From: an uncultured Chloroflexia bacterium
GTDB lineage: Bacteria > Chloroflexota > Limnocylindria > Limnocylindrales > CSP1-4
Direction of reading: 5' to 3'
Assembly: GCA_963829105.1 (NCBI GenBank)
Contig: CAWHHF010000023.1
Location: 12,844 to 76,843 of the forward strand
DNA: 64,000 bases
Part shown: piece after piece, positions 1 through 64,000 of the stretch
How positions within the stretch are numbered: the first letter of the stretch is position 1
How the letters are laid out: the number at the start of each line of letters is the position of its first letter
The notes under the pieces: generated by a model
The model's database searches: none
What the model saw: only the letters and a program-made list of their open reading frames with translations
Told to the model about the DNA's origin: nothing
Translations under genes and position numbers: made by a program

Positions 1-532
1 CCGCATCGACCGCGGCCGCCTCGGCGAGGATCGACCGGATCTGGGCGTCGAGCGCATCCGCATCCCGGTTCGCCCGCTCGGAGGCGGAGGCGGCGAGCCT
101 GGTGCCGTCGAGGGCGACGAGGCCCAGCGAGCCGAGACCCGCCGCGGCGCACAGGCGCAGGACCTGGCCGAACAGGTCGCCCAGGGCGGCCTCGTGCTCG
201 GCCCGGAAGCGGGCGATCGTGGCGTGGTCGGGGGCCGCGTTGGCGGCGATCACGCGGTACGCGACGTCGCGCCGGCAGCGGGCCTCGATCCGCCGGGAGG
301 AACGCTCCCCGGTCGCGTAGGCGTACAGCAGGAGCGCCGTCATCATCGCCGGGTCGTACGCAGGGGCCCCGTGCCCGTCGGCCCGGTACCGGGCGCGGAT
401 CGCCGCGAGGTCGAACTGGTCGACCGCGTCCAGCACGACCCACGCGAGGTCGTCCTCGGGCAGCCAGTCGCGCAGCGAGGGCGGCATCAGGAACTGCTGG
501 TCCCGCTCCACCGGCCGGAAGTTGTACCCCAT
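1..532 (-). mobile_element. IS1182/IS5-like transposase gene, 5' part (continues past the left window edge)
   Basis: It is absent from the ORF track because it is open at the window edge. The reverse-strand ATG at 532 gives MGYNFRPVERDQQFLMPPSLRDWLPEDDLAWVVLDAVDQFDLAAIRARYRADGHGAPAYDPAMMTALLLYAYATGERSSRRIEARCRRDVAYRVIAANAAPDHATIARFR..., which matches the conserved N-terminal (DUF772-type) region of IS1182/IS5-family transposases. Confidence 0.7.
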
Positions 533-603
533 CCCGCCCCGCCTCCATCTGGACAGACCGTCACCGGGAATCGTAGCTGCGTGGGCGTTCTCAAGGGGGG
601 TTT

Positions 604-1016
604 ATGCGACAGGCTCTGGGTGGCGACGAATTCGGTCATCCCGCGGTCGGTCACTGGCTGCGGGGCGTGCATGTCGCCTGGGTGGCGACAGACTCGGGCA
701 TCCCGCGGCCTCCTGCGCTTCGCGGTTGGCGCATGTCGCCCGGGTGGCGACACTTCCGAGCCCTCGCGACTGGATTTGGGCCGCCACTCGGCGGCCGGGC
801 CGGAATTCATCGACCTGGAGGCGACACCGGGGCGACCGGGGCTGGTCGGGCCGCGGTCCGGTCGCCGGGACCGGATCCATCGCCATGGGTCCATCGCCTT
901 GGGGATCGATCGCCTCGGAGGCCACACTCCGGGGACCTCGAGGCTGGGTTCGGGCCGCCACTCGTCGGCCGGGCCCGGGTTCATCACCTCGGGCGAGATA
1001 GGCTGGCGACCGAGGC
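604..1016. repeat. Non-coding field of degenerate ~60 bp repeats and GC hairpins between the transposase start and the pyrG 3' end
   Basis: There are three copies of atg(t/c)cgcc-NGGGT-ggcgac(a/g) units (about 604, 669 and 731), two of which form GTCGCC-N5-GGCGAC hairpins (673..689, 735..751). There are also two copies of gggccgccactcg(g/t)cggccgggcc..ttcatc...ggcgaccg (about 778 and 951). ORFs here are Arg/Gly/Pro-rich shadow frames. Confidence 0.6.
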
Positions 1017-1053
1017 CAGCCCGCCGCACCCTCAGGAGGCGGAGGCGGTCTCC

Positions 1054-2787
<1,734 letters not shown>

Positions 2788-2935
2788 CTACCGAATCGGG
2801 AACCCCCGGACAAGGATTCCGGGGTTGCGATCCGGTGTCGATGGATGGTCGCCGCGCGTCGCGACCGGCTTGTGCCGTCGGGGTGCCCGGCGAGCGTGGA
2901 ACCAGCACGGCGAGCCACGGCATCCCGAATAGGGC

Positions 2936-3901
2936 TCAGGCGCGTGCGATCAGCCTCGCCCGCAGGCTCGCGGGCAGCACCGTTCTCCGGCGCGTCAGGT
3001 ACAGCCCCAGGATGATCACGGCGCCGCCGGCCACCTGGGCCGGGCGGATCGGCTCCGCCAGGAACAGCGCGCCCATGATGACCGCGCCCACCGGGACCAG
3101 GAGCTGGTTGACCGTTGCCCGGGTCGGCCCGATATACCGGATCGCGTTGAAGACCAGGACGTTGGCCGTTCCCGCCGCGAGGGCGCCCGAGTAGAGAATG
3201 GCCGCCATCGCCGTCCACGTCACCGCGACCGGGGGCGAGGTGAGGAGCTCCCAGCCGCCCAACGGGACCAGGAGCAGGGTCCCGCCCAGCACCGCCCAGG
3301 CGGTGGCCTGGAGCGGATCGACGACCCGAAGCATTCTCGTTCCGATGACCGTGTAGACCGCCCACAGGCAGGCTGCCAGGAGCGTCAACGCATCGCCGGC
3401 CAGCGAGGCCCCCAGCGCGAGATCGTGGCCGCCGGCGATCACGAGGGCGACCCCCGCGAACGCGATCAGGGCGCCGGCGAGCTTTGGCGTCGTCAGCCGG
3501 TCCATCCCGATGGCCCCGGCCAGCAGCGCCACCAGGACGGGTGAGGCCGCGATGATAAGCGCGGAGTCGCCCGCGGTGATCTGGGTGAGCCCCAGGGTCC
3601 AGGCGACCTGGTAGCACCCGAAGCCCAGCATGCCCAGGGCGATCAGCCGCAGGGTGAGCCCGGTGGGCCGGCGGATGACCCCCATGCGCCAGCGGACCAG
3701 CAGGAACAGCGTGACGCTGGCGACGACGTACCGGATGGCCGTGAAGGTCAGCGGGCCCAGGTCACCGATCGCCGCCTTGACGACGACGAAGTTGGCCGAC
3801 CAGATGAGGACCGTGAGCAGGACGCCGGCCTCGGCCAGCCGCCGGTCACGCGCCGAGGCGCCGGCGACGCGGTCGGACGGGGCACCCGCGGGCGCAGACA
3901 C
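2936..3901 (-). CDS. EamA/DMT-family transporter
   Basis: 321 aa and polytopic, with two EamA-like halves (LLTVLIWSANFVVVKAAI...TAIRY). GTG start. Confidence 0.8.
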   Translation of the reverse strand: MSAPAGAPSDRVAGASARDRRLAEAGVLLTVLIWSANFVVVKAAIGDLGPLTFTAIRYVVASVTLFLLVRWRMGVIRRPTGLTLRLIALGMLGFGCYQVAWTLGLTQITAGDSALIIAASPVLVALLAGAIGMDRLTTPKLAGALIAFAGVALVIAGGHDLALGASLAGDALTLLAACLWAVYTVIGTRMLRVVDPLQATAWAVLGGTLLLVPLGGWELLTSPPVAVTWTAMAAILYSGALAAGTANVLVFNAIRYIGPTRATVNQLLVPVGAVIMGALFLAEPIRPAQVAGGAVIILGLYLTRRRTVLPASLRARLIARA

Positions 3902-3984
3902 GGAGACGCCCGCCGGAACGGCGGGCGTCGGACGAGGGTTCGAAGGTTCGGCAGGATCAGCGCCCGCCGGTGAGGGCGCGGCGA

Positions 3985-4146
3985 TCAGGCGCCTTCCTGC
4001 TCGAGCTCCAGCGCCTCCTCGTCGTCCTCCTCGGTCAGCTTCAACCAGACGAACAGCCCGGCCAGCACGGTCAGGGGGATGACGATCAGTGCGCCCAGGG
4101 TGATCCCGAGCGCGACGGCAACGGTCCGAAGCGCCTTCATGGGCAT
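3985..4146 (-). CDS. Small single-pass membrane protein with acidic tail (hypothetical)
   Basis: Below the ORF-track size cutoff. AGGAGG lies 3 nt before the ATG at 4146 and 9 nt before a second ATG at 4140. Translation: MPMKALRTVAVALGITLGALIVIPLTVLAGLFVWLKLTEEDDEEALELEQEGA. Confidence 0.4.
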   Translation of the reverse strand: MPMKALRTVAVALGITLGALIVIPLTVLAGLFVWLKLTEEDDEEALELEQEGA

Positions 4147-4201
4147 GGGCCTCCTTGCTACGACGTGACAGCCATGATTGTGCCCGTTGCCGGGCGGCCT
4201 G

Positions 4202-4723
4202 TCACGAGCCGGGCTTGGGGGCAGGTGTCCGGAGCTTGGGGGCCTGGGTCACCAGGTTGACCACGTCGTCCCGGGTGAACTCGGCCAGCTGGTGGTGTGC
4301 GCCCGCCTGGCCCGCGACCAGGAGGCGGATCACGTATGACCCATCCTGCTCGAACAGGAAGACGTCCTTCGGCCGCTGCTCGTCCATCCAGCGCCCGATG
4401 ACGCGGAGCGCGTGCTCGTAGGCGCTGGCCGCCGTGCCCATCACGGTCTCCGGCACCGCGCCGGAACCACGGCGCGCGGCTGCCTCCTCCATGAACTTCG
4501 CGATGTCGTCGTCGAGGAAGCTCAGCGTCTCCTTGGACACGGTCCCGACGGTGTCGGACCAGGCGCCGTGGGCGGCCCCCGCTGCGACGAGGCCCTGCAC
4601 CACGAAGCCGTCGGGCACCTCGAGCAACAGGATGTCCCGCATGCCCCTCGCGTCCAGGAACACGCCGATCGACCGGAAGACCTCCTCGAAGTCCTGCCTC
4701 GGGCTGCCGTCGTAGATCCGCAT
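4202..4723 (-). CDS. Hypothetical protein with an internally duplicated ~70 aa module
   Basis: 173 aa with coding-like composition. Module 1 (FEEVFRSIGVFLDARGMRDILLLEVPDGFVVQGLVAAG) resembles module 2 (YEHALRVIGRWMDEQRPKDVFLFEQDGSYVIRLLVAGQ). I do not recognise the family. Confidence 0.55.
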   Translation of the reverse strand: MRIYDGSPRQDFEEVFRSIGVFLDARGMRDILLLEVPDGFVVQGLVAAGAAHGAWSDTVGTVSKETLSFLDDDIAKFMEEAAARRGSGAVPETVMGTAASAYEHALRVIGRWMDEQRPKDVFLFEQDGSYVIRLLVAGQAGAHHQLAEFTRDDVVNLVTQAPKLRTPAPKPGS

Positions 4724-4972
4724 GGCTGCTCCTCGCTGCGGCGCCCACCCCCGGGGCGACGACCGGGCCGCTGCGAGCCGGTGGTCCGGCCGAGCCGACC
4801 TCGATCCGTGGCGCGTCGTTCGCTGGACCGGAAGATCACGGTCGAAGCGAGTGTAGTGACCGCCCCGGCCACAGACAAGACGGCCGTGAACGCGATGTCG
4901 TCGGCCGCGATCGCAAACCCGTCCGTGGGCGCCGCTCCGGTGACGGCGGTCAACAGGGGAAGGGCGCGCCGG

Positions 4973-5905
4973 TCAGTCGGCGAGCGCGACCGCCAGCTCG
5001 CCCGCGACGCGCGCGTTGTTGACGATCAACGCCGTGTTGGCGGCGACGGACGCGCCGTTGGTGATGGCCGCCACACGCGCCAGCAGCCAGGGCGTCACGG
5101 CCGGACCGGTGATCCCCGCCATGTCCGCCTCGTGGACCGCCCGGGCGATGGCCTCGCGGGCGACGGCGTCGGGCAGGGCGTCCGCCTCCGGCACCGGGGC
5201 GCAGAGCAGGAGCCCGGAGCCCAGCCCCAGCGATTCATGCGCCCGCACGACGGCGGCGGCGGCCGCGACATCGGGCACGGACTGGGGCGCCCGGATGCCG
5301 CTCCCCCGCGAATAGAACCCGGGCAGCTCGTCGGTGCCGATGGCCAGCACCGGGACGCCGTGCGTCTCGAGGTACTCCAGCGTCAGCGGCACGTCGAGGA
5401 TCGCCTTGGGGCCCGCGCACACCACCGTGACCGGGGTGCGGGCCAGCTCGCCGAGATCGGCGGAGATGTCGAAGGTGGGGTGTGCGCCGCCCAGCGCACC
5501 ACGGTGAACCCCGCCGATGCCACCGGTTGCGAAGACCCGGATCCCGGCGGCGTGGGCGGCGATCATCGTGGCCGAGACCGTGGTGGCTCCCCAGCCGCCC
5601 GAAGCGATCGCCGCGCCCAGGCTCGGCCGCGCAACCTTGCGCACCGACCCGCGCGGGGCCGTCGCAAGCGCCTCCAACTCGTCCCCCGAGAGGCCGACCA
5701 GGATCCGGCCGTCGTGGATGGCCACGGTCGCGGGGACCCCGCCGGCGGACCGGACGGCGTCCTCCGAGGCGGTGGCGACCTCGATGTTGTGCGGGTACCC
5801 GAACCCGTGGGTGATGAGCGTGGACTCGAGGACGACGACCGGCCGGCCGTCGCGCAGGGCGTCGGCGACCTCGGGGGCGATGGCGATGCGGTCGGGGCTG
5901 AGCAT
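4973..5905 (-). CDS. psuG: Pseudouridine-5'-phosphate glycosidase
   Basis: MLSPDRIAIAPEVADALRDGRPVVVLESTLITHGFGYPHN... is typical PsuG. The internal ATG at 5905 gives the usual ~310 aa length, whereas the 388 aa track ORF has an Arg-rich non-coding-like extension. Confidence 0.9.
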   Translation of the reverse strand: MLSPDRIAIAPEVADALRDGRPVVVLESTLITHGFGYPHNIEVATASEDAVRSAGGVPATVAIHDGRILVGLSGDELEALATAPRGSVRKVARPSLGAAIASGGWGATTVSATMIAAHAAGIRVFATGGIGGVHRGALGGAHPTFDISADLGELARTPVTVVCAGPKAILDVPLTLEYLETHGVPVLAIGTDELPGFYSRGSGIRAPQSVPDVAAAAAVVRAHESLGLGSGLLLCAPVPEADALPDAVAREAIARAVHEADMAGITGPAVTPWLLARVAAITNGASVAANTALIVNNARVAGELAVALAD

Positions 5906-6017
5906 TGGATGGAGGGTACGTCGGCGGCGACGCCGACGCGACGTGCATCCGGCGATCACGCGGTACCCGGGTGCATCCGGCGACGGCGCCATGCGCCGGC
6001 GCGGTAGGCTGCATCGC

Positions 6018-8051
6018 ATGGCCGACCAGATGCGCCGGGCTCCCCGGCTTCCCACACCCGAGACGCTCCGCAGCCAGGTGGTCCTCGAGGAGCACGACCT
6101 CGCGCCCGACGGCTCGTTCGCCGTGGTCTCGCGGCGCATCGTGGAGGGCGACCACTACACGTCGGGCCTGTGGCTCGTGCCGATCTCGGCGCGTGACCGT
6201 GGCAGCGCCCTCCGCCGCCTGACCCGCGGCCACGTCCGCGACACCCGGCCCGCCATCTCCCCGGACGGCCGGCGCGTCGCGTTCGCCCGGGAGCCCGCCG
6301 GCGACGATGACGCCCCTACATCACTGCTGGTCATGGACCTCGACGGCGGGGAGCCGCTGGTGCTGCCGATCGGCGACCTGTCAGTGCGCGAGCTCGCGTG
6401 GTCGCCGGACGGCCGGCGGATCGCGTTCACCGCCAGGACCGACCCGCAGCGGTTCATCGTGGGACCGGTCCCGAAGGCCGGCGAGCCTCGCGCTCGCCGC
6501 ATGACCACGCTCGACTACCGGTGGGACGAGACCGGCTACATCGACCGGGTGCGACAGGTGCACGTAGTGGCAGCGGGGGAGGTCGGACGAGCGCGTCGCC
6601 TGACGAGCCTCGAGGGCGGCGTCTCGGACATCGCGTGGCGTCCGGACGGCAGGGCCATCGCGTTCACCGCGGACCCTCGGGAGCACGCGGACCGCAAGCC
6701 GCGATCATCGATCTGGGAGGTGCCGCTCGCGGGCGGCGAGCCCCGCGAGATCCTGGCGCTGGCCGGCCCCGTCAGGTCAGCGGCCTACTCGCCGGACGGC
6801 CGCTGGATCGCGGGGATCGGCGTGGACGACCCGGACTTCTTCGACGACCTCTCCCCCACCCTGTACGTTGGCCCGGCGGACGGTTCCGCCGGGCCGGCCG
6901 CCCTGGCCCCTGACCTGGACCGGCCGGTGGGCAACTGGGCGGACACGGACCTGACGGGCTGGATGATCGACAGCCAGCCGGGACCCGCGTGGGACGGCTC
7001 GGACGCGGTGGTCGCCCTCGTCACGAACCACGGGCGGACCCACCCATGGCGCTTTCCCTTCGACCCGACGATCGGCCGGCCCGCCGGCGACGCCGTCCGT
7101 CTGGCGGGGGGCGACGTCATGTGCAACACCATGGCCGCCCGCGGGGGCACCGTTACGGTCACCGCGACCGTCGGACCGCGGCCACCAGAGCTGTGCCTGG
7201 TCACCGGCGGCGGCGAGGTCCGCACCCAGACCACATTGGGATCCTCCTGGATCGACCGCCTCGCCTGGCCGGAGATGCGCGTCGTGGATGCCCCCGGGGC
7301 GGGCGGGCCCATCGAGACATGGATCGCCTCCCCGGCCGGCGCACCGGACGAGCCGCTGCCCACGATCGTCGACGTGCACGGCGGGCCGCTCGGCGCGTGG
7401 TCTCCGGCTCCGAGCCTCGAGGTCGTGCTGCTCTGCGCCCGGGGCTACCGCGTCGTCCTCCCCAACATCCGCGGATCCGCCTCGTACGGTCGCGACTGGA
7501 TCGCCCCGCAGCTGGGCGACTGGGGCGGCCCCGACGCGGATGACGTGCACTCGGCCCTGGACCACGTGGTCGCCCTCGGCCTGGCGGACCCGGACCGGCT
7601 GGGCGCGCTGGGCCTCTCGTACGGCGGCTTCATGGTCAACTGGCTGGTGGGGACGACGGAGCGGTTCCGGGCCGCGGTGTCCGAGAACGGCGTGACCAAC
7701 CAGGTCTCCGCCTGGGCCCACAGCGACAGCGGCCCCGAGTACTGCCGTGCCGCCCGCATGGGCGACCCGACCACGCCCGAGGGCGTGGAGCAGCTGTGGC
7801 GCCAATCGCCGCTGCGGAACGTGGCCCAGGTCCGGACGCCGCTGCTCCTGCTCCAGTCCGAGGCCGACCGCCGCTGCCCGGCCGCGGACAACGAGCAGCT
7901 GTTCATGGCGCTCCGCTGGCTCGGCCGCGAGGTGGAGTACGTCCTGTACCCCGAGGAATTCCACGTGATCCAGGCGGCCGGCCGAATCGACCGCCGCATC
8001 GACCGGATGACCCGGATGCTCGACTGGTTCGACCGCTTCGTGCGTTCGTAG
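6018..8051 (+). CDS. S9-family serine peptidase (prolyl oligopeptidase / acylaminoacyl-peptidase type)
   Basis: An N-terminal WD40-like/beta-propeller region (repeated SPDGR motifs) is followed by a C-terminal alpha/beta hydrolase with the GLSYGGFM nucleophile elbow. The start is taken at MADQMRR. Confidence 0.85.
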   Translation: MADQMRRAPRLPTPETLRSQVVLEEHDLAPDGSFAVVSRRIVEGDHYTSGLWLVPISARDRGSALRRLTRGHVRDTRPAISPDGRRVAFAREPAGDDDAPTSLLVMDLDGGEPLVLPIGDLSVRELAWSPDGRRIAFTARTDPQRFIVGPVPKAGEPRARRMTTLDYRWDETGYIDRVRQVHVVAAGEVGRARRLTSLEGGVSDIAWRPDGRAIAFTADPREHADRKPRSSIWEVPLAGGEPREILALAGPVRSAAYSPDGRWIAGIGVDDPDFFDDLSPTLYVGPADGSAGPAALAPDLDRPVGNWADTDLTGWMIDSQPGPAWDGSDAVVALVTNHGRTHPWRFPFDPTIGRPAGDAVRLAGGDVMCNTMAARGGTVTVTATVGPRPPELCLVTGGGEVRTQTTLGSSWIDRLAWPEMRVVDAPGAGGPIETWIASPAGAPDEPLPTIVDVHGGPLGAWSPAPSLEVVLLCARGYRVVLPNIRGSASYGRDWIAPQLGDWGGPDADDVHSALDHVVALGLADPDRLGALGLSYGGFMVNWLVGTTERFRAAVSENGVTNQVSAWAHSDSGPEYCRAARMGDPTTPEGVEQLWRQSPLRNVAQVRTPLLLLQSEADRRCPAADNEQLFMALRWLGREVEYVLYPEEFHVIQAAGRIDRRIDRMTRMLDWFDRFVRS

Positions 8052-8082
8052 CGGCGAAGTGCCCGGCGAAGGAGACCCAGTC

Positions 8083-9078
8083 TCAGGCGAAGCTGATCTC
8101 GCCCGGCGGGTTGGACATGTGGCGGAGCGCGAGCCGGTTGCCCGCGACAGCGCCGCGCTGCAGGGCCGCCGGCTGCGCCAGCCCCCGGCGCCGAGCCTGG
8201 AGCCAGGCGGCCAGGAAGCCCGCGTCGAACGCGTCCCCGGCGCCCGTGGTGTCGGCCGCCTTGATCGGGGTGGTGGCCACCTCGAAACGGCGGCTCTCCT
8301 GGCCGTCGCGCACCAGGATGTTCGCCCCCTTCCGCCCGCGCTTGACGACCGCAATCGGCGCCAGGCCGAGGAGGCCGTCATCGCGCTTTGCGCCGATGAG
8401 CGCCTTGGCCTCGTCGCGGGTGGCGAACAGCAGGTCAGGAGCGGCCTCCCGGATCAGGGCGAGGGCCGCGCGACGGCCGCCGGCGAGGAGCGGCCCGCTG
8501 GAGGCCAGGTCGACGGTCACGAGGGCGCCCGCCTCACGGGCGAGGCGGATCGCCACCATGCCGGCCCGCCCGAGCGGCTGGTCGAGGAGCGAGTAGGCCG
8601 GAACGTGGACAGCCTCCGCGCCGGCGAACCAGTCCATTCGCAGGTCCTCCGGCCGGAGCCGCAGCGCCGCGCCGCGGTCCGTGACGAACGATCGCTCGCC
8701 GCTCGCCTCGACGAACACGCCGATCCGCCCGGTACGGACGCCCGCGATCCGGACGGCCCTGACCGTGACGCCGTCGGCGGTCAGCGAGGCCGCGAGCGCT
8801 CGCCCGACGGCATCCCGGCCGATCGAGCAGACCAGCGTGCTCCGCGCACCGATCCGTGCCAGCCAGCGGGCGGTGGACGCTGCCGAGCCGCCCTGCCGCA
8901 GGAGCACCCGCCCGGTGATGTCCGTGCCTCGCTCCAGATCCCGGTCCGCAGCGAGGACCACGTCCATCACCAGGTCGCCGACCACGACGATCCGCGGCCG
9001 GTGGACGGCGGGCGGAGGGACCGCGCGAGCGGCGGGGAGGGCGGCGGGGCCGTCTCGCGGCTCGGGGAGGGCGGGCAT
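8083..9078 (-). CDS. PfkB-family carbohydrate/nucleoside kinase
   Basis: [12 protein letters not shown] is near the N-terminus and [17 protein letters not shown] (the PfkB signature) is near the C-terminus. Start at MPALPEP. Confidence 0.8.
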
Positions 9079-9200
9079 GCCGCAAGGGTACGTCACGCAC
9101 CGCGGTACGATGGGCGCTCGCGGCCGAAGCCGCCGCGCCGAGCGCGCCGCCACGGGGACGCGCCGGCCCCAACCCGTGTCCCGCGCACCCGGAGACAGCG

Positions 9201-11303
9201 ATGACCAGCCCCTCGGACCGCCTCGATTCGCTCGCGGTCAACACGATCCGCACCCTCTCGATCGACGGTGTCCAGAAGGCCAACTCCGGTCACCCCGGGG
9301 CCCCCATGGGCGCGGCGCCGATGGCCTACGCGCTCTGGACGCGCCACCTTCGCCATGCCCCGACACGGCCGGCATGGCCCGATCGTGACCGCTTCGTCCT
9401 CTCCGCGGGGCACGCGTCCATGCTCCTCTACTCTCTGCTCCACCTCACGGGGTACGCGGTCTCGCTGGACGATCTCGAGTCGTTCCGCCAGTGGGGCTCC
9501 ATCACCCCGGGCCACCCCGAGCACGGCCTGACGCCGGGCGTCGAGGCCACCACCGGTCCCCTGGGCCAGGGGCTGGTGAACGCGGTCGGCATGGCCATCG
9601 CGGAGCGCCGGCTCGCGTTCGAGTTCAATCGCCCCGGCCACGACGTCGTGAACCACCGGACGTACGTCATCTGCTCCGACGGCGACCTCCAGGAGGGCAT
9701 CAGCGCCGAGGCGAGCTCCCTCGCAGGCCACCTGAGGCTCGGCAAGCTCATCGCGCTCTACGACGACAACCGGATCCAGCTGGATGGCCCCACGGCCTGG
9801 GCCTTCACGGAGGATGTGCTCGCCCGCTACGCCGCCTACGGCTGGCACGTCCAGCGGGTCGAGGACGGCAACGACGTCGCGGCGATCTCGGCCGCCATCT
9901 CGGCCGCGGAGGCGGAGGACCGTCCCTCGATCATCGCCGTGCACACGCACATCGGCTTCGGCAGCCCCAACAAGCACGATTCGCAGAAGGCGCACGGAGC
10001 CCCGCTCGGCCCGGAGGAGGTCCGCCTCACCAAGGAGGCCTACGGCTGGGATCCGGACAAGACGTTCTTCGTGCCGGACGAGGCGGGCGAGCTGTTCCGC
10101 AGGGCCATCCGCGCGGGCGAGGCGCTGGTCGCGGACTGGGAGGGTCGCCTCGCCGCGTACGCCGCAGACTACCCGACCGAGGCCGCGGAGCTGCGCCGGC
10201 GCGTGTCGGGCTCCCTGCCGGCCGGCTGGGACGGGGCGCTGCCGGCCTACGAGACCGGCTCCGAGGTCGCGACCCGCAACGCCAGCCAGGACGCGATCCA
10301 GGCCCTGGCCGCCGCGCTGCCGGAGCTGTTCGGCGGGTCCGCGGACCTGTCCGAGTCCAACCTGACGGACGTGAAGGCCCTGGGGTACGACCACTTCTCC
10401 GCGGACCATGCCGGGCGGAACCTGCGATTCGGCGTCCGTGAGCACGCGATGGGTGGGATCGCCAACGGCATCGCGTACCACGGGGGCTTCCTCCCGTACG
10501 TGGCGACATTCCTGACGTTCAGCGACTACATGCGGGGCTCCGTGCGGCTCGCCGCCCTCTCCGGGCTCCACGTGACCTACGCCTGGACCCACGACTCCGT
10601 GGGTCTCGGCGAGGACGGCCCCACCCACCAGCCCGTCGAGCACTACGCGGCGCTGCGCGCGATCCCCAACCTGTGGTTCGTCCGCCCCGGCGACGGGAAC
10701 GAGGCGATCGCGGCCTGGGCGCTGGCGGCGGAACGGCCGTCGCTGGCGGATGCCGCTCCCGGACCGGTGGCACTGGCCTTGACCCGCCAGAAGCTGCCGA
10801 CGCTGCCCGGCACGAGGGAGGGCGCCCGCGACGGCGTCCGTCGTGGCGGGTACGTGCTGCGCGAGGCAGGCGGCGGGACACCGGCGCTCATCCTGGTCGG
10901 CACCGGGTCGGAGCTGGCCCTGTGTGCCGCGGCGGCCGATGCGCTCGAGGCGGACGGCATCGCGACCCGCGTCGTGAGCCTCCCGTGCTGGGAGCGCTTC
11001 GAGGCCCAGGATCAGGCGTACCGGGAGAGCGTGCTGCCGGCGGCGGTGCGGAAGCGCCTGACCGTCGAGGCGGGTGTCTCCCTCGGCTGGGAGCGCTGGG
11101 CCGGCGACGAGGGAGCGATCCTCGGCCTGGACCGGTTCGGGGCGAGCGCGCCCGCCGGGACGATCTTCAAGGCCTTCGGGTTCACGGTGGACAACGTGGT
11201 CGACGTGGGGCGCCGCGTGGTCCGGGACGGGCTGCACGGCCGCGTGGGCGCGTCCGATCCGTCCCTCGGCCACCCGCACCGACAGGACGGCCGAGGAGGC
11301 TGA
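9201..11303 (+). CDS. tkt: Transketolase
   Basis: 700 aa. Motifs: [36 protein letters not shown]. Confidence 0.97.
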
Positions 11304-11304
11304 C

Positions 11305-11793
11305 ATGCGCGTGGCGTTCGCGGCGGACCATGCAGGGGCCGCCCTCAAGGACGAGCTGCTGGCCAAGCTGGCGGTCCTGCTGCCCGGCGAGCACGATCTG
11401 CTCGACCTGGGCGGCGACGGCTCCGACCCCGAGGACGACTACCCGGACTTCGCCTGGCTGGTCGGGCAGGCCATCGAGGTCGGGCATGCGGACCGCGGGA
11501 TCCTCATCTGCGGGTCCGGGGTCGGGGCATCGATCGCGGTCAACAAGATGCGCGGCGTCCGGGCGGGCATCTGCCACGACACGTATTCCGCGCACCAGGG
11601 CGTTGAGCACGACGACATGAACGTGCTGGTGCTCGGGGCGCGGGTGGTCGGGGTCGAGCCGGCGGCCGAGTGCGCGGTCGCATTCCTCGGTGCGCGCTTC
11701 TCCGGGGAGCCGCGCCACCGGCGGCGGCTGGACAAGGTGCTGGCGATCGAGGAGGCCTCGATGGGCGAGGCCGCGGTGAGCGAGGAAGGGTGA
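11305..11793 (+). CDS. rpiB: Ribose-5-phosphate isomerase B
   Basis: [18 protein letters not shown]...[56 protein letters not shown] lies upstream, and the start is 1 nt after the tkt stop. Confidence 0.9.
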
Positions 11794-12326
11794 GCCAGCC
11801 GCCCGCTGACCGAGCCGACGCGGCGGCCGAGCACGCGGCGGCCGAGGACCTGGCGACCGCGTCGGCGCCACTGGCGCTTGAGTGGATCGATCCCGAGGAG
11901 CTCGAGCCGCCCGACGACCCGGTGGGCGTCGCGATCCGGGAGGCCGACGCCCGCTACGCCCGCGCCCTCGCGACCGCGGACGCCAGCGCCCTGGTGGCGC
12001 TGTTCGAGCCCGACGGCGCGATCATCGACGGCGACGGGCCGGACGCCCTGGGCCACGACGGCCTGCGGGAGATGGCCCACGCAGCCCGCGAGCGGTTCGC
12101 CGACCTCACCTTCGAGATCGACGTCGAGTGGACGAAGGTGGACGGCCTCGACCACGCCGTCGCGTACGCCGCGGGGGTCTGGCGGATGGGGTTCGTGACA
12201 CGCGCGTCCCACGTCGGTGAGATCGGCCGGACCCGTGGCCGCTTCGCGCAGACCTGGCACCGCGGCGCCGACGGCGCCTGGCGCCTGCACCGGGACCTGA
12301 CGCTGACCCGCGAGCCCGACGGGTAG
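11790..12326 (+). CDS. SnoaL/NTF2-like (DUF4440-type) protein
   Basis: [31 protein letters not shown]...[20 protein letters not shown] is an NTF2-fold pattern. The GTG start overlaps the rpiB stop (GTGA). The start position is uncertain. Confidence 0.55.
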
Positions 12327-12562
12327 GGGCCCAATGGCCCGTGCGGGACCGGACGCCACGAATCCGGGTATCCGCGGGGCGCCACGCCGCAACGCCGCCA
12401 GGACGCCACGCCGACGTGCCGGAACGCCGTCACGCCGCCAGGAACGAGGCGGGCAATCGTCCCGGGCCGGGCGAGCACGGACGGGAGCGGTCGCGGGCGC
12501 GCGGGCCTATGCTCTACGGGACCCTCGCAGCCAGTCGTGGTCGCCCAGCGGAGAGCAGTCCC

Positions 12563-13462
12563 ATGCGTATCGGCTTCATCGGACTCGGACGGATGGGCGC
12601 GAACATGGTGCGACGCCTGCTTCGTGATGGTCACGAGGTCGTGGCCTACAACCGGACGTCCGAGAAGACCCGGGAGATCGCGACGGAGGGCGCCGAGGCC
12701 GCCTTCACGATCGCCGAGCTCGTGGGCAAGCTCGAGAAGCCGCGGGCGGTCTGGGTCATGGTCCCCGCGGGCGATGCGACCCAGGCCCAGATCGACGAGC
12801 TGATGGAGCACCTGGAACCCGGCGACACGATCATCGACGGCGGCAACACGAACTTCCGTGATGACGTCCGGCGCCACGCCGCGCTCAAGGGAAAGGGCAT
12901 CAACTACGTCGATGCCGGCACGTCGGGCGGGATCTGGGGGCTCCAGGTCGGCTACTGCCTGATGACCGGCGGCGAGCCCGAGGCCGTGAAGCCGCTCGAG
13001 CCGATCTTCCTGTCGCTCGCTCCCGAGGGCGGCTACCTGCACGTCGGCGGGCCGGGTGCCGGCCACTACGTGAAGATGGTTCACAACGGGATCGAGTACG
13101 GCCTCATGCAGGCGTACGCCGAAGGCTTCGAGATCATGCACGCGTCGGACTACGACCTGGACCTCGGTGGCATCGCGGAGATGTGGAACCACGGCTCCGT
13201 CGTCCGGTCCTGGCTGCTGGAGCTGGCGGTGCGCGCGTTCGCCGCGCAGGGCAGAGACCTGGAGCACCTCAAGGGTTGGGTTGCCGACTCCGGCGAGGGC
13301 CGCTGGACCGTCCAGGAGGCGATCGACAGGGACGTCGCGGCGCCCGTGATCACGCTCAGCCTGCTGACCCGGTTCCGGTCGCGCCAGGACGACTCCTACG
13401 GCGCCAAGGTGCTGGCCGCGCTCCGCAACGAGTTCGGCGGCCACGCGGTGAAGACGGACTAG
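12563..13462 (+). CDS. gnd: 6-phosphogluconate dehydrogenase, short (YqeC/Gnd-like, ~300 aa) form
   Basis: [20 protein letters not shown]...[11 protein letters not shown]...GTSGGIWG...[25 protein letters not shown]. Confidence 0.85.
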
Positions 13463-13662
13463 CCGTGGCGCCGCGTCGCGCCGCTCTCGGCGCACCTCCC
13501 GTCGCGCCCGCTGAGGCCAGCGCAACCGCGTCCGTTCCGGCCGAGGCCACGGAAACCGCGTCGGCCCCGACCGCGCAGGCGCGGGTCAACATGCCGACCA
13601 CGCCCGCCGCGCCGACTCCTGCCCCCGTGGCTCCCCCGGTGAGGAAGGAGGCCCCGCGCACG

Positions 13663-15246
13663 ATGCGTGACCTGCGCCTCGCCACCGAGAACCGACGGCG
13701 CGCCGTCGCCCCCAAGACCCTCGACAACCCGCTCCGCGAAGGCCTTCGGCTGGAGCGGGTCCCGGACCCGGCCGTCTTCGTCCTGTTCGGCGCCACCGGC
13801 GACCTCGCCCATCGCAAGGTCATCCCCGCGCTGTTCCAGCTCTGGCGCACGCACCTGCTCCCCCACGAGTTCACGCTCGTGGCCGTCGGCCGTCGCGCCT
13901 TCTCGGACGATGACTTCCGGGGTGAGCTCAAGCGGTCGCTGGACATGTTCTCGCGGGTTCAACCGGTGGATCGCGAGGCCTGGGACGACCTCGCCTCGCG
14001 GGTCTTCTACCACCGGGGCGACTTCGCGGATCCCGCGGCCTACGCGTCGCTGGCCGAGCGGCTGGACGGCATGGACCAGGAGCGCGGCACCCGCGGCAAC
14101 CGGCTGTTCTACCTCGCCACCCAGCCGTCCCAGTTCGCCGAGATCGTCGCCCAGCTCGGCCGTGTGGGCCTTGACCACGAGCGCCACGAGGGGGGCTGGC
14201 GTCGTGTCGTCATCGAGAAGCCGTTCGGGCGGGACCTCGACTCCGCGATCCGCCTCAACCGCGAGGTCGGCAAGGTCTTCCGGGAGCGGCAGGTCTACCG
14301 GATCGACCACTACCTGGGCAAGGAGACGGTCAGGAACCTGCTGGTCTTCCGGTTCGGCAACGGCATCTTCGAGCCCATCTGGAACCGCCGGCATATCGAT
14401 CACGTGCAGATCACGGTCGCGGAATCGATCGGGATCGAGAGCCGCGGCGCGTTCTACGAGGAGACCGGCGCCAGTCGCGACTTCCTCCAGAACCACCTGC
14501 TCCAGCTGCTGACCCTGGTGGCGATGGAGCCGCCGGCGACGTTCGAGGCGGACGCGCTCCGCGACGAGAAGGTGAAGGTCATCCGGGCCGTCGGCCGGCT
14601 CACCCCGGAGCAGGCGCGCCGCGACGTCGTGCGCGGGCAGTACGGTCCGGGATGGGTCTCCGCACGGCCGGTTCCGGGGTATCGGGCCGAGCCCGCCGTG
14701 GACCCGGCGTCCGAGACGGAGACCTTCATCGCGGCCCGCCTCACGATCGACGACTGGCGTTGGTCCGGGGTCCCGTTCTACCTGCGGATGGGCAAGCGCC
14801 TGCCGAAGCGTGCGACGGAGATCGCGATCCAGTTCAAGGAGGTCCCGCACCAGCTGTTCCGGGACAGCGCCACGGATCCCGAGCCCAACCTGCTGGCAAT
14901 GCGGATCCAGCCCGACGAGGGGATCATGCTGCGCTTCGGCGCCAAGGTCCCGGGCCTGGGCATCGACGTCCGGAACGTGACCATGGACTTCACCTACGGC
15001 TCCGCGTTCCAGACGGACAGCCCGGACGCCTACGAGACGCTGATCCTGGACGCGCTCCTGGGCGACGCCTCGCTGTTCACCCGGGCGGACGAGGTGGAGG
15101 AGGCGTGGTCCATCGTGGACCCGGTCATCACCGCCTGGGCGGAGGAGCCCGCCCCCGACTTCCCGAACTACGAGGCGGGCAGCTGGGGTCCCGAGGCCGC
15201 GGACGACCTGCTCGCGCGAGAGGCTCGGCGGTGGCGGAGGATCTAG
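13663..15246 (+). CDS. zwf: Glucose-6-phosphate 1-dehydrogenase
   Basis: [29 protein letters not shown] and the EKP motif are present. GAGGAAGGAG lies 12 nt upstream of the ATG at 13663. An alternative ATG exists at 13591. Confidence 0.93.
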
Positions 15247-15353
15247 GCCGCCCCGTCGGGGCGCCGCAGCCGGGCGACATCATCGCCGTCGGGACGAGAG
15301 CGAGCGGCGACGGGCGGATCGAGCCGATCGAGGAGGCGCAACCCGGCGAGCCC

Positions 15354-16628
15354 ATGCTCCGCTGGCTGTCGCACGCGCACACCATCGACGAGATCGAGAA
15401 GGAGCTGGGACGGATCTGGGCCCAGCCCAACCTGGTGGTCGACGGGGAGGGCGAGCCGCGCGGCCGCCACGTCGCAGCGCGGACGAGCGTGATGAACCTC
15501 GTGGTGCTGGCGCACCAGCCCGAGGTGGGCGAGAGCGCGGCCGAGGCGATCAGCCGCCTGACCGGCCGCCACCCGAGCCGGACGATGATCGTCCTGTCCG
15601 CGGACCCGGACGGGCCGCCCTGGCTGGACGCGCGGATCCAGGCTCACTGCGTGCTGCCCAGGCCGGACGCACCCGAGATCTGCTCCGAGCTGATCTACCT
15701 GACGGCCGGCGGGGAGACCGGCCGCCACCTGACCGCGCTCGTCGCTCCGCTGCTCATCCACGACCTGCCCGTGACGACATGGTGGCCGGGCGAGCCGTCC
15801 CTGGGATCTGAGCCGACGGACGACGTGCTGGAGCTCACGGACCGCCTGGTCGTGGATGGCTCCGGCTGGTCGGGCGACGGCCTGGCCCGTCTCCGCCAGC
15901 TGGCGCGCCTGTTCGACCTGCACGAGCGCATCGCGATCCGCGACTTCGCGTTGTCCCGCCAGTCGCGCTGGCGCGAGGCGATCGCCACCGTCTTCGACCT
16001 GCCCGACTTCCTGCCGTATCTCACGCACGTCCGCAGGATCGCGGTGACGTACGGCACGCACGACGAGACGGGAGCGCCGGGCACGACCAACGTGGTGAAG
16101 CCGCTCTACCACGCCGCCTGGCTGGCGTCCCGCCTGGGGATGCGGGTCGTCGCGCCGCTGGCGCCGGTCGAGGCGAAGGGCCGCGGCGGAGCGGTGGGCG
16201 GTCGGCTGCGGCCGGGGGAGAAGACGCCGCTTCACCGGGGCCTGGCGGCGCGCCTCCGGAGCGGATCCGCGGACGTGAGCGTGGTGATCCGGCCGATCGC
16301 CTCGACGATGCCCCCGGGCACGACGCTCCGGGTGGAGCTGCTCGCCGAACGGCGCGGCTCGGAGCTGCGCGCCGACGTCACGGCCCACGCCGAGGACGTC
16401 CACGTGCGCGCCTGGCTGGACGGCGTCGAGGCCCTCGACCGGACGTTCAAGGCGCCGCGCCGGAGCGAGGTTGACCTGCTCGCCGAGGCCCTGGAGGCGG
16501 GCGGGCGCGATCCGCTGGCCACCGAGACGATCCGGATGGCGGCCCGGCTGGCCGGTTCGGTCGCCGCGGGGCGAGCCCGGGCACCCGCCGATGACGGGGC
16601 CGCCGAGAGCGGCGCGCATCCCGATTGA
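15354..16628 (+). CDS. opcA: Glucose-6-phosphate dehydrogenase assembly protein OpcA
   Basis: It sits directly after zwf. The sequence IEKELGRIWAQ...ARTSVMNLVVLA...LIHDLPVTTWWPGEP is typical OpcA. The start position is approximate. Confidence 0.85.
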   Translation: MLRWLSHAHTIDEIEKELGRIWAQPNLVVDGEGEPRGRHVAARTSVMNLVVLAHQPEVGESAAEAISRLTGRHPSRTMIVLSADPDGPPWLDARIQAHCVLPRPDAPEICSELIYLTAGGETGRHLTALVAPLLIHDLPVTTWWPGEPSLGSEPTDDVLELTDRLVVDGSGWSGDGLARLRQLARLFDLHERIAIRDFALSRQSRWREAIATVFDLPDFLPYLTHVRRIAVTYGTHDETGAPGTTNVVKPLYHAAWLASRLGMRVVAPLAPVEAKGRGGAVGGRLRPGEKTPLHRGLAARLRSGSADVSVVIRPIASTMPPGTTLRVELLAERRGSELRADVTAHAEDVHVRAWLDGVEALDRTFKAPRRSEVDLLAEALEAGGRDPLATETIRMAARLAGSVAAGRARAPADDGAAESGAHPD

Positions 16629-16697
16629 CCACCCCCCGGGACCGGCCCCGTCGACCGACCCGACACCCTGCCGAGGAGGCCCAGGAGGCCCGCACCC

Positions 16698-17576
16698 ATG
16701 ACCGCCGAGAAGACCCCCGATGATCGCCCGAGGAGGCCCGCACCGATGACCGTCCAGCGACCTCGCCGCCTGCCGATCGTGCGCGTCCTGCCGACCCCGG
16801 ATGCCGCGTCCGAGGCTGCCGCCACGGAGATCGTCGGCGCCCTCGTCGCCGCGATCGGCGAGCGCGGCGTCGCCCATTGGTCAACCACGGGTGGCTCGGC
16901 ATGCCCCGGGATCTACCGGCACCTCCGGGTGCCTCCGCTGCGCGACCTCGTGGACTGGTCGCGCGTCCACGTCTGGTGGAGCGACGACCGCTTCGTGCCG
17001 GCCGACGACCCGCTCTCGAACGTGCTGCCGCTTGAGGAGCTGCTGCTGGCGGCCGATGGCGACCGGGGTGAGACGCCGGCAGCCGCCGGCGACCTCGGCG
17101 GGATCCGGATCCCGGCCGCCAACCTGCACCCGGTGCCGGTCGCCGAGGCCATCGAGGCCGGCGAGGGTCCGGCCGGCGCGGCGGCGGCCTACGAGACGTC
17201 CCTGCTGCTCGAGGGTCCCGGGCGGAACGAGGACGGGGTGCCGGTGTTCGACATCCTCCTTTTGGGCGTTGGCCCCGATGGCCACGTGATGTCGGTCTTC
17301 CCCGGGTCGACGGCCTGGGACGAGGGCGCGCTCGTCCTCGCCGTCCCGGCCCCGACGCACGTGGAGCCCCACGTGGAGCGCGTGACCATGCACCCCGACG
17401 TGGTGGCTGCCGCGAGGTCCGTCCTGGTCGTGTCGACGGGAGCGTCGAAGGCCGCGGTCCTGGGGCGGGCCTGGGGCGGGGACGACGTCCGCGAGCTGCC
17501 GGTGCGCCTGACGATGGCGACGAACTCGACCTGGATCCTGGATGACGCGGCGGCGGCCGACCTCCCACGCGAGTAG
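16698..17576 (+). CDS. pgl: 6-phosphogluconolactonase
   Basis: WSRVHVWWSDDRFVPADDPLSN and LLLGVGPDGHVMSVFPGS motifs. It follows opcA. Confidence 0.9.
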   Translation: MTAEKTPDDRPRRPAPMTVQRPRRLPIVRVLPTPDAASEAAATEIVGALVAAIGERGVAHWSTTGGSACPGIYRHLRVPPLRDLVDWSRVHVWWSDDRFVPADDPLSNVLPLEELLLAADGDRGETPAAAGDLGGIRIPAANLHPVPVAEAIEAGEGPAGAAAAYETSLLLEGPGRNEDGVPVFDILLLGVGPDGHVMSVFPGSTAWDEGALVLAVPAPTHVEPHVERVTMHPDVVAAARSVLVVSTGASKAAVLGRAWGGDDVRELPVRLTMATNSTWILDDAAAADLPRE

Positions 17577-17635
17577 GGGCGAGCAGCCGCGGGGAGCGGC
17601 CCACGGGGACCGGGCGAGACGGCTACCATCCGTCC

Positions 17636-18754
17636 ATGACTGAGCCCGCCTCGGCGCCTGCCGACACCCGTCCCTATTCCCCCGGCCTCGAGGGCGTCAT
17701 CGCCGGCGAGACCACCCTCTCCTTCATCGACGGCGAGGCCGGCCGCCTGCTCTACCGCGGATATCCCATCGGCGAGCTGGTCAAGGGCGGGTCCTACGCC
17801 GCGATCACCGAGCTCCTCTGGACCGGCGAGTGGAACCCGGCGGCGAAGCTCCCGTGTCTGCCGGTGCCGGACGCCGTGATGACCGCCCTCCGCGCGCTGC
17901 CGCACGACGCCAAGCCGATGGACGCGCTGCGCACCGCGGTCTCCGTCTGGGGCGCCGTGAACAGCCCTGCCTGGCCGCCGACGGCCGACCAGGCACGCGC
18001 GCTCACCGCCTTCTCCCCGTCTGCGCTCGCGGCGTTCGCCCGGATCCGCCAGGGCCTGGAGCCGGTGGCACCGGATCCTGACCTGGATCTCGTCGCGGGC
18101 TTCCTCTACCAGGTGAACGGCGAGAAGCCGGATGCCGCCACCGCCCGGGCGCTCGACGCCTACTTCATCGTCGGCGCCGAGCACGGTTTCAACGCCTCCA
18201 CGTTCACCTGCCGGGTCATCACCTCCACCCGTTCCGACATCGCGTCCGCGGTGTGTGGCGCGATCGGTGCGATGAAGGGCCCGCTCCACGGCGGCGCGCC
18301 GTCCGAGGTCGTGGAGCAGATCCACCAGGTCGGCACGCCCGACAAGGCCGAGGCCTGGGTGCGCGACGCGATCGACCGCCGGGAGCGACTGATGGGGTTC
18401 GGCCATCGCGTCTACCGGGCATACGACCCGCGGGCGAAGGCGCTGCGGGAGGTCGCCGAGGGGATGGATCACCGGCCGGAATGGCTGGAGCTCGCCATCG
18501 CCGTGGAGGACGTCGCGCTCCGGGTGCTCGCCGAGAAGTACCCGGACCGTCCACTGATGACGAACGTCGAGTACTACGCCGCGCCCGTGCTGATGGGCGT
18601 GGGCCTGACGCCGGACCTGTTCCCGGCCACGTTCGCGCTCACGCGTCACGCCGGGTGGACCGCCCACGCCATCGAGCAGGGCGCCAACAACCGGCTCATC
18701 CGCCCGGACGTGAGGTACACCGGCTACCCGGAGCGCCACCTGCCGGTGGCGTAG
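17636..18754 (+). CDS. Citrate synthase (small, ~370 aa type; citrate/2-methylcitrate synthase family)
   Basis: SPGLEGVIAGETTLSFIDGEAGRLLYRGYPI, GPLHGGA and GFGHRVYRAYDPRA motifs. Confidence 0.9.
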   Translation: MTEPASAPADTRPYSPGLEGVIAGETTLSFIDGEAGRLLYRGYPIGELVKGGSYAAITELLWTGEWNPAAKLPCLPVPDAVMTALRALPHDAKPMDALRTAVSVWGAVNSPAWPPTADQARALTAFSPSALAAFARIRQGLEPVAPDPDLDLVAGFLYQVNGEKPDAATARALDAYFIVGAEHGFNASTFTCRVITSTRSDIASAVCGAIGAMKGPLHGGAPSEVVEQIHQVGTPDKAEAWVRDAIDRRERLMGFGHRVYRAYDPRAKALREVAEGMDHRPEWLELAIAVEDVALRVLAEKYPDRPLMTNVEYYAAPVLMGVGLTPDLFPATFALTRHAGWTAHAIEQGANNRLIRPDVRYTGYPERHLPVA

Positions 18755-18797
18755 CCGCTCGAGCCCCCTCGGGCAGGGTCGGGTGTCCTCGGCCGGG

Positions 18798-20078
18798 TCA
18801 GGTGTCCTCGGCCTGGAGCGCGGCGACACGTTCGCGCGCCGGGATGGCGCCCCCGGCACCACTCGCCCGGCCCAGCCGCTGTCGGGCCACGACGGCCGCC
18901 CCGACGAAGAACACCACGCCCCCGGCGATGAACGGCAGCGCCGGCCCGCCGACCGCGGCCATCGCCCCGCCGACCGCCGGCCCGATGATCCCCGCGACGT
19001 ACAGCGGCAGGTACACCAGGTTCAGGGTCGCGGACCGGCGCTCCGGGGGCACCTCCGTGGCGAGCAGCGAGAACACCATCGCACCGGTCGTGGATGCCGC
19101 GAAAGACAGCGCGACGGCCGCCAGCGCCAGGGGGCCCAGCGCGGGCATCAGGGGCATCGTGATGCTCGCCACCCCGCCGATCGCGAGCGCGCCCAGCAGC
19201 ACCCGCCGGAAGCCCCCGCGGTCGCCCAGCCAGCCCGCGCCCGGGGACGCGAGCGCGCCCACCAGCGACGCGACGCCCATGACCAGCCCGATCGCGGACG
19301 CCAGGCCCACTCCCGTCCCCACCAGGTCCTCCACCAGGATGGGCGTGTACGGCCGCGACACCTGGGTGGCGAGGAACACCACGCCGTACACCATGAACAG
19401 GCGCCGCACGTCCGGGTCGCCGAGCACGCCCCGCACCGCGCCGAACGCGAGACGGAGCACGGGCCCCACGGGAATGACCTCCGGGCGGACCTCGCGCGTG
19501 CCCAGCGACACCAGGAGCGCCGTCCCGATCGAGAAGACCGCCGAGAGGGCGAACACGCCCGAGACGGACCAGCCGGCCCCGTCGATGAGCACGGCCGCGA
19601 GCACCGGGCCGACCGCAAACCCGACGGGGCCTGCCGCGCCGAACAGGGCGATCGACGTCCCCACCCTGTGGCGCGGCACGGCGTCCCGGATCCCGGCCAG
19701 CATCACCCCCGTGTTCCCGAGCTGGAACCCGATCAGCAGCACCGCCACCGCCATCTGCCACGGCTCCCGGGCGAGCGCCGCCAGCCCGAACACCACCACC
19801 TCCACGAGGCAGCTGCGGACGATGACGACCTTGCGGCTGTACTTGTCGGCCCAGACCCCCCAGAGCGGGACGAGGGGCAGGCCGAGGACGAACACCAGCG
19901 ACCCGAACAGGCCGACGAACGGGAGCCGGTCGGCTTCGGGGACGCCGAGCTCGCGCAGGTAGGTGGGCAGCAGCGCGAACACCTGGCTCACACCCATGCT
20001 CTCGACGAGCTGGGTGACCCAGAAGACCGCGAGGATGACGTGCCAGCGTGGGTCGGGTCGTCGGGCGGGAATCGTCAC
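18798..20078 (-). CDS. MFS transporter
   Basis: About 12 predicted TM segments, with WGVWADKYSRKVVIV (an MFS loop 2-3-like motif). The GTG start at 20078 was chosen because the upstream part of the 500 aa ORF is Arg/Pro-rich and overlaps a tandem repeat. Confidence 0.75.
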   Translation of the reverse strand: MTIPARRPDPRWHVILAVFWVTQLVESMGVSQVFALLPTYLRELGVPEADRLPFVGLFGSLVFVLGLPLVPLWGVWADKYSRKVVIVRSCLVEVVVFGLAALAREPWQMAVAVLLIGFQLGNTGVMLAGIRDAVPRHRVGTSIALFGAAGPVGFAVGPVLAAVLIDGAGWSVSGVFALSAVFSIGTALLVSLGTREVRPEVIPVGPVLRLAFGAVRGVLGDPDVRRLFMVYGVVFLATQVSRPYTPILVEDLVGTGVGLASAIGLVMGVASLVGALASPGAGWLGDRGGFRRVLLGALAIGGVASITMPLMPALGPLALAAVALSFAASTTGAMVFSLLATEVPPERRSATLNLVYLPLYVAGIIGPAVGGAMAAVGGPALPFIAGGVVFFVGAAVVARQRLGRASGAGGAIPARERVAALQAEDT

Positions 20079-20100
20079 GCGGTCACCGTACACGAGCCGG

Positions 20101-20160
20101 CGGGTGGGGCGGCCCGCAGCCGGGTGGGGCGGCCCGCAGCCTGGTGGGGCGGCCCGCAGC
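20101..20160. repeat. 3 x 20 bp tandem repeat in the divergent MFS/LCP promoter spacer
   Basis: cgggtggggcggcccgcagc occurs twice exactly, then once as ctggtggggcggcccgcagc. Confidence 0.9.
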
Positions 20161-20233
20161 CGACGGCGTCGGCACCGGAGCGGCCCCGCACGAAGTTTGC
20201 GCGATCCCACGACCGGCGGCATCCTAGCGGGCG

Positions 20234-21937
20234 ATGCCTGACACCGATCCCGTCCTCCGGGACACTCCCGACGGGCCCGATCGGGCGCCCCGCCCCGCAT
20301 CTGCCTCGCGGCTCTTCCTGCTCACGGCAGTCTGGCCGGGTCTCGGCCACCTCGCGGCCGGCCGCCGCCGCTTCGCCGCCATCCTGGGCCTGCCGCCGTT
20401 GATCGTGCTGCTCGTGATCGGCGGCGCGGCGCTCGTCGCCGTCCTGGCGGGCACGACGACCTCGTTCGCTGCCCGCCTGTTCGACCCCGCCCTCCTCGGG
20501 GCGCTGCTCGCGCTGCAGGCCGTCTTCCTGCTGTGGCGACTCGCGGCGCTCGGCCTGGTCGGCTCGATCGCGACCTTCCGGCCGGTGCTCGCCAGCTCGC
20601 TGGCGGTGATCGTGGCGGTCGTCATCGTGGTCGGGCCGCAGCTCTGGGCGGCGAACCTCACCGCGGACGCACGCGACGCCGCCCTGACCGTGTTCGAGCC
20701 GGTGGACTCGGGCGGCGCCTGGGTGCCGGACCAGTCCGCTCCGCCCGTCGAACCCAACGACCCGGACTTCGGCATCGAGGCCTCGCCGTCGCCCTCCACC
20801 TCCACGTCCGCCTCGGCATCGGCCTCCGCCTCGCCGTCCACGCTGCCGTCGGCCACGCCGGGAGTCCCCCGCGTCAACGTCCTGCTCATCGGCACGGACT
20901 CCGGCGTCGGGCGGAACACCGCGCTGACGGACACGATGATCGTCGCCTCGCTGGACCCCGTCGGCAAGACCGTGTCCATGGTCTCCGTCCCGCGCGACAC
21001 GGTGGACGTGCCGCTCCCGGACGGTCGCACCTTCAAGGCCAAGATCAACAGCCTCGTGTCGTACGTCCGCTGGCATCCCGCCAAGTTCCCGGGTGCCAAG
21101 GACGGCCAGTCGGTGCTCACCGCCGCCCTCGGGGAGCTGCTCGGCCTCAAGATCGACATGTGGGCACAGGTGAACCTCGGCGGGTTCGTCCACCTCGTGG
21201 ATTCCGTCGGGGGCGTCACCGTCAACGTCACCGACACGTTCTGCGACCCGACGTACCACGCGTACGGCGTCGACGGCTTCGGCGTCTCTCCCGGGCGCTA
21301 CCACATGAACGGCAACCAGGCCCTCGCCTACGCCCGGATCCGGTATGCCGTGGGCGAGAGCGACTTCACCCGCGCCGCACGCCAGCAGGAGCTCATCGCG
21401 GCGCTGCGCGACCGGCTCGTGGCGGGCGCGTTCCTGGACCACCCGAGCGCGTTCCTCAAGTCGCTGGGCCAGACGATCTCGACCAACATCAAGCCGTCGT
21501 TCCTGGCGGACTACATCGACATCGCCGCTTCCGTCTCGCGCAAGGACGTCTTCCGCGTCGTGATCAACCACCCGCTGGTGAAGGGCACCACCGACGCGCG
21601 CGGCTCCATCCAGGTCCCGAACCTCAAGAGGATCAGGGACATGGCCGCCGACCTGTTCACCCCGACCGGGGTCCGGCCCAAGGGGTTCGACACGATGCCT
21701 TCGGCCGGGAGCGGCAGCACGAAGCGGGCCGCGTCGGCCACGAACTGCGGGGTCAAGGCGACACCGAAGCCGACGCCCAGGCCCACGGCCAAGCCGACCC
21801 CGAAGCCGACGCCGAAGCCGACCACCGGTCCCACGGCGGAGCCGACGCCCAAGCCGACGCCGAAACCCACGCCCAAGCCGGAGCCGACGCCGTCGGAGAC
21901 ACCGCCGCCCGACCAGGCGACGCCGTCTCCAGGGTGA
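20234..21937 (+). CDS. LCP (LytR-CpsA-Psr) family cell-envelope phosphotransferase with a Pro/Thr/Lys-rich tail
   Basis: N-terminal TM segments, then VNVLLIGTDSG...DTMIVASLDP...MVSVPRDT...NGNQALAYARIRY...DFTRAARQQ. The C-terminus is KPTPRPTAKPTPKPTPKPTTGPTAEPTPKPTPKPTPKPEPTP. Confidence 0.85.
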   Translation: MPDTDPVLRDTPDGPDRAPRPASASRLFLLTAVWPGLGHLAAGRRRFAAILGLPPLIVLLVIGGAALVAVLAGTTTSFAARLFDPALLGALLALQAVFLLWRLAALGLVGSIATFRPVLASSLAVIVAVVIVVGPQLWAANLTADARDAALTVFEPVDSGGAWVPDQSAPPVEPNDPDFGIEASPSPSTSTSASASASASPSTLPSATPGVPRVNVLLIGTDSGVGRNTALTDTMIVASLDPVGKTVSMVSVPRDTVDVPLPDGRTFKAKINSLVSYVRWHPAKFPGAKDGQSVLTAALGELLGLKIDMWAQVNLGGFVHLVDSVGGVTVNVTDTFCDPTYHAYGVDGFGVSPGRYHMNGNQALAYARIRYAVGESDFTRAARQQELIAALRDRLVAGAFLDHPSAFLKSLGQTISTNIKPSFLADYIDIAASVSRKDVFRVVINHPLVKGTTDARGSIQVPNLKRIRDMAADLFTPTGVRPKGFDTMPSAGSGSTKRAASATNCGVKATPKPTPRPTAKPTPKPTPKPTTGPTAEPTPKPTPKPTPKPEPTPSETPPPDQATPSPG

Positions 21938-22019
21938 CCAGGGGCCGATCCTGGTCGGCCAAGCGGGGCGGAACCGGGAGCGTGACCTCATCCCGGATGC
22001 CTGGCCTCATGATGCTCAG

Positions 22020-22574
22020 ATGGCCGGCCCCGTCCCGATAGCCCTCGCGGACCCCTGCCTCGTCGTACTCGTCGGGGCGGCCGGCTCCGGGAAGTCCACG
22101 TTCGCCGCCCGGCACTTCCCGCCGGGTGAGGTCCTCTCCTCGGATGCGTTCCGGGAGCAGATCTCGGGAAGCGCCGGCGACCAGCGTGCGACCGGCCCGG
22201 CCTTCGCTGCCCTCCACCGGACGCTCGAGGTCCGCCTCGGCGCCGGGCTCACGACCGTCGTGGATGCCACGAACGTGACGGCCAGGGCCCGCCGGGCGCT
22301 GGTGCGGCGGGCCCGCCGGGCAGGGATCCCCGCCGTCGCGATCATCCTGGACCTGCCGGACGGGACGGTGCGGGCCCGGAACCGCGCCCGGGGCGCGTCT
22401 GCCGTGCCGGAGCCCGCGGTCCGGCGACAGCTGGCGGAGCTGCGGGCGGCCCGCCCCGACGGGTCCCTCAAGATGGAGGGGTTCGCGCTCGTCGTCCGGC
22501 TGACGGAACCGGCGGAGGTGGACGCCGTCGTGGTCTCGCGCGGGGACGCCGGGCGGGAGGGCGCAGCGCCCTGA
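22020..22574 (+). CDS. P-loop kinase (AAA_33 / polynucleotide-kinase-like)
   Basis: Walker A VVLVGAAGSGKST, then VVDATN and a short ~180 aa length, as in the zeta-toxin/PNK kinase fold. Confidence 0.6.
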   Translation: MAGPVPIALADPCLVVLVGAAGSGKSTFAARHFPPGEVLSSDAFREQISGSAGDQRATGPAFAALHRTLEVRLGAGLTTVVDATNVTARARRALVRRARRAGIPAVAIILDLPDGTVRARNRARGASAVPEPAVRRQLAELRAARPDGSLKMEGFALVVRLTEPAEVDAVVVSRGDAGREGAAP

Positions 22575-22653
22575 CCGGCCTTGGCCCGGCGCCACGCGGG
22601 CCAACGTGCCCGGGGCCCCGTCCGGGTGGTGTCGGGCCGGGGAGCAACCCGGG

Positions 22654-23490
22654 TCAGAGGGTGGCCGTGCCGGCCGCGATCAGCGCGATCGCGAGCACCG
22701 TCAGCGCGATCCCCAGCAGGTGGCTGCGCGTGACGCGCTCCCTCAGGAAGGTGACCGCGAGCAGCACGGTCATCACCGGGTAGAGCGACGCGAGCACGGC
22801 CGCGATCGCCAGCATGCCCGTCTGCGTGGCCAGGATGAAGGCCGCGTTGCCCGCCATGTCCAGCAGCCCGATCGCCACGACCTTCGGGACGATCGCGCGG
22901 TCCAGGCGGTACGGCTGGCGCCAGGCGACGATGAGCACGCCCAGGATCAGGGTCTGGAGCAGCCGGATCACGACCAGTGGCCCGAACGCCCCGGCGGGAG
23001 AGATCTGGCCGATGCAGACGTTGAACACGCCGATCGCCACCCCGGCCGTGAGCGCCCAGCGGATGCCGGACGGCCGGCCGTCGCCGTGGCCCGGCGCCCG
23101 CGTGACGAGGACTACGGCCGCCAGCGCGAACGCGATCCCGAGCAGCGCGGACGCGGGCGGCAGGCCCTCGGTGCCGAGCCCCACGACCACGGGGATCACC
23201 GCCCCCACGACGCCCGTGGTCGGGGCGACGACCCCCATCCGTCCGACGGCGAGGCCGCGGTACAGCGCCGTCATGCCGATGACGCCCGCGACCCCGGTCG
23301 CCAGCGACCAGAGGAGGTCCGGGCCCTGCGGGACCGGCTCGTGGCGAGCGATTCCCAGCGCGAGCGCGGCGGCCATGCCCACCAGCTGCGTGACGGCCAC
23401 GACGCCGAACAGCGGCGCCCGGCGGCTCAGCAGGCCTCCGCCGAAGTCCCCGGTCCCCCAGGTGATCGCGGACACGATGCCCAGCAGCAC
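22654..23490 (-). CDS. EamA/DMT-family transporter
   Basis: 278 aa with about 10 hydrophobic segments and a two-fold EamA-like architecture. Confidence 0.8.
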   Translation of the reverse strand: MLLGIVSAITWGTGDFGGGLLSRRAPLFGVVAVTQLVGMAAALALGIARHEPVPQGPDLLWSLATGVAGVIGMTALYRGLAVGRMGVVAPTTGVVGAVIPVVVGLGTEGLPPASALLGIAFALAAVVLVTRAPGHGDGRPSGIRWALTAGVAIGVFNVCIGQISPAGAFGPLVVIRLLQTLILGVLIVAWRQPYRLDRAIVPKVVAIGLLDMAGNAAFILATQTGMLAIAAVLASLYPVMTVLLAVTFLRERVTRSHLLGIALTVLAIALIAAGTATL

Positions 23491-23512
23491 GACCGCGAGA
23501 CCCGGCCCGGCC

Positions 23513-25705
23513 TCAGGCAGGCGGCACCCCTTCGGCCTGCACCCCGGTGTCCGCGGCCGCCGGTCCCGCCAGCTCCACGACGCTGTCGGCGAGGTGGTCG
23601 TAACGGTCCGACGTGGTGAGGTAGATCACCTGGAAGTCCGTGGCGAGCTCCCGCAGCAGCCCCAGGGCCAGCGAGGCCCGCGTGTCGTCGAGGGTCACGA
23701 ACGGGTCGTCCAGGACGAGGGGCGGACGCCGGTCGCCCGTCACCAGGCGCACGAGCCCGAGGCGCGCGGCCAGGTAGACGATGTCGAGGGTGCCCTGGGA
23801 CAGGTCCGTGACCGGCACCCAGTCGTTGCGCTCAGGGGCGAAGACCTCGATCCCGAGGTTCGTGTCGTCGACACGGACGCGCCGGTACCGGCCGCCGGTG
23901 ATCCTCGCGATATCCCCGACCATGTGCCGCTCGAGGTACCGGGTGGCCCGCTGCATCGTCGCCTGCTCGGCCGCGTTGATCTCCTCGAGCGTCCGGGCGT
24001 ACACACGCTCCCGCCGCACGAGCGCGGCCAGCTCCTCGGACCACGAGGCGAGGCGTTCGGCGAGACCGGCCACCTCCTCGGCATCGACGGGGTTCTGCTC
24101 GACGCGGGCACGGGCGGCCGCCTCATCATCGCGGGCGCGCTCCAGCGACCGCTCCGCGTCCGCGACCTCCACCTCGAGGCGCTCGCGCGCCCGCGGCTCA
24201 CGGGCGATCGGGCCGAGGGCCTCGAGCGCCCCGGTCTTCTGCTCGATCTCCAGGGCGGCCGTGTCGCGACGGCCGGGCAGGACGTCGAGCGGCTCGTCGC
24301 CGATGAGCCCGCCCAGGCGCGCCCGGCGCTGGTCGATCTCGGCGACGTGCGCCTCCTCCAGGCGCAGGCGCTCCTCGGCCTCGGCGGTGCCCGGCAGCTC
24401 CAGGCGGGCGAGCAGCTCCTCGCGCCTGGCCCGGGCGCCGCGCAGCTCGTCCTCGATCTCGGAGCGGCCCCGCAGGCGGCGGTTGACCTCCTCCTCGCGG
24501 AGCTGCTTCTGCATCGTGTCGCCGCGGCGGAGCCAGATGGCCACCGCGGCCAGGATCAGCCCGGGCACGACGGCCACGACGCCGAGGATGACGGCCAGCG
24601 TGCGGGCGCTCTCGGAGAGGACGCCCAGGGCGACGAGCAGGGTCCCGATCGCGGCGAGGGCGACACCCAGGACGACGAGGCCGACGGCCGCACGCGAGAG
24701 CGGCCGCCAGCGGACCTCGGGCGCCACCTCGAAGCTCACCTGGACCTCGCCCGCGAGCATCGCCTCCAGCGTCCCGATCTGCGTGTCGGCCGCGCGCAGG
24801 CGCTCGACGTCCGTGCGCAGGATCGGCAGCGGGACGGGCGAGGGGTGGGTCCGGTCGAGCTCCTCCACCTCGTCGCGGAGGATGACGGCGGCCCGGTAGC
24901 GATCGAACCGCTCGCGGGCCGCGTCCCTGTCCGAGATGAGCCGCTCCGCCTGGCGAGCCTTCTCCAGCAGGGAGCGCCGCTCGGTGATGGCCTTGTCCGC
25001 CTCGGAACGGCGCTCGCGGGCCACGGACAGGGCGTCGCGATCGCGCTCGAGACGGGCCATGGCCTCCTCGCCCGCCCGGAGCCGGGCCGCCGTCTCCGCG
25101 ACGGCATCCTCGGCGACCTTGAGGCGCCCCGGGTTCTTCGCCCCCCTGGCCTGGAGACCCTGGAGCGCGCGGTCGAGCTTCTTGCGAGCCTGGCTGGTGC
25201 CGCGGTCGGCGCCGCTGATCGACGCCTGGAGCCGGTCCCGGAGCGCGCCCTCGTCGCGCTGGAGGCCGGCCAGCTCGTGGTGGCGAACCGATGCCGTGGA
25301 CCGGAAGAAGCCCTCGGTGGGGACGCCGGACAGGGCCGCCAGCTCATCGTCGGCGCGGGCCGGGTCGGTGATGACCTCGCCGCCGACCTCCAGGCGGACC
25401 TGGCCGCGCGCGCCACGGAACGACTTCTCGAGACGGCCTTCGTAGACGGCGCCGTCCTCGTCCTCGTAGCTGAACGTCATGGCGATGGCGGTCCGCGCCT
25501 CGGGATCCTCGCCCCATGGGGCGAGGCTCTCGATGTCGGCTGCGGCGCTGGTCACCCTGCGGGTCAGCGCGAGCTCGATGGCACGCTGGAGGGTGGACTT
25601 GCCGGCCTCGTTGGGGCCCCGGACGACCGTCAGGCCCGGCGCGAGGTCCAGGTCCGCCTCGCGGTACCGGCGCAGGTTCCGGAGGGAGAGGTGCGTGATC
25701 CTCAC
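23513..25705 (-). CDS. SMC/SbcC-like AAA ATPase with a central transmembrane hairpin (YhaN/SbcE-like)
   Basis: The GTG start overlaps the upstream stop (GTGA). Walker A is GPNEAGKST, followed by long coiled coils. The C-terminal signature is LSQGTLDIVYLAARLGL and Walker B is PPLVLDDPF. Two hydrophobic helices (AAVGLVVLGVALAAIGTLLVALGVL / LAVILGVVAVVPGLILAAVAIWL) sit mid-protein. Confidence 0.8.
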   Translation of the reverse strand: MRITHLSLRNLRRYREADLDLAPGLTVVRGPNEAGKSTLQRAIELALTRRVTSAAADIESLAPWGEDPEARTAIAMTFSYEDEDGAVYEGRLEKSFRGARGQVRLEVGGEVITDPARADDELAALSGVPTEGFFRSTASVRHHELAGLQRDEGALRDRLQASISGADRGTSQARKKLDRALQGLQARGAKNPGRLKVAEDAVAETAARLRAGEEAMARLERDRDALSVARERRSEADKAITERRSLLEKARQAERLISDRDAARERFDRYRAAVILRDEVEELDRTHPSPVPLPILRTDVERLRAADTQIGTLEAMLAGEVQVSFEVAPEVRWRPLSRAAVGLVVLGVALAAIGTLLVALGVLSESARTLAVILGVVAVVPGLILAAVAIWLRRGDTMQKQLREEEVNRRLRGRSEIEDELRGARARREELLARLELPGTAEAEERLRLEEAHVAEIDQRRARLGGLIGDEPLDVLPGRRDTAALEIEQKTGALEALGPIAREPRARERLEVEVADAERSLERARDDEAAARARVEQNPVDAEEVAGLAERLASWSEELAALVRRERVYARTLEEINAAEQATMQRATRYLERHMVGDIARITGGRYRRVRVDDTNLGIEVFAPERNDWVPVTDLSQGTLDIVYLAARLGLVRLVTGDRRPPLVLDDPFVTLDDTRASLALGLLRELATDFQVIYLTTSDRYDHLADSVVELAGPAAADTGVQAEGVPPA

Positions 25706-26877
25706 AGCGTCACCTCGTGGCCGGCCAGCAGCAGGCGGCCGAGCCGCAGCACGTCCCGCAGCTCGCCGGCCTCCAGCGCTGCGGGGTCGCCGCCCGAGGC
25801 CTCCAGGGCCGCGATTCGACCCTGGACACTGCGGATGAACGCGCCGGAGATGGTCTCGGCGGGAGGCAGGGCGCCCTCGCTGAGCGCCGGCCGGCTGAGG
25901 TCCCGCACGCGCACCCGGAGGAAGCTGGCGCCCAGGGCTCCCTCCACCTCCGCCGGCTCGACATCCAGGTCGTCTCGCCGGACCCCGATCAGCCGGACGT
26001 CCAGCACCAGGTCCGGGTCGGCCGACGCGAGCAGGCCCGCGACCAGCGCCGCCTGGGACTCGATCGTCGCCGCGTCGATCTCCCGGCGCTCGAAGGTCGT
26101 CCGGCCCACGGTCCGCTTCTCCACCGTCACGACCTTCCGGCCGTTGCGGCTGTCGAGCGTCACGAGGAGCACCTTGCCGGCCCGGTCCTGGTCCACTGCG
26201 ACCGGCTCCGGGGCGCCGGCGTAGGCGTACGTCACGTCGCGGACCTTCGCGGTCTGCGCCGAGTGCCAGTGGCCGAGCGCGAGGTAGTCCAGGCCGCTCG
26301 CCGCGATCTCGTCCGTGGTGACGACGACCTCGTCGCCGTCCGTGCGGCCGGGGATCGCGATGGAGGCGTGCAGGAGGCCGATCCTCCACGTGGCAGGCGG
26401 TGTCTGCACGGCGGCCAGCTCCCGCAGCGGGCTGTGCGGGGCCCGCTTCGTCGCGAACACCGGGCCGTGCACGACGGTGTCGATGGCGGCGAGGTGGATC
26501 CACGGGTGGTCGGGGGTGAGCACCGTGACCAGGTCCTGGGCCGGGAGCGTGCCGGCAAGGGCGGCGAAGTCGTAGGCCCGGTACACCGACGAGCGGTCGT
26601 ACACGTCGTGGGTGCCCGGGATGATCACCGTCCGGATGCGGGCCCGTGCGAGGCGGGCGAGCTCCGCCGCCACGCGATCCACCGACCGCCGGGGCTGGGT
26701 GTTGGAGTCGAACAGGTCCCCGGCGACCAGGAACAGGTCCACCTTCTCGGCCAGGGCCACGTCCACGCTGGCCCGGAACGCGGCGAACTGGCGCTCGCGT
26801 TGGGCGGCAGCCGCGGGGCCCAGGTCCGCGTGGCGGGCACCGAGGTGGATGTCCGCGGTGTGGAGGAGTCGCAGCAT
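25702..26877 (-). CDS. SbcD/Mre11-like metallophosphoesterase exonuclease (YhaO-like)
   Basis: MLRLLHTADIHLGARH...LFLVAGDLFD...IIPGTHD...LGHWH calcineurin-like motifs. Start at the ATG at 26877. Confidence 0.85.
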   Translation of the reverse strand: MLRLLHTADIHLGARHADLGPAAAAQRERQFAAFRASVDVALAEKVDLFLVAGDLFDSNTQPRRSVDRVAAELARLARARIRTVIIPGTHDVYDRSSVYRAYDFAALAGTLPAQDLVTVLTPDHPWIHLAAIDTVVHGPVFATKRAPHSPLRELAAVQTPPATWRIGLLHASIAIPGRTDGDEVVVTTDEIAASGLDYLALGHWHSAQTAKVRDVTYAYAGAPEPVAVDQDRAGKVLLVTLDSRNGRKVVTVEKRTVGRTTFERREIDAATIESQAALVAGLLASADPDLVLDVRLIGVRRDDLDVEPAEVEGALGASFLRVRVRDLSRPALSEGALPPAETISGAFIRSVQGRIAALEASGGDPAALEAGELRDVLRLGRLLLAGHEVTL

Positions 26878-27401
26878 GCGGTGATCAGCCTCCCTGTCCC
26901 GCGCCCCGGCCGGCGCAGGCCGGGTCACGTGCGTGCGATGGCGCCGGCCTCGGGCGGGTGGCACCCGCGTTCGGCCGACCGGGACCCGCGTGCCGACCGG
27001 GTCCCGCGAGCAGCCGCACCGCACCCATCACCGCCACCCGATCGCTCGCGATCATGACAGCACCGAAGGGCCGGGCCGGTCGCTCCCGGGACCCGGTTGC
27101 GACCCGGGCGCCCCCATCGCTCCCGGCTCGCAACGCTGAGCCTCGAGGGTCATTGTGACAGGTCGGCTGTCACCGCCGGACCCCCGCCGGACCCCCTCGG
27201 ATGCGGCTGCCGTGCATCCTGTCGGGAACCCGGTGTAGGCTGACCCGACCGAACCACCGGTGCGCCCCGATCTGGGACTACGAACACGGCACCCATGGTC
27301 GCGCGGCCCCGGCTGACTCCCCGTCGCGATCGCCGACCACGGGCGCTGCCCGGCCGGCCTCGCACCCACAGCGTCCTCGAGCGACCGGGAGGAGCCGCAC
27401 C

Positions 27402-27767
27402 ATGATCTACGTCGACCGGACCCTCACCTGCGTGGACTGCGGCGTGGAGTTCGTCCACTCGGCGGCCGACCAGGAGTACTACGCCGCGCAGGGGTTCACC
27501 TCGGACCCCAAGCGCTGTGCCTCGTGCCGGGCCTACCGGCGGACCACGCGGGACGGCACGGGCGCCGGGGGCGGTCCGGGCGCCGGTGACGGCGGCCGGG
27601 TCGTGGGCGGCCCGCGAGGCTACGAGCGCCCGGAGGACCGCGGACCGCGCGAGTACTTCGTCGCGATCTGCTCGTCCTGCGGGAACCAGGCCCAGGTGCC
27701 GTTCAAGCCGCGCATGGACAAGCCCGTCTACTGCTCGGACTGCTTCCGGGCGGTCAAGCCGGACTGA
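27402..27767 (+). CDS. Zinc-ribbon protein with two CxxC-x(n)-CxxC units (CxxC-x17-CxxC type)
   Basis: 121 aa. The first unit is CVDCGVEFVHSAADQEYYAAQGFTSDPKRCASC and the second is CSSCGNQAQVPFKPRMDKPVYCSDC, separated by a Gly/Arg-rich linker. GGGAGGAG is the ribosome-binding site. Confidence 0.7.
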   Translation: MIYVDRTLTCVDCGVEFVHSAADQEYYAAQGFTSDPKRCASCRAYRRTTRDGTGAGGGPGAGDGGRVVGGPRGYERPEDRGPREYFVAICSSCGNQAQVPFKPRMDKPVYCSDCFRAVKPD

Positions 27768-27821
27768 CCCGCGCGCCCCTCCCACTTGGGCAGGCTCGGG
27801 GCAGATCCCGCCGCGAGCGTG

Positions 27822-27893
27822 GGCTGGACTCGCCTCATCGGCTGGACTCGCCTCATCGGCTGGGCTCGCCCCATCGGCTGGACTCGCCCCATC
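27822..27893. repeat. 4 x 18 bp intergenic tandem repeat
   Basis: ggctggactcgcctcatc x2, then ggctgggctcgccccatc, then ggctggactcgccccatc. Confidence 0.9.
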
Positions 27894-27935
27894 GGGCGCC
27901 CGGCAGCAGATCTGCTGCTCGGCGACCCTGGCGCC

Positions 27936-28658
27936 TCACAGCCGGAACGCGTCGCCCCTCCGGAACCGCTCCCGGTGCCGTCCGCGCCACACCGTCACCC
28001 GGCCCCGGCCGTGCACCTGCCAGGTCCCGTCGCGCCCGAGCGCCGCCGTCTCCTCGTCGATCCCGAGGACCACGCTCCCCCGCGGCGACTGCAGCGCCAC
28101 CGACGCGGAGAACGGCTCCGGCCAGGCGTTGTAGTGGGGCAGCACCGCCACCCCGTCGACCAGCCCGAGTCCCGCCCGCCAGCGGATCGGGAACGGCAGC
28201 GGGATCCGCAGCCTGGGCACGGACCTGAAGCCCATCGTCAGGCCCACGATCGCCATCGCGCCCGCGGAGCAGCCCGCGATGACGGCGCCGCGCGAGTTCG
28301 CCGCCACGATCGCAGCGCCCAGGGGCGAGCCCAGGAGCACCCGCGCCAGGTGCTGCGGATTGCCGCCCGAGAGATAGACCAGATCGGCCTCGCCCACGGC
28401 CTGCAGGGCCGCCGCATCCCGGCCGGCGGCGACGTCCCGCACGAGGACCGGCTCGACCTCCGCGCCGAGGGCCGCGAAATGCTCCGTGCCCATCTCGGCC
28501 CAGACCTGGAACGTGGCCTCGCCGTCGGGCGCGGCGGCGGTGGGCAGGATCACGACGCGAGGTCGCAGCCGCCCCGTGGCCTCGAGCAGACCGCGGTCGA
28601 ACTCGGCCATCGGGGCAAGGAACTCACCGGCGCCGACGAGCGCCACGGGTCCGGGCAT
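27936..28658 (-). CDS. Peptidase S51 / class I glutamine-amidotransferase-like protein (cyanophycinase/dipeptidase E fold)
   Basis: VVILPTAAAPDG...ADLVYLSGGNPQHL...GAVIAGCSAGAMA fits the S51-type nucleophile context. Confidence 0.6.
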   Translation of the reverse strand: MPGPVALVGAGEFLAPMAEFDRGLLEATGRLRPRVVILPTAAAPDGEATFQVWAEMGTEHFAALGAEVEPVLVRDVAAGRDAAALQAVGEADLVYLSGGNPQHLARVLLGSPLGAAIVAANSRGAVIAGCSAGAMAIVGLTMGFRSVPRLRIPLPFPIRWRAGLGLVDGVAVLPHYNAWPEPFSASVALQSPRGSVVLGIDEETAALGRDGTWQVHGRGRVTVWRGRHRERFRRGDAFRL

Positions 28659-28805
28659 CGGCTGCAGTCTAGTGCAGGTCCCCGATGGAGGACCCGGGAC
28701 GCCATCGGGCACGACGCCCGGGAACGTCATCGTCGTCGACCAGCGAACTGGGTGCCACGCGCCAGCCCGGCAACACCCCGATGAAAGGCGAGACGATGCG
28801 CCGGA

Positions 28806-29360
28806 TCAACCTCGGCGCGGAACCCGGAACGGACCCCCGTGGCCCGGGATCACGATGTCGGCCACCGAGAGCACTCGTGCCCGGCCGGCCTCGATCGCCG
28901 CCTGGTCCGCGCCCAGCGGGTCCACGTCGGGCGTGCGGTCCTCGCGCCACCAGAGGTGCGTCATCGCGTAGACGGCGTCGTCCGCGTCCACGACCAGCGT
29001 CGCGTCCTCCTCGGTATGGCCCGGCGTCAGCCACAGCTGGGTCTTCGGGGACAGACGGTAGCCGTCGCCGTCATGGTCCAGCCACAGGTCGTCCCTGTAG
29101 CGGGCCCAGAAGTCGACGACCTCGGCGTTCGGGAACAGCGCGATGTTGAGGGTGTGGTCCGGGTGGTGATGGGAGAGGAAGACGTGGGTGACGGCCTCCG
29201 GCGCGACGCCCAGCCCGGCGAGCGGCTCCAGCATGAGCGATCGCCGCGCAACCATCCCGGGGTCCACGACGATCAGCGCGTCCGCGTCGCGGACGAGGAC
29301 GATGGACGAGCCCACGCGATCGCCCGCGTAGCCGGCGTGGAGCAGGTGGACGGTCGTCAC
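28806..29360 (-). CDS. MBL-fold metallo-hydrolase
   Basis: LIVVDPG...VFLSHHHPDH motif. 184 aa. Confidence 0.8.
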   Translation of the reverse strand: MTTVHLLHAGYAGDRVGSSIVLVRDADALIVVDPGMVARRSLMLEPLAGLGVAPEAVTHVFLSHHHPDHTLNIALFPNAEVVDFWARYRDDLWLDHDGDGYRLSPKTQLWLTPGHTEEDATLVVDADDAVYAMTHLWWREDRTPDVDPLGADQAAIEAGRARVLSVADIVIPGHGGPFRVPRRG

Positions 29361-29406
29361 CGGTGCAGCCTACAGCGGGCGCTGCCATGAGACCCCGCCC
29401 CGGGGT

Positions 29407-29946
29407 TCATGCCGAGAGCTCTCGCTCGTACCTGACCTCGTCCAGCTCGCCGCCCGGGCGCACCTCCGTCTTCGCCGCGCCATCCGCCCGCCAGCCCGCG
29501 ATCTCGTAGAAGCGTCGGGCGCGGGCGTTCGAGTCGAGCACCCACAGCGACGCGCGCGTGAAGCCCTGCTCCGCGAGATCGTGGACGGCGCGCGCGAGGA
29601 GCGACCGCCCGGCACCCCGCCCGGCGAACTCGGGAAGGACGTAGAGCGCACTGACCTCGCCGGTCCCGGGGGTGGCATCCGCGTCGCGGCTGGGGTTCGT
29701 CAACGCGAAGCCCACGATCCTCGACCGGTGCATCGCCACCCACGTCGTGACTGTCGACCCGTCGCTGGCGATCTGGAGCCGCCGGCGCTCGCGCCGCTCG
29801 TCCTGCGTGGCGGCGAAGTCGTCGAGGACCCCGTCTGGGATCAGCCCGCGGTAGAACGCCTGCCACGAGCGAAGGTGGAGGTCGCAGATCGAGTCCACGT
29901 CCTCGACCGTCGCACGACGGATCACGAGATCTGCCACGTCAGCCAT
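29407..29946 (-). CDS. GNAT-family N-acetyltransferase
   Basis: IVGFA...LYVLPEFAGRGAGRSLLARAV...RARRFYEIAGW is the acetyl-CoA binding motif A. Start at MADVADL. Confidence 0.85.
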   Translation of the reverse strand: MADVADLVIRRATVEDVDSICDLHLRSWQAFYRGLIPDGVLDDFAATQDERRERRRLQIASDGSTVTTWVAMHRSRIVGFALTNPSRDADATPGTGEVSALYVLPEFAGRGAGRSLLARAVHDLAEQGFTRASLWVLDSNARARRFYEIAGWRADGAAKTEVRPGGELDEVRYERELSA

Positions 29947-30049
29947 GAGCCGGACTATCCGCCACCGGTGAGCCGGGTGCAACTGACCAGAGCTCGACTC
30001 CGGGAGGCGGCCCGTGGAACGCCCCGGCGCACGCGAAGCAGGCGGTGGC

Positions 30050-31711
30050 ATGCTCCGGGCGATGACCCATGCCGATCACGCCGATCTCGTCCTGACCGGG
30101 GGCCGCATCTTCACCGCCGATGCCGCGAAGACGTGGGCTGAGGCGCTCGCCGTGAAGGGCGGCCGGATCGTCGCGGTTGGCGGCGACCGCGACGTGCGGA
30201 GCCGCATCGGCCCGGGCACGCGCCACGTGGAGCTGCACGGCCGGACCGTCACGCCCGGCTTCCAGGACGCACATGTCCACCCGACCCACGGCGGGCTCGC
30301 GCGCCTCCGCTGCGAGCTCCACGACACCCGCGGCACAGAGGCATGCCTCGAGGTCGTCGCCGCCTATGCCGCGACCCACCCGGACGTGCCCTGGATCCAG
30401 GGCGGCGGCTGGACGCTCCCCGACTTCCCCGGCGGCCTGCCCCGCCGCGAGGACCTCGACCGCATCGTGGGGGACCGGCCCGTGTTCCTGGTCAACCGCG
30501 ACGGCCACGACGCATGGGTCAACTCGAACGCGCTCGAGATCGCCGGCATCACCCGGGACACCCCGGACCCCCGCGACGGCCGGATTGCTCGCGACCCGGA
30601 CGGAATCCCGATGGGCACCCTCCACGAGGGTGCGATGGAGCTCGTGAACCGCCACGTCCCGCCGACGACGGCAGCGGACCTCCGGCGCGCCATCCTGGAG
30701 AGCCAGCGGTTCCTCCACTCGCTGGGCATCACGGCCTGGCAGGACGCGTGGCTCACCCCAGCCGACCAGGGCGCCTACGTGGACCTTGCCGCGTCGGGCG
30801 AGCTGACAGCGCGCGTCGTCGGTGCCCTGTGGTGGGATCGCGATCGCGGCCTGGAGCAGATCGACGACCTGGTCGAGCGCCGCGCGAACGGGCGCGCCGG
30901 CCGGTTCGCCGCGACCAGCGTCAAGCTCATGACCGACGGCATCGTCGAGAACCAGACCGCCTCGATGACCCAGCCTTACCTCGACGTCCACGGCCAGGCC
31001 ACCGACAACCGGGGCATGGACTTCATCGACCCGCAGGTCCTCCGCGAGGCCGTCGTCCGCATCGACGCCCTCGGGTTCCAGCCCCACTTCCACGCCCTCG
31101 GCGACCGTGCCGTCCGCCAGGCGCTGGACGCGGTCGAGGCGGCGCGGCGGGCCAACGGCTGGTCCGACACGCGGCCCCATCTCGCCCACCTCCAGGTCGT
31201 GCACCCGGACGACCTCGCGCGGTTCCGCCAGCTCGGTGCCCTCGCCAACGCCCAGCCGTACTGGGCCGTCCTCGAGGACCAGATGGAGGAGCTGACGCTC
31301 CCGGTCCTCGGCCCGGAGGTCGCCGAGCGACAGTACCCGTTCCGCTCGCTGCGGGCGAACGGCGCGACGCTGGTCATGGGCTCCGACTGGAGCGTCTCGA
31401 CGCCGGATCCGTTCCTCCAGATGGAGGTCGCCGTCACCCGCGTCCACGACGGGTCCCGCGGCCTGCGGGAGCCGTTCCTGCCGCACGAGCGCCTGGAGCT
31501 CGTGGACATCCTGACCGCTGCCACGGCCGGGTCTGCCTACGCGAACCACCTCGACGAGACGGGCACGCTGGCGGTGGGGAAGCTCGCCGACCTCGCGATC
31601 CTGGACCGCGACCTGTTCGACCCGGGCGGGGGCGCGATCGGCGAGACGGCGGTGCTGGCGACGTTCATCGATGGGGTCGCGGTCCACGAGATCCCGGGCC
31701 TGGACGGGTAG
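30050..31711 (+). CDS. Amidohydrolase-family metallo-hydrolase (YtcJ-like)
   Basis: ADLVLTGGRIFT...GRTVTPGFQDAHVHP...GFQPHFHALGDRAV...GSDWSV motifs. Confidence 0.85.
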   Translation: MLRAMTHADHADLVLTGGRIFTADAAKTWAEALAVKGGRIVAVGGDRDVRSRIGPGTRHVELHGRTVTPGFQDAHVHPTHGGLARLRCELHDTRGTEACLEVVAAYAATHPDVPWIQGGGWTLPDFPGGLPRREDLDRIVGDRPVFLVNRDGHDAWVNSNALEIAGITRDTPDPRDGRIARDPDGIPMGTLHEGAMELVNRHVPPTTAADLRRAILESQRFLHSLGITAWQDAWLTPADQGAYVDLAASGELTARVVGALWWDRDRGLEQIDDLVERRANGRAGRFAATSVKLMTDGIVENQTASMTQPYLDVHGQATDNRGMDFIDPQVLREAVVRIDALGFQPHFHALGDRAVRQALDAVEAARRANGWSDTRPHLAHLQVVHPDDLARFRQLGALANAQPYWAVLEDQMEELTLPVLGPEVAERQYPFRSLRANGATLVMGSDWSVSTPDPFLQMEVAVTRVHDGSRGLREPFLPHERLELVDILTAATAGSAYANHLDETGTLAVGKLADLAILDRDLFDPGGGAIGETAVLATFIDGVAVHEIPGLDG

Positions 31712-31743
31712 CCGGCCGCGGCTGGGATGGTCAGCCTGCGACG

Positions 31744-31887
31744 GACCCAGGGCGAGGGCACGCCCTCCGCAGCGGCCGCCCTCGCCAGATCCCGGTCGAA
31801 CGTCGCCAGCTCCCCGTCGACGTCGATCGCGAGCCAGAGGTACGTGGCGTCGTACACCGACAGCCGGTGGCGATCGGCCGGTGTCAA
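31744..31887 (-). pseudogene. Possible C-terminal remnant of a PIN-domain (VapC-like) toxin
   Basis: The first ~45 codons of ORF 31537..31887 read LSVYDATYLWLAIDVDGELATFDRDLARAAAAEGV. This is the typical last helix region of PIN toxins (D-x-x-Y/H-L-x-LA...L-x-T-x-D). No N-terminal PIN part is present upstream. Confidence 0.35.
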
Positions 31888-32519
31888 CCGGGCTCGAGAT
31901 CGGCCGGCGTGTCGATGTCGCGAAGGGTGGCGCCCGCGGGGTCCAGGGTGCGCCAGCTGTCGCCCGACAGGGTGGCCGAGGAAATCGCTTCCAGCAGAGC
32001 GAGGAGGCTGCGTCGGCCCCCGGTGGCGAGGATCGCGTCGATCGGGCGGCGGGCCGCGTCAGGACGGACGGCCATCGGGAGCGGCGCGGGGCCCGATGCG
32101 GCGAGCGTCATCGCGGCAAGGGACGGATCCGCGGCGAGGGTGCCGACCAGTAGCCTGAGCACCGCCGGGACAAGCATCGGCATGTCGCCACCCACGACGA
32201 GCGCGATGTGCGGAGCCTCATCACCCACCCGAGTGTCCACAGCTGCGAGCCCAGAGGCCAGCCCCGCCAGCGGTCCGCCGTGCGCAACCCGGTCACGGGC
32301 GAAGACCACGCGGCCGGCGAGCCCGTCCGGGACGGACGGCAACGGAGCGTCCGGCGCGATGACGACGACGACCGAGGAAGCGACGGCGGCAACGGCCTCC
32401 ACGGCGTGGTGCAGAAGCGGCCGCCCGCCGAGATCCGCCGCCAGCTTGTCCGAGGCGAAGCGGGACGACGCGCCACCGGCGAGCACGATCGCCACCACGT
32501 CATGCGAGGAGGAGGTCAC
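31884..32519 (-). CDS. mobA: Molybdenum cofactor guanylyltransferase (MobA-like)
   Basis: IVLAGGASSRFASDKLAADLGGRPLL is the N-terminal signature. The GTG start overlaps the selB stop (GTGA). Confidence 0.8.
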   Translation of the reverse strand: MTSSSHDVVAIVLAGGASSRFASDKLAADLGGRPLLHHAVEAVAAVASSVVVVIAPDAPLPSVPDGLAGRVVFARDRVAHGGPLAGLASGLAAVDTRVGDEAPHIALVVGGDMPMLVPAVLRLLVGTLAADPSLAAMTLAASGPAPLPMAVRPDAARRPIDAILATGGRRSLLALLEAISSATLSGDSWRTLDPAGATLRDIDTPADLEPG

Positions 32520-34444
32520 GAGCCGTCCGCCCTCGTGGGAGCGGCCGGGACCGCCCGGGCCTGCATGCGGGCGAGGGCCCTCGGTCCGAGGACGTGCCCC
32601 GCGTCCGTGCGCCGGAGGAGCCCGCGACGGTCGAGGTCCTCGAGGATGACGAGGACGAACCGGCGGCTGGTCCCGGTCGCGTCGCGGAACTCGGCGGGGC
32701 TGAGGGGCGCTGCGGCGGCCATGGCCAGGGCGCGCGTGACGAGCTCCCCGTAGGTGCCCGCCGCCCACGCCAGGTCGTCGTCGAGGCGGACGATGCGGCC
32801 CGCGGCTTCCAGCGCGCGCACGCCGTCGGGCGGGCAGCCCGCCGCGCGAGCCGCTTCGGCGAGGGACGGGGGCGCGGCGACGGAGAGGGCGATCTCGAGA
32901 CGATCCATCGCGGCGAGCGTCGCGGGTGGCACGCCGGCGGCCCGGGTGGCGACCCGGATCCGGTCCCCGTCCCGGGCGAGGGCACCGGCTGAGATCACGT
33001 CGTCCACCACCTGCCGGGCGACCTCGTCGGCACCATCGCGACCAAGCGTGACCAGCCGCCGCGCGGAGATGGCCAGGACCTGGCGAAGGGCGGCGACGGA
33101 GATCCCCGGCGACGCCGGCTCGGCGGCATGGTGCTCCAGGACGAGCGCCCGCGCCCGATCCGCAAGCGCCGCGGCCACGTCCGGCGCGAGGTCCCATCGG
33201 CCGCCCGACCGCAGCGCCCCGTGCAGGTCGAGCCGTGCCTTCGCGTCGCCCACGGTGGCCGCCATCGCCGCCGCTCGCCCCGGCGTGAGACGGCGGCGGG
33301 AGACCCCACGCGGAGGCGCCGGATCAAGGATCACGCCGCCGCCGGCCGCCGAGCCCGGCGATGGTCTCCGCAGCGCGAAGCGGTCCCCCGCCGCGGCCGC
33401 GATGGGCGACTCCAGCCTGATGATCGCCGGGACCGACCCGTCCGGCAGGTCGATCGCCTCGCGGGGTCCGCGTACGACCAGGGCGGCCGCCTGGTCCGTC
33501 CCGAGGTGCAGCCTCACGCGCTCTCGGTCCACGGGCGCCGCGGGCGCGGCCCCCGCCGGGCCGCCCAGCCCGGCCGGCGGACGCATCGCCACCAGCACCC
33601 GCGACGTCGCGACCACGGCAAGGTCGGTCGTCAGCACCTGGCCGCGTCGCAGCTCCGCGGCCCCCACCCCGCCGACCAGCAGCGCCGTCCGCCCCCCGTC
33701 GGCGATGTCGACCGTCGCGCCACGCTCCTGGACCTCGCGCACGCGAACCTCGAAGCCGTCCGGCTGGAGCCGCAGCACGTCGCCCGCCGCCAACTGCCCG
33801 CCCCGCAGGCTCCCGGTCACGACGGTGCCCCGTCCCTTGACCGCGAACACCCGGTCGATCGCGAGGCGCGGCCCAGCGCCCGTGCGGGAACGAGCCATCA
33901 CCCTGTCCCGCAACGCGAGGAGCTCACCCCGCAGCGCGTCCAGCCCGGCACCCGACACGGCGCTCACCACGACGACCCGCGCTCCGGCGAGGCTCGTCCG
34001 CCCGACCAGGTCCTCGACCTCCGCGACGACCTCGGCCGCCCGATCGGTCGATACGAGGTCGGCCTTCGTCACCGTGACCACGCCGTCCGGGATCCCGAGG
34101 GAATCGAGCAGCTCGAGATGCTCCAGCGTCTGGGCATTTGGACCGTCGTCGGCCGCCACCACGACCAGCGCCGCGTCGATCTCACCCGCGCCCACCAGCA
34201 TGTTGCCGACCAGCCGGTCATGGCCCGGCACGTCCACGAAGTCCAGCACGGACCCGTCGGGCAGCTCGAGGTGCGCATACCCGACATCGATCGTCATCCC
34301 CCGCCGGCGCTCCTCCGGCAGCCGGTCCGCATCGATGCCCGTCAAGGCGCGAAGGAGCGTGGTCTTGCCGTGGTCGATGTGCCCGGCCGTCCCGACGACG
34401 ACGCTCGGCCCGCTCCCTGCGCTCGGCCCGCTCCTCGCGCTCAT
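32516..34444 (-). CDS. selB: Selenocysteine-specific translation elongation factor
   Basis: VVGTAGHIDHGKTTLLRALTG...DVPGHDRLV...TKADL forms the GTPase domain, followed by long C-terminal winged-helix-type extensions. It is adjacent to selA. Confidence 0.92.
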   Translation of the reverse strand: MSARSGPSAGSGPSVVVGTAGHIDHGKTTLLRALTGIDADRLPEERRRGMTIDVGYAHLELPDGSVLDFVDVPGHDRLVGNMLVGAGEIDAALVVVAADDGPNAQTLEHLELLDSLGIPDGVVTVTKADLVSTDRAAEVVAEVEDLVGRTSLAGARVVVVSAVSGAGLDALRGELLALRDRVMARSRTGAGPRLAIDRVFAVKGRGTVVTGSLRGGQLAAGDVLRLQPDGFEVRVREVQERGATVDIADGGRTALLVGGVGAAELRRGQVLTTDLAVVATSRVLVAMRPPAGLGGPAGAAPAAPVDRERVRLHLGTDQAAALVVRGPREAIDLPDGSVPAIIRLESPIAAAAGDRFALRRPSPGSAAGGGVILDPAPPRGVSRRRLTPGRAAAMAATVGDAKARLDLHGALRSGGRWDLAPDVAAALADRARALVLEHHAAEPASPGISVAALRQVLAISARRLVTLGRDGADEVARQVVDDVISAGALARDGDRIRVATRAAGVPPATLAAMDRLEIALSVAAPPSLAEAARAAGCPPDGVRALEAAGRIVRLDDDLAWAAGTYGELVTRALAMAAAAPLSPAEFRDATGTSRRFVLVILEDLDRRGLLRRTDAGHVLGPRALARMQARAVPAAPTRADGS

Positions 34445-34531
34445 GGTGTGCGGAGCCTCATCACGGGCGGATGCCCGCTGCGGCATGCGGGCGGGTGCGC
34501 GCTGCGGAACAGGGGCGACGTGCGGGCGACG

Positions 34532-35938
34532 TCACGATCGCGGCGCCGGAACATCCGCGAGCCGCCGGACGATGATGCCGTCGGCGGATGCGGGCACCGT
34601 CCGGAGGTCGAACACCACCGCACCGTCCACGATCCGCGCCAGGATGCGGTCCGGTCCGCGGCGCAGCGCGGCCGCCGCTCTCGACGGCGACGCCGCCGGC
34701 ACCGACACCCCGAACGATGGCAGCACCTGCCCCGGCAGCGACCCCCCGCCGACCGGCGACTCGAGCGCCACCGTCTCCACGTCGCGTCGGCCCGGTGAGG
34801 CTTCGACCGCAGCCTCACGGATACCCTCCGCCCGCGCCCGCAGCGCGTCCGGCGGGACGGCGATCGTCTGCCACACCGGGATGTCGAGCGCGGCCCGCCC
34901 CGCCCGGTAGATGGCGAGCGTCGCGGCAACCCCCGCCAGGATCGCCTTGTCCGGGCGGATCACGCGCGCCATCGGGTCGCGTCGCAGCCGGGCCACCAGG
35001 TCCGCCCGTCCCACGATCAGCCCCGCCTGGGGCCCGCCCACCAGCTTGTCGCCGCTGAACAGGACGAGGTCCGCGCCGGCCGCGAGCCGCTCCGCCGGCG
35101 TCGGCTCGTGCGCGAGCCCGAATGCGGCCGTGTCCAGCAGCGCGCCCGAGCCCAGGTCGTCGATGACGATGGCGCCGCAGGCATGGGCGACAGCGGCGAC
35201 CTCGGCGAGGTCTGCGCTCCCGGTGAACCCCGACTGCGAGAAGTTCGACGGGTGGACCCGCAACACGATCCTCGCCCGACCGTCGGCGAGCGCCGCCTCG
35301 AAATCCGCGGCCCGGCTGCGGTTCGTCGTCCCCACCTCGACCAGCCGCGCCCCCGCCCGGACCACGACCTCCGGGATCCGCACCCCGCCGCCGATCTCGA
35401 CCAGCTCCCCGCGCGACACGATCACGGACCCGCGTCGGCCCGCCAGGCCCACGGCCAGCACCAGCGCGGCGGCGTTGTTCGTGACGACCATCGCGTCCTC
35501 GGCGCCGGTGAGCGCGACGAGGTGCTCCTCGGCCGCCCGGAACCGCGCCCCGCGACGGCCGGTCTCCTCGTCGAGCTCGAGGTACCCGTAGCTGCGCGCC
35601 GCGGCGAGGGCGGCGGCACGGGCGGCCCGCGGCCACGGTGCGCGGCCCAGGTTCGTGTGGAGCACGACGCCGGTCGCGTTGATGACGCGCGGCGGGATCG
35701 TCAGCGCGGGGTCGAGGAGGTCGTCGATGCGGCCGAGCACCGCAGCCGCCAGGTCGTCCTCGGCCGTTGGCGGCGCGCCCACCCCGAGTCGCCTGCGCTC
35801 CTCGTCAATGACCGACCGCACGATCTCGGTGAGCGCGGCGGGCTCGGATGCCTCCAACTCGTCCCGGACCATGGCGAGGACCCGCTCGACGCTCGGGGGG
35901 TGCGGAAGGTCCGCGGGGTGGCGGGGCTGCACCGGCAT
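34532..35938 (-). CDS. selA: L-seryl-tRNA(Sec) selenium transferase
   Basis: VINATGVVLHTNLGRAP...VVTNNAAALVLA...VSRGELVEIGGGVRIPEV...FSGDKLVGGPQAG, where the last motif carries the PLP lysine context. Confidence 0.92.
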   Translation of the reverse strand: MPVQPRHPADLPHPPSVERVLAMVRDELEASEPAALTEIVRSVIDEERRRLGVGAPPTAEDDLAAAVLGRIDDLLDPALTIPPRVINATGVVLHTNLGRAPWPRAARAAALAAARSYGYLELDEETGRRGARFRAAEEHLVALTGAEDAMVVTNNAAALVLAVGLAGRRGSVIVSRGELVEIGGGVRIPEVVVRAGARLVEVGTTNRSRAADFEAALADGRARIVLRVHPSNFSQSGFTGSADLAEVAAVAHACGAIVIDDLGSGALLDTAAFGLAHEPTPAERLAAGADLVLFSGDKLVGGPQAGLIVGRADLVARLRRDPMARVIRPDKAILAGVAATLAIYRAGRAALDIPVWQTIAVPPDALRARAEGIREAAVEASPGRRDVETVALESPVGGGSLPGQVLPSFGVSVPAASPSRAAAALRRGPDRILARIVDGAVVFDLRTVPASADGIIVRRLADVPAPRS

Positions 35939-36025
35939 GGCGAGATGATGGCAGGCCGGCGCATGATGCGGGTCACGGGGCGCGGACACCACCACGCACC
36001 ACGGGACTGGCGGGAGGCCCCAAGC

Positions 36026-37501
36026 ATGACCGGAACGATTCAGATTTCGGGCGCGACCTTCAGCCTGACGCCCCCGCTGGAGCCGATCCGCACGACCCGG
36101 CGCGTCCGGTTCCTCGAGGACGAGCAGCTCGAACGGCTCCGGGAGGCGACCTTCCACGTGCTGGAGACCGTGGGGGTCCGGTTCCCGAACGGCCGGTCGC
36201 TGGAGATCCTGGGGGACCACGGGGCGCAGGTGGACACGGCCACCCAGGTCGTGAAGATCCCGCGGGACCTGGTCCGGAAGGCGATGGCGCTCGCCCCGCG
36301 GTCGTTCACCATGGCCGCCCGGAACCCGGCCTTCGATCTCGTGCTGGAGGAGGGCACCTCCTACTACACGACGGACGGCTGCGGAGTGGCCGCGATCGAC
36401 CCGGACACCGGCCTCGAGCGGCCGTCTCGCAAGGAGGACGTCGCCCGGATGGCGCGGGCGGCGGACTACCTGCCGTCGATCGGCTTCATGTGGCCGACCG
36501 TCAGCGCCCAGGACATGGGCCGCACGTCGCAGCTCCACGAGATCGACGCCGCGTACAACAACACCGTCAAGCACTTCCAGGGCATGGTCATGGGCGACCA
36601 GGCGGCCCGCTTCGCCGTCGAGATGGCGACGGTCGTCGCCGGCAGCCGCGAGGCCCTCCGCTCCAGGCCGGTCTTCTCGAACCTGGTCTGCTCGATCGCG
36701 CCGCTCGCCCAGGACCACGCCGGCCTCGAGTCCGCGCTGGTCATGGCGGAGGCCGGGATCCCGGTGGGCTTCCTCTCCATGCCGACCCTCGGCACGACGG
36801 CGCCCTCCACCACGGCCGGGGCGCTCGTGGTCGGCGACGCCGAGGTGATCTCCGGCATCGTGCTGCTGCAGCTTGCCTGTCCCGGGGCGCCGGTGTTCCA
36901 CTCGATCATGAAGGCGTGGGCCGATCCCCGGACCGGGAGCTACGTGGGCTACTCCCTCGACGGCCGCGCCCGCTACGCGCCGGTCGAGATGGCCCACCAC
37001 TGGGGCGTCCCCTCGATGGCCGCGTGCTTCGGAACGGACTCAACCGCCGCGGGAACCTGGCTGGCGGCCTCCGATGTCGCGCTGGACCCCCTGCTCGGCG
37101 GCCTGTCGGGAGCGGAGTTGGTCACGGGCATGGGCCTCGACCGCACGTACACCCTGCTCTACCCAGAGGGGATCTTCCTCGACAACGAGCTGTACGAGCG
37201 GGCGCGCTACTCGCTCATGGCCGCCGACGTCAGCGATGAGACGCTGGCGCTGGACGTCATCGCGGCCGTGGGACCGGGCGGGCACTACCTGGCCGAGGAG
37301 CACACGCGGAAGCACATGAGGACGGCGCTCACCCGCGGCCTGGAGCACGAGCTGGCGGGCGGACGATACCGCGACCCGATCGAGGTGGCCCGCGAGAAGG
37401 CGGCCTGGGTCCGCGCGAACCACCACCCGGAGCCGCTGGGTTCCGCGGAGCAGGCGGAGCTGACCCGGATCCTCGACGCCGCGCGGCGGGCGATCGGGTG
37501 A
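36026..37501 (+). CDS. MttB-superfamily (trimethylamine methyltransferase-like) protein, non-pyrrolysine type
   Basis: 491 aa with no in-frame stop. LSDEQLERL-type N-terminus (FLEDEQLERLREATFHVLETVGVRF), PRDLVRKAMALAPRSFTMAARNP, and the C-terminus GPGGHYLAEEHTRKHM. Confidence 0.88.
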   Translation: MTGTIQISGATFSLTPPLEPIRTTRRVRFLEDEQLERLREATFHVLETVGVRFPNGRSLEILGDHGAQVDTATQVVKIPRDLVRKAMALAPRSFTMAARNPAFDLVLEEGTSYYTTDGCGVAAIDPDTGLERPSRKEDVARMARAADYLPSIGFMWPTVSAQDMGRTSQLHEIDAAYNNTVKHFQGMVMGDQAARFAVEMATVVAGSREALRSRPVFSNLVCSIAPLAQDHAGLESALVMAEAGIPVGFLSMPTLGTTAPSTTAGALVVGDAEVISGIVLLQLACPGAPVFHSIMKAWADPRTGSYVGYSLDGRARYAPVEMAHHWGVPSMAACFGTDSTAAGTWLAASDVALDPLLGGLSGAELVTGMGLDRTYTLLYPEGIFLDNELYERARYSLMAADVSDETLALDVIAAVGPGGHYLAEEHTRKHMRTALTRGLEHELAGGRYRDPIEVAREKAAWVRANHHPEPLGSAEQAELTRILDAARRAIG

Positions 37502-37612
37502 CCGGGGTTCGGGTGTTCGGGTGTTCGGGCGATCGGGTGACCGGGCGTTCGGGTGTTCGGGCGTTCGGATGACCGGGTGACCGGTCCGGCTCGGGTGACC
37601 GGTCCGGCTCGC
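37491..37612. repeat. Nested short tandem repeats between mttB-like and the FAD oxidoreductase gene
   Basis: gatcgggtgaccggg(g/c)(t)ttcgggtgttcggg(t/c)gttcgg occurs twice, then gggtgaccggtccggctc occurs twice. Confidence 0.8.
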
Positions 37613-37627
37613 GTCCGCAGGGCCGGC

Positions 37628-38878
37628 GTGCCCGGCGCGGTGGACGTCGTCGTCGTCGGTGGTGGGATCATCGGGACCTCCGCCGCCGCGTTCCTCTCGG
37701 CCGCCGGCGCCAGCGTCCTCCTGGTCGAGCGCGACGGGCTGGCCTCGGGCGCGTCCGGGGCCAACTCGGGGGTGGTCCAGCATCCGTTCGACCCGGTCCT
37801 GGCCGGGCTGTACCGGGACACCGTCGCGCTGTACCGAGAGCTGGCGGCCGTGTCCAACGGGTTCGCCATCGGCGAGCGGCCGGGGGGCCTGTTGTACATC
37901 TCTGGGGATGAAGCAGCCGCACGAGGCCAGGCGCGTTTGATCGGGGCGGCATTCCCGTCGCTGGGCATCGACGTCGTTGGCGGGGAAGAGCTCCGCCGCG
38001 TCGAGCCGGCCGCCGGGCCGGACCTGTGGGCGTGCCGGGTCGACATCGGCTACCCGGTCGTTCCGGGCGCTTCGACGTACGCGTACGCGACGCTGGCCGA
38101 GGCCCGGGGAACCGTCGTGCGGATGGGCCGGGCGGCCTCGCTGGCGATTGCCGGCGACGACGTGGTGGGGCTGCGAGTGAACGGAGAGCTCATCGGGGCC
38201 GGGGCGGTGCTGGTGGCCGCGGGGCCGTGGACGCCCGGGCTCCTGGACCCGTCCGGGCGCTGGGCGCCGGTCCGGGCTACCTGGGGCGTGGTGGTCGACG
38301 TGGAGCTCGCCGCCCCGCCCCGCCACGTGCTGGAGGAGGCGGGGATCGAGGCCGTGCTGGACGCGAGGGGTGGCGAGGACCGCGGGGCGCCGGTCGCGGT
38401 CCCGCAGGCGGGCGAGGGCGCGAACCGCGGCGGAGAGACCGGCTCGCACGCGGGCCAGGGCCAGCGCGACCGGGAGCGCAACCCGGAGCCGGCCGCCGAC
38501 GGCGCCGGCGTCGAGTTCAGCATCGTCCCGACACCGGGCGTGGCCGCGGCCGTGGGATCAACGTTCCTGCCCGTCGAGCCCGACCCGGCCGCCTGGATCG
38601 AGGCGATCCTGGTCCGGGCATCCCGCTTCGTCCCCGGCGTCGCCGACGCCCCGATCCGCGGCGTCCGCGCCTGCGCACGGCCGCAGAGCGTCGACGCGCG
38701 GCCTCTGGTGGGGAGGGTTCCGGGCAGGCGGAACCTGTTCGTCTGCGCCGGGCACGGACCGTGGGGGATCTCCACGGGGCCGGCGTCGGCGCGCCTGGTC
38801 GCGGAGCTGATCCTCGGCCTGCAGCCCGACATCCCCGCGGAGCTGGATCCCGGACGCTTCGGCACGCCCGGCGGCTGA
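37628..38878 (+). CDS. FAD-dependent oxidoreductase (DAO family; glycine/sarcosine/D-amino-acid oxidase-like)
   Basis: VDVVVVGGGIIGTSAAAFL...LLVER is the dinucleotide fold, and the C-terminus has CAGHGPWGIS. There is a low-complexity insert (GGEDRGAPVAVPQAGEGANRGGETGSHAGQGQRDRERNPEP). The start is uncertain: GTG at 37628 or ATG at 37553 inside the repeat. Confidence 0.72.
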   Translation: MPGAVDVVVVGGGIIGTSAAAFLSAAGASVLLVERDGLASGASGANSGVVQHPFDPVLAGLYRDTVALYRELAAVSNGFAIGERPGGLLYISGDEAAARGQARLIGAAFPSLGIDVVGGEELRRVEPAAGPDLWACRVDIGYPVVPGASTYAYATLAEARGTVVRMGRAASLAIAGDDVVGLRVNGELIGAGAVLVAAGPWTPGLLDPSGRWAPVRATWGVVVDVELAAPPRHVLEEAGIEAVLDARGGEDRGAPVAVPQAGEGANRGGETGSHAGQGQRDRERNPEPAADGAGVEFSIVPTPGVAAAVGSTFLPVEPDPAAWIEAILVRASRFVPGVADAPIRGVRACARPQSVDARPLVGRVPGRRNLFVCAGHGPWGISTGPASARLVAELILGLQPDIPAELDPGRFGTPGG

Positions 38879-38934
38879 GGCTCTCGAGTCGCTCCGCGGG
38901 CCAGCGCCCACTGCGTGGACCCGACCGAGACGCA

Positions 38935-39031
38935 TGGCGGGAGCGCATGGGAGTCGAACCCACCGCGCGACGCCGGGCGCCGCGCCACCGGTTTTGAAGA
39001 CCGGGAGGCCCACCGGGACCCCACCGCTCCC
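38935..39031 (-). tRNA. selC: tRNA-Sec (anticodon UCA)
   Basis: The reverse strand reads GGGAGCGGTGGGGTCCCGGTGGGCCTCCCGGTCTTCAAAACCGGTGGCGCGGCGCCCGGCGTCGCGCGGTGGGTTCGACTCCCATGCGCTCCCGCCA. The anticodon stem CCGGT/ACCGG has loop CTTCAAA. There is a long GC-rich variable arm, a GGTTCGACTCC T-loop and an encoded CCA. The 97 nt length is typical of bacterial tRNA-Sec, and the gene lies between selA/selB and selD. Confidence 0.85.
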
Positions 39032-39160
39032 GCGATGCCGGTCCCCTGGATCGGCAGGCCGCCAGCGTACCGCCCTCGCGAGTCCGGGACGGAGAGCCGC
39101 AAGGGAGGGCCGCCATCGGTCGCACCCGGCGCAGCCCGTCCGGCGGCCTATGATCCCGGG

Positions 39161-40228
39161 ATGAGCGTGCGCCCCGACCCCCCTCGGATCCGCCTGACCG
39201 AGATGACCGACTGCGGCGGGTGCGCCGCGAAGCTGGGGGCGGACTTCCTGGCTCAGGCCCTCTCCGGGCTCGGCGCCGGCAGCATCCCTGACTCGAACCT
39301 GATCGCGGGCCTCGAGCCGCCGGACGACGCCGCCGCCTGGCGCATCTCGGACGACCTCGCGATCCTGGGCACCCTTGACTTCTTCCCGCCCCTGGTCGAC
39401 GACCCCGTCGCCTACGGGGAGATCGCCGCGGCCAACGCGCTCTCGGACGTGTTCGCGATGGGCGGTCGGGTGCTGTTCGCGCTCTCGATCGCGGCCTTCC
39501 CGGAGGACTTCCCGACGGCCGCACTCGCCGCCGTGCTGGAGGCGGCCGCGACGAAGGTCCGCGAGGCGGGGGGCGTGCTCGCCGGCGGCCACACGATCCG
39601 GGACCCCGAGCCGAAGTACGGCCTGGCGGTGATCGGCGCGGCGCACCCGGACCGGCTGCTGCGCAAGGGAGGTGCGCGGCCGGGCGACGTGCTGCTGCTG
39701 ACGAAGCGGCTCGGCACGGGGCTCCTCGTCAACGGCCGCCGGCAGGGCCGCACGTCGGACGCGGACCTTGATGCGGCGATCGACCAGATGCGGACCCTCA
39801 ACCGAGCCGCGTCCGAGGTCCTCGTCCGGCATGGGATCCGCGGCGCCACCGACGTCACGGGCTTCGGGCTGCTGGGCCACGGGCTGGAGATGGCGCGGGC
39901 CTCCGGGACCCGGCTCCTGTTCGAGGCGGCAGCACTCCCGGCGCTGGGCGGTGCGTCGGACCTGGCCCGGGCCGGGGTGGAGACCGGCGGTGCGGGCCAC
40001 AACCGGCGGTACACGACGCCGTCGCTGACGGTCGGACCCGACGTGGCCGCAGCCGGCATCGCGCTCGCGCATGACCCGCAGACCTCCGGTGGCCTGCTCG
40101 CGGCGGTGCCCCGGTCGGACGTCGCAGCGGTCGAGACCGGTTTCCGGGCCGCGGGCGTAGAAAGCTGGCGGGTGGGCGTCGTTGAGGCGATCGGGGACGG
40201 CGACGCGCCCGGCGTGGAGCTCCGCTGA
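39161..40228 (+). CDS. selD: Selenide, water dikinase (selenophosphate synthetase), Cys-type
   Basis: RLTEMTDCGGCAAKLG is the N-terminal active-site loop (Cys, no in-frame TGA). The AIR-synthase-like fold is shown by DDAAAW...LDFFPPLVDDP...AAANALSDVFAMGG...LAGGHT. Confidence 0.92.
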   Translation: MSVRPDPPRIRLTEMTDCGGCAAKLGADFLAQALSGLGAGSIPDSNLIAGLEPPDDAAAWRISDDLAILGTLDFFPPLVDDPVAYGEIAAANALSDVFAMGGRVLFALSIAAFPEDFPTAALAAVLEAAATKVREAGGVLAGGHTIRDPEPKYGLAVIGAAHPDRLLRKGGARPGDVLLLTKRLGTGLLVNGRRQGRTSDADLDAAIDQMRTLNRAASEVLVRHGIRGATDVTGFGLLGHGLEMARASGTRLLFEAAALPALGGASDLARAGVETGGAGHNRRYTTPSLTVGPDVAAAGIALAHDPQTSGGLLAAVPRSDVAAVETGFRAAGVESWRVGVVEAIGDGDAPGVELR

Positions 40229-40259
40229 AGGCCGGCCCTGCTTGGACGGGGTGGGCGGG

Positions 40260-40850
40260 TCAGCGGAGGCGGGCCCACGCCCCGGCGCACGTGGCGCCCG
40301 CGCCGATGACCGCCCAGAGCGCGGCGTTCGTCAGCGCCTGGCCCAGGCGGCGATCGCTGCCCGCGGACGCCCCGACCAGCGAGAGCAGGGTGGCGTTCGA
40401 GAGGCCGAACGCGACCAGCGCCCCGGCCACGATGCCGGCGAACACGACCACCAGCATCACCCGGCCGTGCTTGAAGCCGGTCACGCGCACGACGCCCTCG
40501 GCGATGAGGCGGCCGGCGAAGTAGCTGACGATGATCGAGAAGAAGCCGATCTGCGCCGCAACGAGGGCGGCCAGCAGCCCGCCGCCGGCCGAGACGGCCA
40601 GGCCGCCGACGGCCTCGACCGGCGTGAACGAGGTCAGGGGATCGAAGGCGGGCTTGCCGCAGTCGCGGCACCGGAAGCCGACCGGGCCCTGCACCGCGCA
40701 CCTCGGGCAGATCGGACGGTCGCATCGGCCGCAGCGGACCCACGTCTCGCGATCCGGGTGCCGGTAGCAGAAGAGGCGCCCGCCGTCGGGCTCGGCGACG
40801 CCGTCCGTGCCGTCATCGGCCGGTCCGGTGAGCGCCTCTTCGCTGGTCAT
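40260..40850 (-). CDS. Membrane protein with an N-terminal B-box-type zinc finger
   Basis: CYRHPDRETWVRCGRCDRPICPRCAVQGPVGFRCRDC is followed by 4 hydrophobic segments. Confidence 0.6.
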   Translation of the reverse strand: MTSEEALTGPADDGTDGVAEPDGGRLFCYRHPDRETWVRCGRCDRPICPRCAVQGPVGFRCRDCGKPAFDPLTSFTPVEAVGGLAVSAGGGLLAALVAAQIGFFSIIVSYFAGRLIAEGVVRVTGFKHGRVMLVVVFAGIVAGALVAFGLSNATLLSLVGASAGSDRRLGQALTNAALWAVIGAGATCAGAWARLR

Positions 40851-40920
40851 CGCTCGAGAGCGTGCCGGGGCGGCGAGCGGCCGTCAAATCGACCTGCCCC
40901 GGCGCACCGGCCGGGAGCCG

Positions 40921-41214
40921 TCAGGCGCCGTCGAACGTCCCGTCCATCCAGTCCGGGTCGTCCTCCAGCAGCGCGCGCAGCTCGAGGTACCGGTCGTTCT
41001 GCTCCGGGCTGTCGGCGTTGGCCTTGTAGGTGGCCTCGTCGTCGAACAGGGCGACCAGGAACACGGTCGGCCGCTCGTAGGGGTTCTTGTCGGGGCGGAA
41101 GAAGTAGCTGGAGCGGAAGCCCCGGACGCTGACGCGCTCCATCCGCCTGCCGTAGGCGAGGAGATCGTCGAGCCGGCCCGGCTTGGGGTGAAGTCGCGCG
41201 ATCGTGCCGTACAT
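40921..41214 (-). CDS. Small ABM-like (antibiotic biosynthesis monooxygenase fold) protein, putative
   Basis: MYGTIARLHPKPGRLDDLLAYGRRMERV...TVFLVALFDDEATYKANADSPEQNDRYLELRALL. It is taken as separate from the upstream in-frame MttB relic. Confidence 0.5.
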   Translation of the reverse strand: MYGTIARLHPKPGRLDDLLAYGRRMERVSVRGFRSSYFFRPDKNPYERPTVFLVALFDDEATYKANADSPEQNDRYLELRALLEDDPDWMDGTFDGA

Positions 41215-41366
41215 GGTGGGGACGCACCTCCTGGCGGGAACTGGGATCCGGTCCGGGCCGGATCGGAGGTGGATTGTCCGCCAATCGGGCGATCGTCGCC
41301 GGATCGTCGCCGGGCTGCCGTCATGCCGCACCCGGGCCGACGCAGGCGGGACGTATCGACCCCGAC

Positions 41367-41943
41367 TTATCCGGCCAGCGCCCGGTCCGCCTCCGCCAGG
41401 ATCCGGTTGAGCTCCGCGACCGGGCGCCTGCTGCCGCGTGTGCAGCTCGTGCTGGCCGTGCTTGGAGCAGGACGAGAGCATCGCGCTGAACTCGTGCAGC
41501 GGCCGCGAGGCCACCGGCCGGTCCGACGCCGCGACCGGAGGCCAGGCGAGCACGCCCATGTCGGCGGCCTGGAAGACGCGCATCGCGTGCTCGATGTCGG
41601 CGCGCGTCCCGTATCGCCGCTCGCCCGTCTCGAAGTCACGCATGAACGCCGCCGTGCCGTCCATTGCGTAGCGGGAGACGGGGGACGGCAGCGGGTAGTC
41701 GAAGGCAGGGTTGCGCGCGCCGAGCACGAACGAGCGGGGCGCGCCGGCCACCGCAGCCTCGACGATGGCCCGCGGGATCCTGGCGATCCCGGTGACCTCG
41801 TCAACCTGCGCGCCTGCGTCGCGCAGGAGCGGGAGCGCCCGCTCCCCGTGGAACCGCAGGCCGACCTCGGCCAGGATGCGCAGGCTCCCCTCGTGGACGC
41901 GGGCCTGCTCGTCGGGGGACAGGAACGCCGCCTGGTAGCGCAT
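41367..41943 (-). pseudogene. MttB-family relic A (N-terminal ~165 codons plus an out-of-frame C-terminal ~15 codons)
   Basis: MRYQAAFLSPDEQARVHEGSLRILAEVGLRFHGERALPLLRDAGAQVDEVTGIARIPRAIVEAAVAGAPRSFVLGARNPAFD...SKHGQHE parallels residues ~25-190 of the intact copy at 36026. A different frame ends in VAELNRILAEADRALAG, compared with AELTRILDAARRAIG at the end of the intact copy. The ~300 central codons are missing. Confidence 0.6.
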
Positions 41944-41951
41944 CGCCTACC

Positions 41952-42631
41952 TCATCCCAGCGACGACGGGGCCGCCGCGCGGGCCCGCCGCTCCAGCCGG
42001 TCCAGCTCCTCGGCCACGCCATCGGCGAACGGGAGCGGCGCATGGCCGTCGATCGCCTTCCGGGCCACCTCGTGCGCCTGGTCCAGGACCAGGAGCTCCA
42101 GGAGCCACGCCGCGTCATCGGCCGTCGCGATCTCGTCCTGCACGTGCTTGGAGAACAGCCCGAAGGTCTTCGACCAGTGGGCGACCGCCGGTCCGGGCCC
42201 GCCCGGGCTCTCGATGCCGGAGCTGATCATCCGCCAGTAGGCGCCCACCTCGCCCATGGTGTCGACAAGCCGCGCGCGGCCCAGTCATCCCAGGTGGGGG
42301 CGCGGCGGACACCGGTGGCGGGGTCGTAGACCATCGTGCATTCGCCGTCCGGCATGAGCGTGCACTCGCTCGCGTTCATCGGCAGGGCGAAGCCAGGGCG
42401 GCGGCCGCCGAGCGAGAACCGCCGGGGCGCCGATGCCAGCGATGCCTCCACGAGCGTCCTCGGGAAGCGGACGCGGCGTTCGCCCTCGTCCACCCGGGCG
42501 CCGGCGTCCTCGAGGATCCGGCGGGCCCGCTCGGAGTCGATGCGCATGCCCGTCTTCTCCAGGACGGTCACGGACTGCTCGTGGATCGCGGCGACTTCGG
42601 CGTCGGAGAGGACGCGCAGGAGGGTCGGCAT
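41952..42631 (-). pseudogene. MttB-family relic B (frameshifted, with an internal deletion)
   Basis: MPTLLRVLSDAEVAAIHEQSVTVLEKTGMRIDSERARRILEDAGARVDEGERRVRFPRTLVEASLASAPRRFSLGGRRP... switches frame near 42250 to ...MGEVGAYWRMISSGIES...SKHVQDE. It then jumps to the C-terminal-like AHEVARKAIDGHAPLPFADGVAEELDRLERRAR, compared with IEVAREKAAWVRANHHPEPLGSAEQAELTRILDAARRA in the intact copy. Confidence 0.6.
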
Positions 42632-42690
42632 CGGGCGGCTCCGGTTCGTGGCAGCTGGGTGGGCGCATCCGTCCCGATGCGCCGTCGCCC

Positions 42691-42725
42691 CGTGACGTGA
42701 CCTGACGTGACGTGACCTGACGTGG
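42691..42725. repeat. 2.3 x 15 bp tandem repeat
   Basis: cgtgacgtgacctga occurs twice, followed by cgtgg. Confidence 0.8.
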
Positions 42726-42920
42726 CGCGACGCTACCACCGGGCCCGTGTCCCTGGCCGGCCGGGTCCGCACGGCGCACCGCGTGCCATCCGGGGTCCGT
42801 GGGCGGCGACCGACCGGCGGCCGTTGCGGTGCGCTCGCCCGAGCCGCTCGGCGCCCGGCTCGACGCAGGCTCCGGCTGCACTACACTCTCGCGATCGGAC
42901 CCCACCCTCGAGGTACGCCC

Positions 42921-44831
42921 GTGCCGAAGGAGTACGTCCGCCTGACCACGCCGCTCGTGCGCGACGGCGACCGACGCACCAGCCCCCTCCGCCCGGCCAC
43001 CTGGGACGAGGCGCTGGACCGGACGGTCGCCGCGTTCCGGGCCTCTGGCGAGGCGCACGGCTCCAGGACCTTCGGGATCTTCTCCTGCAGCAAGTCGACC
43101 AACGAGGTCAACTACGCAGCCCAGAAGCTCTCCCGGGTCGTCCTGGGCAGCAACAACGTCGACAGCTGCAACCGCACCTGACACGCCCCCTCTGTCGCCG
43201 GTCTGGCGACCGTGTTCGGCGCCGGTGGCGGTACCAGCTCATATCGAGAGGCCGAGGAGACGGATCTCGTCCTCCTCTGGGGCAGCAACGCCCGGGAGAC
43301 GCACCCGATCTTCTTCCACCACCTCCTGAAGGGGGTGCGGAACGGCGCGCGCCTGATCGCCGTGGATCCGCGCCGGACCTCGTCGGCGGAGTGGGCCGAC
43401 CTGTGGCTGGGCCTGGACGTCGGCACCGACATCCTGATGGCCAACGCCATGGGCCGCGAGATCATCGCCGCCGGCCTCGTCAACGAGGAGTTCGTCCGCC
43501 GGGCGACCTCCGGCTTCGAGGCGTACCGGGCCGGCGTGGAGCCGTACACCCTGGAGCGGGCGGAGCGCGAGACCGGTGTCCCGACGGCCGCCATCCGCGA
43601 GGCGGCGCACGCCTACGCGCTTGCCAACAGGGCGATGATCTGCTGGACGCTGGGGATCACCGAGCACCACAACGGGGTCGACAACGTCCTGGCCCTCATC
43701 AACCTGGCGCTCCTGTGCGGGCATGTCGGGCGCTGGGGCAGTGGCCTCAACCCGCTCCGCGGCCAGAACAACGTCCAGGGGGGCGGCGACATGGGGGCCC
43801 TTCCGGACCGCCTGCCCGGCTTCCAGCACGTGGAGAACGACAGGCTCCGGGTGCCGTTCGAGAAGGCCTGGAACGCCACGATCCCGCCGAAGCGGGGCTG
43901 GAACCTCACGGCGATGTACGACGCCATGGAGCGCGGCGAGCTCACGGCCGTCTACTGCATCGGCGAGAACCCCGTCCGGTCCGAAGCGGACGTCTATCGC
44001 GTCAGGCGGCTCCTCGGCGGCCTGGAGTTCCTGGTCGTCCAGGACATCTCCCTCACGGCCACCGCGGAGATGGCCGACGTGGTCCTGCCTGCCGCCGCGG
44101 CCTGGGCCGAGACCGAGGGCACGGTCACCAACTCCGAGCGCCGCGTCCAGCGGGTGCGCAAGGCGCTGGATCCGCCGGGTGACGCGCGAGATGACCTCTG
44201 GATCATCTTCGAGATTGCGCGGCGGCTCGGTCACGACTGGGGTGAGGCGAGCGCCGAGGCCGTCTGGAACGAGCTCCGGACGCTCTCGCCCGTGCACCAC
44301 GGCATGACCTACGCCCGCCTCGGGGCGGGGGACGGCCTCCAGTGGCCCTGTTACGACGAGACGCACCCGGGCGAGCCGTTCCTCCACTCGCGCCTCTGGG
44401 CGGACCCGGTCCCGGGCAACCGTGCGCCGTTTGTGCCCGTGGAGCACGACCCGCCGGTGGACCCGCTGAGCGATGACTTCCCGGTCCGCCTCACCACGGG
44501 CCGCCACCTGGACGCGTACAACACGGGCGTGCAGTCGGGCGGGTTCCGCTCCCCCAGGCGCCGCACCGAGACGCTCGACCTGTGCCCGGAAGACCTCGAG
44601 CGCTTCGGCCTGGCCGAGGGCGAGCTGGTGCGGGTCATCTCGCGCCGGGGCCAGGTCGAGGCGCCGGTGCGCGCCGATCGGGCCCTGCGCCCGGGCCTCG
44701 CGTTCATGACCTTCCACTACCAGGACGACGTCCAGGTCAACCTGCTCACCATCGACGCCACGGACCCGAAGTCCGGCACGGCCGAGTTCAAGGCGACGGC
44801 GATCCGGATCGAGAAGCTGGGCACCGCGTAG
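42921..44831 (+). CDS. fdhA: Formate dehydrogenase alpha, catalytic Mo/W-bis-MGD portion, selenocysteine-containing (TGA at 43179..43181 read as Sec)
   Basis: Track ORFs 42747..43181 and 43212..44831 are in the same frame and separated only by TGA. Across the junction the protein reads NNVDSCNRT-U-HAPSVAGLATVFG, the conserved Sec/Cys active-site motif of FdhF/FdsA-type formate dehydrogenases. It begins at ...VRLTTPLVRDG...ATWDEALD and lacks the usual N-terminal Fe-S domains. The GTG start at 42921 is tentative. Confidence 0.85.
43182..43214 (+). promoter_or_regulatory. Bacterial SECIS element immediately 3' of the Sec UGA
   Basis: The sequence is cacg-ccccctct-GTCGCC-GGTCT-GGCGAC-cgtg. The apical 6 bp stem (43194..43199 / 43205..43210) carries a GGTCT loop and starts 12 nt after the UGA. 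A lower CACG/CGTG stem has a 5' bulge. As I recall it, the E. coli fdhF SECIS apical loop is similar (GGUC-containing). Confidence 0.7.
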
Positions 44832-45220
44832 CCGGTCGCGCAGTCCGGTCGCGCAGGCATTCGCGTAACCTGCCAGCGTGGCGGGTCGCGCAGCCCGGTT
44901 TGGGTCTCGGGCCCCGGGGCTGGCGGAGCGTGACCACGTCATGGCCTGTCTGTGGTCGTCCGAGGTGCTGGACGCGATCCGTCTCCGGCGAGCCTCCTTC
45001 GCGGGCCTGTGCCCGGACCCGCCCGACGCCCTCAAGGCCTGGCTCCGCGGCGAGCCGCCGGTACCCGGCGTGACGAGCTTTCTGATCGTGCTCGACCCGC
45101 TGGTCCCGTTCGGATCCCGCCGCCGGACGATCGCTGCCGTCGATGAGCCGCCACGCCTCGATCCGCGCCACCGCGATCACGAAGACGCTGCCGAGGCGCT
45201 GCGCCGTGCGGGATGAGCCT

Positions 45221-45613
45221 TCAGGCCGGCCGCACCACCGGCAACCCAATCGCGCGAGCAGCCTCGGCCAGCCGGTCGTCATAGGTGACGAACGCGTCAA
45301 GCTCGGGCATCAGCGTCATCGCCGACGCGAGGTGGATCGCATCGAGCGTGCGAAGCGTGGGCGGCTCCAACGCGGCCGCGACCTTGGTGATGGCCCGGTC
45401 GACCTCGATCACCTCGACGTCACGGACGACGGCATCCCGGTGCTCCGCGTCGTGGTCGCGCCGCGAAGCGGCTCGCAGGGTCTCGATGACCCCGCTCCGG
45501 CTCGTCAGGACGCGCGTCGACTCGACGAACCAGCGGTTCATCGCCCCTGACTCCGGCTCCTCGACCACCAGCTTGACCAGCGCCGAGGCGTCCGCGTACG
45601 TCAGGCCGCTCAT
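45221..45613 (-). CDS. vapC: PIN-domain toxin VapC
   Basis: 130 aa. YADASALVKLVVEEPES...DAIHLASAM...FVTYDDRLAEAA carries the PIN acidic residues. It overlaps the antitoxin stop by 4 nt. Confidence 0.85.
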   Translation of the reverse strand: MSGLTYADASALVKLVVEEPESGAMNRWFVESTRVLTSRSGVIETLRAASRRDHDAEHRDAVVRDVEVIEVDRAITKVAAALEPPTLRTLDAIHLASAMTLMPELDAFVTYDDRLAEAARAIGLPVVRPA

Positions 45614-45909
45614 CGGTCGTCCTCGTCTCGCATCTCCTGCAGGATCGCGCTCAGAGGCCGTCCGGGAATCCTCGGTGGGGGCGGCAGGGTCCGATGGTCG
45701 CCCTCGGCTGGAGTGATCCGTCCCTCGGCGATCATCCGGTCCACGACCGACATCCGGACGGGCGGATTGGGCGTCAGGCGCGCCACCGGTTGCCCGTGCT
45801 CCGTGACCTCGAGCGTCTCGCCGGCCTTCACCCGGTCCAGGTAGACGGACAGGTTCTGCCGCAGCTCGCGCACGCCGACCCGCGCCGGCCGGTCACCAGT
45901 CTCGCTCAT
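45610..45909 (-). CDS. Type II antitoxin (Phd/YefM-like) paired with VapC
   Basis: VGVRELRQNLSVYLDRVKAGETLEVTEHGQPVARLTP is the Phd/YefM N-terminal fold signature. Start at MSETG. Confidence 0.8.
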   Translation of the reverse strand: MSETGDRPARVGVRELRQNLSVYLDRVKAGETLEVTEHGQPVARLTPNPPVRMSVVDRMIAEGRITPAEGDHRTLPPPPRIPGRPLSAILQEMRDEDDR

Positions 45910-45931
45910 GTAGCACATGGTAGCACAATCT

Positions 45932-46056
45932 GCGATCTGTCCCGGCGGGGCCGTCCGGCGTGGTCCGTCCCGGCCGGGCCGACCCGCGGTCGTCTGCCCG
46001 GCGATCTGTCCCGACCGGGCCCGTCCCGGCTGGGCCGACCCACGGTCGTCTGCCCC
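45932..46056. repeat. About 2 x 60 bp imperfect tandem duplication upstream of the vapBC promoter region
   Basis: gcgatctgtcccg..ccgtcccggc(c/t)gggccgaccc(g/a)cggtcgtctgccc occurs twice (units start at 45932 and 46001; the first carries a ~12 bp extra segment). Confidence 0.8.
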
Positions 46057-46064
46057 GACACGCC

Positions 46065-46973
46065 TCAGCCAGGCCCGCCGTCACCGATCTCGATGTTCAG
46101 CACCGCCTCCGCGGCGAGCCGCAGGAGCAGGTCCCGGCCCGTATCGTGGCGCGCCCAGCCGCGCCCGTCCCAGGTCTCGCCGGACAGGTCATCGCCCGCA
46201 TAGAGGATCTGGCCAAACGACACGCGTCGGAACCGCGCGACCGCGAAGAAGGCGGCGGCCTCCATCTCGACGGTGAGGCAACCCTCGGCGACTCGCCGAG
46301 CCACCTTCTCCCTGGTCTCGCGATAGAGCGCGTCCGTCGTCCAGGTCTTGCCCGCGACGTGCGGGATGCCGTGCCGGTCGAGCGTGGCGAGCACGGCGGC
46401 GATCGCGTCGTCCGTCGGGGCGACGTCCCGGGAAGCCGGCAGGTAGTGGTAGCTCGTGCCCTCGTCGCGGATCGCCGCCGTGGGGACGATCACGTGGCCC
46501 ATCGCGAGATCCGGGACCAGCACACCGGCCCCACCGACGGCGACGAATGCCCGGCCGCCAAGCGCGATCAGCTCGTCCAGCCAGCCCGCCGCAAGGGGCG
46601 CGCCGACACCCGCCAGCGCGATCGCCAGCCGCCGGCCGTCGCAATCCACCTCGAACACGGGGTGCGATCCCATCTCCGAGGCGAGTCGTCCGATCTCCCG
46701 GCCACCCTGCTCGCCGACGAACGACGAGATCGCGTCCCGGAAGAAGCACAGCACCACGTGGGGCGGCAGGTCGAACGGCTCGATGGCGAGGGCGGGCTCG
46801 ATCACGGCGTCTCGCGCCGGATCGAAATCGAGGATCGGTGCGTCGGGCGAGATCGCTACGTCCAGCGGATCGGGCAAGAGAGGAGCTCGGTATCGGCGGA
46901 ATGGGCGGCTGTCGCTCTCGATGATGCGCTGCCGGACCGCGCGGCGCGTGGGGGTCGTACACTCGGTCGCCAT
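46065..46973 (-). CDS. Nucleoside phosphorylase-family protein (PNP_UDP_1 fold)
   Basis: AGVGAPLAAGWLDELIALGGRAFVAVGGAG...PTAAIRDEGTSYHY...TTDALYRET...VEMEAAAFFAVA. The only ATG giving a full-length N-terminus is at 46973. Confidence 0.72.
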   Translation of the reverse strand: MATECTTPTRRAVRQRIIESDSRPFRRYRAPLLPDPLDVAISPDAPILDFDPARDAVIEPALAIEPFDLPPHVVLCFFRDAISSFVGEQGGREIGRLASEMGSHPVFEVDCDGRRLAIALAGVGAPLAAGWLDELIALGGRAFVAVGGAGVLVPDLAMGHVIVPTAAIRDEGTSYHYLPASRDVAPTDDAIAAVLATLDRHGIPHVAGKTWTTDALYRETREKVARRVAEGCLTVEMEAAAFFAVARFRRVSFGQILYAGDDLSGETWDGRGWARHDTGRDLLLRLAAEAVLNIEIGDGGPG

Positions 46974-48984
46974 GGATCTCCACGTCGTCGACATCGCTCC
47001 GACGTCCTCGGAGCGGGCCGCGATCGATGCGGTCCTCGACCCGGTCATCGGTCCCGCCAAGGGTGGATGGGATGGCGGCGAGCGGGACATCGAGCGGGAC
47101 GGGCACGTCGCCCGCGGCGGTCACGAGGCACGCTCCCACCGGCATCTGCTGCTACCCGCGTTCCACGCGGCGCAGGACCGCGCGGGCTGGATCAGCCCCG
47201 GCGTCCTCGCCTACATCTGCCGCCGCCTGACGGTCCCACCCGCGGAAGCCTATGGCGTCGCATCCTTCTACGCGCTGCTGTCAACCTCCCCGAAGCCGCC
47301 CGCGGTCGCGCATGTCTGCGATGCCATGGCCTGCCGCCTGGCCGGTGCGGAGTCGGTGTGCGCGGACCTGGTGCGAGAGCTGGGGCCCGCCGGCCGACCC
47401 GCCCCGGGAGCGAACATGACCTGGATGCGGAGCCCGTGCCTGGGCCTCTGCGAGCAGGCGCCGGCCGCGCTGTTCACCGTCGCCGGCGACCCTCCCCTGC
47501 GGCGCGCCCTCGGCCCGGTTGATGCGCCGAGCGTCATCGCCCACCTGGATGCCGGCCTACGCGGCCGCGACAAGGTGGACGCCGGCCTCCGCGGCCGCGA
47601 GGATCCGGACGCCGGCCTCCGCGGCCGCGAACAGATGGATGCCGGCCTCCGCGGCCGCGAACACCCGGACACGCCCGCCGGGACCCCTGGCACCGTCCCC
47701 TCCTCCGAACGCATCGCAAGCCTTCGACGGTTCGTCCCCCAGGCCGGTGATCGCGGGCTCCGTCTTCTCGCGCGCGTCGGTCGCATCGACCCCACCAGCC
47801 TCACGGACTTCCTGGCCACCGGCGGCTACCGCGCCCTCCGGGCCGCCATCGACCACGGCCCGAGGCGGGTCATCGAGGAGGTCATCACCGCCGAGGTCCT
47901 GGGGCGCGGCGGCGCGGCGTTCCCCGCGGGCAGGAAGTGGGCGGCGGCGGCAGCGTCCCCCGGGGGCGGCAGGATCGTCGTCTGCAACGCGGACGAGGCA
48001 GAGCCCGGGACCTTCAAGGATCGCGCGATCCTCGAGGAGGACCCGTTCTCGCTGGTCGAGGCGATGACCATCGCCGGCTTCGCCACCGGAGCCGAGCGGG
48101 GGTTCCTGTACATCCGCGGCGAGTACCCGCTCGGCGAGGCACGCATGGCCAACGCGATTGCCCGGGCGCGGGAGCGTGGCCGGCTGGGCCCGGACGTGAT
48201 GGACGCCGGCTTCGCGTTCGACATCGAGATCCGCCGCGGCGGTGGTGCCTACATCTGCGGCGAGGAGACGGCGCTGTTCGAGAGCATCGAGGGCAAGCGC
48301 GGCGAGCCCCGCAACAAGGGAGGCGACCGCCCGACGAGCGTCGGCCTGTTCGGGAGGCCCACGGTGGTCAACAACGTGGAGACCCTCGTCAACATCCCGG
48401 GGATCATCCTGGACGGCGTGGCCGAGTACGCGTCGCTGGGCACTGCCATGTCCCCCGGGCCGAAGCTGTTCAGCGTCTCCGGCCACATCGTCCGGCCCGG
48501 CGTCTACGAGACCGGGTTCGGGATCACGCTGCGAGACCTGATCGAGCTGGCGGGCGGCGTCCCGGGCGGGCGCGCGGTCAGGGCCGTCAACCTGGGCGGG
48601 GCGGCAGGCGCCTTCGTTGGACCGGACGCGATGCACATGCCGCTCACCTACGAGAACGCGAAGAAGCTGGGTGTCACGCTTGGCGCGGGCGCCGTGGTCG
48701 TGTTCGACGAGACCACCGACCTGCTGGACATCCTTCGGCGCATCGCCCAGTTCTTCCGCGACGAGTCGTGCGGGCAGTGTGTCCCGTGCCGCATCGGAAC
48801 GGTCCGCCAGGAGGAGCTGCTGGCGCGCCTGATGGCCGGCGCGCCCCGCGGGTCCACGTCGGATGAGCTCGCGCTGCTCGATGATCTTGGGCGGGTCATG
48901 CGGGACGCGTCGATCTGCGGCCTGGGCCAGACCGCGAACGATGCGCTGGCCAGCGGCCTGCGACTCCCCGGGGTGCTCGCATGA
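46972..48984 (+). CDS. NuoE-like (2Fe-2S) / NuoF-like (FMN, NAD, 4Fe-4S) fusion protein; probable diaphorase module of the formate dehydrogenase (FdsG-FdsB-like)
   Basis: The N-terminal part has HLLLPAFHAAQDRAGWISPGVLAYICRRLTVPPAEAYGVASFYALL...VCDAMAC. The C-terminal part has GRGGAAFPAGRKW, CNADEAEPGTFKDR, GGGAYICGEETAL and ESCGQCVPCRIG. A 4 x 10 aa repeat linker separates them. An alternative GTG start exists at 46948. Confidence 0.88.
   Translation: MDLHVVDIAPTSSERAAIDAVLDPVIGPAKGGWDGGERDIERDGHVARGGHEARSHRHLLLPAFHAAQDRAGWISPGVLAYICRRLTVPPAEAYGVASFYALLSTSPKPPAVAHVCDAMACRLAGAESVCADLVRELGPAGRPAPGANMTWMRSPCLGLCEQAPAALFTVAGDPPLRRALGPVDAPSVIAHLDAGLRGRDKVDAGLRGREDPDAGLRGREQMDAGLRGREHPDTPAGTPGTVPSSERIASLRRFVPQAGDRGLRLLARVGRIDPTSLTDFLATGGYRALRAAIDHGPRRVIEEVITAEVLGRGGAAFPAGRKWAAAAASPGGGRIVVCNADEAEPGTFKDRAILEEDPFSLVEAMTIAGFATGAERGFLYIRGEYPLGEARMANAIARARERGRLGPDVMDAGFAFDIEIRRGGGAYICGEETALFESIEGKRGEPRNKGGDRPTSVGLFGRPTVVNNVETLVNIPGIILDGVAEYASLGTAMSPGPKLFSVSGHIVRPGVYETGFGITLRDLIELAGGVPGGRAVRAVNLGGAAGAFVGPDAMHMPLTYENAKKLGVTLGAGAVVVFDETTDLLDILRRIAQFFRDESCGQCVPCRIGTVRQEELLARLMAGAPRGSTSDELALLDDLGRVMRDASICGLGQTANDALASGLRLPGVLA
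47548..47667 (+). repeat. 4 x 30 bp in-frame tandem repeat (decapeptide DAGLRGR-xxx) in the NuoE/NuoF linker
   Basis: ga(t/c)gccggcct(a/c)cgcggccgcga + 7 variable nt, four times. It encodes DAGLRGRDKV DAGLRGREDP DAGLRGREQM DAGLRGREHP. Confidence 0.9.
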
Positions 48985-49003
48985 ACCCGGCGGGAGTCCC
49001 TGC

Positions 49004-50056
49004 ATGACGGCGCCGAAGACCCCGTACACCGGTTCCGACCCCGTCATCTTCCTTGGCCAGCCGGCGCGCTCCCCCGTGCTCCCCGGCCCGCCGCCACGGC
49101 CCGAGCCGGAGCGGGTGAGGCTGACGATCGACGGCCGGCCGGTCACGGCCGGCGCCGGCACCACGATCCTGCAGGCCTGCCGCGCGCAGGGCATCGACAT
49201 CCCCACGCTGTGTCACGGCGAGACCGTGGAGCCCGAGGGCGTCTGCCGGCTGTGCGTGGTGGACACCGGCGGCCGGGCGCTGACCCCGGCCTGCTCGGTG
49301 AGGGTCTCGCAGGGCCTGGACGTGCGGACCGACAACGAGCGCGTCCGCCACTCGCGGAAGCTCGTCCTGGAGCTGCTCGGCTCGTCGGTGAACGTGGACC
49401 TGGCGGGTCCCGCGCTGCCGGACGGGACCATCGACGGGTACATGGCCAGGTATGGGGCGGACCCGGCACGGTTCGGGCCGCCGGCACCGCCGGCCGCGGC
49501 GGGTGAGCGCGATGGTCGCGACGCCGGGCACCACCACGCCCCGGACGGGTCCTCGGCCGAGACCGTCGCCCAGCCCGTGAAGGTGGACAACAGCCTGTTC
49601 GTGCGCGACTACGCTCGCTGCATCCTCTGCTACAAGTGCGTCGAGGCCTGCGGCGTGGACGCCCAGAACTCGTTCGCGATCTCCGTCGCCGGGCGCGGGT
49701 TCGACGCCCGGATCTCCACCGAGTACGACATCCCGCTGGCCGAGGGCGCCTGTGTCTTCTGCGGCAACTGCATCAACGTCTGCCCTACCGGCGCGCTGAT
49801 GTTCCGCTCCGAGTACGAGCTGCGCCTGGCGGGCACCTGGGACGAGGCCTCCCAGACCGTCACGCACACGATCTGCCCGTACTGCGGCGTGGGCTGCACG
49901 CTCCAGCTGCACGTCCAGGACAACCGCATCGTGAAGGTGCTCTCGCCGGCCGATTCCGAGCTGACCAGGGGCAACCTGTGCGTGAAGGGCCGCTTCGGGT
50001 TCGACTTCGTCCAGGATCGCCCGACGGGCGGGCGCGAGGAAGGGCCGCAGCCCTGA
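49004..50056 (+). CDS. NuoG-like Fe-S protein corresponding to the N-terminal Fe-S domains of a formate dehydrogenase alpha subunit (truncated after the MopB 4Fe-4S motif)
   Basis: The 2Fe-2S site is LCHGETVEPEGVCRLCVVD...PAC. The ferredoxin-type clusters are CILCYKCVEAC and CVFCGNCINVCP. The molybdopterin-oxidoreductase 4Fe-4S domain is CPYCGVGCTL...GNLCVKGRFGFDFV. The stop comes 12 codons later. Confidence 0.85.
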   Translation: MTAPKTPYTGSDPVIFLGQPARSPVLPGPPPRPEPERVRLTIDGRPVTAGAGTTILQACRAQGIDIPTLCHGETVEPEGVCRLCVVDTGGRALTPACSVRVSQGLDVRTDNERVRHSRKLVLELLGSSVNVDLAGPALPDGTIDGYMARYGADPARFGPPAPPAAAGERDGRDAGHHHAPDGSSAETVAQPVKVDNSLFVRDYARCILCYKCVEACGVDAQNSFAISVAGRGFDARISTEYDIPLAEGACVFCGNCINVCPTGALMFRSEYELRLAGTWDEASQTVTHTICPYCGVGCTLQLHVQDNRIVKVLSPADSELTRGNLCVKGRFGFDFVQDRPTGGREEGPQP

Positions 50057-50097
50057 AGCGTCGCCGGATCCTGCCCACCTTCCTTGCCGCGATCACG

Positions 50098-51093
50098 GTG
50101 ATCGTCCTGCTCGAGGTTGCCGTCAACGTCGTGCTGCGGCCGCAGGAGGGTCCGCCGGCGCTGGCGGCCGTGTTCGAGGGCTACCTGCTGGCGCTGGGCG
50201 CCGTGGCGGGGCTGCTGGCCATCCTGGCCTCGCTGGGATCCGGGACCGGGGGGGCCTGGATCCGCCTGGTCGGGGCGGTCATGATCGTGGTCGCGATCGT
50301 GCGCCTGGGGGGCGAATGGTGGTCTCCCAGCCCGACCGTGGCGACCGGCGCGAACCCGGCCCCGATCGAGCTCCAGGTCATGACCTGGAACCTGGCGATC
50401 GGGTCCCGGTCGACAGCCGAAACCGTGACCGGGATCATCGGGTCCGGGGCGGACCTCGTAGCGGTCCAGGAACTGGCGCCCGACGTGGCAGCGGCCATCG
50501 AGGCCGACCCAGCGCTGCGGGCGCGGTACCCGTACCGGATCCTCGAGCCATCGGAAGGGACGGCCGGGCTGGGGCTGCTGAGCCGGCTGCCGCTGGTGGT
50601 GGGCAGCTACGCGGCGGAGCCCCCCGTCCTGCAGGCCGGCCTGCTGCTCCCCGACGGCCGGACCGTCCAGGTGCTCGACGCGCACCCGATCGCCCCGGAG
50701 ATCACCCACCTCGGTGGGGTGCCGTTCGGGCTGGACACGCGGCAGCGTGACGCCGAGCTCCAGGCGATCCGGGACACCGTCGCGGCGTTGCCCGATCCGG
50801 GCGCCGCCCTGGTCCTGGGGGACCTCAACCTCACGCCGTTCGAGCCCGGCTACGGCCTGCTGACCGGCGGGTCGCCCGGGCCCCCGCTCACCGACGCCCA
50901 CGAGGCGGCCGGCACCGGCACGGGCTTCACCTGGCGGCCGACCGCGCTCGATCGCCTCCAGATCGGGCTGCTGCGCATCGATCACGTGCTGTCCGGCGCC
51001 TGGCTGAAACCGATCGCGGTGCGCGAGGACTGTGCCCTGCCCGGCGACCACTGCCGGCTGCTGGCCACGCTGGAGGCGGCCGGCGGCGGCTGA
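50098..51093 (+). CDS. Membrane-anchored endonuclease/exonuclease/phosphatase (EEP) family protein
   Basis: N-terminal hydrophobic segments are followed by LQVMTWNLA...DLVAVQEL...LGDLNLTPF...RIDHVL, the EEP motifs. The start is uncertain: GTG at 50098, or CTG at 50053 overlapping the preceding stop. Confidence 0.7.
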   Translation: MIVLLEVAVNVVLRPQEGPPALAAVFEGYLLALGAVAGLLAILASLGSGTGGAWIRLVGAVMIVVAIVRLGGEWWSPSPTVATGANPAPIELQVMTWNLAIGSRSTAETVTGIIGSGADLVAVQELAPDVAAAIEADPALRARYPYRILEPSEGTAGLGLLSRLPLVVGSYAAEPPVLQAGLLLPDGRTVQVLDAHPIAPEITHLGGVPFGLDTRQRDAELQAIRDTVAALPDPGAALVLGDLNLTPFEPGYGLLTGGSPGPPLTDAHEAAGTGTGFTWRPTALDRLQIGLLRIDHVLSGAWLKPIAVREDCALPGDHCRLLATLEAAGGG

Positions 51094-51178
51094 GCGGGGG
51101 CGGTCCCGCCCGGTACCCGGTACCCTTGGGGTCCACACGACCCAGGCGAGCAGGGGCCACCCGGCCCTGTCCCGGCCG

Positions 51179-51196
51179 ATGTATCGAACGACACAG
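51179..51196. promoter_or_regulatory. Imperfect palindrome ATGTATCGAACGACACAG 43 nt upstream of the histidine kinase start; related to the palindrome at 61234
   Basis: It matches CTGTATCGAGCGATACAG (61234..61251) at 15 of 18 positions. It is relatively AT-rich in a GC-rich spacer. Confidence 0.4.
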
Positions 51197-51238
51197 TCGG
51201 ACGCACGAGCCATCCCGACGCATGAGCGCACTGGACGC

Positions 51239-53050
51239 ATGAGCGAACCCCGCGGCAGCCGCGACCTCAACCGCCTCAAGTGGGCGACGATGGTGCTCCC
51301 CATCGTCTTTGTCTGGCTGTTCGAGCTGGGCCGGTTCCTCGTCCTCGACCCGAGGGTCACGGGTGACAACGGCCACGTCGCGTCCGCGATGATCATGGGC
51401 GGGGCGATCGTGGTCTTCGCCACCATCGTCTCCCTGTACCTGGACCGCGCCCAGAAACAGCTGGTCGCCCAGAACAAGGACCTCACCGTCACCCATGCCG
51501 TCAGCTCTGCCGTGCGCGGCGGCCTCTCGCTGCCGGACCTCCTGGAGCAGTCGCTGGACCGGCTGATGACCCAGACCGGCGCCCTGACCGGCATCGTCAG
51601 CGTCAGGGGCGCCGACGGCCAGGCCCTGGTCATCCGGCGCCCGGTCACCCTCCCGGCCGGCCTCACCTGGCTGACGCCCATCCTCAACGCCCAGCCGGAC
51701 CCGGCCGTGGATGGCCCGCGGTACCTCGTCCAGTCCGGCGTGGACACCGGCGTCCTCGACCTGCCGCTGGTCCACGGCTCGGAGCGCATCGGCTACCTCC
51801 GCCTGGCGTTCCGCCCGCCCGTCCAGCCCGACATCTCGGACGCGGCCCTCGCGGACATCGCGGGCGAGATCGCCGGCGCCGTCCAGCTGGGGATCACGGT
51901 CTCCGACCTCCACCGGCGCGAGCTGGAGCGCGAGGCCCTGTACGCGGTCGCCCTCCAGCTCACGGGCCGCAACGACCTGCGCGACGTCCTCGACACCATC
52001 ACCGCGCACGCCCGCGAGCTGCTGGGTGCCGAGCGGGCGGTGGTCTGCCTGAGCGACGCCCGCGACATGACCTCGCGCACCGCGATCAGCCGCGAGCGCC
52101 TGGCGATGGCCGACGACGGCGGGGTGTGCCTCGTCGCCCACGAGCAGAGCTCGGCCCAGCATGCGCGCAACCCTCTCTGCCCGCTCCTTGTCAGGGACGG
52201 CACGGACGCCTGGGCCGCCCGCCCGCTCCGCGGCCCCGACGGGATCCTCGGCGAGCTCTGCGTCGTCCGCTCGGGCGCCCCGTTCACCGCCCAGGAGCGG
52301 AACCTCCTCGGCGCCCTCGCGGACATGGCGTCGATCGCGGTGCGCACGGCCCGCCTCCACGAGGCCGAGGAGCAGTGGACCATCCACGCGGAGCGCGACC
52401 GGATCGCCCGCGAGCTCCACGACAGCCTCGCCCAGGTCCTGGGCGTCATCCACCTGCAGCTCCGGTCGCTCGAGGCCCGCGCCAAGGACGAGGCGAGCCT
52501 GGGCATCGCCGACGAGCTCTCGGCCCTCGCGGAGACGGCCGACGAGGCGTACAGCGACGTCCGGGAGGCGATCCTCGGGCTGCGCGAGACGGTCCGCGAG
52601 GACGACGGCCTCGAGGGCTCGCTGCGCGAGTACCTGCGCAAGTACAGCCGCCAGACCGGGATCGTGGCCACGCTCTCGTGCGAGGGCGACACCCGCCGGG
52701 CGCTCAGCCCGAGGTCGGAGGTCCAGCTCCTGCGGGTCGTCCAGGAGGCGCTCACCAATGCCCGCAAGCACTCGCAGGCGCACCGGGTGGCGGTGCGCAT
52801 CGACTGCCTCGGGCAGGGGACGACGCTCACGGTCGAGGACGATGGCGTCGGCTTCGACCCGTCCTCGGTCGCGAGCTCCATGGAGGGCGGCTTCGGGCTG
52901 AAGTCCATGCGCGAGCGGGTCGAGCAGATCGGTGGCAGTATCGATGTGCATACCGCCCCGAACGAGGGGACGACGATCGTCGTCCGGCTCGACGCTGAGG
53001 ACACGCGTGGGACACCTTCCCCCCAGACTCCGGGTGCTGCTCGTCGATGA
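51239..53050 (+). CDS. Sensor histidine kinase (2 TM + GAF + HisKA_3 + HATPase_c; NarX/LiaS class)
   Basis: Two N-terminal hydrophobic helices and GAF-like regions (DLRDVLDTITAHARELLGAERAVVCL). The phospho-His box is ERDRIARELHDSLAQ, and the C-terminal ATPase has VEDDGVGFD...GFGLKSMRERV. Confidence 0.85.
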   Translation: MSEPRGSRDLNRLKWATMVLPIVFVWLFELGRFLVLDPRVTGDNGHVASAMIMGGAIVVFATIVSLYLDRAQKQLVAQNKDLTVTHAVSSAVRGGLSLPDLLEQSLDRLMTQTGALTGIVSVRGADGQALVIRRPVTLPAGLTWLTPILNAQPDPAVDGPRYLVQSGVDTGVLDLPLVHGSERIGYLRLAFRPPVQPDISDAALADIAGEIAGAVQLGITVSDLHRRELEREALYAVALQLTGRNDLRDVLDTITAHARELLGAERAVVCLSDARDMTSRTAISRERLAMADDGGVCLVAHEQSSAQHARNPLCPLLVRDGTDAWAARPLRGPDGILGELCVVRSGAPFTAQERNLLGALADMASIAVRTARLHEAEEQWTIHAERDRIARELHDSLAQVLGVIHLQLRSLEARAKDEASLGIADELSALAETADEAYSDVREAILGLRETVREDDGLEGSLREYLRKYSRQTGIVATLSCEGDTRRALSPRSEVQLLRVVQEALTNARKHSQAHRVAVRIDCLGQGTTLTVEDDGVGFDPSSVASSMEGGFGLKSMRERVEQIGGSIDVHTAPNEGTTIVVRLDAEDTRGTPSPQTPGAARR

Positions 53051-53699
53051 CCAGCCCCTGTTCCGCAGGGCGCTCGCGACGCTGATCAGCGCCCAGTTCG
53101 ACATGACGGTCGTGGGCGAGGGCGAGAACGGCCGTGACGCCCTGGAGAAGGTCCGGGCGCTGCGTCCCGATCTCGTCGTCATGGACGTGAACATGCCCGT
53201 CGCCTCGGGCGTGGACGGCGTGATCGCGATCCGCGCGGCGGGCATCACGACCCCGATCGTCATGCTGACCGTGTCCGAGGACGACGACGACCTGTTCGAG
53301 TCGATCAAGGCGGGCGCCAACGGCTACCTGCTCAAGAACGTGCGCCCGGAGCAGCTGTTCGAGGACCTGCGCGGCATGATGCGCGGCGAGGCGCCGATCG
53401 CCCCGGCCGTCGCCGGCAGGCTCCTCGAGGCGCTGCGCACCGGCGGGATCCCCACCCGCGGACAGCCCGCCGCCTCTCCCCCGGACGCCGTCCTGACCCG
53501 TCGCGAGTCGGAGATCCTCCAGCTGGTCGCCGCCGGCATGTCCAACAAGGAGATCGCCAACGAGCTGACGATCACCGAGGGGACCGTCAAGAACCACGTC
53601 CACAACGCGCTGGAGAAGCTGCACCTCACGAACCGGGTGCAGGCCGCCGCGTACGCCGTCCGCCAGGGCTACGCGAACCAGGAGCCGAACCGGGACTGA
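53007..53699 (+). CDS. NarL/LuxR-family response regulator
   Basis: RVLLVDDQPLFR...PDLVVMDVNMP...MLTVSEDD forms the receiver domain. LTRRESEILQLVAAGMSNKEIANELTITEGTVKNHVHNALEKL forms the LuxR helix-turn-helix. The GTG start overlaps the kinase 3' end. Confidence 0.9.
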   Translation: MGHLPPRLRVLLVDDQPLFRRALATLISAQFDMTVVGEGENGRDALEKVRALRPDLVVMDVNMPVASGVDGVIAIRAAGITTPIVMLTVSEDDDDLFESIKAGANGYLLKNVRPEQLFEDLRGMMRGEAPIAPAVAGRLLEALRTGGIPTRGQPAASPPDAVLTRRESEILQLVAAGMSNKEIANELTITEGTVKNHVHNALEKLHLTNRVQAAAYAVRQGYANQEPNRD

Positions 53700-53945
53700 C
53701 CCGGGGCGGTGTGTCGCCGGAACTCGGCGGCCCCGCAGCACGCCCCGGCTACCGAGCAGGTCCGGCGGGCCCCGGCCCGGCGCCGCAGGAGACGACGCCT
53801 GGGCACAGGACGGCCGTCCCCCGTCGGATACACGCACAGCCACTCCCGGGTGTGCCGGGCGACGGATTGGAGCCGGTCCCACGTTCCCCTAGCATCCGGA
53901 TCACGGGGCGCAGTCCAGCGACCCGCGCGCTCGAGGAAGCCCAAC

Positions 53946-54347
53946 GTGTCGTCTGAACCGGTGCGCGTGCTGGTCCTCTACAGCCATCCCCTCATGGGGG
54001 AGGGACTGGGGAAGATGCTCGCCGCCGAGCCCGGGGTGATCGTCGACGCCGTGGACATCGGCCTCACGGAGGCGGTGGACGCCGCCATCGCCCGGGATCC
54101 GGACGTGATCGTGGTCGAGGAGGGCGGCGCGGTGGACGCGGCCGACGTCGTCCGCCGGTCGCGCTGCCCCGTGGTCCTGGACGTGGACATCACCACGACC
54201 CGTGCCTGGACGCTCCGCCGGGAGACCCTCTCGACGCGCCCCGACGACTTCCTGGCCACGATCCGCGCGGTCGTCGGCTGCTCCGGCCGGCCCGCGCCGG
54301 GCGCCGATCCCGACCGCGGCCTGCAGCCGGCGGTCGTTCCGGGCTAG
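53946..54347 (+). CDS. Hypothetical receiver-like protein (possible pseudo-receiver)
   Basis: VRVLVLYSHPLMGEGLGKMLAAEPGVIVDAVDIGLTEAVDAAIARDPDVIVVEE has a CheY-like beta-alpha pattern, but the acidic pocket and phospho-Asp positions are not conserved (E where D is expected). GTG start. Confidence 0.4.
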   Translation: MSSEPVRVLVLYSHPLMGEGLGKMLAAEPGVIVDAVDIGLTEAVDAAIARDPDVIVVEEGGAVDAADVVRRSRCPVVLDVDITTTRAWTLRRETLSTRPDDFLATIRAVVGCSGRPAPGADPDRGLQPAVVPG

Positions 54348-54358
54348 GCTGATCGCCC

Positions 54359-54877
54359 ATGGGTGACGACATCCGCCGTGCTGCCACCGCCCCGGCGTTC
54401 GATCCGCGAGCGACCCCCGTTCACCGCCGCCGCGTCCTGCTGTTGATCGGGGTGACCGCGCTCGCCGGCGGCAGCCTCGCCGCCCTGCTGGAGGGATGCG
54501 CCGGACCGCCTGTCCCGGTGGAGCTCGACGTCGACCCGGACACCCTGGTGCCGGGTACGCCTGTCGAGGTGCCGTTCACGGTCCAGCTCGGCGGCAACGC
54601 GGTCGCCGGGTCGGCCTGGCTGGTGAAGCAGGCGTCGGGGGAGATCATCGCGTTCGACCCGCGCTGCACCCACGCCCTGTGCTCCTACCGCTGGGAACCG
54701 GGTCCGGCAGACTTCTCGTGCAACTGCCACGACGGCAAGTTCAGGCTGGACGGGACCGTCATCTCGGGCAAGCCGCCCAAGCCGCTGAACCGCTTCCCGG
54801 TGCACGTGACGGGCACCGTGGTGGAGGTCGACGTGCCGGGGGACTTCGCCACCCCGAAGGCGTCCCTGCCGGCGTAG
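54359..54877 (+). CDS. Exported Rieske [2Fe-2S] protein (twin-arginine signal, possible lipobox)
   Basis: HRRRVLLLIGVTALAGGSLAALLEGC is the Tat motif plus an L-x-G-C lipobox-like site. The Rieske ligands are CTHALC...CNCHDGKF. Confidence 0.85.
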   Translation: MGDDIRRAATAPAFDPRATPVHRRRVLLLIGVTALAGGSLAALLEGCAGPPVPVELDVDPDTLVPGTPVEVPFTVQLGGNAVAGSAWLVKQASGEIIAFDPRCTHALCSYRWEPGPADFSCNCHDGKFRLDGTVISGKPPKPLNRFPVHVTGTVVEVDVPGDFATPKASLPA

Positions 54878-55014
54878 GAGGCGCTCCTGCCGCCGCTCCT
54901 GCCGCCGCTCCTACCGGCGCCCTGCCGCGGCCCCTGGCGGCGCGGTTGCGGGCTCCTTGGCACCCCCTTGCCGGGCCCTTCCGCACCCACCCGTGGGACC
55001 CACAGGGCCGGACG

Positions 55015-55054
55015 GTACAGGCGGCGTGGTGCGTCCTGGCGCCGCCCTGTACCG
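55015..55054 (+). terminator. Strong GC hairpin after the Rieske gene (candidate terminator/attenuator; no clear U-tract)
   Basis: GGTACAGGCGGCG - 13 nt loop - CGCCGCCCTGTACC, a 13 bp stem with one bulged C. Confidence 0.35.
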
Positions 55055-55146
55055 CAGTTCTATCCCCCGACGGATGCAAACGGCCTCGCGCGCACCCGAT
55101 GATTGGCGTAGGTCGGATTCCGATTCCCGCCGGCCAAGGAGTACAG

Positions 55147-56136
55147 GTGCCATTCATGTCCCGGGTCACGTCCCTGACCTCGATGCCCGAAGCACAGCTG
55201 AACCGCTGGATCCGGCGGATCGGCCTGCTGCTGATCATCGGCATCGTCGCCTTCGTCGCGTTCTACGCCGTCGACCGCTTCCGCGCCCCGGCCGCCCCGC
55301 TCATCGACCGGGAGATGGCCGCGATGGAGGAGGCCGTGCGGGCCGATCCGACGGATATCGCCTCCCGGGGCAGGCTGGCGGACCTGTATCTCGCCGCCAA
55401 CCGCTACGACGATGCCATCGCCCAGTACACCGAGATCATCAAGACAGGCAAGCAGGACGAGGCAGGCTACACGAGCCGGGGCCGGGCCTATGAGTTGAAG
55501 GGCGACCTGACTGCCGCGGCCGCCGACTACAACAAGGTCATCGAGATCGGTGCCCCGGGCGAGATGGCCAACGTGGACCCGATGATGGAGATCGCCTACT
55601 ACGGTCTCGGCGCGATCGCGCTCAAGCAGGACCGGCCCGACGAGGCCGTCACGCAGCTCCTCAAGGCCCTCGCGATCAAGCGCACCGACGCCGACGCCAT
55701 GAACCTGCTCGGGGCGGCCTACGTGAAGGCGGGAACGCCGGACAAGGCCGTGGAGCCGTTGCGGAAGGCGATCGAGTTCGTGCCGATCGGCTGGGCCGAT
55801 CCCTACCAGACGCTGGCCGACGCGTACAAGGCGTCCGGTGACGCCGCTCTGGCCGAGTGGGCCGGCGCGATGGCCGCGGCCAACACCGGCGACGTCGCCG
55901 GCGCGGTCACCCGCCTCACGGCCATCGTGGACGGGCCGGCCGGGCTCGATGCGCGCGTCGGCCTCGGCCTGCTGGCGGAGATGCGCGCCGACGCGACCAC
56001 GGCCGAGCAGTGGTACCGCAAGGCCCTCGAGCTCGATCCCGAGAGCACGTCCGCCAAGCTCGGCCTGGGCCGCGTGACCGGCACGACCGGAGGACACCCC
56101 TCGATCGCGCCGTCGCCCAGCTCCGGGAGCAACTGA
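55147..56136 (+). CDS. Membrane-anchored TPR-repeat protein
   Basis: AAGGAG lies 5 nt upstream of the GTG at 55147 (an ATG at 55156 is also possible). One TM segment (IGLLLIIGIVAFVAFYAV) is followed by several TPR-like units (LADLYLAANRYDDAIAQYTEIIK, RGRAYELKGDLTAAAADYNKVIE, ...WYRKALELDP). Confidence 0.75.
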   Translation: MPFMSRVTSLTSMPEAQLNRWIRRIGLLLIIGIVAFVAFYAVDRFRAPAAPLIDREMAAMEEAVRADPTDIASRGRLADLYLAANRYDDAIAQYTEIIKTGKQDEAGYTSRGRAYELKGDLTAAAADYNKVIEIGAPGEMANVDPMMEIAYYGLGAIALKQDRPDEAVTQLLKALAIKRTDADAMNLLGAAYVKAGTPDKAVEPLRKAIEFVPIGWADPYQTLADAYKASGDAALAEWAGAMAAANTGDVAGAVTRLTAIVDGPAGLDARVGLGLLAEMRADATTAEQWYRKALELDPESTSAKLGLGRVTGTTGGHPSIAPSPSSGSN

Positions 56137-57212
56137 TGACCGCGTCCCCGTCCGCCGCCCAGTCGGTCGCTGGCGCCCCCGCACCCGACGTGTCGGCAAC
56201 GCCGCCCGACGGTCCGGGCGCCGAGGTCGAGGAGGCGCCCCCCGAGAAGCGGCGTCGAAAGCTACTCCTCCTGCTGCTGCTCCTGGCCGGCTTCGTGCTG
56301 CTGCTCGCGCTCGCGATCTGGTACCTGCTGTTCCGCCAGCCGATCCCGGTCCCGACCATCCCTGGCGAGACGGTCATGCCCGGCTACGTCACCTCGATCT
56401 ACGGTGCCTCCCGCCCGATGGGCGTCGCCGTGAACGCCGCCGGCGACCGCGTCTACGTGGGCGCGACCGCGGGCGACCAGACCGCGCTGGTCTTCGACGC
56501 CGGGGGCAACCAGGTGGCCAAGCTGCTGCCCCCGGTTTCGACCGGCGACAGCCACGTGCCGGTGTACCTGGCGGTGAACCCGCAGACGGGCGACATCCTC
56601 GTCTCAGACCGTCCCACGGCTTCCATCTACGTCTACGACGCCCAGGGCACTTTCCTTCGGACCCTGCAGCCGCCGGCCGAGATCAAGGGCTGGCAGCCGC
56701 TCGGCATGGCGTTCGACGCGGCCGGCAACCTGTACGTCACCGACGTCGGCCAGGTCCCGAACGTCGTCCGCGAGCTCGACCCGTCCGGCAAGCAGGTCCG
56801 CGTCCTCGGGGCGACCGCCGGGCTCACCTTCCCGAACGGTGTCGCCCTCGACAACGCCGGGTACGCCTACGTGACCGACTCCAACAACGGGCGGCTGCTC
56901 GTCTTCGCGCCGGATGGGACCGTCGTCGCCACGGTCAGCCGTGGGATCGGCAAGGGCAACCTCGGCCTGCCCCGCGGCGTGGCGATCGACCAGCAGGGTC
57001 GCGTGTACGTCGTGGACTCGAGCGCCGACTCGGTGTTCGTCTACGGCCAGTACAAGCAGGGCGCCACGGGACTCGACTTCCTCGGCACCTTCGGCACCGA
57101 GGGCGTCGCCAACGGAACATTCGCCTATCCCAACGACATCGCGGTCGACGCGCGTGGGCGGCTGTACGTCGCCGACTCGGCCAACGACCGGGTGGAGTTG
57201 TGGAGCTACTGA
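56136..57212 (+). CDS. Membrane-anchored NHL-repeat beta-propeller protein
   Basis: The ATG overlaps the TPR gene stop (ATGA). A poly-Leu TM segment (RRRKLLLLLLLLAGFVLLLALAIWYLLF) is followed by six NHL-like blades (PMGVAVNAAGDRVYV, PLGMAFDAAGNLYVTD, PNGVALDNAGYAYVTDSNNGRLLVF, PRGVAIDQQGRVYVVDS, PNDIAVDARGRLYVADSANDRVELW). Confidence 0.85.
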   Translation: MTASPSAAQSVAGAPAPDVSATPPDGPGAEVEEAPPEKRRRKLLLLLLLLAGFVLLLALAIWYLLFRQPIPVPTIPGETVMPGYVTSIYGASRPMGVAVNAAGDRVYVGATAGDQTALVFDAGGNQVAKLLPPVSTGDSHVPVYLAVNPQTGDILVSDRPTASIYVYDAQGTFLRTLQPPAEIKGWQPLGMAFDAAGNLYVTDVGQVPNVVRELDPSGKQVRVLGATAGLTFPNGVALDNAGYAYVTDSNNGRLLVFAPDGTVVATVSRGIGKGNLGLPRGVAIDQQGRVYVVDSSADSVFVYGQYKQGATGLDFLGTFGTEGVANGTFAYPNDIAVDARGRLYVADSANDRVELWSY

Positions 57213-57318
57213 GCTGGCTTCAGCAAGGGAGGTGAGGAAGGGAAGCGCTTGCGCCGCCGCCAGGACCTGGCGGTCCATGTCAAGTCCACGTAGCTAAGAG
57301 AAAGGAGGTGAGGACAGT

Positions 57319-58539
57319 TTGAAACGACTGATGCTGCTCATAGCAGCCGGTAGTCTCTGGCTGTTCCTTGCCGCGGTTCCCGTCTTCGCAGACGGCGGAC
57401 CGCATGTGGCTGCGAACAACAGCGGCGTCAACGGCATCACTGCCGATGGATGCGCCGGCTGTCACCGAGCCCACTCGGCGCAGGGCGATTTCCTGCTCAT
57501 CGCGAGCTCCGGAACCACGCTCTGCCTGACCTGCCACGGGGCCACCGGTCTCGGCGCGACCACCGACGTCGAGTCCGGCGTCCAGTACACGCTGGGCACC
57601 ACCGACGTCCGCGGCACCACCGTCCTCGGCTATCTCCGGGGCGGCGGCTTCGTCAACGCCCGGATCGGGTCCGGCCAGGCCGTCCGAGTCGCGTACCTGA
57701 GCGGTACCGAGGTTCGCTTCAACGGCAAGGTCCCGGTCCGGACCGCGGGCTCGCAGCCCGTCACCTCGGCCCACCTGCCGAACGCGGCCGGCGTGGTCGG
57801 AGCGGCGGACGGCGTCGCCTGGGGCAACGGCCCCAACAGCGCAACGCCGTTTGCCGGCCCCGCTGTCGAGGTCGAGTGCGGCACCTGCCACAACCCGCAC
57901 GGCAACGGCCAGTACCGGATCCTCAATCCGATCCCTGACCCCGCCGCCACGGGCACGGACGTGTTCACCCCGGTCGCATCTCCCGGAGCCGTCGTCACCG
58001 ACGCGGCCCTCCCGGGCGCCGGCGACAACCGCAACTACACCATCATCCAGACGAACGGCGGCACCGGGACGCTCACGGCGAACCAGGTCACCGCGCTCGC
58101 CCTGCCGGCAACGGCCGGCGACTACTTCCGCCGCAAGGTTCCGTGGAACGGGACGAGCGGCACGGCCAACGACGCGCCGAACGGCCTGTCCGCGACCTTC
58201 TTCACCCAGATCTCGACGTGGTGCCTGACATGCCATTCCCGCTACCTGAGCGCCGGGTATGACGTCAAGGAAGCCGACGCGATCTACACGTACCGGCACA
58301 CGTCCAACGCGTCGTCCCGGAACTGCATCACGTGCCACGTGGCACACGGTTCCAACGCGCAGATGACGGGTCCCTACTCCGCCAACCTCAAGAACCCGGG
58401 CGGCTCCACCGCCACGGTCGGCGACAGCCGGCTGCTCAAGGTGGACAACCGCGGGACGTGCCAGATGTGCCACGACCCGACGGGGACGATCCCCGCCGGC
58501 CAGCAGTCCGGCCCGACGCCCAACCCGGTCCTTCCCTAG
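57319..58539 (+). CDS. Secreted six-heme c-type cytochrome
   Basis: TTG start 6 nt after AAAGGAGGTGAGG. The signal peptide is MKRLMLLIAAGSLWLFLAAVPVFA. There are six CXXCH motifs: CAGCH (45), CLTCH (69), CGTCH (187), CLTCH (302), CITCH (336), CQMCH (381). Three of them are CXXCHxxH. Confidence 0.9.
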   Translation: MKRLMLLIAAGSLWLFLAAVPVFADGGPHVAANNSGVNGITADGCAGCHRAHSAQGDFLLIASSGTTLCLTCHGATGLGATTDVESGVQYTLGTTDVRGTTVLGYLRGGGFVNARIGSGQAVRVAYLSGTEVRFNGKVPVRTAGSQPVTSAHLPNAAGVVGAADGVAWGNGPNSATPFAGPAVEVECGTCHNPHGNGQYRILNPIPDPAATGTDVFTPVASPGAVVTDAALPGAGDNRNYTIIQTNGGTGTLTANQVTALALPATAGDYFRRKVPWNGTSGTANDAPNGLSATFFTQISTWCLTCHSRYLSAGYDVKEADAIYTYRHTSNASSRNCITCHVAHGSNAQMTGPYSANLKNPGGSTATVGDSRLLKVDNRGTCQMCHDPTGTIPAGQQSGPTPNPVLP

Positions 58540-58758
58540 CACCATCGACCGCGTGGTGGCCGGCGACGCAAGTCCCGGCCACCCGCATCCTGCATCCGGG
58601 CCGAAGCCGCGCAGAAGAGCCGCCAACGGTCGTTTGACGTCTCCTCCGCAGGGCTCCCGCCCAGCTCCACCGGTGCCCCGCTCTACCGCCGAACCGGCCT
58701 GTCGATGGCCTCCACGGGTGAAACTCCAGCACCTCGCCATGATGAAGTCGACGCCAGC

Positions 58759-61143
58759 ATGACCAGCCAGCAGCGACCCGCACGCCGACGGGCCGGCCCC
58801 CTGTTCGGGGTGCTGCTCGTCGTCGTGGGCACGGTGGGAGCCCTGACCCCGGCCGTGCCGGCGGTGCGCGCCCTGGATCCCACGCCGGCCCCCTCCGTCG
58901 ACCCCACGCCGGCCCCGACGGCCGACCCGACGCCGGCCCCTACGTCGGATCCCACGCCCCCGCCCGACCCCACGCCGGCCCCTACGTCGGATCCCACGCC
59001 CCCGCCCGACCCCACGCCGGCCCCCACGTCGGATCCCACGCCCCCGCCGGATCCGACGGCGCCCCCTACCGAGGCGCCGTCACCGACCGCGGTTCCCTCG
59101 GGTGACCCTCTTCCGTCGGTGGAGCCCAGCGCGGCCCCCTCGGGTGACCCGGCGCCGTCCGTCCAGCCCAGCGCATCGCCGTCCCAGGCCCCCATCGGCA
59201 CGCAGGTCGCGCACGCCTGGATCGACACCGTGAACCAGGACGGCACGGTGAGCGTCCCCGGCCTGGTCGACGCCCCGCTTGGCGCCGCGCAGCGGTTCAC
59301 GGTCTACCGCGTCCGGTTCCAGCTCGTCAACGACGCCGACACGGACGCCACGCTGGTCCCCGTCATCGAGTTCTCGGGCGGCTCCGCGGACTGGGCGGCC
59401 CTGCCCATGGTCGACCCGGACCACGGCAAGGCGTTCTACGGCGCGTCCGACGACGGCCGCGTGTTCGACGCGCGCCGGACGACGATCGCGGCGGCCGACC
59501 TCCGTCTCGCCCAGGCCACCGATCCGCTCGCGAAGGCCGTGCCCGGCGAGGCCAGCGCGGGCTCGGTGCTCGCGACCCTGGACCTCCCCGCCCACAGCTT
59601 CACCGAGGTCGAGTTTGCCGTCCGGGCCACCGTGGACGCGAAGTGGGGGGCGGAGTACTCGTTCCGCCTCGTGGACGGCTCCACCGAGCTTCCCGGGGTG
59701 CGGGCAGCGCTGGTCATGGGCGCCAAGCCGGCCCTGGACCTGTCGCCCGGGCAGCGCAAGGGCGCGCCGGTGGATGACCCCGTGCCGCTCTACAAGCTGG
59801 ATCCCTCGGTCGCCTCCACCGATCTGCCGCTGGCGACCTCGACCGGCAGCGGTCAGACGGCGACCTACGCGCTGGCGCGGCCCGTCGCGGCCCCTGCCGC
59901 CCAGGATTCGCCGCACGTCATCTCCGGGCTGGCCTCGGACGCGTGCGCCTCCTGCCACGTCGCACACGACGCGCAGGGCCTGTCGCTGCTTCGCCAGCCC
60001 GATCCCCAGTCGTCGACCTGCTTCACGTGCCACGACGGGACGGGCGCCTCCTCCGACGTCCAGAGCGACTGGTCGAGCTCGTCGATCCCCGCCAACGACC
60101 CGACGACGTCGGCCTGGTACTCCCACCCCGCCACGTCGTCCTCGGACCACACGTCGGCGCTGGCGAACGAGTTCGGGGGCACGCTCAACCGCCACTCCGC
60201 CTGCGCCGACTGCCACCAGCCGCACCTCGCCGACGGGATCAGGCCTGTCAACAGCGTCGGCGGCTGGTCGACCTCGGGCGCCATCGCGGGTGCGTCCGGC
60301 GTCTCCGTGGCCAACGGCGCGGCGGGCGTGGCCCCGACGTACACCCTGCAGACGACATCGACCTTTGAATACGAGCTCTGCTTCAAGTGCCACTCCGGCT
60401 TCACGCAGCTACCCGCGCAGGATCCTGCCCACCCGAGCCGGTGGGCGCTGGACAAGGGCATCGAGCTGAACCCGGCCAACGTCTCCTACCACCCCGTGGA
60501 GGCCGCGGGGAAGAACCAGACGAACGCCATGGCGCTGAGCCTCGCCGGGACCTCCCCCTACAAGCTCTGGGTCTTCGGGACCAACGACACGATCCGCTGC
60601 GCCAACTGCCACGCCGCCGGCACCGCCGCCACCCAGGTCCCCAAGCCGGCCGCGGACGCGACCCTCGCCGACCACTCCTCGTCGAACCGCGGCATCCTGA
60701 TCGCCCAGTACAAGGATCGGACGCTCAAGCCCCGCGGGGCCTACTCCGCCCAGGAGTTCGCGCTGTGCTACGTCTGCCACGCGGAGGCTCCGATGGTCGA
60801 CGATAGCGGTGACGTGCGCACCGACACCAACTTCAGCTGGCACGGCTATCACCTCGCCGACATCAGCGGCCACGGGCTCGGCGGCACGGACATCGACGTC
60901 CCCGGCGCAGGTCCCGGCAACGCCACCTGCGCCGAGTGCCACTTCCGGATCCACGGATCCGCGCTGGCCGTGAACGGCCAGGTGCCCGCCACGGGACTGG
61001 TGAACTTCGCGCCCAACGTCCAGACCATGCGCGGGGTCCTGAAGTTCGTCCCGGCGACGCCGACCTCGATGGGCACGTGCACCCTGACCTGTCACGGCAA
61101 GGCCCACGACGCCTACGGCTACGACTACCCGACGACTCCCTGA
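58759..61143 (+). CDS. Large secreted multiheme c-type cytochrome (7 CXXCH + 1 CX3CH) with a Pro/Thr-rich repeat linker and a central non-heme domain
   Basis: The signal/anchor is RRRAGPLFGVLLVVVGTVGALTPAVPAVRA, followed by (DPTPAPTSDPTPPP)x3. A ~200 aa heme-free domain comes next. The heme motifs are CASCH, CFTCH, CADCH, CFKCH, CANCH, CYVCH, CAECH and CTLTCH. Confidence 0.85.
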   Translation: MTSQQRPARRRAGPLFGVLLVVVGTVGALTPAVPAVRALDPTPAPSVDPTPAPTADPTPAPTSDPTPPPDPTPAPTSDPTPPPDPTPAPTSDPTPPPDPTAPPTEAPSPTAVPSGDPLPSVEPSAAPSGDPAPSVQPSASPSQAPIGTQVAHAWIDTVNQDGTVSVPGLVDAPLGAAQRFTVYRVRFQLVNDADTDATLVPVIEFSGGSADWAALPMVDPDHGKAFYGASDDGRVFDARRTTIAAADLRLAQATDPLAKAVPGEASAGSVLATLDLPAHSFTEVEFAVRATVDAKWGAEYSFRLVDGSTELPGVRAALVMGAKPALDLSPGQRKGAPVDDPVPLYKLDPSVASTDLPLATSTGSGQTATYALARPVAAPAAQDSPHVISGLASDACASCHVAHDAQGLSLLRQPDPQSSTCFTCHDGTGASSDVQSDWSSSSIPANDPTTSAWYSHPATSSSDHTSALANEFGGTLNRHSACADCHQPHLADGIRPVNSVGGWSTSGAIAGASGVSVANGAAGVAPTYTLQTTSTFEYELCFKCHSGFTQLPAQDPAHPSRWALDKGIELNPANVSYHPVEAAGKNQTNAMALSLAGTSPYKLWVFGTNDTIRCANCHAAGTAATQVPKPAADATLADHSSSNRGILIAQYKDRTLKPRGAYSAQEFALCYVCHAEAPMVDDSGDVRTDTNFSWHGYHLADISGHGLGGTDIDVPGAGPGNATCAECHFRIHGSALAVNGQVPATGLVNFAPNVQTMRGVLKFVPATPTSMGTCTLTCHGKAHDAYGYDYPTTP
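58924..59049 (+). repeat. 3 x 42 bp in-frame tandem repeat encoding DPTPAPTSDPTPPP
   Basis: gacc(c/-)cacgccggccc(c/t)tacgtcggatcccacgcccccgcc(c/g), three near-identical copies. Confidence 0.85.
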
Positions 61144-61233
61144 CGCAGCGGCGCAGGTACCCCGCCCGCGCCTGCGCGCCTGACCCATGGGGGGCCGTTC
61201 GCGGATGCACCCCATGGTGGTCGCCGCGCCCGG

Positions 61234-61251
61234 CTGTATCGAGCGATACAG
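61234..61251. promoter_or_regulatory. Palindrome CTGTATCG-AG-CGATACAG upstream of the TPR-ccdA-resB operon (candidate operator)
   Basis: Perfect 8+8 inverted repeat, unusually AT-rich for this genome. A related site lies at 51179, and an ATGTATCG half-site lies at 61397. Confidence 0.4.
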
Positions 61252-61453
61252 GCCCGATCCGATTCCTCCACCCAAGGGCCCGCCCCGATCCCGGCCGAAA
61301 TGTGCGCCCCGACGGATGGGCGCATGGGGCCCGGTTCGGGACAATGGCAGCAGGTGTCAAGCCGCGGTCCCCCGCGGCATCGTATGAGGGTTCCACGATG
61401 TATCGCACGTCGGCGCGCGACGCAGGTCGCCCGCGCCTCGCAGGAGGCCGCGC

Positions 61454-62845
61454 GTGACCCGCGGTCTCCCCGCCACGGGTCACGAGGCCCAGGAGTCCGC
61501 GCTGCTGGCCCAGCTCGGTCTCCCGGCCAGCGCCTCCCCCGAGGATGTCGACAACCTCCACCAGGCCGCGAGCCAGTACCTCGCGTCCGCGCCTCCGGAG
61601 CTCCGCGGATGGGCCCATGCCCAGGCGTCGGCGCTGGACGAGGCGTACCTCCAATTGACCGACCCGGTCGGCCTCCAGGGCTCGGCCCTCAGGAGTCCGG
61701 CAAGGCCGCCCGCGGTCGTACCCGGCGGACCGGCGACACCTCCGGTCCGCCGGGGCTCCGTTCCCGCGGAAGCCCCGGTCCTCGTGGCCGCCGCGACCGG
61801 CGCGCCCATGGCGGACGCTGCCGTCGCCGATGCTTCGGCCGACGACGTGTTCGACGAGGACGTGATCGAGCCCGACGTCATCGAGCTTGACCCCGCGACA
61901 CAGCCCGCAGTCGGAGAGCCCGATCTCGACGACCTGGCCGTCCTCTACGCCTCGGTCACCCCGAGCGCCCACCCGGACACGCTCCCGGCCGCCAAGCCGA
62001 AGGCCAACTCCCCGGCGCCCGCTCCCGCCCGCCGTCCTGCCCGTCCCGCGGCCGCGGCAGCCGCCGCCCCGCACGCCGCCGCCCCGCAGGCCGCCAACCC
62101 CTGGAAGCGGCTGGTCCTCAGCGCGGTCGCTGTGCTCGCGGTCGTCGCCGTCGTGTTCGGCGCCATGCAGGTGGCCGGCGCGGTCGGCGGATCGCCCGGG
62201 ACGAGCGCCGACACGGCGGCGCAGGCTTCCGCCCCGGCCGTCGATCTCGCCAAGATCAGCACACTCATGACGGCGCTCGCGGCCAACCCCAACGACACCG
62301 CGACGCTGCTCGCCCTGGCCAACGAGTACTACGCGGGCGAGCAGTACACCGACGCCGGCAACTGGCTGGACAAGCTCCTCGCCCTCGAGCCCAACAACGT
62401 CGACGGTCTCCTGGCCCGCGGCGCCGTCAGCTTCAACCTCAACGACCTCCCGGCTGCCGAGACCACCTGGATGAAGGTCGTGGCCATCGACCCGAACAAC
62501 GTCGAGGTCCACTACGACCTGGGCTTCCTCTACCTCAACCAGTCGACCCCGAACTGGGCCGGCGTCCAGAGCGAGTGGAACAAGGTCATCGCGCTCGATC
62601 CCACCTCGCAGCTCGCCCAGACCGTCAAGTCCCACCTCGACTCGCTGGTCGCGAACTCGATGATCCCGGCCTCCCCGGCCGGGGCCGGCGCGGCGCCGGG
62701 TGGCTCTCCGGCTGCTCCGGCCGGCGCCAGCGCGGCACCGGGCAGCTCCCCGGCGGCGTCTCCGGCGGCGTCGCCGGCCACCAGTGCGACCCCGGCGGCC
62801 ACCCCGGCCCCCAGCCCCTCCCCGGCGGCGAGCGCCACGCCGTGA
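61454..62845 (+). CDS. Bitopic TPR-repeat protein with a Pro/Ala/Ser-rich tail, translationally coupled to ccdA
   Basis: AGGAGG lies 5 nt before the GTG. The layout is: cytoplasmic N-domain, acidic stretch, one TM segment (LVLSAVAVLAVVAVVFGAMQV), TPR units (LLALANEYYAGEQYTDAGNWLDKLLALEPNN, ...TWMKVVAIDPNN, ...EWNKVIALDP), then a PAS-rich tail. Confidence 0.75.
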   Translation: MTRGLPATGHEAQESALLAQLGLPASASPEDVDNLHQAASQYLASAPPELRGWAHAQASALDEAYLQLTDPVGLQGSALRSPARPPAVVPGGPATPPVRRGSVPAEAPVLVAAATGAPMADAAVADASADDVFDEDVIEPDVIELDPATQPAVGEPDLDDLAVLYASVTPSAHPDTLPAAKPKANSPAPAPARRPARPAAAAAAAPHAAAPQAANPWKRLVLSAVAVLAVVAVVFGAMQVAGAVGGSPGTSADTAAQASAPAVDLAKISTLMTALAANPNDTATLLALANEYYAGEQYTDAGNWLDKLLALEPNNVDGLLARGAVSFNLNDLPAAETTWMKVVAIDPNNVEVHYDLGFLYLNQSTPNWAGVQSEWNKVIALDPTSQLAQTVKSHLDSLVANSMIPASPAGAGAAPGGSPAAPAGASAAPGSSPAASPAASPATSATPAATPAPSPSPAASATP

Positions 62846-63723
62846 ACGAGCTCGGCAGTGCGATCGGCATCGGCATCGCCTTCGTCGGCGGCGTCGTGTC
62901 GTTCGCGTCCCCCTGCTGCCTGCCGCTCGTGCCGGCATACCTGGCCTACATGATGGGCGCGACCGGTGAGGGCACCGCCGGTCGCCGCCCGGCCCTCATG
63001 CACGGGCTGTCGTTCGTGCTCGGCTTCTCGCTCGTGTTCGTCGCCTTCTACGCCGCCATCGGCGCCCTGGGCGCCTTCATCGACCGCCACGTGCTCAACA
63101 TGATCGGCGGCGCGCTCCTCGTCTTCCTCGGCCTCCAGGTCGCGGGCATCATCAACGTCCGGGCCCTGTGGCGCGACACCCGCGCACTGCCCTCGATGGG
63201 CGGCGGGCTCGTGATGGCCGGCGGCACCGGGAGCGGCGGCGACGGCGGTCCCATCGGCGGCGGTCCGGCCGGCGGCGGCACCGGGAGCTCGGGCACCGGC
63301 GGCGGTCCGGCCGCCACAGCCGCCGCCACCGGCATCAGCACCGGCAGCATGGGCTTCGGTGCGATCGCCAGCCCCGGCGAGCGACCGGGCTACCCGCGGT
63401 CCTTCCTGTTCGGCCTGCTGTTCGCGGCGGGCTGGAGCCCCTGCATCGGCCCGATCCTGGGCGGGATCCTCGGCCTGGCCACCGCCACGTCCAGCGTCCT
63501 CCAGGGGACGGTCCTGCTGGTCGCCTACGCGGCCGGGCTCGCCATCCCGTTCCTCGCCGTGGCCCTGGGCGCGTCCTGGGTCGCCAGGCGGCTGACCGTG
63601 GTCGGCCGCCACCACCACGCCGTGTCCATGATCACGGGCCTCCTGCTCGTGACGGTCGGCGTGCTGATGCTCACCAACATGCTCGGCCGGCTGGCGACCC
63701 TCGGGTCGCCCTTCGGTCTCTGA
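62842..63723 (+). CDS. ccdA: Cytochrome c biogenesis thiol-reductant transporter CcdA (DsbD-core family)
   Basis: The GTG overlaps the preceding stop (GTGA). It has the two conserved SPC motifs (FASPCCLPLVPAYL and GWSPCIGPILGG) and a ~60 aa Gly-rich insert between the halves. Confidence 0.88.
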   Translation: MNELGSAIGIGIAFVGGVVSFASPCCLPLVPAYLAYMMGATGEGTAGRRPALMHGLSFVLGFSLVFVAFYAAIGALGAFIDRHVLNMIGGALLVFLGLQVAGIINVRALWRDTRALPSMGGGLVMAGGTGSGGDGGPIGGGPAGGGTGSSGTGGGPAATAAATGISTGSMGFGAIASPGERPGYPRSFLFGLLFAAGWSPCIGPILGGILGLATATSSVLQGTVLLVAYAAGLAIPFLAVALGASWVARRLTVVGRHHHAVSMITGLLLVTVGVLMLTNMLGRLATLGSPFGL

Positions 63724-63737
63724 GGAGGTAGTCGGAC

Positions 63738-64000
63738 ATGACCGAAGAGGTCCACACCCGGCCGCTTCCGCCGACTGGCGCTCCGGCCGCCGCGGCGGCC
63801 GGCCCCACGCTCATGGATCGCATCGACCGGTTGCTGGAAGGCCTGTGGCACTTCCTCACCTCGATGCGCGTGGCCATGATCCTGATGCTCCTGATCGCCG
63901 CGCTGGGCATCCTCGGCTCGCTCATCATCCAGGCACCTTCCGGGGTCCTGGGCGACGCCGAGGCCAAGGCCAGCTGGCTGGACGAGATCCGGCCGAAGTA
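63738..64000 (+). CDS. resB: Cytochrome c biogenesis protein ResB/CcsB (System II), N-terminal part; continues past the right edge
   Basis: GAGGAGG lies 9 nt upstream. LWHFLTSMRVAMILMLLIAALGILGSLIIQAP is the typical ResB first TM segment. It follows ccdA. Confidence 0.85.
   Translation, partial: MTEEVHTRPLPPTGAPAAAAAGPTLMDRIDRLLEGLWHFLTSMRVAMILMLLIAALGILGSLIIQAPSGVLGDAEAKASWLDEIRPK

Follow-up and report, generated by a model that had tools for sequence, protein, structure and literature searches.

A putative selenocysteine-dependent formate dehydrogenase with its alpha subunit encoded as two complementary polypeptides

Within the window (the whole 64,000-nucleotide stretch of DNA analysed here), three plus-strand genes encode a molybdoenzyme-type catalytic subunit, a NuoE-NuoF fusion and an Fe-S subunit, downstream of the genes for selenocysteine (Sec) insertion. 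The features are as follows:

31884..35998, minus strand: accessory gene block (MobA-like, selB, selA)
about 31884-32500, minus strand: MobA-like guanylyltransferase
32516-34486, minus strand: selB
34532 to about 35950, minus strand: selA
38935-39031, minus strand: tRNA-Sec
about 39160-40228, plus strand: selD
42881-42900, plus strand: promoter-like box CTACACTC...TCGGAC (exact motif match, alignment of relatives)
42910-42913, plus strand: Shine-Dalgarno-like GAGG ahead of the catalytic gene
42921..44831, plus strand: putative catalytic subunit of a Mo/W-bisPGD formate dehydrogenase, 636 aa (domains, homology, starts in relatives and the Sec TGA)
43194..43210, plus strand: SECIS-like mini-hairpin GUCGCC-GGUCU-GGCGAC, 12 nt past the UGA (RNA fold)
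45221-45613, minus strand: PIN toxin (inserted cargo, not part of the enzyme)
45610-45918, minus strand: Phd/YefM antitoxin (inserted cargo, not part of the enzyme)
46065..47090, minus strand: PNP_UDP_1 phosphorylase-family gene (Pfam; inserted cargo)
46958..46963, plus strand: TACACT -10-like box, 8 nt before the nuoEF ATG (conserved in Chloroflexota-type loci)
46972..48984, plus strand: NuoE-NuoF fusion, diaphorase subunit (Pfam and profile matches, homology to FDH beta subunits)
49004..50056, plus strand: Fe-S subunit, 350 aa (Pfam domains, FdsA alignment, 82 homologues)

Two halves of an alpha subunit at one locus

The catalytic ORF runs for 636 codons from a GTG start at 42921 to a stop at 44829-44831 and contains a single in-frame TGA (43179-43181), corresponding to Sec87 in the context CNRT-U-HAPS. 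The active-site residues are present, with Sec87 accompanied by His88 and by Arg280 in LRGQNNVQG. Pfam searches matched PF00384 (1.3e-67, profile 1-352 of 353) and PF01568, the dinucleotide-binding cap domain (2.9e-25), and found no FS0 or other Fe-S domain in the ORF, in agreement with the initial annotation of an upstream Sec-containing catalytic ORF devoid of Fe-S domains. Its best solved-structure match was T. kivui FdhF (PDB 7QV7), with the alignment beginning at FdhF residue 63. The Fe-S ORF extends from an ATG at 49004 to a stop at 50054-50056 and encodes PF13510 (2Fe-2S), a 4Fe-4S dicluster and PF04879 (profile 2-54 of 55), so that Pfam recovered the 2Fe-2S site, two 4Fe-4S clusters and molybdoenzyme 4Fe-4S motif, followed by a stop, that had been read from the letters. 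The cysteines are 70/81/84/97 for the 2Fe-2S cluster, 206/209/212/216 and 250/253/256/260 for the two 4Fe-4S clusters and 291/294/298/326 for FS0, with the conserved Lys328 following; all 16 are invariant across 82 homologues. A HoxU model matched this half at 130 bits. Alignment to FdsA showed the His/Cys3 motif to be replaced, and no conserved cysteine lies between the 2Fe-2S and ferredoxin motifs of the 82 homologues, indicating that the His/Cys3 cluster A4 (N5-like) is absent. Beyond the last FS0 cysteine the ORF continues for 24 residues, and in 81 of 82 loci the stop falls 12-44 residues past that cysteine. An EEP gene begins at the Fe-S ORF's own stop codon, as first annotated and now identified by Pfam.

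Together the two ORFs cover FdsA of R. capsulatus, the Fe-S (N-) half corresponding to residues 22-306 and the catalytic (C-) half to residues 308-931; by this alignment, no part has been lost or duplicated. The NCBIfam model TIGR01591 (Fdh-alpha) is partitioned likewise, positions 1-51 matching N-half residues 289-339 (53.1 bits) and positions 53-672 matching C-half residues 7-630 (630.7 bits, which alone is below the curated cut-off of 666.25). Both partitions bear out the original suggestion that the catalytic ORF opens with the continuation of the Fe-S half, and fused Sec-FdhA relatives, used as a control, have an unbroken CxKGRFxxDFxxxP(D/E)RLxxPL. The locus encodes the alpha subunit not as a single chain, but as two ORFs in permuted order, with 4.2 kb between them and with frames intact apart from the Sec UGA. 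In FdsA, residues 1-250 form a HoxU-like module, and FS0 (A1) belongs to the FdhF-like remainder (PMC7171172). The split was initially placed exactly at the Fe-S/catalytic domain boundary: it does follow the FS0 domain, but this puts it ~55 residues into the FdhF-like module, away from the border with the HoxU-like module, and makes it a secondary fission.

PF01512, PF10589 and PF01257 all occur in the one fused nuoEF ORF, which encodes a NuoE-type 2Fe-2S site, an FMN/NADH site, an SLBB domain and an N3-type 4Fe-4S site, with a 30-nt x 3.9 tandem repeat (47546-47663) in the linker. The NuoF core occupies residues 265-664 of 670, the protein ending 6 residues later, and Pfam found neither a Fer4 match nor a C-terminal ferredoxin domain in it. 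NuoEF matches the FDH beta subunits 6VW7_B, 6TG9_B and 7E5Z_B (7E5Z is MeFDH1). The other intervening genes were correctly named at the outset as a toxin-antitoxin module and a minus-strand phosphorylase, with the correction that the toxin-antitoxin pair is also on the opposite strand. As the PNP_UDP_1 ORF runs into the start of nuoEF, this gene probably begins at an internal codon. The same toxin-antitoxin pair occupies the same place in two relatives, L001 and L002, and in L002 a methyltransferase stands at the position of the PNP_UDP_1 gene; the cargo is therefore variable. The 2.1-kb insert seen in the window is a lineage-specific addition. The genes just 5' of the catalytic gene are truncated mttB remnants, and therefore reflect local decay in this genome.

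Selenocysteine decoding and expression signals

The SECIS-like hairpin, whose loop resembles that of the E. coli fdhF SECIS, is kept in 61 of the 62 related genes, and five Actinomycetota loci show a compensatory stem variant (GUGGUC/GGCCAC). The Sec machinery described nearby is indeed complete in selB, selA, tRNA-Sec and selD, all at 32.5-40.2 kb. In relatives with a readable catalytic start (56/56), the start codon lies 5-6 codons ahead of RLTxP[LM]VR, often with an in-frame stop 7-30 codons further 5', and the active-site codon is a Sec UGA (56/56).

Across 12 aligned close relatives, the TA-ACT and TCGGA columns of the box ahead of the catalytic gene are invariant, and sequence further upstream is not conserved. 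In 40 Chloroflexota-type loci, TACACT occurs 6-9 nt ahead of the start codon; 27 further loci, mostly of other phyla, do not have it, and the whole window holds only 3 copies. A -10-like box so close to a start codon is an arrangement typical of leaderless mRNAs, and we regard both boxes as putative promoters. Because opposite-strand genes separate the catalytic gene from the nuoEF/Fe-S pair, their co-expression in this genome is suggested only by the common -10-like box. A scan of 42250-50300 for sigma-70 promoters and intrinsic terminators found nothing and is uninformative in a genome of 72% GC, and Rfam at the gathering threshold gave no riboswitch or known RNA ahead of the catalytic gene, tRNA-Sec being the only hit in the window.

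The split form across related genomes

We compared 82 related loci, every relative found being a metagenome-assembled genome (MAG) or metagenome contig. A stand-alone Fe-S gene of about 300-360 aa is present in all 82, and none of them has a fused alpha gene. In 63 of the 82, the catalytic gene can be seen to be followed on one strand by nuoEF and then the Fe-S gene, these loci comprising 32 tight three-gene operons, some with 4-nt gene overlaps, and 31 loci with inserts of 0.6-4.9 kb; fdsA is thus split alike, in the same permuted order, in the relatives whose synteny the initial annotation proposed to compare. The split form occurs in Chloroflexota, Acidobacteriota, Actinomycetota, Planctomycetota and others. 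More than 120 Fe-S-half clusters were found at 68-86% identity, almost all of 330-370 aa, and when a Nitriliruptoraceae member served as query the proteins recovered were of about 314-349 aa, apart from one of 392 aa. In a representative search with the Fe-S half (mostly metagenome fragments), fused proteins of 900-1100 aa appeared only at ≤46% identity, and a search of a plasmid collection gave no match. In Actinomycetota loci, FdhD and formate-THF ligase adjoin the operon. By this sequence comparison, the split gene is the normal, conserved form of a widespread family. Linkage is not absolute, since no catalytic gene was seen in five loci whose upstream flank spans at least 8 kb (L005, L038, L039, L062 and L069), and L069 is without nuoEF too. 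Beyond what was first annotated, the split is a property of a large family, and the tight three-gene operon is found in most phyla.

The five loci without a nearby catalytic gene, together with the separate transcription units in the window's lineage, would suit a reading in which the halves are unconnected, NuoEF and the Fe-S subunit forming a diaphorase for some other partner and the catalytic protein being an FS0-less enzyme with a different electron acceptor. FS0-less molybdoenzymes do exist (PMC10100899, PMC5123574). We nevertheless consider this improbable: no function is known for a PF04879 FS0 domain separate from a MopB domain, FS0 is used without exception by the FdhF/FdsA type to which the catalytic half belongs, and the residue-for-residue fit and the 32 tight operons both tie the halves to each other.

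Far less credible still is a recent break by rearrangement or mis-assembly that left the pieces as remnants. Such a history could be read into the permuted gene order, the mobile-type toxin-antitoxin cargo between the halves and the truncated mttB genes next door, and both a broken gene and an assembly artefact had been entertained initially. As a general explanation it is refuted by the recurrence of an identical break point and gene order across several phyla, in 63 loci that were assembled independently of one another and include megabase contigs, by the conserved stop and start positions and by the intact Sec machinery and SECIS element. Purifying selection acts on all three genes (dN/dS 0.15-0.31), and neither confinement to one genome, relaxed selection nor disrupted frames, as expected of a pseudogene, was found. 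The natural two-piece alpha subunit that had been offered as the other possibility is, by the same split, ends and order in dozens of genomes, strongly supported. Later rejoining of the halves, by excision into a fusing circle, RNA trans-splicing or a split intein, is equally hard to credit: a circularised 42.8-50.05 kb would put the Fe-S half in frame before the catalytic half, and the peptide RPTGGR occurs both at the Fe-S half tail and upstream of the catalytic gene, but no repeat is conserved in 13 relatives, many relatives have the in-frame stops 5' of the catalytic start, nuoEF lies between the halves in tight operons, and the Fe-S half tails are short, variable and without intein motifs (with RPxGxRE semi-conserved in close relatives). 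The RPTGGR direct repeat itself was rejected as an att site, its 14/18 nt match being at the level of shuffled controls and absent from relatives.

A proposed heterotrimeric enzyme and its relation to known systems

Considering the observed domains, complementary halves, conservation, synteny, purifying selection, SECIS element and accessory genes, we think it very probable that the three genes encode a heterotrimeric, cytoplasmic, NAD-linked, Sec-dependent Mo- or W-formate dehydrogenase that arose by fission and receives FS0 in trans; the physical complex, the formate:NAD+ activity and the metal are inferred. The 636-aa catalytic subunit, beginning where the FS0 domain ends in single-chain enzymes, would bind the bis-pyranopterin cofactor and oxidise formate at Sec87, His88 and Arg280. 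The 350-aa HoxU-like Fe-S subunit would carry the FS0 [4Fe-4S] cluster as its last, 55-residue domain together with Lys328, and the NuoE-NuoF fusion would hold FMN and the NAD(H) site. By analogy with single-chain homologues, the FS0 domain may dock non-covalently on the catalytic subunit, and electrons would pass from the pterin across the subunit interface to FS0, then through the two ferredoxin-type clusters and the NuoF cluster to FMN and NAD+. An FdsA-like gene probably underwent fission ~55 residues into its FdhF-like module, and the resulting operon of catalytic gene, nuoEF and Fe-S gene has probably since spread among soil and freshwater phyla; in the Limnocylindria-type lineage, toxin-antitoxin and other cargo probably entered behind the catalytic gene and divided the operon into two transcription units with a common TACACT promoter-like box.

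If this is true, electrons leaving the pterin cross a subunit interface at their first step, FS0 docking could act as an assembly or regulatory checkpoint, and the catalytic subunit could mature, or swap partners, independently of the diaphorase, an idea that the two promoter units in Limnocylindria would fit. These enzymes might then constitute an undescribed large Mo/W-bisPGD class, common in aerobic soil and freshwater phyla, in which a HoxU-like partner supplies FS0 in trans; we regard this wider reading, the docking checkpoint included, as possible, though doubtful. A literature search found no paper describing FS0 on a separate subunit or such an architecture, and two genome papers mention Sec fdhA beside nuoEF or NuoEFG-like genes with the split unremarked (PMC4807772, PMC4378227). 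The Fe-S subunit is annotated generically or wrongly (2Fe-2S cluster-binding protein, YjgC, HndD) and the annotated catalytic gene is cut at the UGA codon, so that formate oxidation capacity has probably been under-called in Limnocylindria, Acidobacteriota, Acidimicrobiia and Planctomycetota. With this family, the NAD-linked formate dehydrogenases, which are of interest for CO2 reduction, would also gain a Sec member; those studied all have Cys and an undivided alpha subunit (PMC13397495).

The overall cofactor-chain logic is that of FdsABG(D) from R. capsulatus and Cupriavidus necator (PDB 6TGA/6TG9, 9WXB), with a NuoE-like 2Fe-2S site, NuoF-like FMN/4Fe-4S, a HoxU-like Fe-S module, FS0 and the bis-pterin. 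FdsA, however, is a single 958-aa chain with a Cys ligand, whereas here Sec is the active-site ligand and two chains, cut at about 306/308, are encoded with nuoEF between the C-part, which comes first, and the N-part; NuoE and NuoF form one protein and FdsD was not found. The A4 His/Cys3 cluster of RcFDH, also missing here, is off the main electron path (PMC7171172). MeFDH1 of Methylorubrum extorquens (PDB 7E5Z/7VW6), soluble and NAD-linked, has the same NuoE-NuoF fusion as its beta subunit, but carries its Cys-W site on an undivided alpha chain of about 990 aa. The HoxFU diaphorase of NAD+-reducing [NiFe] hydrogenase (PDB 5XF9) offers a stand-alone HoxU-type bridge from a NuoF-like flavoprotein to a separate catalytic subunit. 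HoxU is without the PF04879 FS0 domain, whereas here the molybdoenzyme FS0 has moved onto a HoxU-like protein.

FdhF2-HylABC and HDCR-type formate dehydrogenases combine a catalytic FdhF with distinct Fe-S and flavin subunits. As here, catalysis and electron transfer are thus divided among different polypeptides, but FdhF keeps its own FS0, unlike our catalytic half, and bifurcating HydB/HylB-type subunits carry extra ferredoxin domains (C-terminal 2x[4Fe-4S]) that NuoEF does not have; the locus accordingly differs from electron-bifurcating complexes of the FdhF2-HylABC or HydABC type. In formylmethanofuran dehydrogenase, FwdB and FwdD divide a MopB-fold catalytic unit between two polypeptides, the separate piece there being the C-terminal cap (domain IV) and here the N-terminal FS0 domain. 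The archetypal Mo/W-bisPGD enzyme has FS0 in the same chain as the pterin site, an arrangement from which the split family departs; recognised deviations are FS0 loss and added Fe-S extensions, and in nitrate reductase FS0 insertion is reported as a prerequisite for cofactor insertion (PMC5123574). Set against these enzymes, the split family would provide a ready-made system in which to test the order of FS0 and Moco insertion, and the tolerance of the pterin-to-FS0 step to a subunit interface.

The two halves of the alpha subunit

Because the region has a G+C content of ~72%, third-position GC and domain matches were used to tell real genes from spurious ORFs, with the following features as the result:

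42921–44831, + strand: catalytic ORF, GTG at 42921 to a stop codon at 44829–44831, with a single in-frame TGA at 43179 (context CNRT-U-HAPS)
45221–45918, − strand: Phd/YefM-PIN pair, between the catalytic and Fe-S ORFs
between the same two ORFs, − strand: phosphorylase gene, by its PNP_UDP_1 domain match
from ATG 46972, + strand: nuoE-nuoF fusion (nuoEF), also between the two ORFs, its start set at this codon because relatives align from that Met
49004–50056, + strand: Fe-S ORF, ATG at 49004 to a stop codon at 50054–50056 (350 aa)
50053–51093, + strand: EEP-family gene, overlapping the TGA stop codon of the Fe-S gene

The initial annotation had described an alpha subunit divided between two ORFs with other genes between them, and the ORF coordinates and domain matches bear this out. 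The catalytic ORF encodes a complete Molybdopterin domain (PF00384, profile positions 1–352 of 353) and a Molydop_binding cap (PF01568), with no Fe-S domain detected by domain search. In the Fe-S ORF, a 2Fe-2S domain (PF13510) and a 4Fe-4S dicluster accompany a complete Molybdop_Fe4S4 domain (PF04879, profile positions 2–54 of 55) that carries FS0, the 4Fe-4S cluster beside the active site; the ORF stops 24 residues past the last FS0 cysteine. A toxin–antitoxin pair does lie between the halves as first described; its strand, minus, is the one point corrected.

At the level of sequence, the two halves are exactly complementary. Positions 1–51 of the formate dehydrogenase alpha model TIGR01591 correspond to residues 289–339 of the Fe-S half (53.1 bits), and positions 53–672 to residues 7–630 of the catalytic half, whose 630.7 bits fall by themselves just under the model cut-off of 666.25. 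Aligned with solved chains of FdsA, the single-chain alpha subunit of FdsABG formate dehydrogenase, the Fe-S half spans residues 22–306 (9WXB_B) or 18–303 (6TG9_A) and the catalytic half residues 308–931 of both. Fused Sec-type relatives (among them a second gene copy at the related locus L045 and several database proteins that end prematurely at their UGA) read unbroken through the junction as CxKGRFxxDFxxxP(D/E)RLxxPL; the split form has CVKGRFGFDFVQDR and a short tail at the end of its first protein, and the second opens with M/V-PKEYV-RLTTPL, placing the cut in a linker of 4–6 residues. The Lys two residues beyond the last FS0 cysteine remains on the FS0 side of this cut.

Conservation of the split across relatives

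Searching with the Fe-S half returned >120 protein clusters at 68–86% identity, nearly all of 330–370 aa and all with an identical domain string in which PF04879 comes last; a second search, with a Nitriliruptoraceae member as query, returned forms of ~314–349 aa with one exception of 392 aa. Source databases give these homologues generic or wrong names, and NCBIfam has no dedicated model for the split-form family. Two related loci, L001 and L002 (contigs of 1.3 and 3.6 Mb), share one neighbourhood with each other and with the window: selD and two mttB genes are followed by the catalytic gene, which is called in fragments because of its UGA; next come the PIN/PhdYeFM pair, nuoEF and the Fe-S gene, and then a GAF histidine kinase and its response regulator.

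A further 80 loci came from scanning species-representative genomes, and all 82 were re-analysed by tblastn. The comparison of synteny proposed at the outset showed relatives to be split likewise, with catalytic gene, nuoEF and Fe-S gene in the same permuted order on one strand at 63 of the 82 loci, and no fused member of the split-form clade among the 82. Tight operons made up 32 of the 63 (alignment gaps of 7–230 nt, some with 4-nt start/stop overlaps), in Acidobacteriota, Actinomycetota, Planctomycetota, Rokubacteria, Binatia, Thermomicrobiaceae and some Limnocylindrales; the other 31 carried inserts of 0.6–4.9 kb after the catalytic gene and were nearly all labelled Chloroflexota. Contigs were too short upstream to judge gene order at 14 loci, and at five (L005, L038, L039, L062 and L069; 8–10 kb covered) the catalytic gene was absent despite at least 8 kb of upstream sequence, with L069 (Chthonomonadaceae) also lacking nuoEF.

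Gene ends were equally consistent. The Fe-S ORF stopped 12–44 residues past the last FS0 cysteine at 81 of 82 loci, with variable tails, and the catalytic start codon lay 5–6 codons ahead of RLTxP(L/M)VR in 56/56 genes with a readable start region, often with an in-frame stop just 7–30 codons further upstream. UGA was present at the active site in 56/56 catalytic genes. Compared pairwise with four relatives, the window gave dN/dS values of 0.15–0.20 for the catalytic gene, 0.19–0.31 for nuoEF and 0.21–0.29 for the Fe-S gene.

Several relatives showed further variation. The Fe-S ORF of L038 (10940 onward) does not end at the usual place but remains open over 831 codons, which could reflect an assembly frameshift or a genuine extension. 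Five database homologues of the Fe-S subunit (P0132, P0163, P0179, P0188 and P0244) have 200–345 additional N-terminal residues, which may come from fusion of NuoF with the Fe-S subunit or from gene calls that read through the 4-nt gene overlap. On the Limnocylindrales contig of L045, a conventional fused Sec-FdhA with a His/Cys3 cluster and a NuoF-like gene (11778–14498, − strand) lies 3 kb from the split three-gene set, on the opposite strand; split and fused architectures thus coexist in one genome.

A natural two-piece alpha subunit, one of the two readings initially offered, is supported by the conservation of the split, the complementarity of the halves and dN/dS values in the purifying range (0.15–0.31). 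That the halves function independently is unlikely: the five loci without a nearby catalytic gene point in that direction, but the residue-exact fit of the halves and their occurrence in tight operons argue against it. We also considered whether the halves are rejoined as DNA, RNA or protein. Circularising the segment would join them in frame and both ends carry the peptide RPTGGR, but the corresponding DNA match (14/18) is at the level of shuffled controls and is not conserved, and the in-frame stops upstream of the catalytic start in relatives exclude a fused reading. The second initial reading, a gene broken by rearrangement, is refuted, together with mis-assembly, by the family searches, synteny, gene ends, dN/dS and intact formate dehydrogenase parts.

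Selenocysteine decoding, cofactors and gene context

The catalytic half retains the triad Sec87/His88/Arg280, and four short elements accompany the enzyme genes or recur in the window:

43194–43210, + strand: SECIS-like mini-hairpin GUCGCC-GGUCU-GGCGAC, 12 nt past the UGA
42881 (TACACT at 42882–42887), + strand: CTACACTC, ~35 nt ahead of the catalytic GTG, with GAGG after it
46958–46963, + strand: TACACT, 8 nt ahead of the nuoEF ATG, a spacing typical of leaderless mRNAs
4850–4855, − strand: third TACACT, as CTACACTC, 8 nt before the GTG of an unannotated ORF (~4202–4839, − strand) with no Pfam match

The mini-hairpin is kept in 61 of 62 related genes, and in five Actinomycetota loci it reads GUGGUC/GGCCAC, both arms changed and pairing retained; because the stretch is also protein-coding, this covariation is supportive but falls short of proof. 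Accessory genes in the window comprise selB, selA, tRNA-Sec, selD and a MobA-like guanylyltransferase gene, and fdhD and formate-tetrahydrofolate ligase adjoin the operon in Actinomycetota loci. MttB-family methyltransferases and a DAO-type oxidase are neighbours in the window and close relatives, which would fit oxidation of C1-derived formate.

The NuoEF protein contains a NuoE 2Fe-2S module, an FMN/NADH site and an N3-type cluster; domain search found no additional ferredoxin domains in it, which likens it to non-bifurcating diaphorases, for example the fused MeFDH1 beta subunit. Sixteen cysteines of the Fe-S subunit are invariant across 82 homologues (four for 2Fe-2S, eight for two ferredoxin-type clusters and four for FS0), and the His/Cys3 cluster is absent from all 82. 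In R. capsulatus FdsA that cluster, A4, sits at the dimer interface, away from the main route of the electrons (PMC7171172). The segment replacing its motif holds a His-His-His triad (residues 176–178; window 49529–49537, + strand) kept in 66–81 of the 82.

Chloroflexota-type loci carry variable cargo between the catalytic gene and nuoEF, in the window 2.1 kb with the toxin–antitoxin pair and phosphorylase gene, and both units resulting from its insertion carry a TACACT box. The box at 42881 is kept in 12/12 close relatives, the remaining upstream region not being conserved; that ahead of nuoEF occurs in 40 Chloroflexota-type loci and is missing from 27 others, mostly of other phyla. The 64-kb window has only three TACACT occurrences, each 8–35 nt upstream of a start codon, and we infer that the boxes act as promoters; TACACT could mark a specific regulon, or it could just be this organism's strongest form of the −10 element.

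Repeats and gene remnants were also observed nearby. A 30-nt tandem repeat (47546–47663, + strand; 3.9 copies, 85% matches) encodes DAGLRGRExx decapeptides within the NuoE-NuoF linker and, because relatives align poorly there, looks like a lineage-specific expansion; a degenerate 28-nt repeat (45936–46055, + strand; 4.2 copies, 64% matches) lies between the antitoxin and phosphorylase genes. Between selD and the catalytic gene, relatives have two mttB-family genes (479 and 485 aa in L002), of which the window has remnants at 41425–41943 and 42087–42631 (both − strand), one retaining residues 1–173 and the other 1–183 with a frameshift near 42275; adjoining ORFs (40260–40883 and the rest of 40921–41943) gave no Pfam match. 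The divergent intergenic region between mttB remnant and catalytic gene holds a perfect 15-nt repeat, CGTGACGTGACCTGA × 2.3 (pentamer CGTGA × 8.4; 42691–42732, + strand), which may be an operator-like site. The EEP gene, found in L002 and missing from L001, has an apparent membrane-anchor-like N-terminus, LKRRRILPTFLAAITVIVLL, that starts with CTG, canonical start codons being absent nearby. A further gene set, which in L001 and L002 follows the Fe-S gene directly and in conserved order, comprises a GAF-HisKA_3 kinase and a LuxR-type response regulator (51032–53699, + strand), then a Rieske protein, an NHL-repeat protein and a pair of multihaem cytochromes (Paired_CXXCH, MtrC-like; 54353–61143, + strand).

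Proposed assembly, origin and relation to known enzymes

By analogy with single-chain enzymes, the three proteins most likely form a heterotrimer; its FS0 domain, C-terminal in a HoxU-like subunit, would dock onto the catalytic subunit and take the position it holds in those enzymes. Electrons leaving Mo/W-bisPGD would then reach FS0 in trans and travel via two [4Fe-4S] clusters to the NuoF cluster and FMN, with NAD+ as the final acceptor. In the RcFDH structure, FdsA residues 1–250 form the HoxU-like module and the other 700, FS0 included, are FdhF-like (PMC7171172). The cut maps to FdsA residue 306/308, ~55 residues within the FdhF-like module, so fission of an already fused gene explains the split better than an ancestral unfused state; the present gene order may have arisen via translocation, or via duplication and loss.

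Separate Fe-S partners liken the split enzyme to HoxFU, FdhF2-HylABC and HDCR, in all of which FS0 stays on the catalytic subunit. The known departures from the archetype given in a review of the enzyme family are FS0 loss and Fe-S extensions (PMC5123574), and a 2026 review gives only single-chain, Cys-ligated NAD-dependent enzymes (PMC13397495). Two genome papers record Sec fdhA beside nuoEF or NuoEFG-like genes with the split unremarked, and these operons are candidate members (PMC4807772, PMC4378227); Plesiocystis pacifica SIR-1 (PMC4807772) and Sulfobacillus species (PMC4378227) are accordingly possible cultured hosts. In the full-text literature covered, which takes in a minority of subscription journals, nothing describes an FS0 carried by a subunit of its own. 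The split enzyme is predicted to work like the NAD-linked FdsABG and MeFDH1, and has the fused NuoEF subunit in common with MeFDH1, but it lacks their defining single-chain alpha architecture and cluster A4 and carries Sec in place of Cys. The split three-gene enzyme is a widespread, uncharacterised variant within an enzyme type already known, of relevance to specialists in molybdoenzymes and C1 metabolism.

Follow-up and report, generated by a model that had tools for sequence, protein, structure and literature searches.

The window analysed here (a stretch of 64,000 nt from an uncultured bacterium of the Chloroflexota, class Limnocylindria, and not of the Actinobacteria) ends inside a run of plus-strand genes for multihaem cytochromes, tetratricopeptide and NHL-repeat proteins, and cytochrome maturation. 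GC3 frame analysis and Pfam backed every gene, the strand and the order listed in a preliminary description of this DNA. The two translational couplings proposed there are seen in the sequence: the stop codon of TPR1 overlaps the NHL start (TGATG) and that of TPR2 overlaps the GTG start of ccdA (GTGA). The features are:

about 51239-53050, + strand: sensor histidine kinase (two N-terminal membrane segments, GAF, HisKA_3 and HATPase_c, from Pfam and hydrophobicity; start codon uncertain)
53034-53699, + strand: NarL/LuxR-type response regulator (Pfam Response_reg and GerE)
53961-54347, + strand: conserved small ORF of 128 aa, between the regulator and the Rieske gene (GC3 frame)
54359-54877, + strand: Rieske1 (Pfam Rieske; CTHALC...CNCH, twin-arginine motif, lipobox-like LEGC)
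about 55156-56136, + strand: TPR1 (Pfam TPR families; N-terminal membrane anchor, extracytoplasmic TPR domain)
56136-57212, + strand: NHL-repeat beta-propeller (Pfam NHL, 5e-28; N-terminal anchor, membrane segment at residues 39-68)
57319-58539, + strand: MHC6, hexahaem cytochrome (signal peptide, six CXXCH)
58551-58586, + strand: GC-rich hairpin directly 3' of the MHC6 stop codon
58705-61143, + strand: MHC8 (seven CXXCH and a C-terminal CTLTCH, i.e. CX3CH; eight haem sites, one non-canonical)
61454-62845, + strand: TPR2 (Pfam; N-terminal domain of about 215 aa in the cytoplasm, one membrane segment (residues 216-247), outward TPR domain)
62842-63723, + strand: ccdA, System II thiol-reductant transporter (Pfam DsbD_TM; multiple membrane segments)
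63738-64000, + strand: resB (ccsB), first 88 codons only, cut by the window end (reading frame)

Localisation was assigned by simple hydrophobicity and motif inspection only. By these means each non-maturation protein has one N-terminal hydrophobic segment (residues 17-44 in TPR1, whose start codon may be 55099, 55156 or 55183), as had been proposed for all of them; TPR2, with its internal segment, is the exception. An LCP gene also lies within the window, which fits a monoderm wall. The region around the hairpin (58537-58680) folds at -64.2 kcal/mol (z = -2.75 against shuffles), and a terminator scan found no T-tract type; the fold hints weakly at a transcript-end or stabilising element.

Recurrence and divergence of the island

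The island is widespread in uncultured soil and freshwater Chloroflexota and Actinomycetota. Neighbourhood comparison recovered the same gene order in about 70 independent species-level genomes, which places the arrangement far beyond chance. In the Limnocylindria it extends over about 17 kb (the window holds its left two thirds), and its conservation in the class is very wide and apparently vertical. Beyond the point at which the window ends, the order in relatives continues with resC, resA and a gene for a membrane-anchored 10-haem NapC/NirT-type cytochrome; in locus L001, for instance, the genes after a resB orthologue (Pfam ResB) are Cytochrom_C_asm, a thioredoxin-like one and Cytochrom_NNT. 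The Actinomycetota MAGs carry a reduced core (TPR1-NHL-MHC6-TPR2-System II-NapC-type, with kinase and regulator), the minimal form of which is devoid of MHC8. The NHL gene was found in all complete loci of both phyla, MHC6 paralogues frequently stand in tandem (often 2-3 per locus), and one locus (L076) keeps the module without maturation genes.

At the left end, most Limnocylindria loci have a histidine kinase gene ahead of the module. The regulator reached 193 bits against the NCBIfam NarL model (cutoff 250), and the kinase of the reduced core is NarQ/NarX-like at 141 bits, likewise under the cutoff. The 128-aa ORF, to which Pfam and NCBIfam assigned no family and for which the PDB offered only an insignificant receiver-domain match (E = 0.37), occurs in nearly all Limnocylindria loci and is part of a conserved 'frame' block. 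Within this frame, TPR1-NHL-MHC6-MHC8 form a fast-diverging cassette, with 37 to 93 % identity to the window versus 84-94 % for the flanking regulator among close relatives. The four members co-vary (r = 0.72-0.95; TPR1 with NHL, r = 0.95, and with MHC6, r = 0.90), whereas TPR2 follows ccdA (r = 0.91-0.95) and Rieske1 follows the frame genes, neither of them co-varying with the cytochromes.

Redox proteins, maturation genes and a proposed quinone link

The signature protein of the island, MHC6, is predicted to be a secreted c-type cytochrome of about 380 residues (signal cleavage at VFA|DGGPH), and at 50 % identity its family falls into about 860 clusters (E <= 1e-10). An alignment of 150 sequences holds 12 invariant histidines for six haems, namely those of the six CXXCH motifs and exactly six more. 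Hence all haems are predicted to be bis-His ligated, and MHC6 looks like an electron-transfer protein rather than a catalytic one. The same 150 sequences all begin their mature part with D-[G/N]-G-P-H (down to about 30 % identity), and as the histidine of this start is among the six outside the CXXCH motifs, it should have to ligate a haem. The scaffold is otherwise fixed, save for a single hypervariable insertion (61-458 aa) between haems 3 and 4. The AF2 model (pLDDT 78, pTM 0.82) is rich in beta strands, its only long low-confidence arm being residues 1-37 (pLDDT < 50). A Foldseek search of this model against PDB folds returned no match, and profile searches of PDB sequences (to E = 10) retrieved nothing but a weak match to MtrA.

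From its N-terminal anchor, MHC8 runs through a linker rich in Pro and Thr (about 110-150 residues) and a non-haem domain (without any Pfam family) into a haem domain, the first module of which resembles the N-terminal one of MHC6 (41 % identity over 64 aa, E = 2e-9). The eight haem sites first counted are all there, with the correction that one is CX3CH instead of CXXCH; this site (C-terminal CTLxCHG) is conserved in about 50 loci, while total length varies from about 460 to 1370 aa.

PetC3 is a lipoprotein found outside the b6f complex, and Rieske1 is a predicted Tat-exported, stand-alone [2Fe-2S] protein of a PetC3-like small type, probably with a lipid anchor. Its signal combines PRRRxLLLxG with a lipobox L-x-[AG]-C, both conserved; 51 loci share the ligand motifs (CxHxxC...CxCH), and about 45 have the ligand, twin-arginine and lipobox-like motifs conserved. 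The top PDB match is 5cxm_A (110-residue chain, E = 2e-10), deposited as 'cytochrome b6/f complex iron-sulfur subunit'. Rieske1 and the cyanobacterial stand-alone PetC3 (5cxm) are both small and have bc-type ligand boxes; they differ in context, as Rieske1 heads a multihaem island.

The maturation genes belong to System II (CcsBA/ResBC-CcdA-ResA), with ccdA and resB in the window and resC and resA following in relatives. In departure from known System II loci, ccdA is translationally coupled to, and co-varies with, the membrane-anchored TPR2, whose TPR domain is weakly CcmH/CycH-like; orthologues give a clearer match to CcmH_CycH (3.6e-8). TPR partners resembling apocytochrome chaperones belong to System I, and we know of no description of one for System II. 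In seven loci TPR2 has a C-terminal cupredoxin domain (weak amicyanin match, below cutoff), absent from the protein in the window. The view that the island possesses maturation genes of its own became doubtful, given that in Actinomycetota-type loci ccdA-resBC-resA adjoins hemA, presumably the position of the housekeeping maturation locus. Menaquinone biosynthesis genes are further neighbours in some loci.

The window itself has neither a quinol-dehydrogenase gene nor a cytochrome b, as previously observed, and this apparent lack comes from the position of the window end, for relatives carry both nearby. Judging by its sequence, the 10-haem NapC/NirT-type protein of the relatives is the putative 'missing' quinol dehydrogenase. 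It matches Thermincola ImdcA with 31 % identity over 116 aa (E = 9e-15) and again at the C-terminus, the common region being the membrane anchor and the N-terminal NapC/NirT part; the NrfH and TorC models of NCBIfam matched below cutoff. ImdcA is a decahaem purified from the membrane fraction and a proposed oxidiser of the quinone pool (PMC7911101). In at least 18 relatives a Rieske-cytochrome b-decahaem operon with its own canonical Rieske (Rieske2) is directly adjacent; in the closest relatives with sequence on this flank, the island has no such neighbour. Its cytochrome b comes near the NCBIfam model ExtP (selenite/tellurite-reduction operon; 226 bits, cutoff 290). A canonical bc-type complex just outside the window had been named as what would undo the idea of a distinct electron-transfer module; the neighbouring operon does contain a cytochrome b gene, but it does not count among the well-characterised operons with a known function.

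Electron-export clusters of monoderms and the proposed role of the island

Among known systems, the electron-export clusters of the monoderm Fe(III) reducers Thermincola and Dethiobacter come nearest. Thus, while the exact island was not found described in the searchable literature (as first supposed), the kind of arrangement is not new. The chain of Thermincola potens and T. ferriacetica (ImdcA, PdcA, CwcA, OcwA; PMC7911101, PMC6703420) also resides in a monoderm and likewise includes a membrane-anchored decahaem with a NapC/NirT-like N-terminus as proposed quinol oxidase, an all-bis-His hexahaem as proposed wall-crosser and a larger multihaem cytochrome at the surface. On the other hand, neither sequence nor fold comparison detected a relation of MHC6 and MHC8 to OmcS (the template for CwcA) or OcwA, the mature part of the CwcA construct starts with EEPYY (primer in the paper's supplement) and not D-G-G-P-H, and the present island has in addition the Tat-lipoprotein Rieske, TPR1-NHL, the kinase and regulator, and the embedded System II. 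The hosts differ as well (high-GC soil and freshwater Chloroflexota and Actinomycetota versus thermophilic Firmicutes).

The multihaem clusters of Dethiobacter alkaliphilus, another monoderm, are overexpressed on ferrihydrite or thiosulfate, and their NHL and TPR proteins were proposed to aid secretion, orientation or complex assembly (PMC10376724). In content they are comparable (several multihaem cytochromes, a CymA-like quinol oxidase, NHL, TPR and flanking regulators), whereas phylum and cytochrome families differ and neither a Rieske protein nor an embedded System II was reported. MHC6 also resembles Geobacter OmcS as a secreted hexahaem of about 380 residues, predicted all bis-His, with a conserved histidine near the mature N-terminus. 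In OmcS the N-terminal histidine serves inter-subunit haem ligation. No match of MHC6 to OmcS, OmcE or OmcZ emerged from PDB profiles (to E = 10) or Foldseek, and the MHC6 model is beta-rich.

Gene content and topology support a coherent multihaem redox module that faces outward and is controlled by a two-component system, and extracellular or envelope-spanning electron transfer, as initially proposed, is still the best reading of the block. We lean slightly towards a working model in which the island as a whole carries respiratory electrons over the single-membrane envelope. The hypervariable MHC6 insertion, the tandem paralogues, and the linker and variable length of MHC8 are reminiscent of surface structures, and elsewhere, too, multihaem clusters associated with extracellular electron transfer include NHL and TPR genes, as in Desulfovibrio ferrophilus (PMC5815863) and the Uet system (PMC9900912). 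Against this stand the lack of detected similarity (PDB profile, Foldseek) of MHC6 and MHC8 to characterised electron-export cytochromes, and an apparent housekeeping maturation locus, often near Rieske/cytochrome b, with which ordinary respiration fits equally well. To our knowledge, the Limnocylindria and soil Actinomycetota concerned are not known to reduce metals, and many are thought to be aerobes.

Ordinary respiration would have MHC6, MHC8 and the decahaem connect terminal oxidases or reductases of soluble substrates with the quinone pool and the neighbouring Rieske/cytochrome b/decahaem complex, the cytochromes clustering with a single System II locus because they are its main clients. 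System II is indeed embedded in both phyla, beside hemA or menaquinone genes, at least 18 loci have the Rieske2 operon right beside them, conservation in the class is wide and apparently vertical, and the cupredoxin fused to TPR2 in seven loci recalls blue copper proteins, which are ordinarily soluble-type respiratory carriers. We nonetheless find this rather unlikely, since a dedicated two-component regulator argues for conditional use, the long MHC8 tether suggests reach past the membrane surface, and core respiratory carriers do not usually diverge far faster than their frame or show a hypervariable loop and tandem paralogues as this cassette does; L076, moreover, has the module but not its maturation genes, and NHL/TPR partners are a recurrent mark of extracellular electron-transfer clusters (PMC10376724, PMC5815863, PMC9900912). 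Far less probable is a catalytic reductase or oxidase for a soluble N, S or Se compound, on the pattern of the octahaem enzymes that reduce nitrite, tetrathionate or sulfite, with the NapC-type protein as quinol-linked donor. NapC/NirT/NrfH-type donors typically serve such enzymes, one of the eight MHC8 sites is an unusual CX3CH, and the adjacent cytochrome b is close to ExtP, but Pfam, NCBIfam and PDB gave no catalytic multihaem family, the full distal histidine set of MHC6 leaves no open coordination site, and MHC8 is wholly missing from the minimal Actinomycetota module.

A special case of envelope-crossing transport, which we hold to be doubtful, makes MHC6 a candidate self-polymerising filament subunit of new fold, with MHC8 as base or cap and TPR1-NHL as assembly machinery. 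The invariant N-terminus has its haem-ligating histidine in the low-confidence arm of an otherwise confident monomer, the combination of conserved core, one hypervariable surface insertion and tandem paralogues resembles flagellin or pilin logic, the haem domain of MHC8 starts with an MHC6-like module, and for the insoluble hexahaem CwcA of Thermincola a polymer spanning the wall was modelled (PMC7911101). Similarity to OmcS, OmcE and OmcZ is, however, absent in fold and sequence, the histidine may equally ligate a haem of its own chain, and the low confidence of the arm may merely reflect the haem-free model.

For electron transfer across the envelope in its general form, we infer the electron path, localisation and physiological role as follows. 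The membrane-anchored 10-haem NapC/NirT-type cytochrome would exchange electrons with menaquinol, MHC6 would relay them through the wall zone, and MHC8, tethered to the membrane by its Pro/Thr-rich linker, would present its eight haems at the cell surface or further out. The TPR1-NHL pair may be a specific assembly or scaffolding partner of the two cytochromes, TPR2 and System II (ccdA-resB-resC-resA) would attach the haems, and the GAF kinase and NarL regulator would turn the island on, while Rieske1 may act as a side entry or exit of higher potential or as a redox-sensing element. For these uncultured soil and freshwater lineages, electron flow through the island would either reduce acceptors outside the cell or take up electrons from donors there.

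Gene content and conserved order of the island

The GC content of the window is 72-75% from end to end, and raw ORF lists were therefore worthless. The genes of the island (the multihaem-cytochrome block from ~51 kb to the window's right end) were called by third-position GC frame plots, translation, motif counts and Pfam. Between 51 and 64 kb the plots indicated a single coding frame at each point, always on the + strand, and the following genes were recovered (short names and supporting evidence in brackets):

~51239-53050, +, histidine kinase (HK; Pfam GAF and HisKA_3)
53034-53699, +, NarL-type regulator (RR; Pfam Response_reg and GerE)
53961-54347, +, conserved ORF of 128 aa, of no family (sORF; GC frame)
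54359-54877, +, stand-alone Rieske protein (Rieske1; CTHALC...CNCH)
~55156-56136, +, membrane-anchored TPR-repeat protein (TPR1; Pfam TPR)
56136-57212, +, membrane-anchored beta-propeller (NHL; Pfam NHL)
57319-58539, +, secreted hexahaem cytochrome (MHC6; six CXXCH)
58705-61143, +, tethered large cytochrome of 812 aa (MHC8; seven CXXCH and CTLTCH)
61454-62845, +, membrane-anchored TPR-repeat protein (TPR2; Pfam TPR)
62842-63723, +, ccdA (Pfam DsbD_TM)
63738-64000, +, resB, start only, the gene being cut by the window's end (reading frame)

The genes named in the preliminary description, their same-strand order and both translational couplings (overlaps TGATG in TPR1/NHL and GTGA in TPR2/ccdA) were borne out by frames, motifs and Pfam, and the conserved sORF is an addition to them. 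The eight haem sites claimed for MHC8 are right as a total (seven CXXCH and one CX3CH), while the single N-terminal anchor or signal claimed for every non-maturation protein applies to most: each has one N-terminal hydrophobic segment except TPR2, in which hydrophobicity places the membrane segment after a cytoplasmic domain of ~215 residues. The window also holds an LCP gene at 20228-21937 and genes of the pentose-phosphate pathway; the Chloroflexota are generally regarded as monoderm.

The sORF was present in nearly all Limnocylindria loci and in none of the Actinomycetota-type loci, and it co-varies with kinase and regulator; searches of Pfam, NCBIfam and the PDB assigned it to nothing at significance, and its resemblance to receiver domains is insignificant. 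A DosS/DosR-like hypoxia sensor was considered for the kinase and dropped, as DosT and DevS matched by the ATPase domain only. At 73% GC, a consensus scan for promoters and terminators was uninformative. A stable GC-rich hairpin lies right behind the MHC6 stop (58537-58680, +; z = -2.75 against shuffles) and would agree with the hexahaem gene being differentially expressed or its transcript being stabilised; behind the MHC8 stop there is a shorter one (~61144-61178), in a 140-nt stretch that folds no better than shuffles (z = 0.04).

Relatives were sought in GTDB, each species represented by one genome, and of the 160 obtained the best 77 loci were compared. Nearly all of these come from Limnocylindria-type Chloroflexota MAGs recovered from soil, sediment, permafrost, lakes and aquifers, and every carrier of the island is an uncultured MAG. 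Named MHC6 homologues belong to "Candidatus Limnocylindrales bacterium", "Chloroflexi bacterium RBG_16_72_14" or "Chloroflexota bacterium". The host is thus a member of the Chloroflexota, class Limnocylindria (alias Ellin6529 or RIF-CHLX; bioRxiv 10.1101/2021.08.23.457424), and no actinobacterium. A tblastn search with all island proteins recovered the order HK-RR-sORF-Rieske1-TPR1-NHL-MHC6(x1-3)-MHC8-TPR2-ccdA-resB-resC-resA-NapC-type in essentially all of the 77 loci with sufficient flank. In a complete 3.6-Mb relative (OY970218.1; MHC6 80% identical) the same order runs on through resB, resC and a thioredoxin-like resA to a 568-aa Cytochrom_NNT (NapC/NirT) gene, whose product has ten CXXCH and one membrane segment; such a NapC-type gene (Pfam Cytochrom_NNT, 10 CXXCH) follows resA in ~50 related loci. 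Thus, resC and the further partners expected to the right (resA and the NapC-type gene) do exist in relatives, and from those 80-88% identical we infer that the window continues likewise. The quinol-oxidising component seems to be missing because the window ends at resB.

Upstream of the island the window holds a formate-dehydrogenase-like molybdopterin subunit gene (42711-44831, +) with an in-frame TGA (43179-43181; context ...SCNRT*HAPSV...), a context typical of a selenocysteine active site, and it shares the window with SelB (32516-34531, -) and a SelD-like gene of the AIR-synthase family (38879-40228). Two MttB-family (trimethylamine-methyltransferase-like) genes (34799-37501, +; 40921-41946, -) neighbour a FAD oxidoreductase gene and these selenium-utilisation genes. 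Between the formate-dehydrogenase-like gene and the island stand NuoF-like (46456-48984) and NuoG-like (48863-50056) genes, a pair also found upstream of the island in ~30 relatives.

The cytochromes MHC6 and MHC8

MHC6 stands for a new, clearly delimited family of hexahaem cytochromes, none of whose relatives has a solved structure. Two word-indexed searches yielded 1656 and 2457 matches, and among 1.84 billion representatives the family comprises 354 (E ≤ 1e-30) or 860 (E ≤ 1e-10) clusters at 50% identity. In a 150-sequence alignment of both of its subfamilies, the six CXXCH and exactly six other histidines (H5, H28, H128, H170, H303 and H319 of the mature chain) are invariant, therefore all six haems should be bis-His ligated, which points to a role in electron transfer rather than catalysis. 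The mature N-terminus D-[G/N]-G-P-H, right behind the signal peptide, is invariant down to ~30% identity, and the haem spacing is near-constant except between haems 3 and 4, where 61-458 residues mark one hypervariable insertion site.

An AlphaFold2 (AF2) model built on the 150-sequence alignment reached a pLDDT of 78 and a pTM of 0.82, with only the first 37 residues poorly placed (a shallow alignment of 35 close homologues had given a pLDDT of 40). Against the PDB, Foldseek returned nothing at E ≤ 0.001 (best E 2.3), haemless models of coil-rich haem proteins being hard targets, and the profile search gave only a marginal match, to the paired-CXXCH region of MtrA. MHC6 has, therefore, no detectable relative among OmcS, OmcE, OmcZ, MtrC and OcwA; an OmcS-like identity found support in neither search.

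MHC8 consists of an N-terminal anchor, a Pro/Thr-rich linker of ~110-150 residues, a domain with no significant Pfam, NCBIfam or PDB assignment, and a haem domain that starts with a module resembling the N-terminus of MHC6 (41% identity over 64 aa, E = 2e-9). Its C-terminal CTLxCHG motif is kept in ~50 loci, while its length ranges across loci from ~460 to 1370 aa (tetrahaem short forms are known). The export of both cytochromes (by a signal peptide in MHC6) is predicted from sequence only.

Frame, cassette and maturation genes

For every gene we measured how identical it is to its counterpart in the window, and correlated these values across loci. HK, RR, sORF, Rieske1, TPR2 and ccdA (the frame) were mutually correlated at r = 0.85-0.97 in all loci. 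In the 29 loci whose regulator is >= 83% identical, TPR1, NHL, MHC6 and MHC8 (the cassette) reached r = 0.72-0.95 among themselves and r = 0.03-0.69 against the frame (0.03-0.53 without ccdA), cassette identity spanning 37-93% and regulator identity 84-94%. We read this as TPR1 and NHL being probable co-adapted, specific partners of MHC6 and MHC8 in a cassette that may diversify or recombine as one unit, as surface structures often do, with Rieske1 and TPR2 presumably going functionally with the regulatory/maturation frame. The co-variation provides bioinformatic evidence for NHL/TPR proteins as specific partners of such cytochromes.

A second hexahaem subfamily (mature N-terminus ADNGPH, >2400 matches) has named members from Actinobacteria or Actinomycetes. 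Four of its loci encode a reduced set, (HK-RR)-TPR1-NHL-MHC6(x1-3)-TPR2-(ccdA)-resB-resC-resA-NapC-type, lack Rieske1 and mostly MHC8, and adjoin hemA or menaquinone (futalosine-pathway) genes, and one locus (L076) reads TPR1-NHL-MHC6-MHC8-TPR2-NapC-type, with maturation genes absent. Taken together, these define an invariant core of TPR1, NHL, MHC6, TPR2 and the NapC-type protein, in most cases enclosing System II; by Pfam, both phyla conserve the NHL and TPR families together with HK/RR. In the Actinomycetota-type islands a hemA with an N-terminal MerR/HTH fusion stands directly behind the NapC-type gene, and the islands are flanked by a pair of adjoining radical-SAM genes, of which one encodes a SPASM domain (L079, 1170-3472; L080, 1163-3459; L082, 18860-21011).

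System II starts in the window with ccdA and resB and is carried on in relatives by resB, resC and resA (Pfam ResB, Cytochrom_C_asm and Redoxin/AhpC-TSA). The maturation genes had been described as the island's own: they do lie within it, but the hemA adjacency suggests that they may be the genome's general maturation locus and no private copy. TPR2, weakly CcmH/CycH-like and coupled to ccdA, is by reasonable inference an apocytochrome chaperone, and with it System II has a candidate chaperone of the TPR kind. A minority of the relatives (among them L001, 14042-15526; L011, L054, L058, L059 and L071) have a TPR2 that ends in a cupredoxin (type-1 copper) domain with a weak amicyanin-like match and the ligand motif C-x2-H-x2-M. 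We rejected it as a core feature, since it occurs in 7 loci only and is absent from the window, where TPR2 ends in a low-complexity Pro/Ala/Ser tail.

In ~45 related loci Rieske1 keeps both its twin-arginine signature (PRRRxLLLxG) and a sequence resembling a lipobox (L-x-[AG]-C); it conserves all cluster ligands and disulfide cysteines, and co-varies with regulator and maturation genes. Its best solved relative is a 110-residue chain (5cxm_A, E = 2e-10) deposited as a cytochrome b6/f complex iron-sulfur subunit, which we take to be the stand-alone PetC3 Rieske of cyanobacteria.

A proposed electron path across a monoderm envelope and its alternatives

On balance, we lean towards reading the island as a regulated multihaem electron path across the monoderm envelope, running inward or outward. 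The main rival, which we hold to be rather improbable, is that these lineages use the island's proteins as their everyday respiratory carriers outside the cytoplasm, in a cluster with the maturation system and a bc-type complex. By tblastn there is no cytochrome b within the 64-kb window, as had been noted. A Rieske/cytochrome b operon adjoins the island in at least 18 relatives. It encodes a canonical Rieske protein of its own (CTHLGC...CPCH), a fused cytochrome b6/subunit-IV-like cytochrome b (whose scores approach, without reaching, the cutoffs of the NCBIfam models for cytochrome b6 and for 'ExtP' of a selenite/tellurite-reduction operon) and a c-type decahaem of ~386 aa. The operon lies directly 3' of the NapC-type gene in 12 loci (L068, 18415-21195; L006, L017, L020, L023, L029, L055, L065, L069, L071, L073 and L074) and directly 5' of the kinase in six (L034, L035, L042, L045, L060 and L075); L001 (one contig with L003), the nearest relative whose flank is available, has an FdhD gene in that place behind the NapC-type gene. 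That the cytochromes form a catalytic reductase is very unlikely, the predicted bis-His ligation of MHC6 speaking for electron transfer.

As a special case of the envelope path, at which several features hint, we tentatively entertain that MHC6 might be a new structural class whose D-[G/N]-G-P-H arm lets subunits polymerise to a haem wire through the wall or outside the cell, with the tethered MHC8 as its nucleus and the co-evolving TPR1-NHL pair as its assembly factors; we regard this as doubtful. If true, a monoderm-specific nanowire system unrelated to that of Geobacter would exist in abundant, as yet uncultured Chloroflexota and Actinomycetota of soils and freshwater. Compared with the OmcS, OmcE and OmcZ nanowires, MHC6 gave no fold match (AF2 model, best Foldseek E 2.3) and no sequence match.

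The closest parallels come from other monoderms. In Thermincola, the membrane decahaem ImdcA, periplasmic PdcA, hexahaem CwcA and surface OcwA make up a proposed electron path over the Gram-positive wall, in which CwcA, insoluble, was modelled on OmcS as a wall-spanning polymer (PMC7911101, PMC6703420), and ImdcA, purified from the membrane fraction of Thermincola ferriacetica, is the proposed oxidiser of the quinone pool (PMC7911101). Dethiobacter alkaliphilus has clusters of multihaem cytochromes, a CymA-like quinol oxidase, NHL/TPR proteins and regulators that are overexpressed on ferrihydrite or thiosulfate reduction (PMC10376724), and NHL propellers are likewise found beside cytochromes of this kind in Desulfovibrio ferrophilus (PMC5815863) and the Uet system (PMC9900912). 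With the Thermincola/Dethiobacter type the island shares a membrane-anchored NapC/NirT/CymA-type quinol dehydrogenase (in relatives), cytochromes predicted to be exported and to carry bis-His haems, NHL/TPR proteins and a regulator; by BLASTP the NapC-type decahaem of relatives is 31% identical to ImdcA over 116 aa (E = 9e-15), with a second C-terminal match (ImdcA sequence from the PMC7911101 supplement). In contrast, neither MHC6 nor MHC8 matched OmcS or OcwA in PDB profile and sequence searches (for the MHC6 model, also in Foldseek at E <= 0.001). An NHL/TPR context was not found in PMC6703420, PMC12954529, PMC11475568 or PMC10415592, and an 'OmcS-companion' NHL/TPR cluster was set aside as evidence; the 2024 OmcS paper names neither NHL nor TPR.

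Thus, from the Thermincola, Dethiobacter and NHL parallels, the island's recipe is already known, and the preliminary description of the arrangement as unrecognised stands only for the island itself: the literature on these taxa with multihaem, NHL or TPR yielded no account of it (one Chloroflexi-wide survey, by its Methods, counted only cytochromes with >=20 haems), whereas the recipe has precedents in monoderm clusters (PMC7911101, PMC10376724). What is new are the host lineages, a Rieske protein of the Tat-lipoprotein kind, the way System II (often together with the Rieske/cytochrome b/decahaem complex) is integrated, the frame/cassette structure, and cytochrome families without solved or curated relatives, the generic paired-CXXCH domain aside.

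One island-bearing MAG (L055, VEOW01000005.1) is named 'Mn-Chloroflexi-1', isolate MnB_4, which suggests an origin in a manganese-related enrichment or sample and is a possible pointer to the island's physiological substrate.

To our knowledge, the Limnocylindria and the related Actinomycetota lineages are abundant in soil, aquifers and lakes, are almost entirely uncultured, and have no place among the organisms regarded as electroactive or metal-cycling. A conserved, regulated path of this kind in a monoderm, of which metagenomes hold thousands of proteins (~860 clusters at 50% identity), would bring a large overlooked group to the organisms able to exchange electrons with partner cells, humic substances or minerals.
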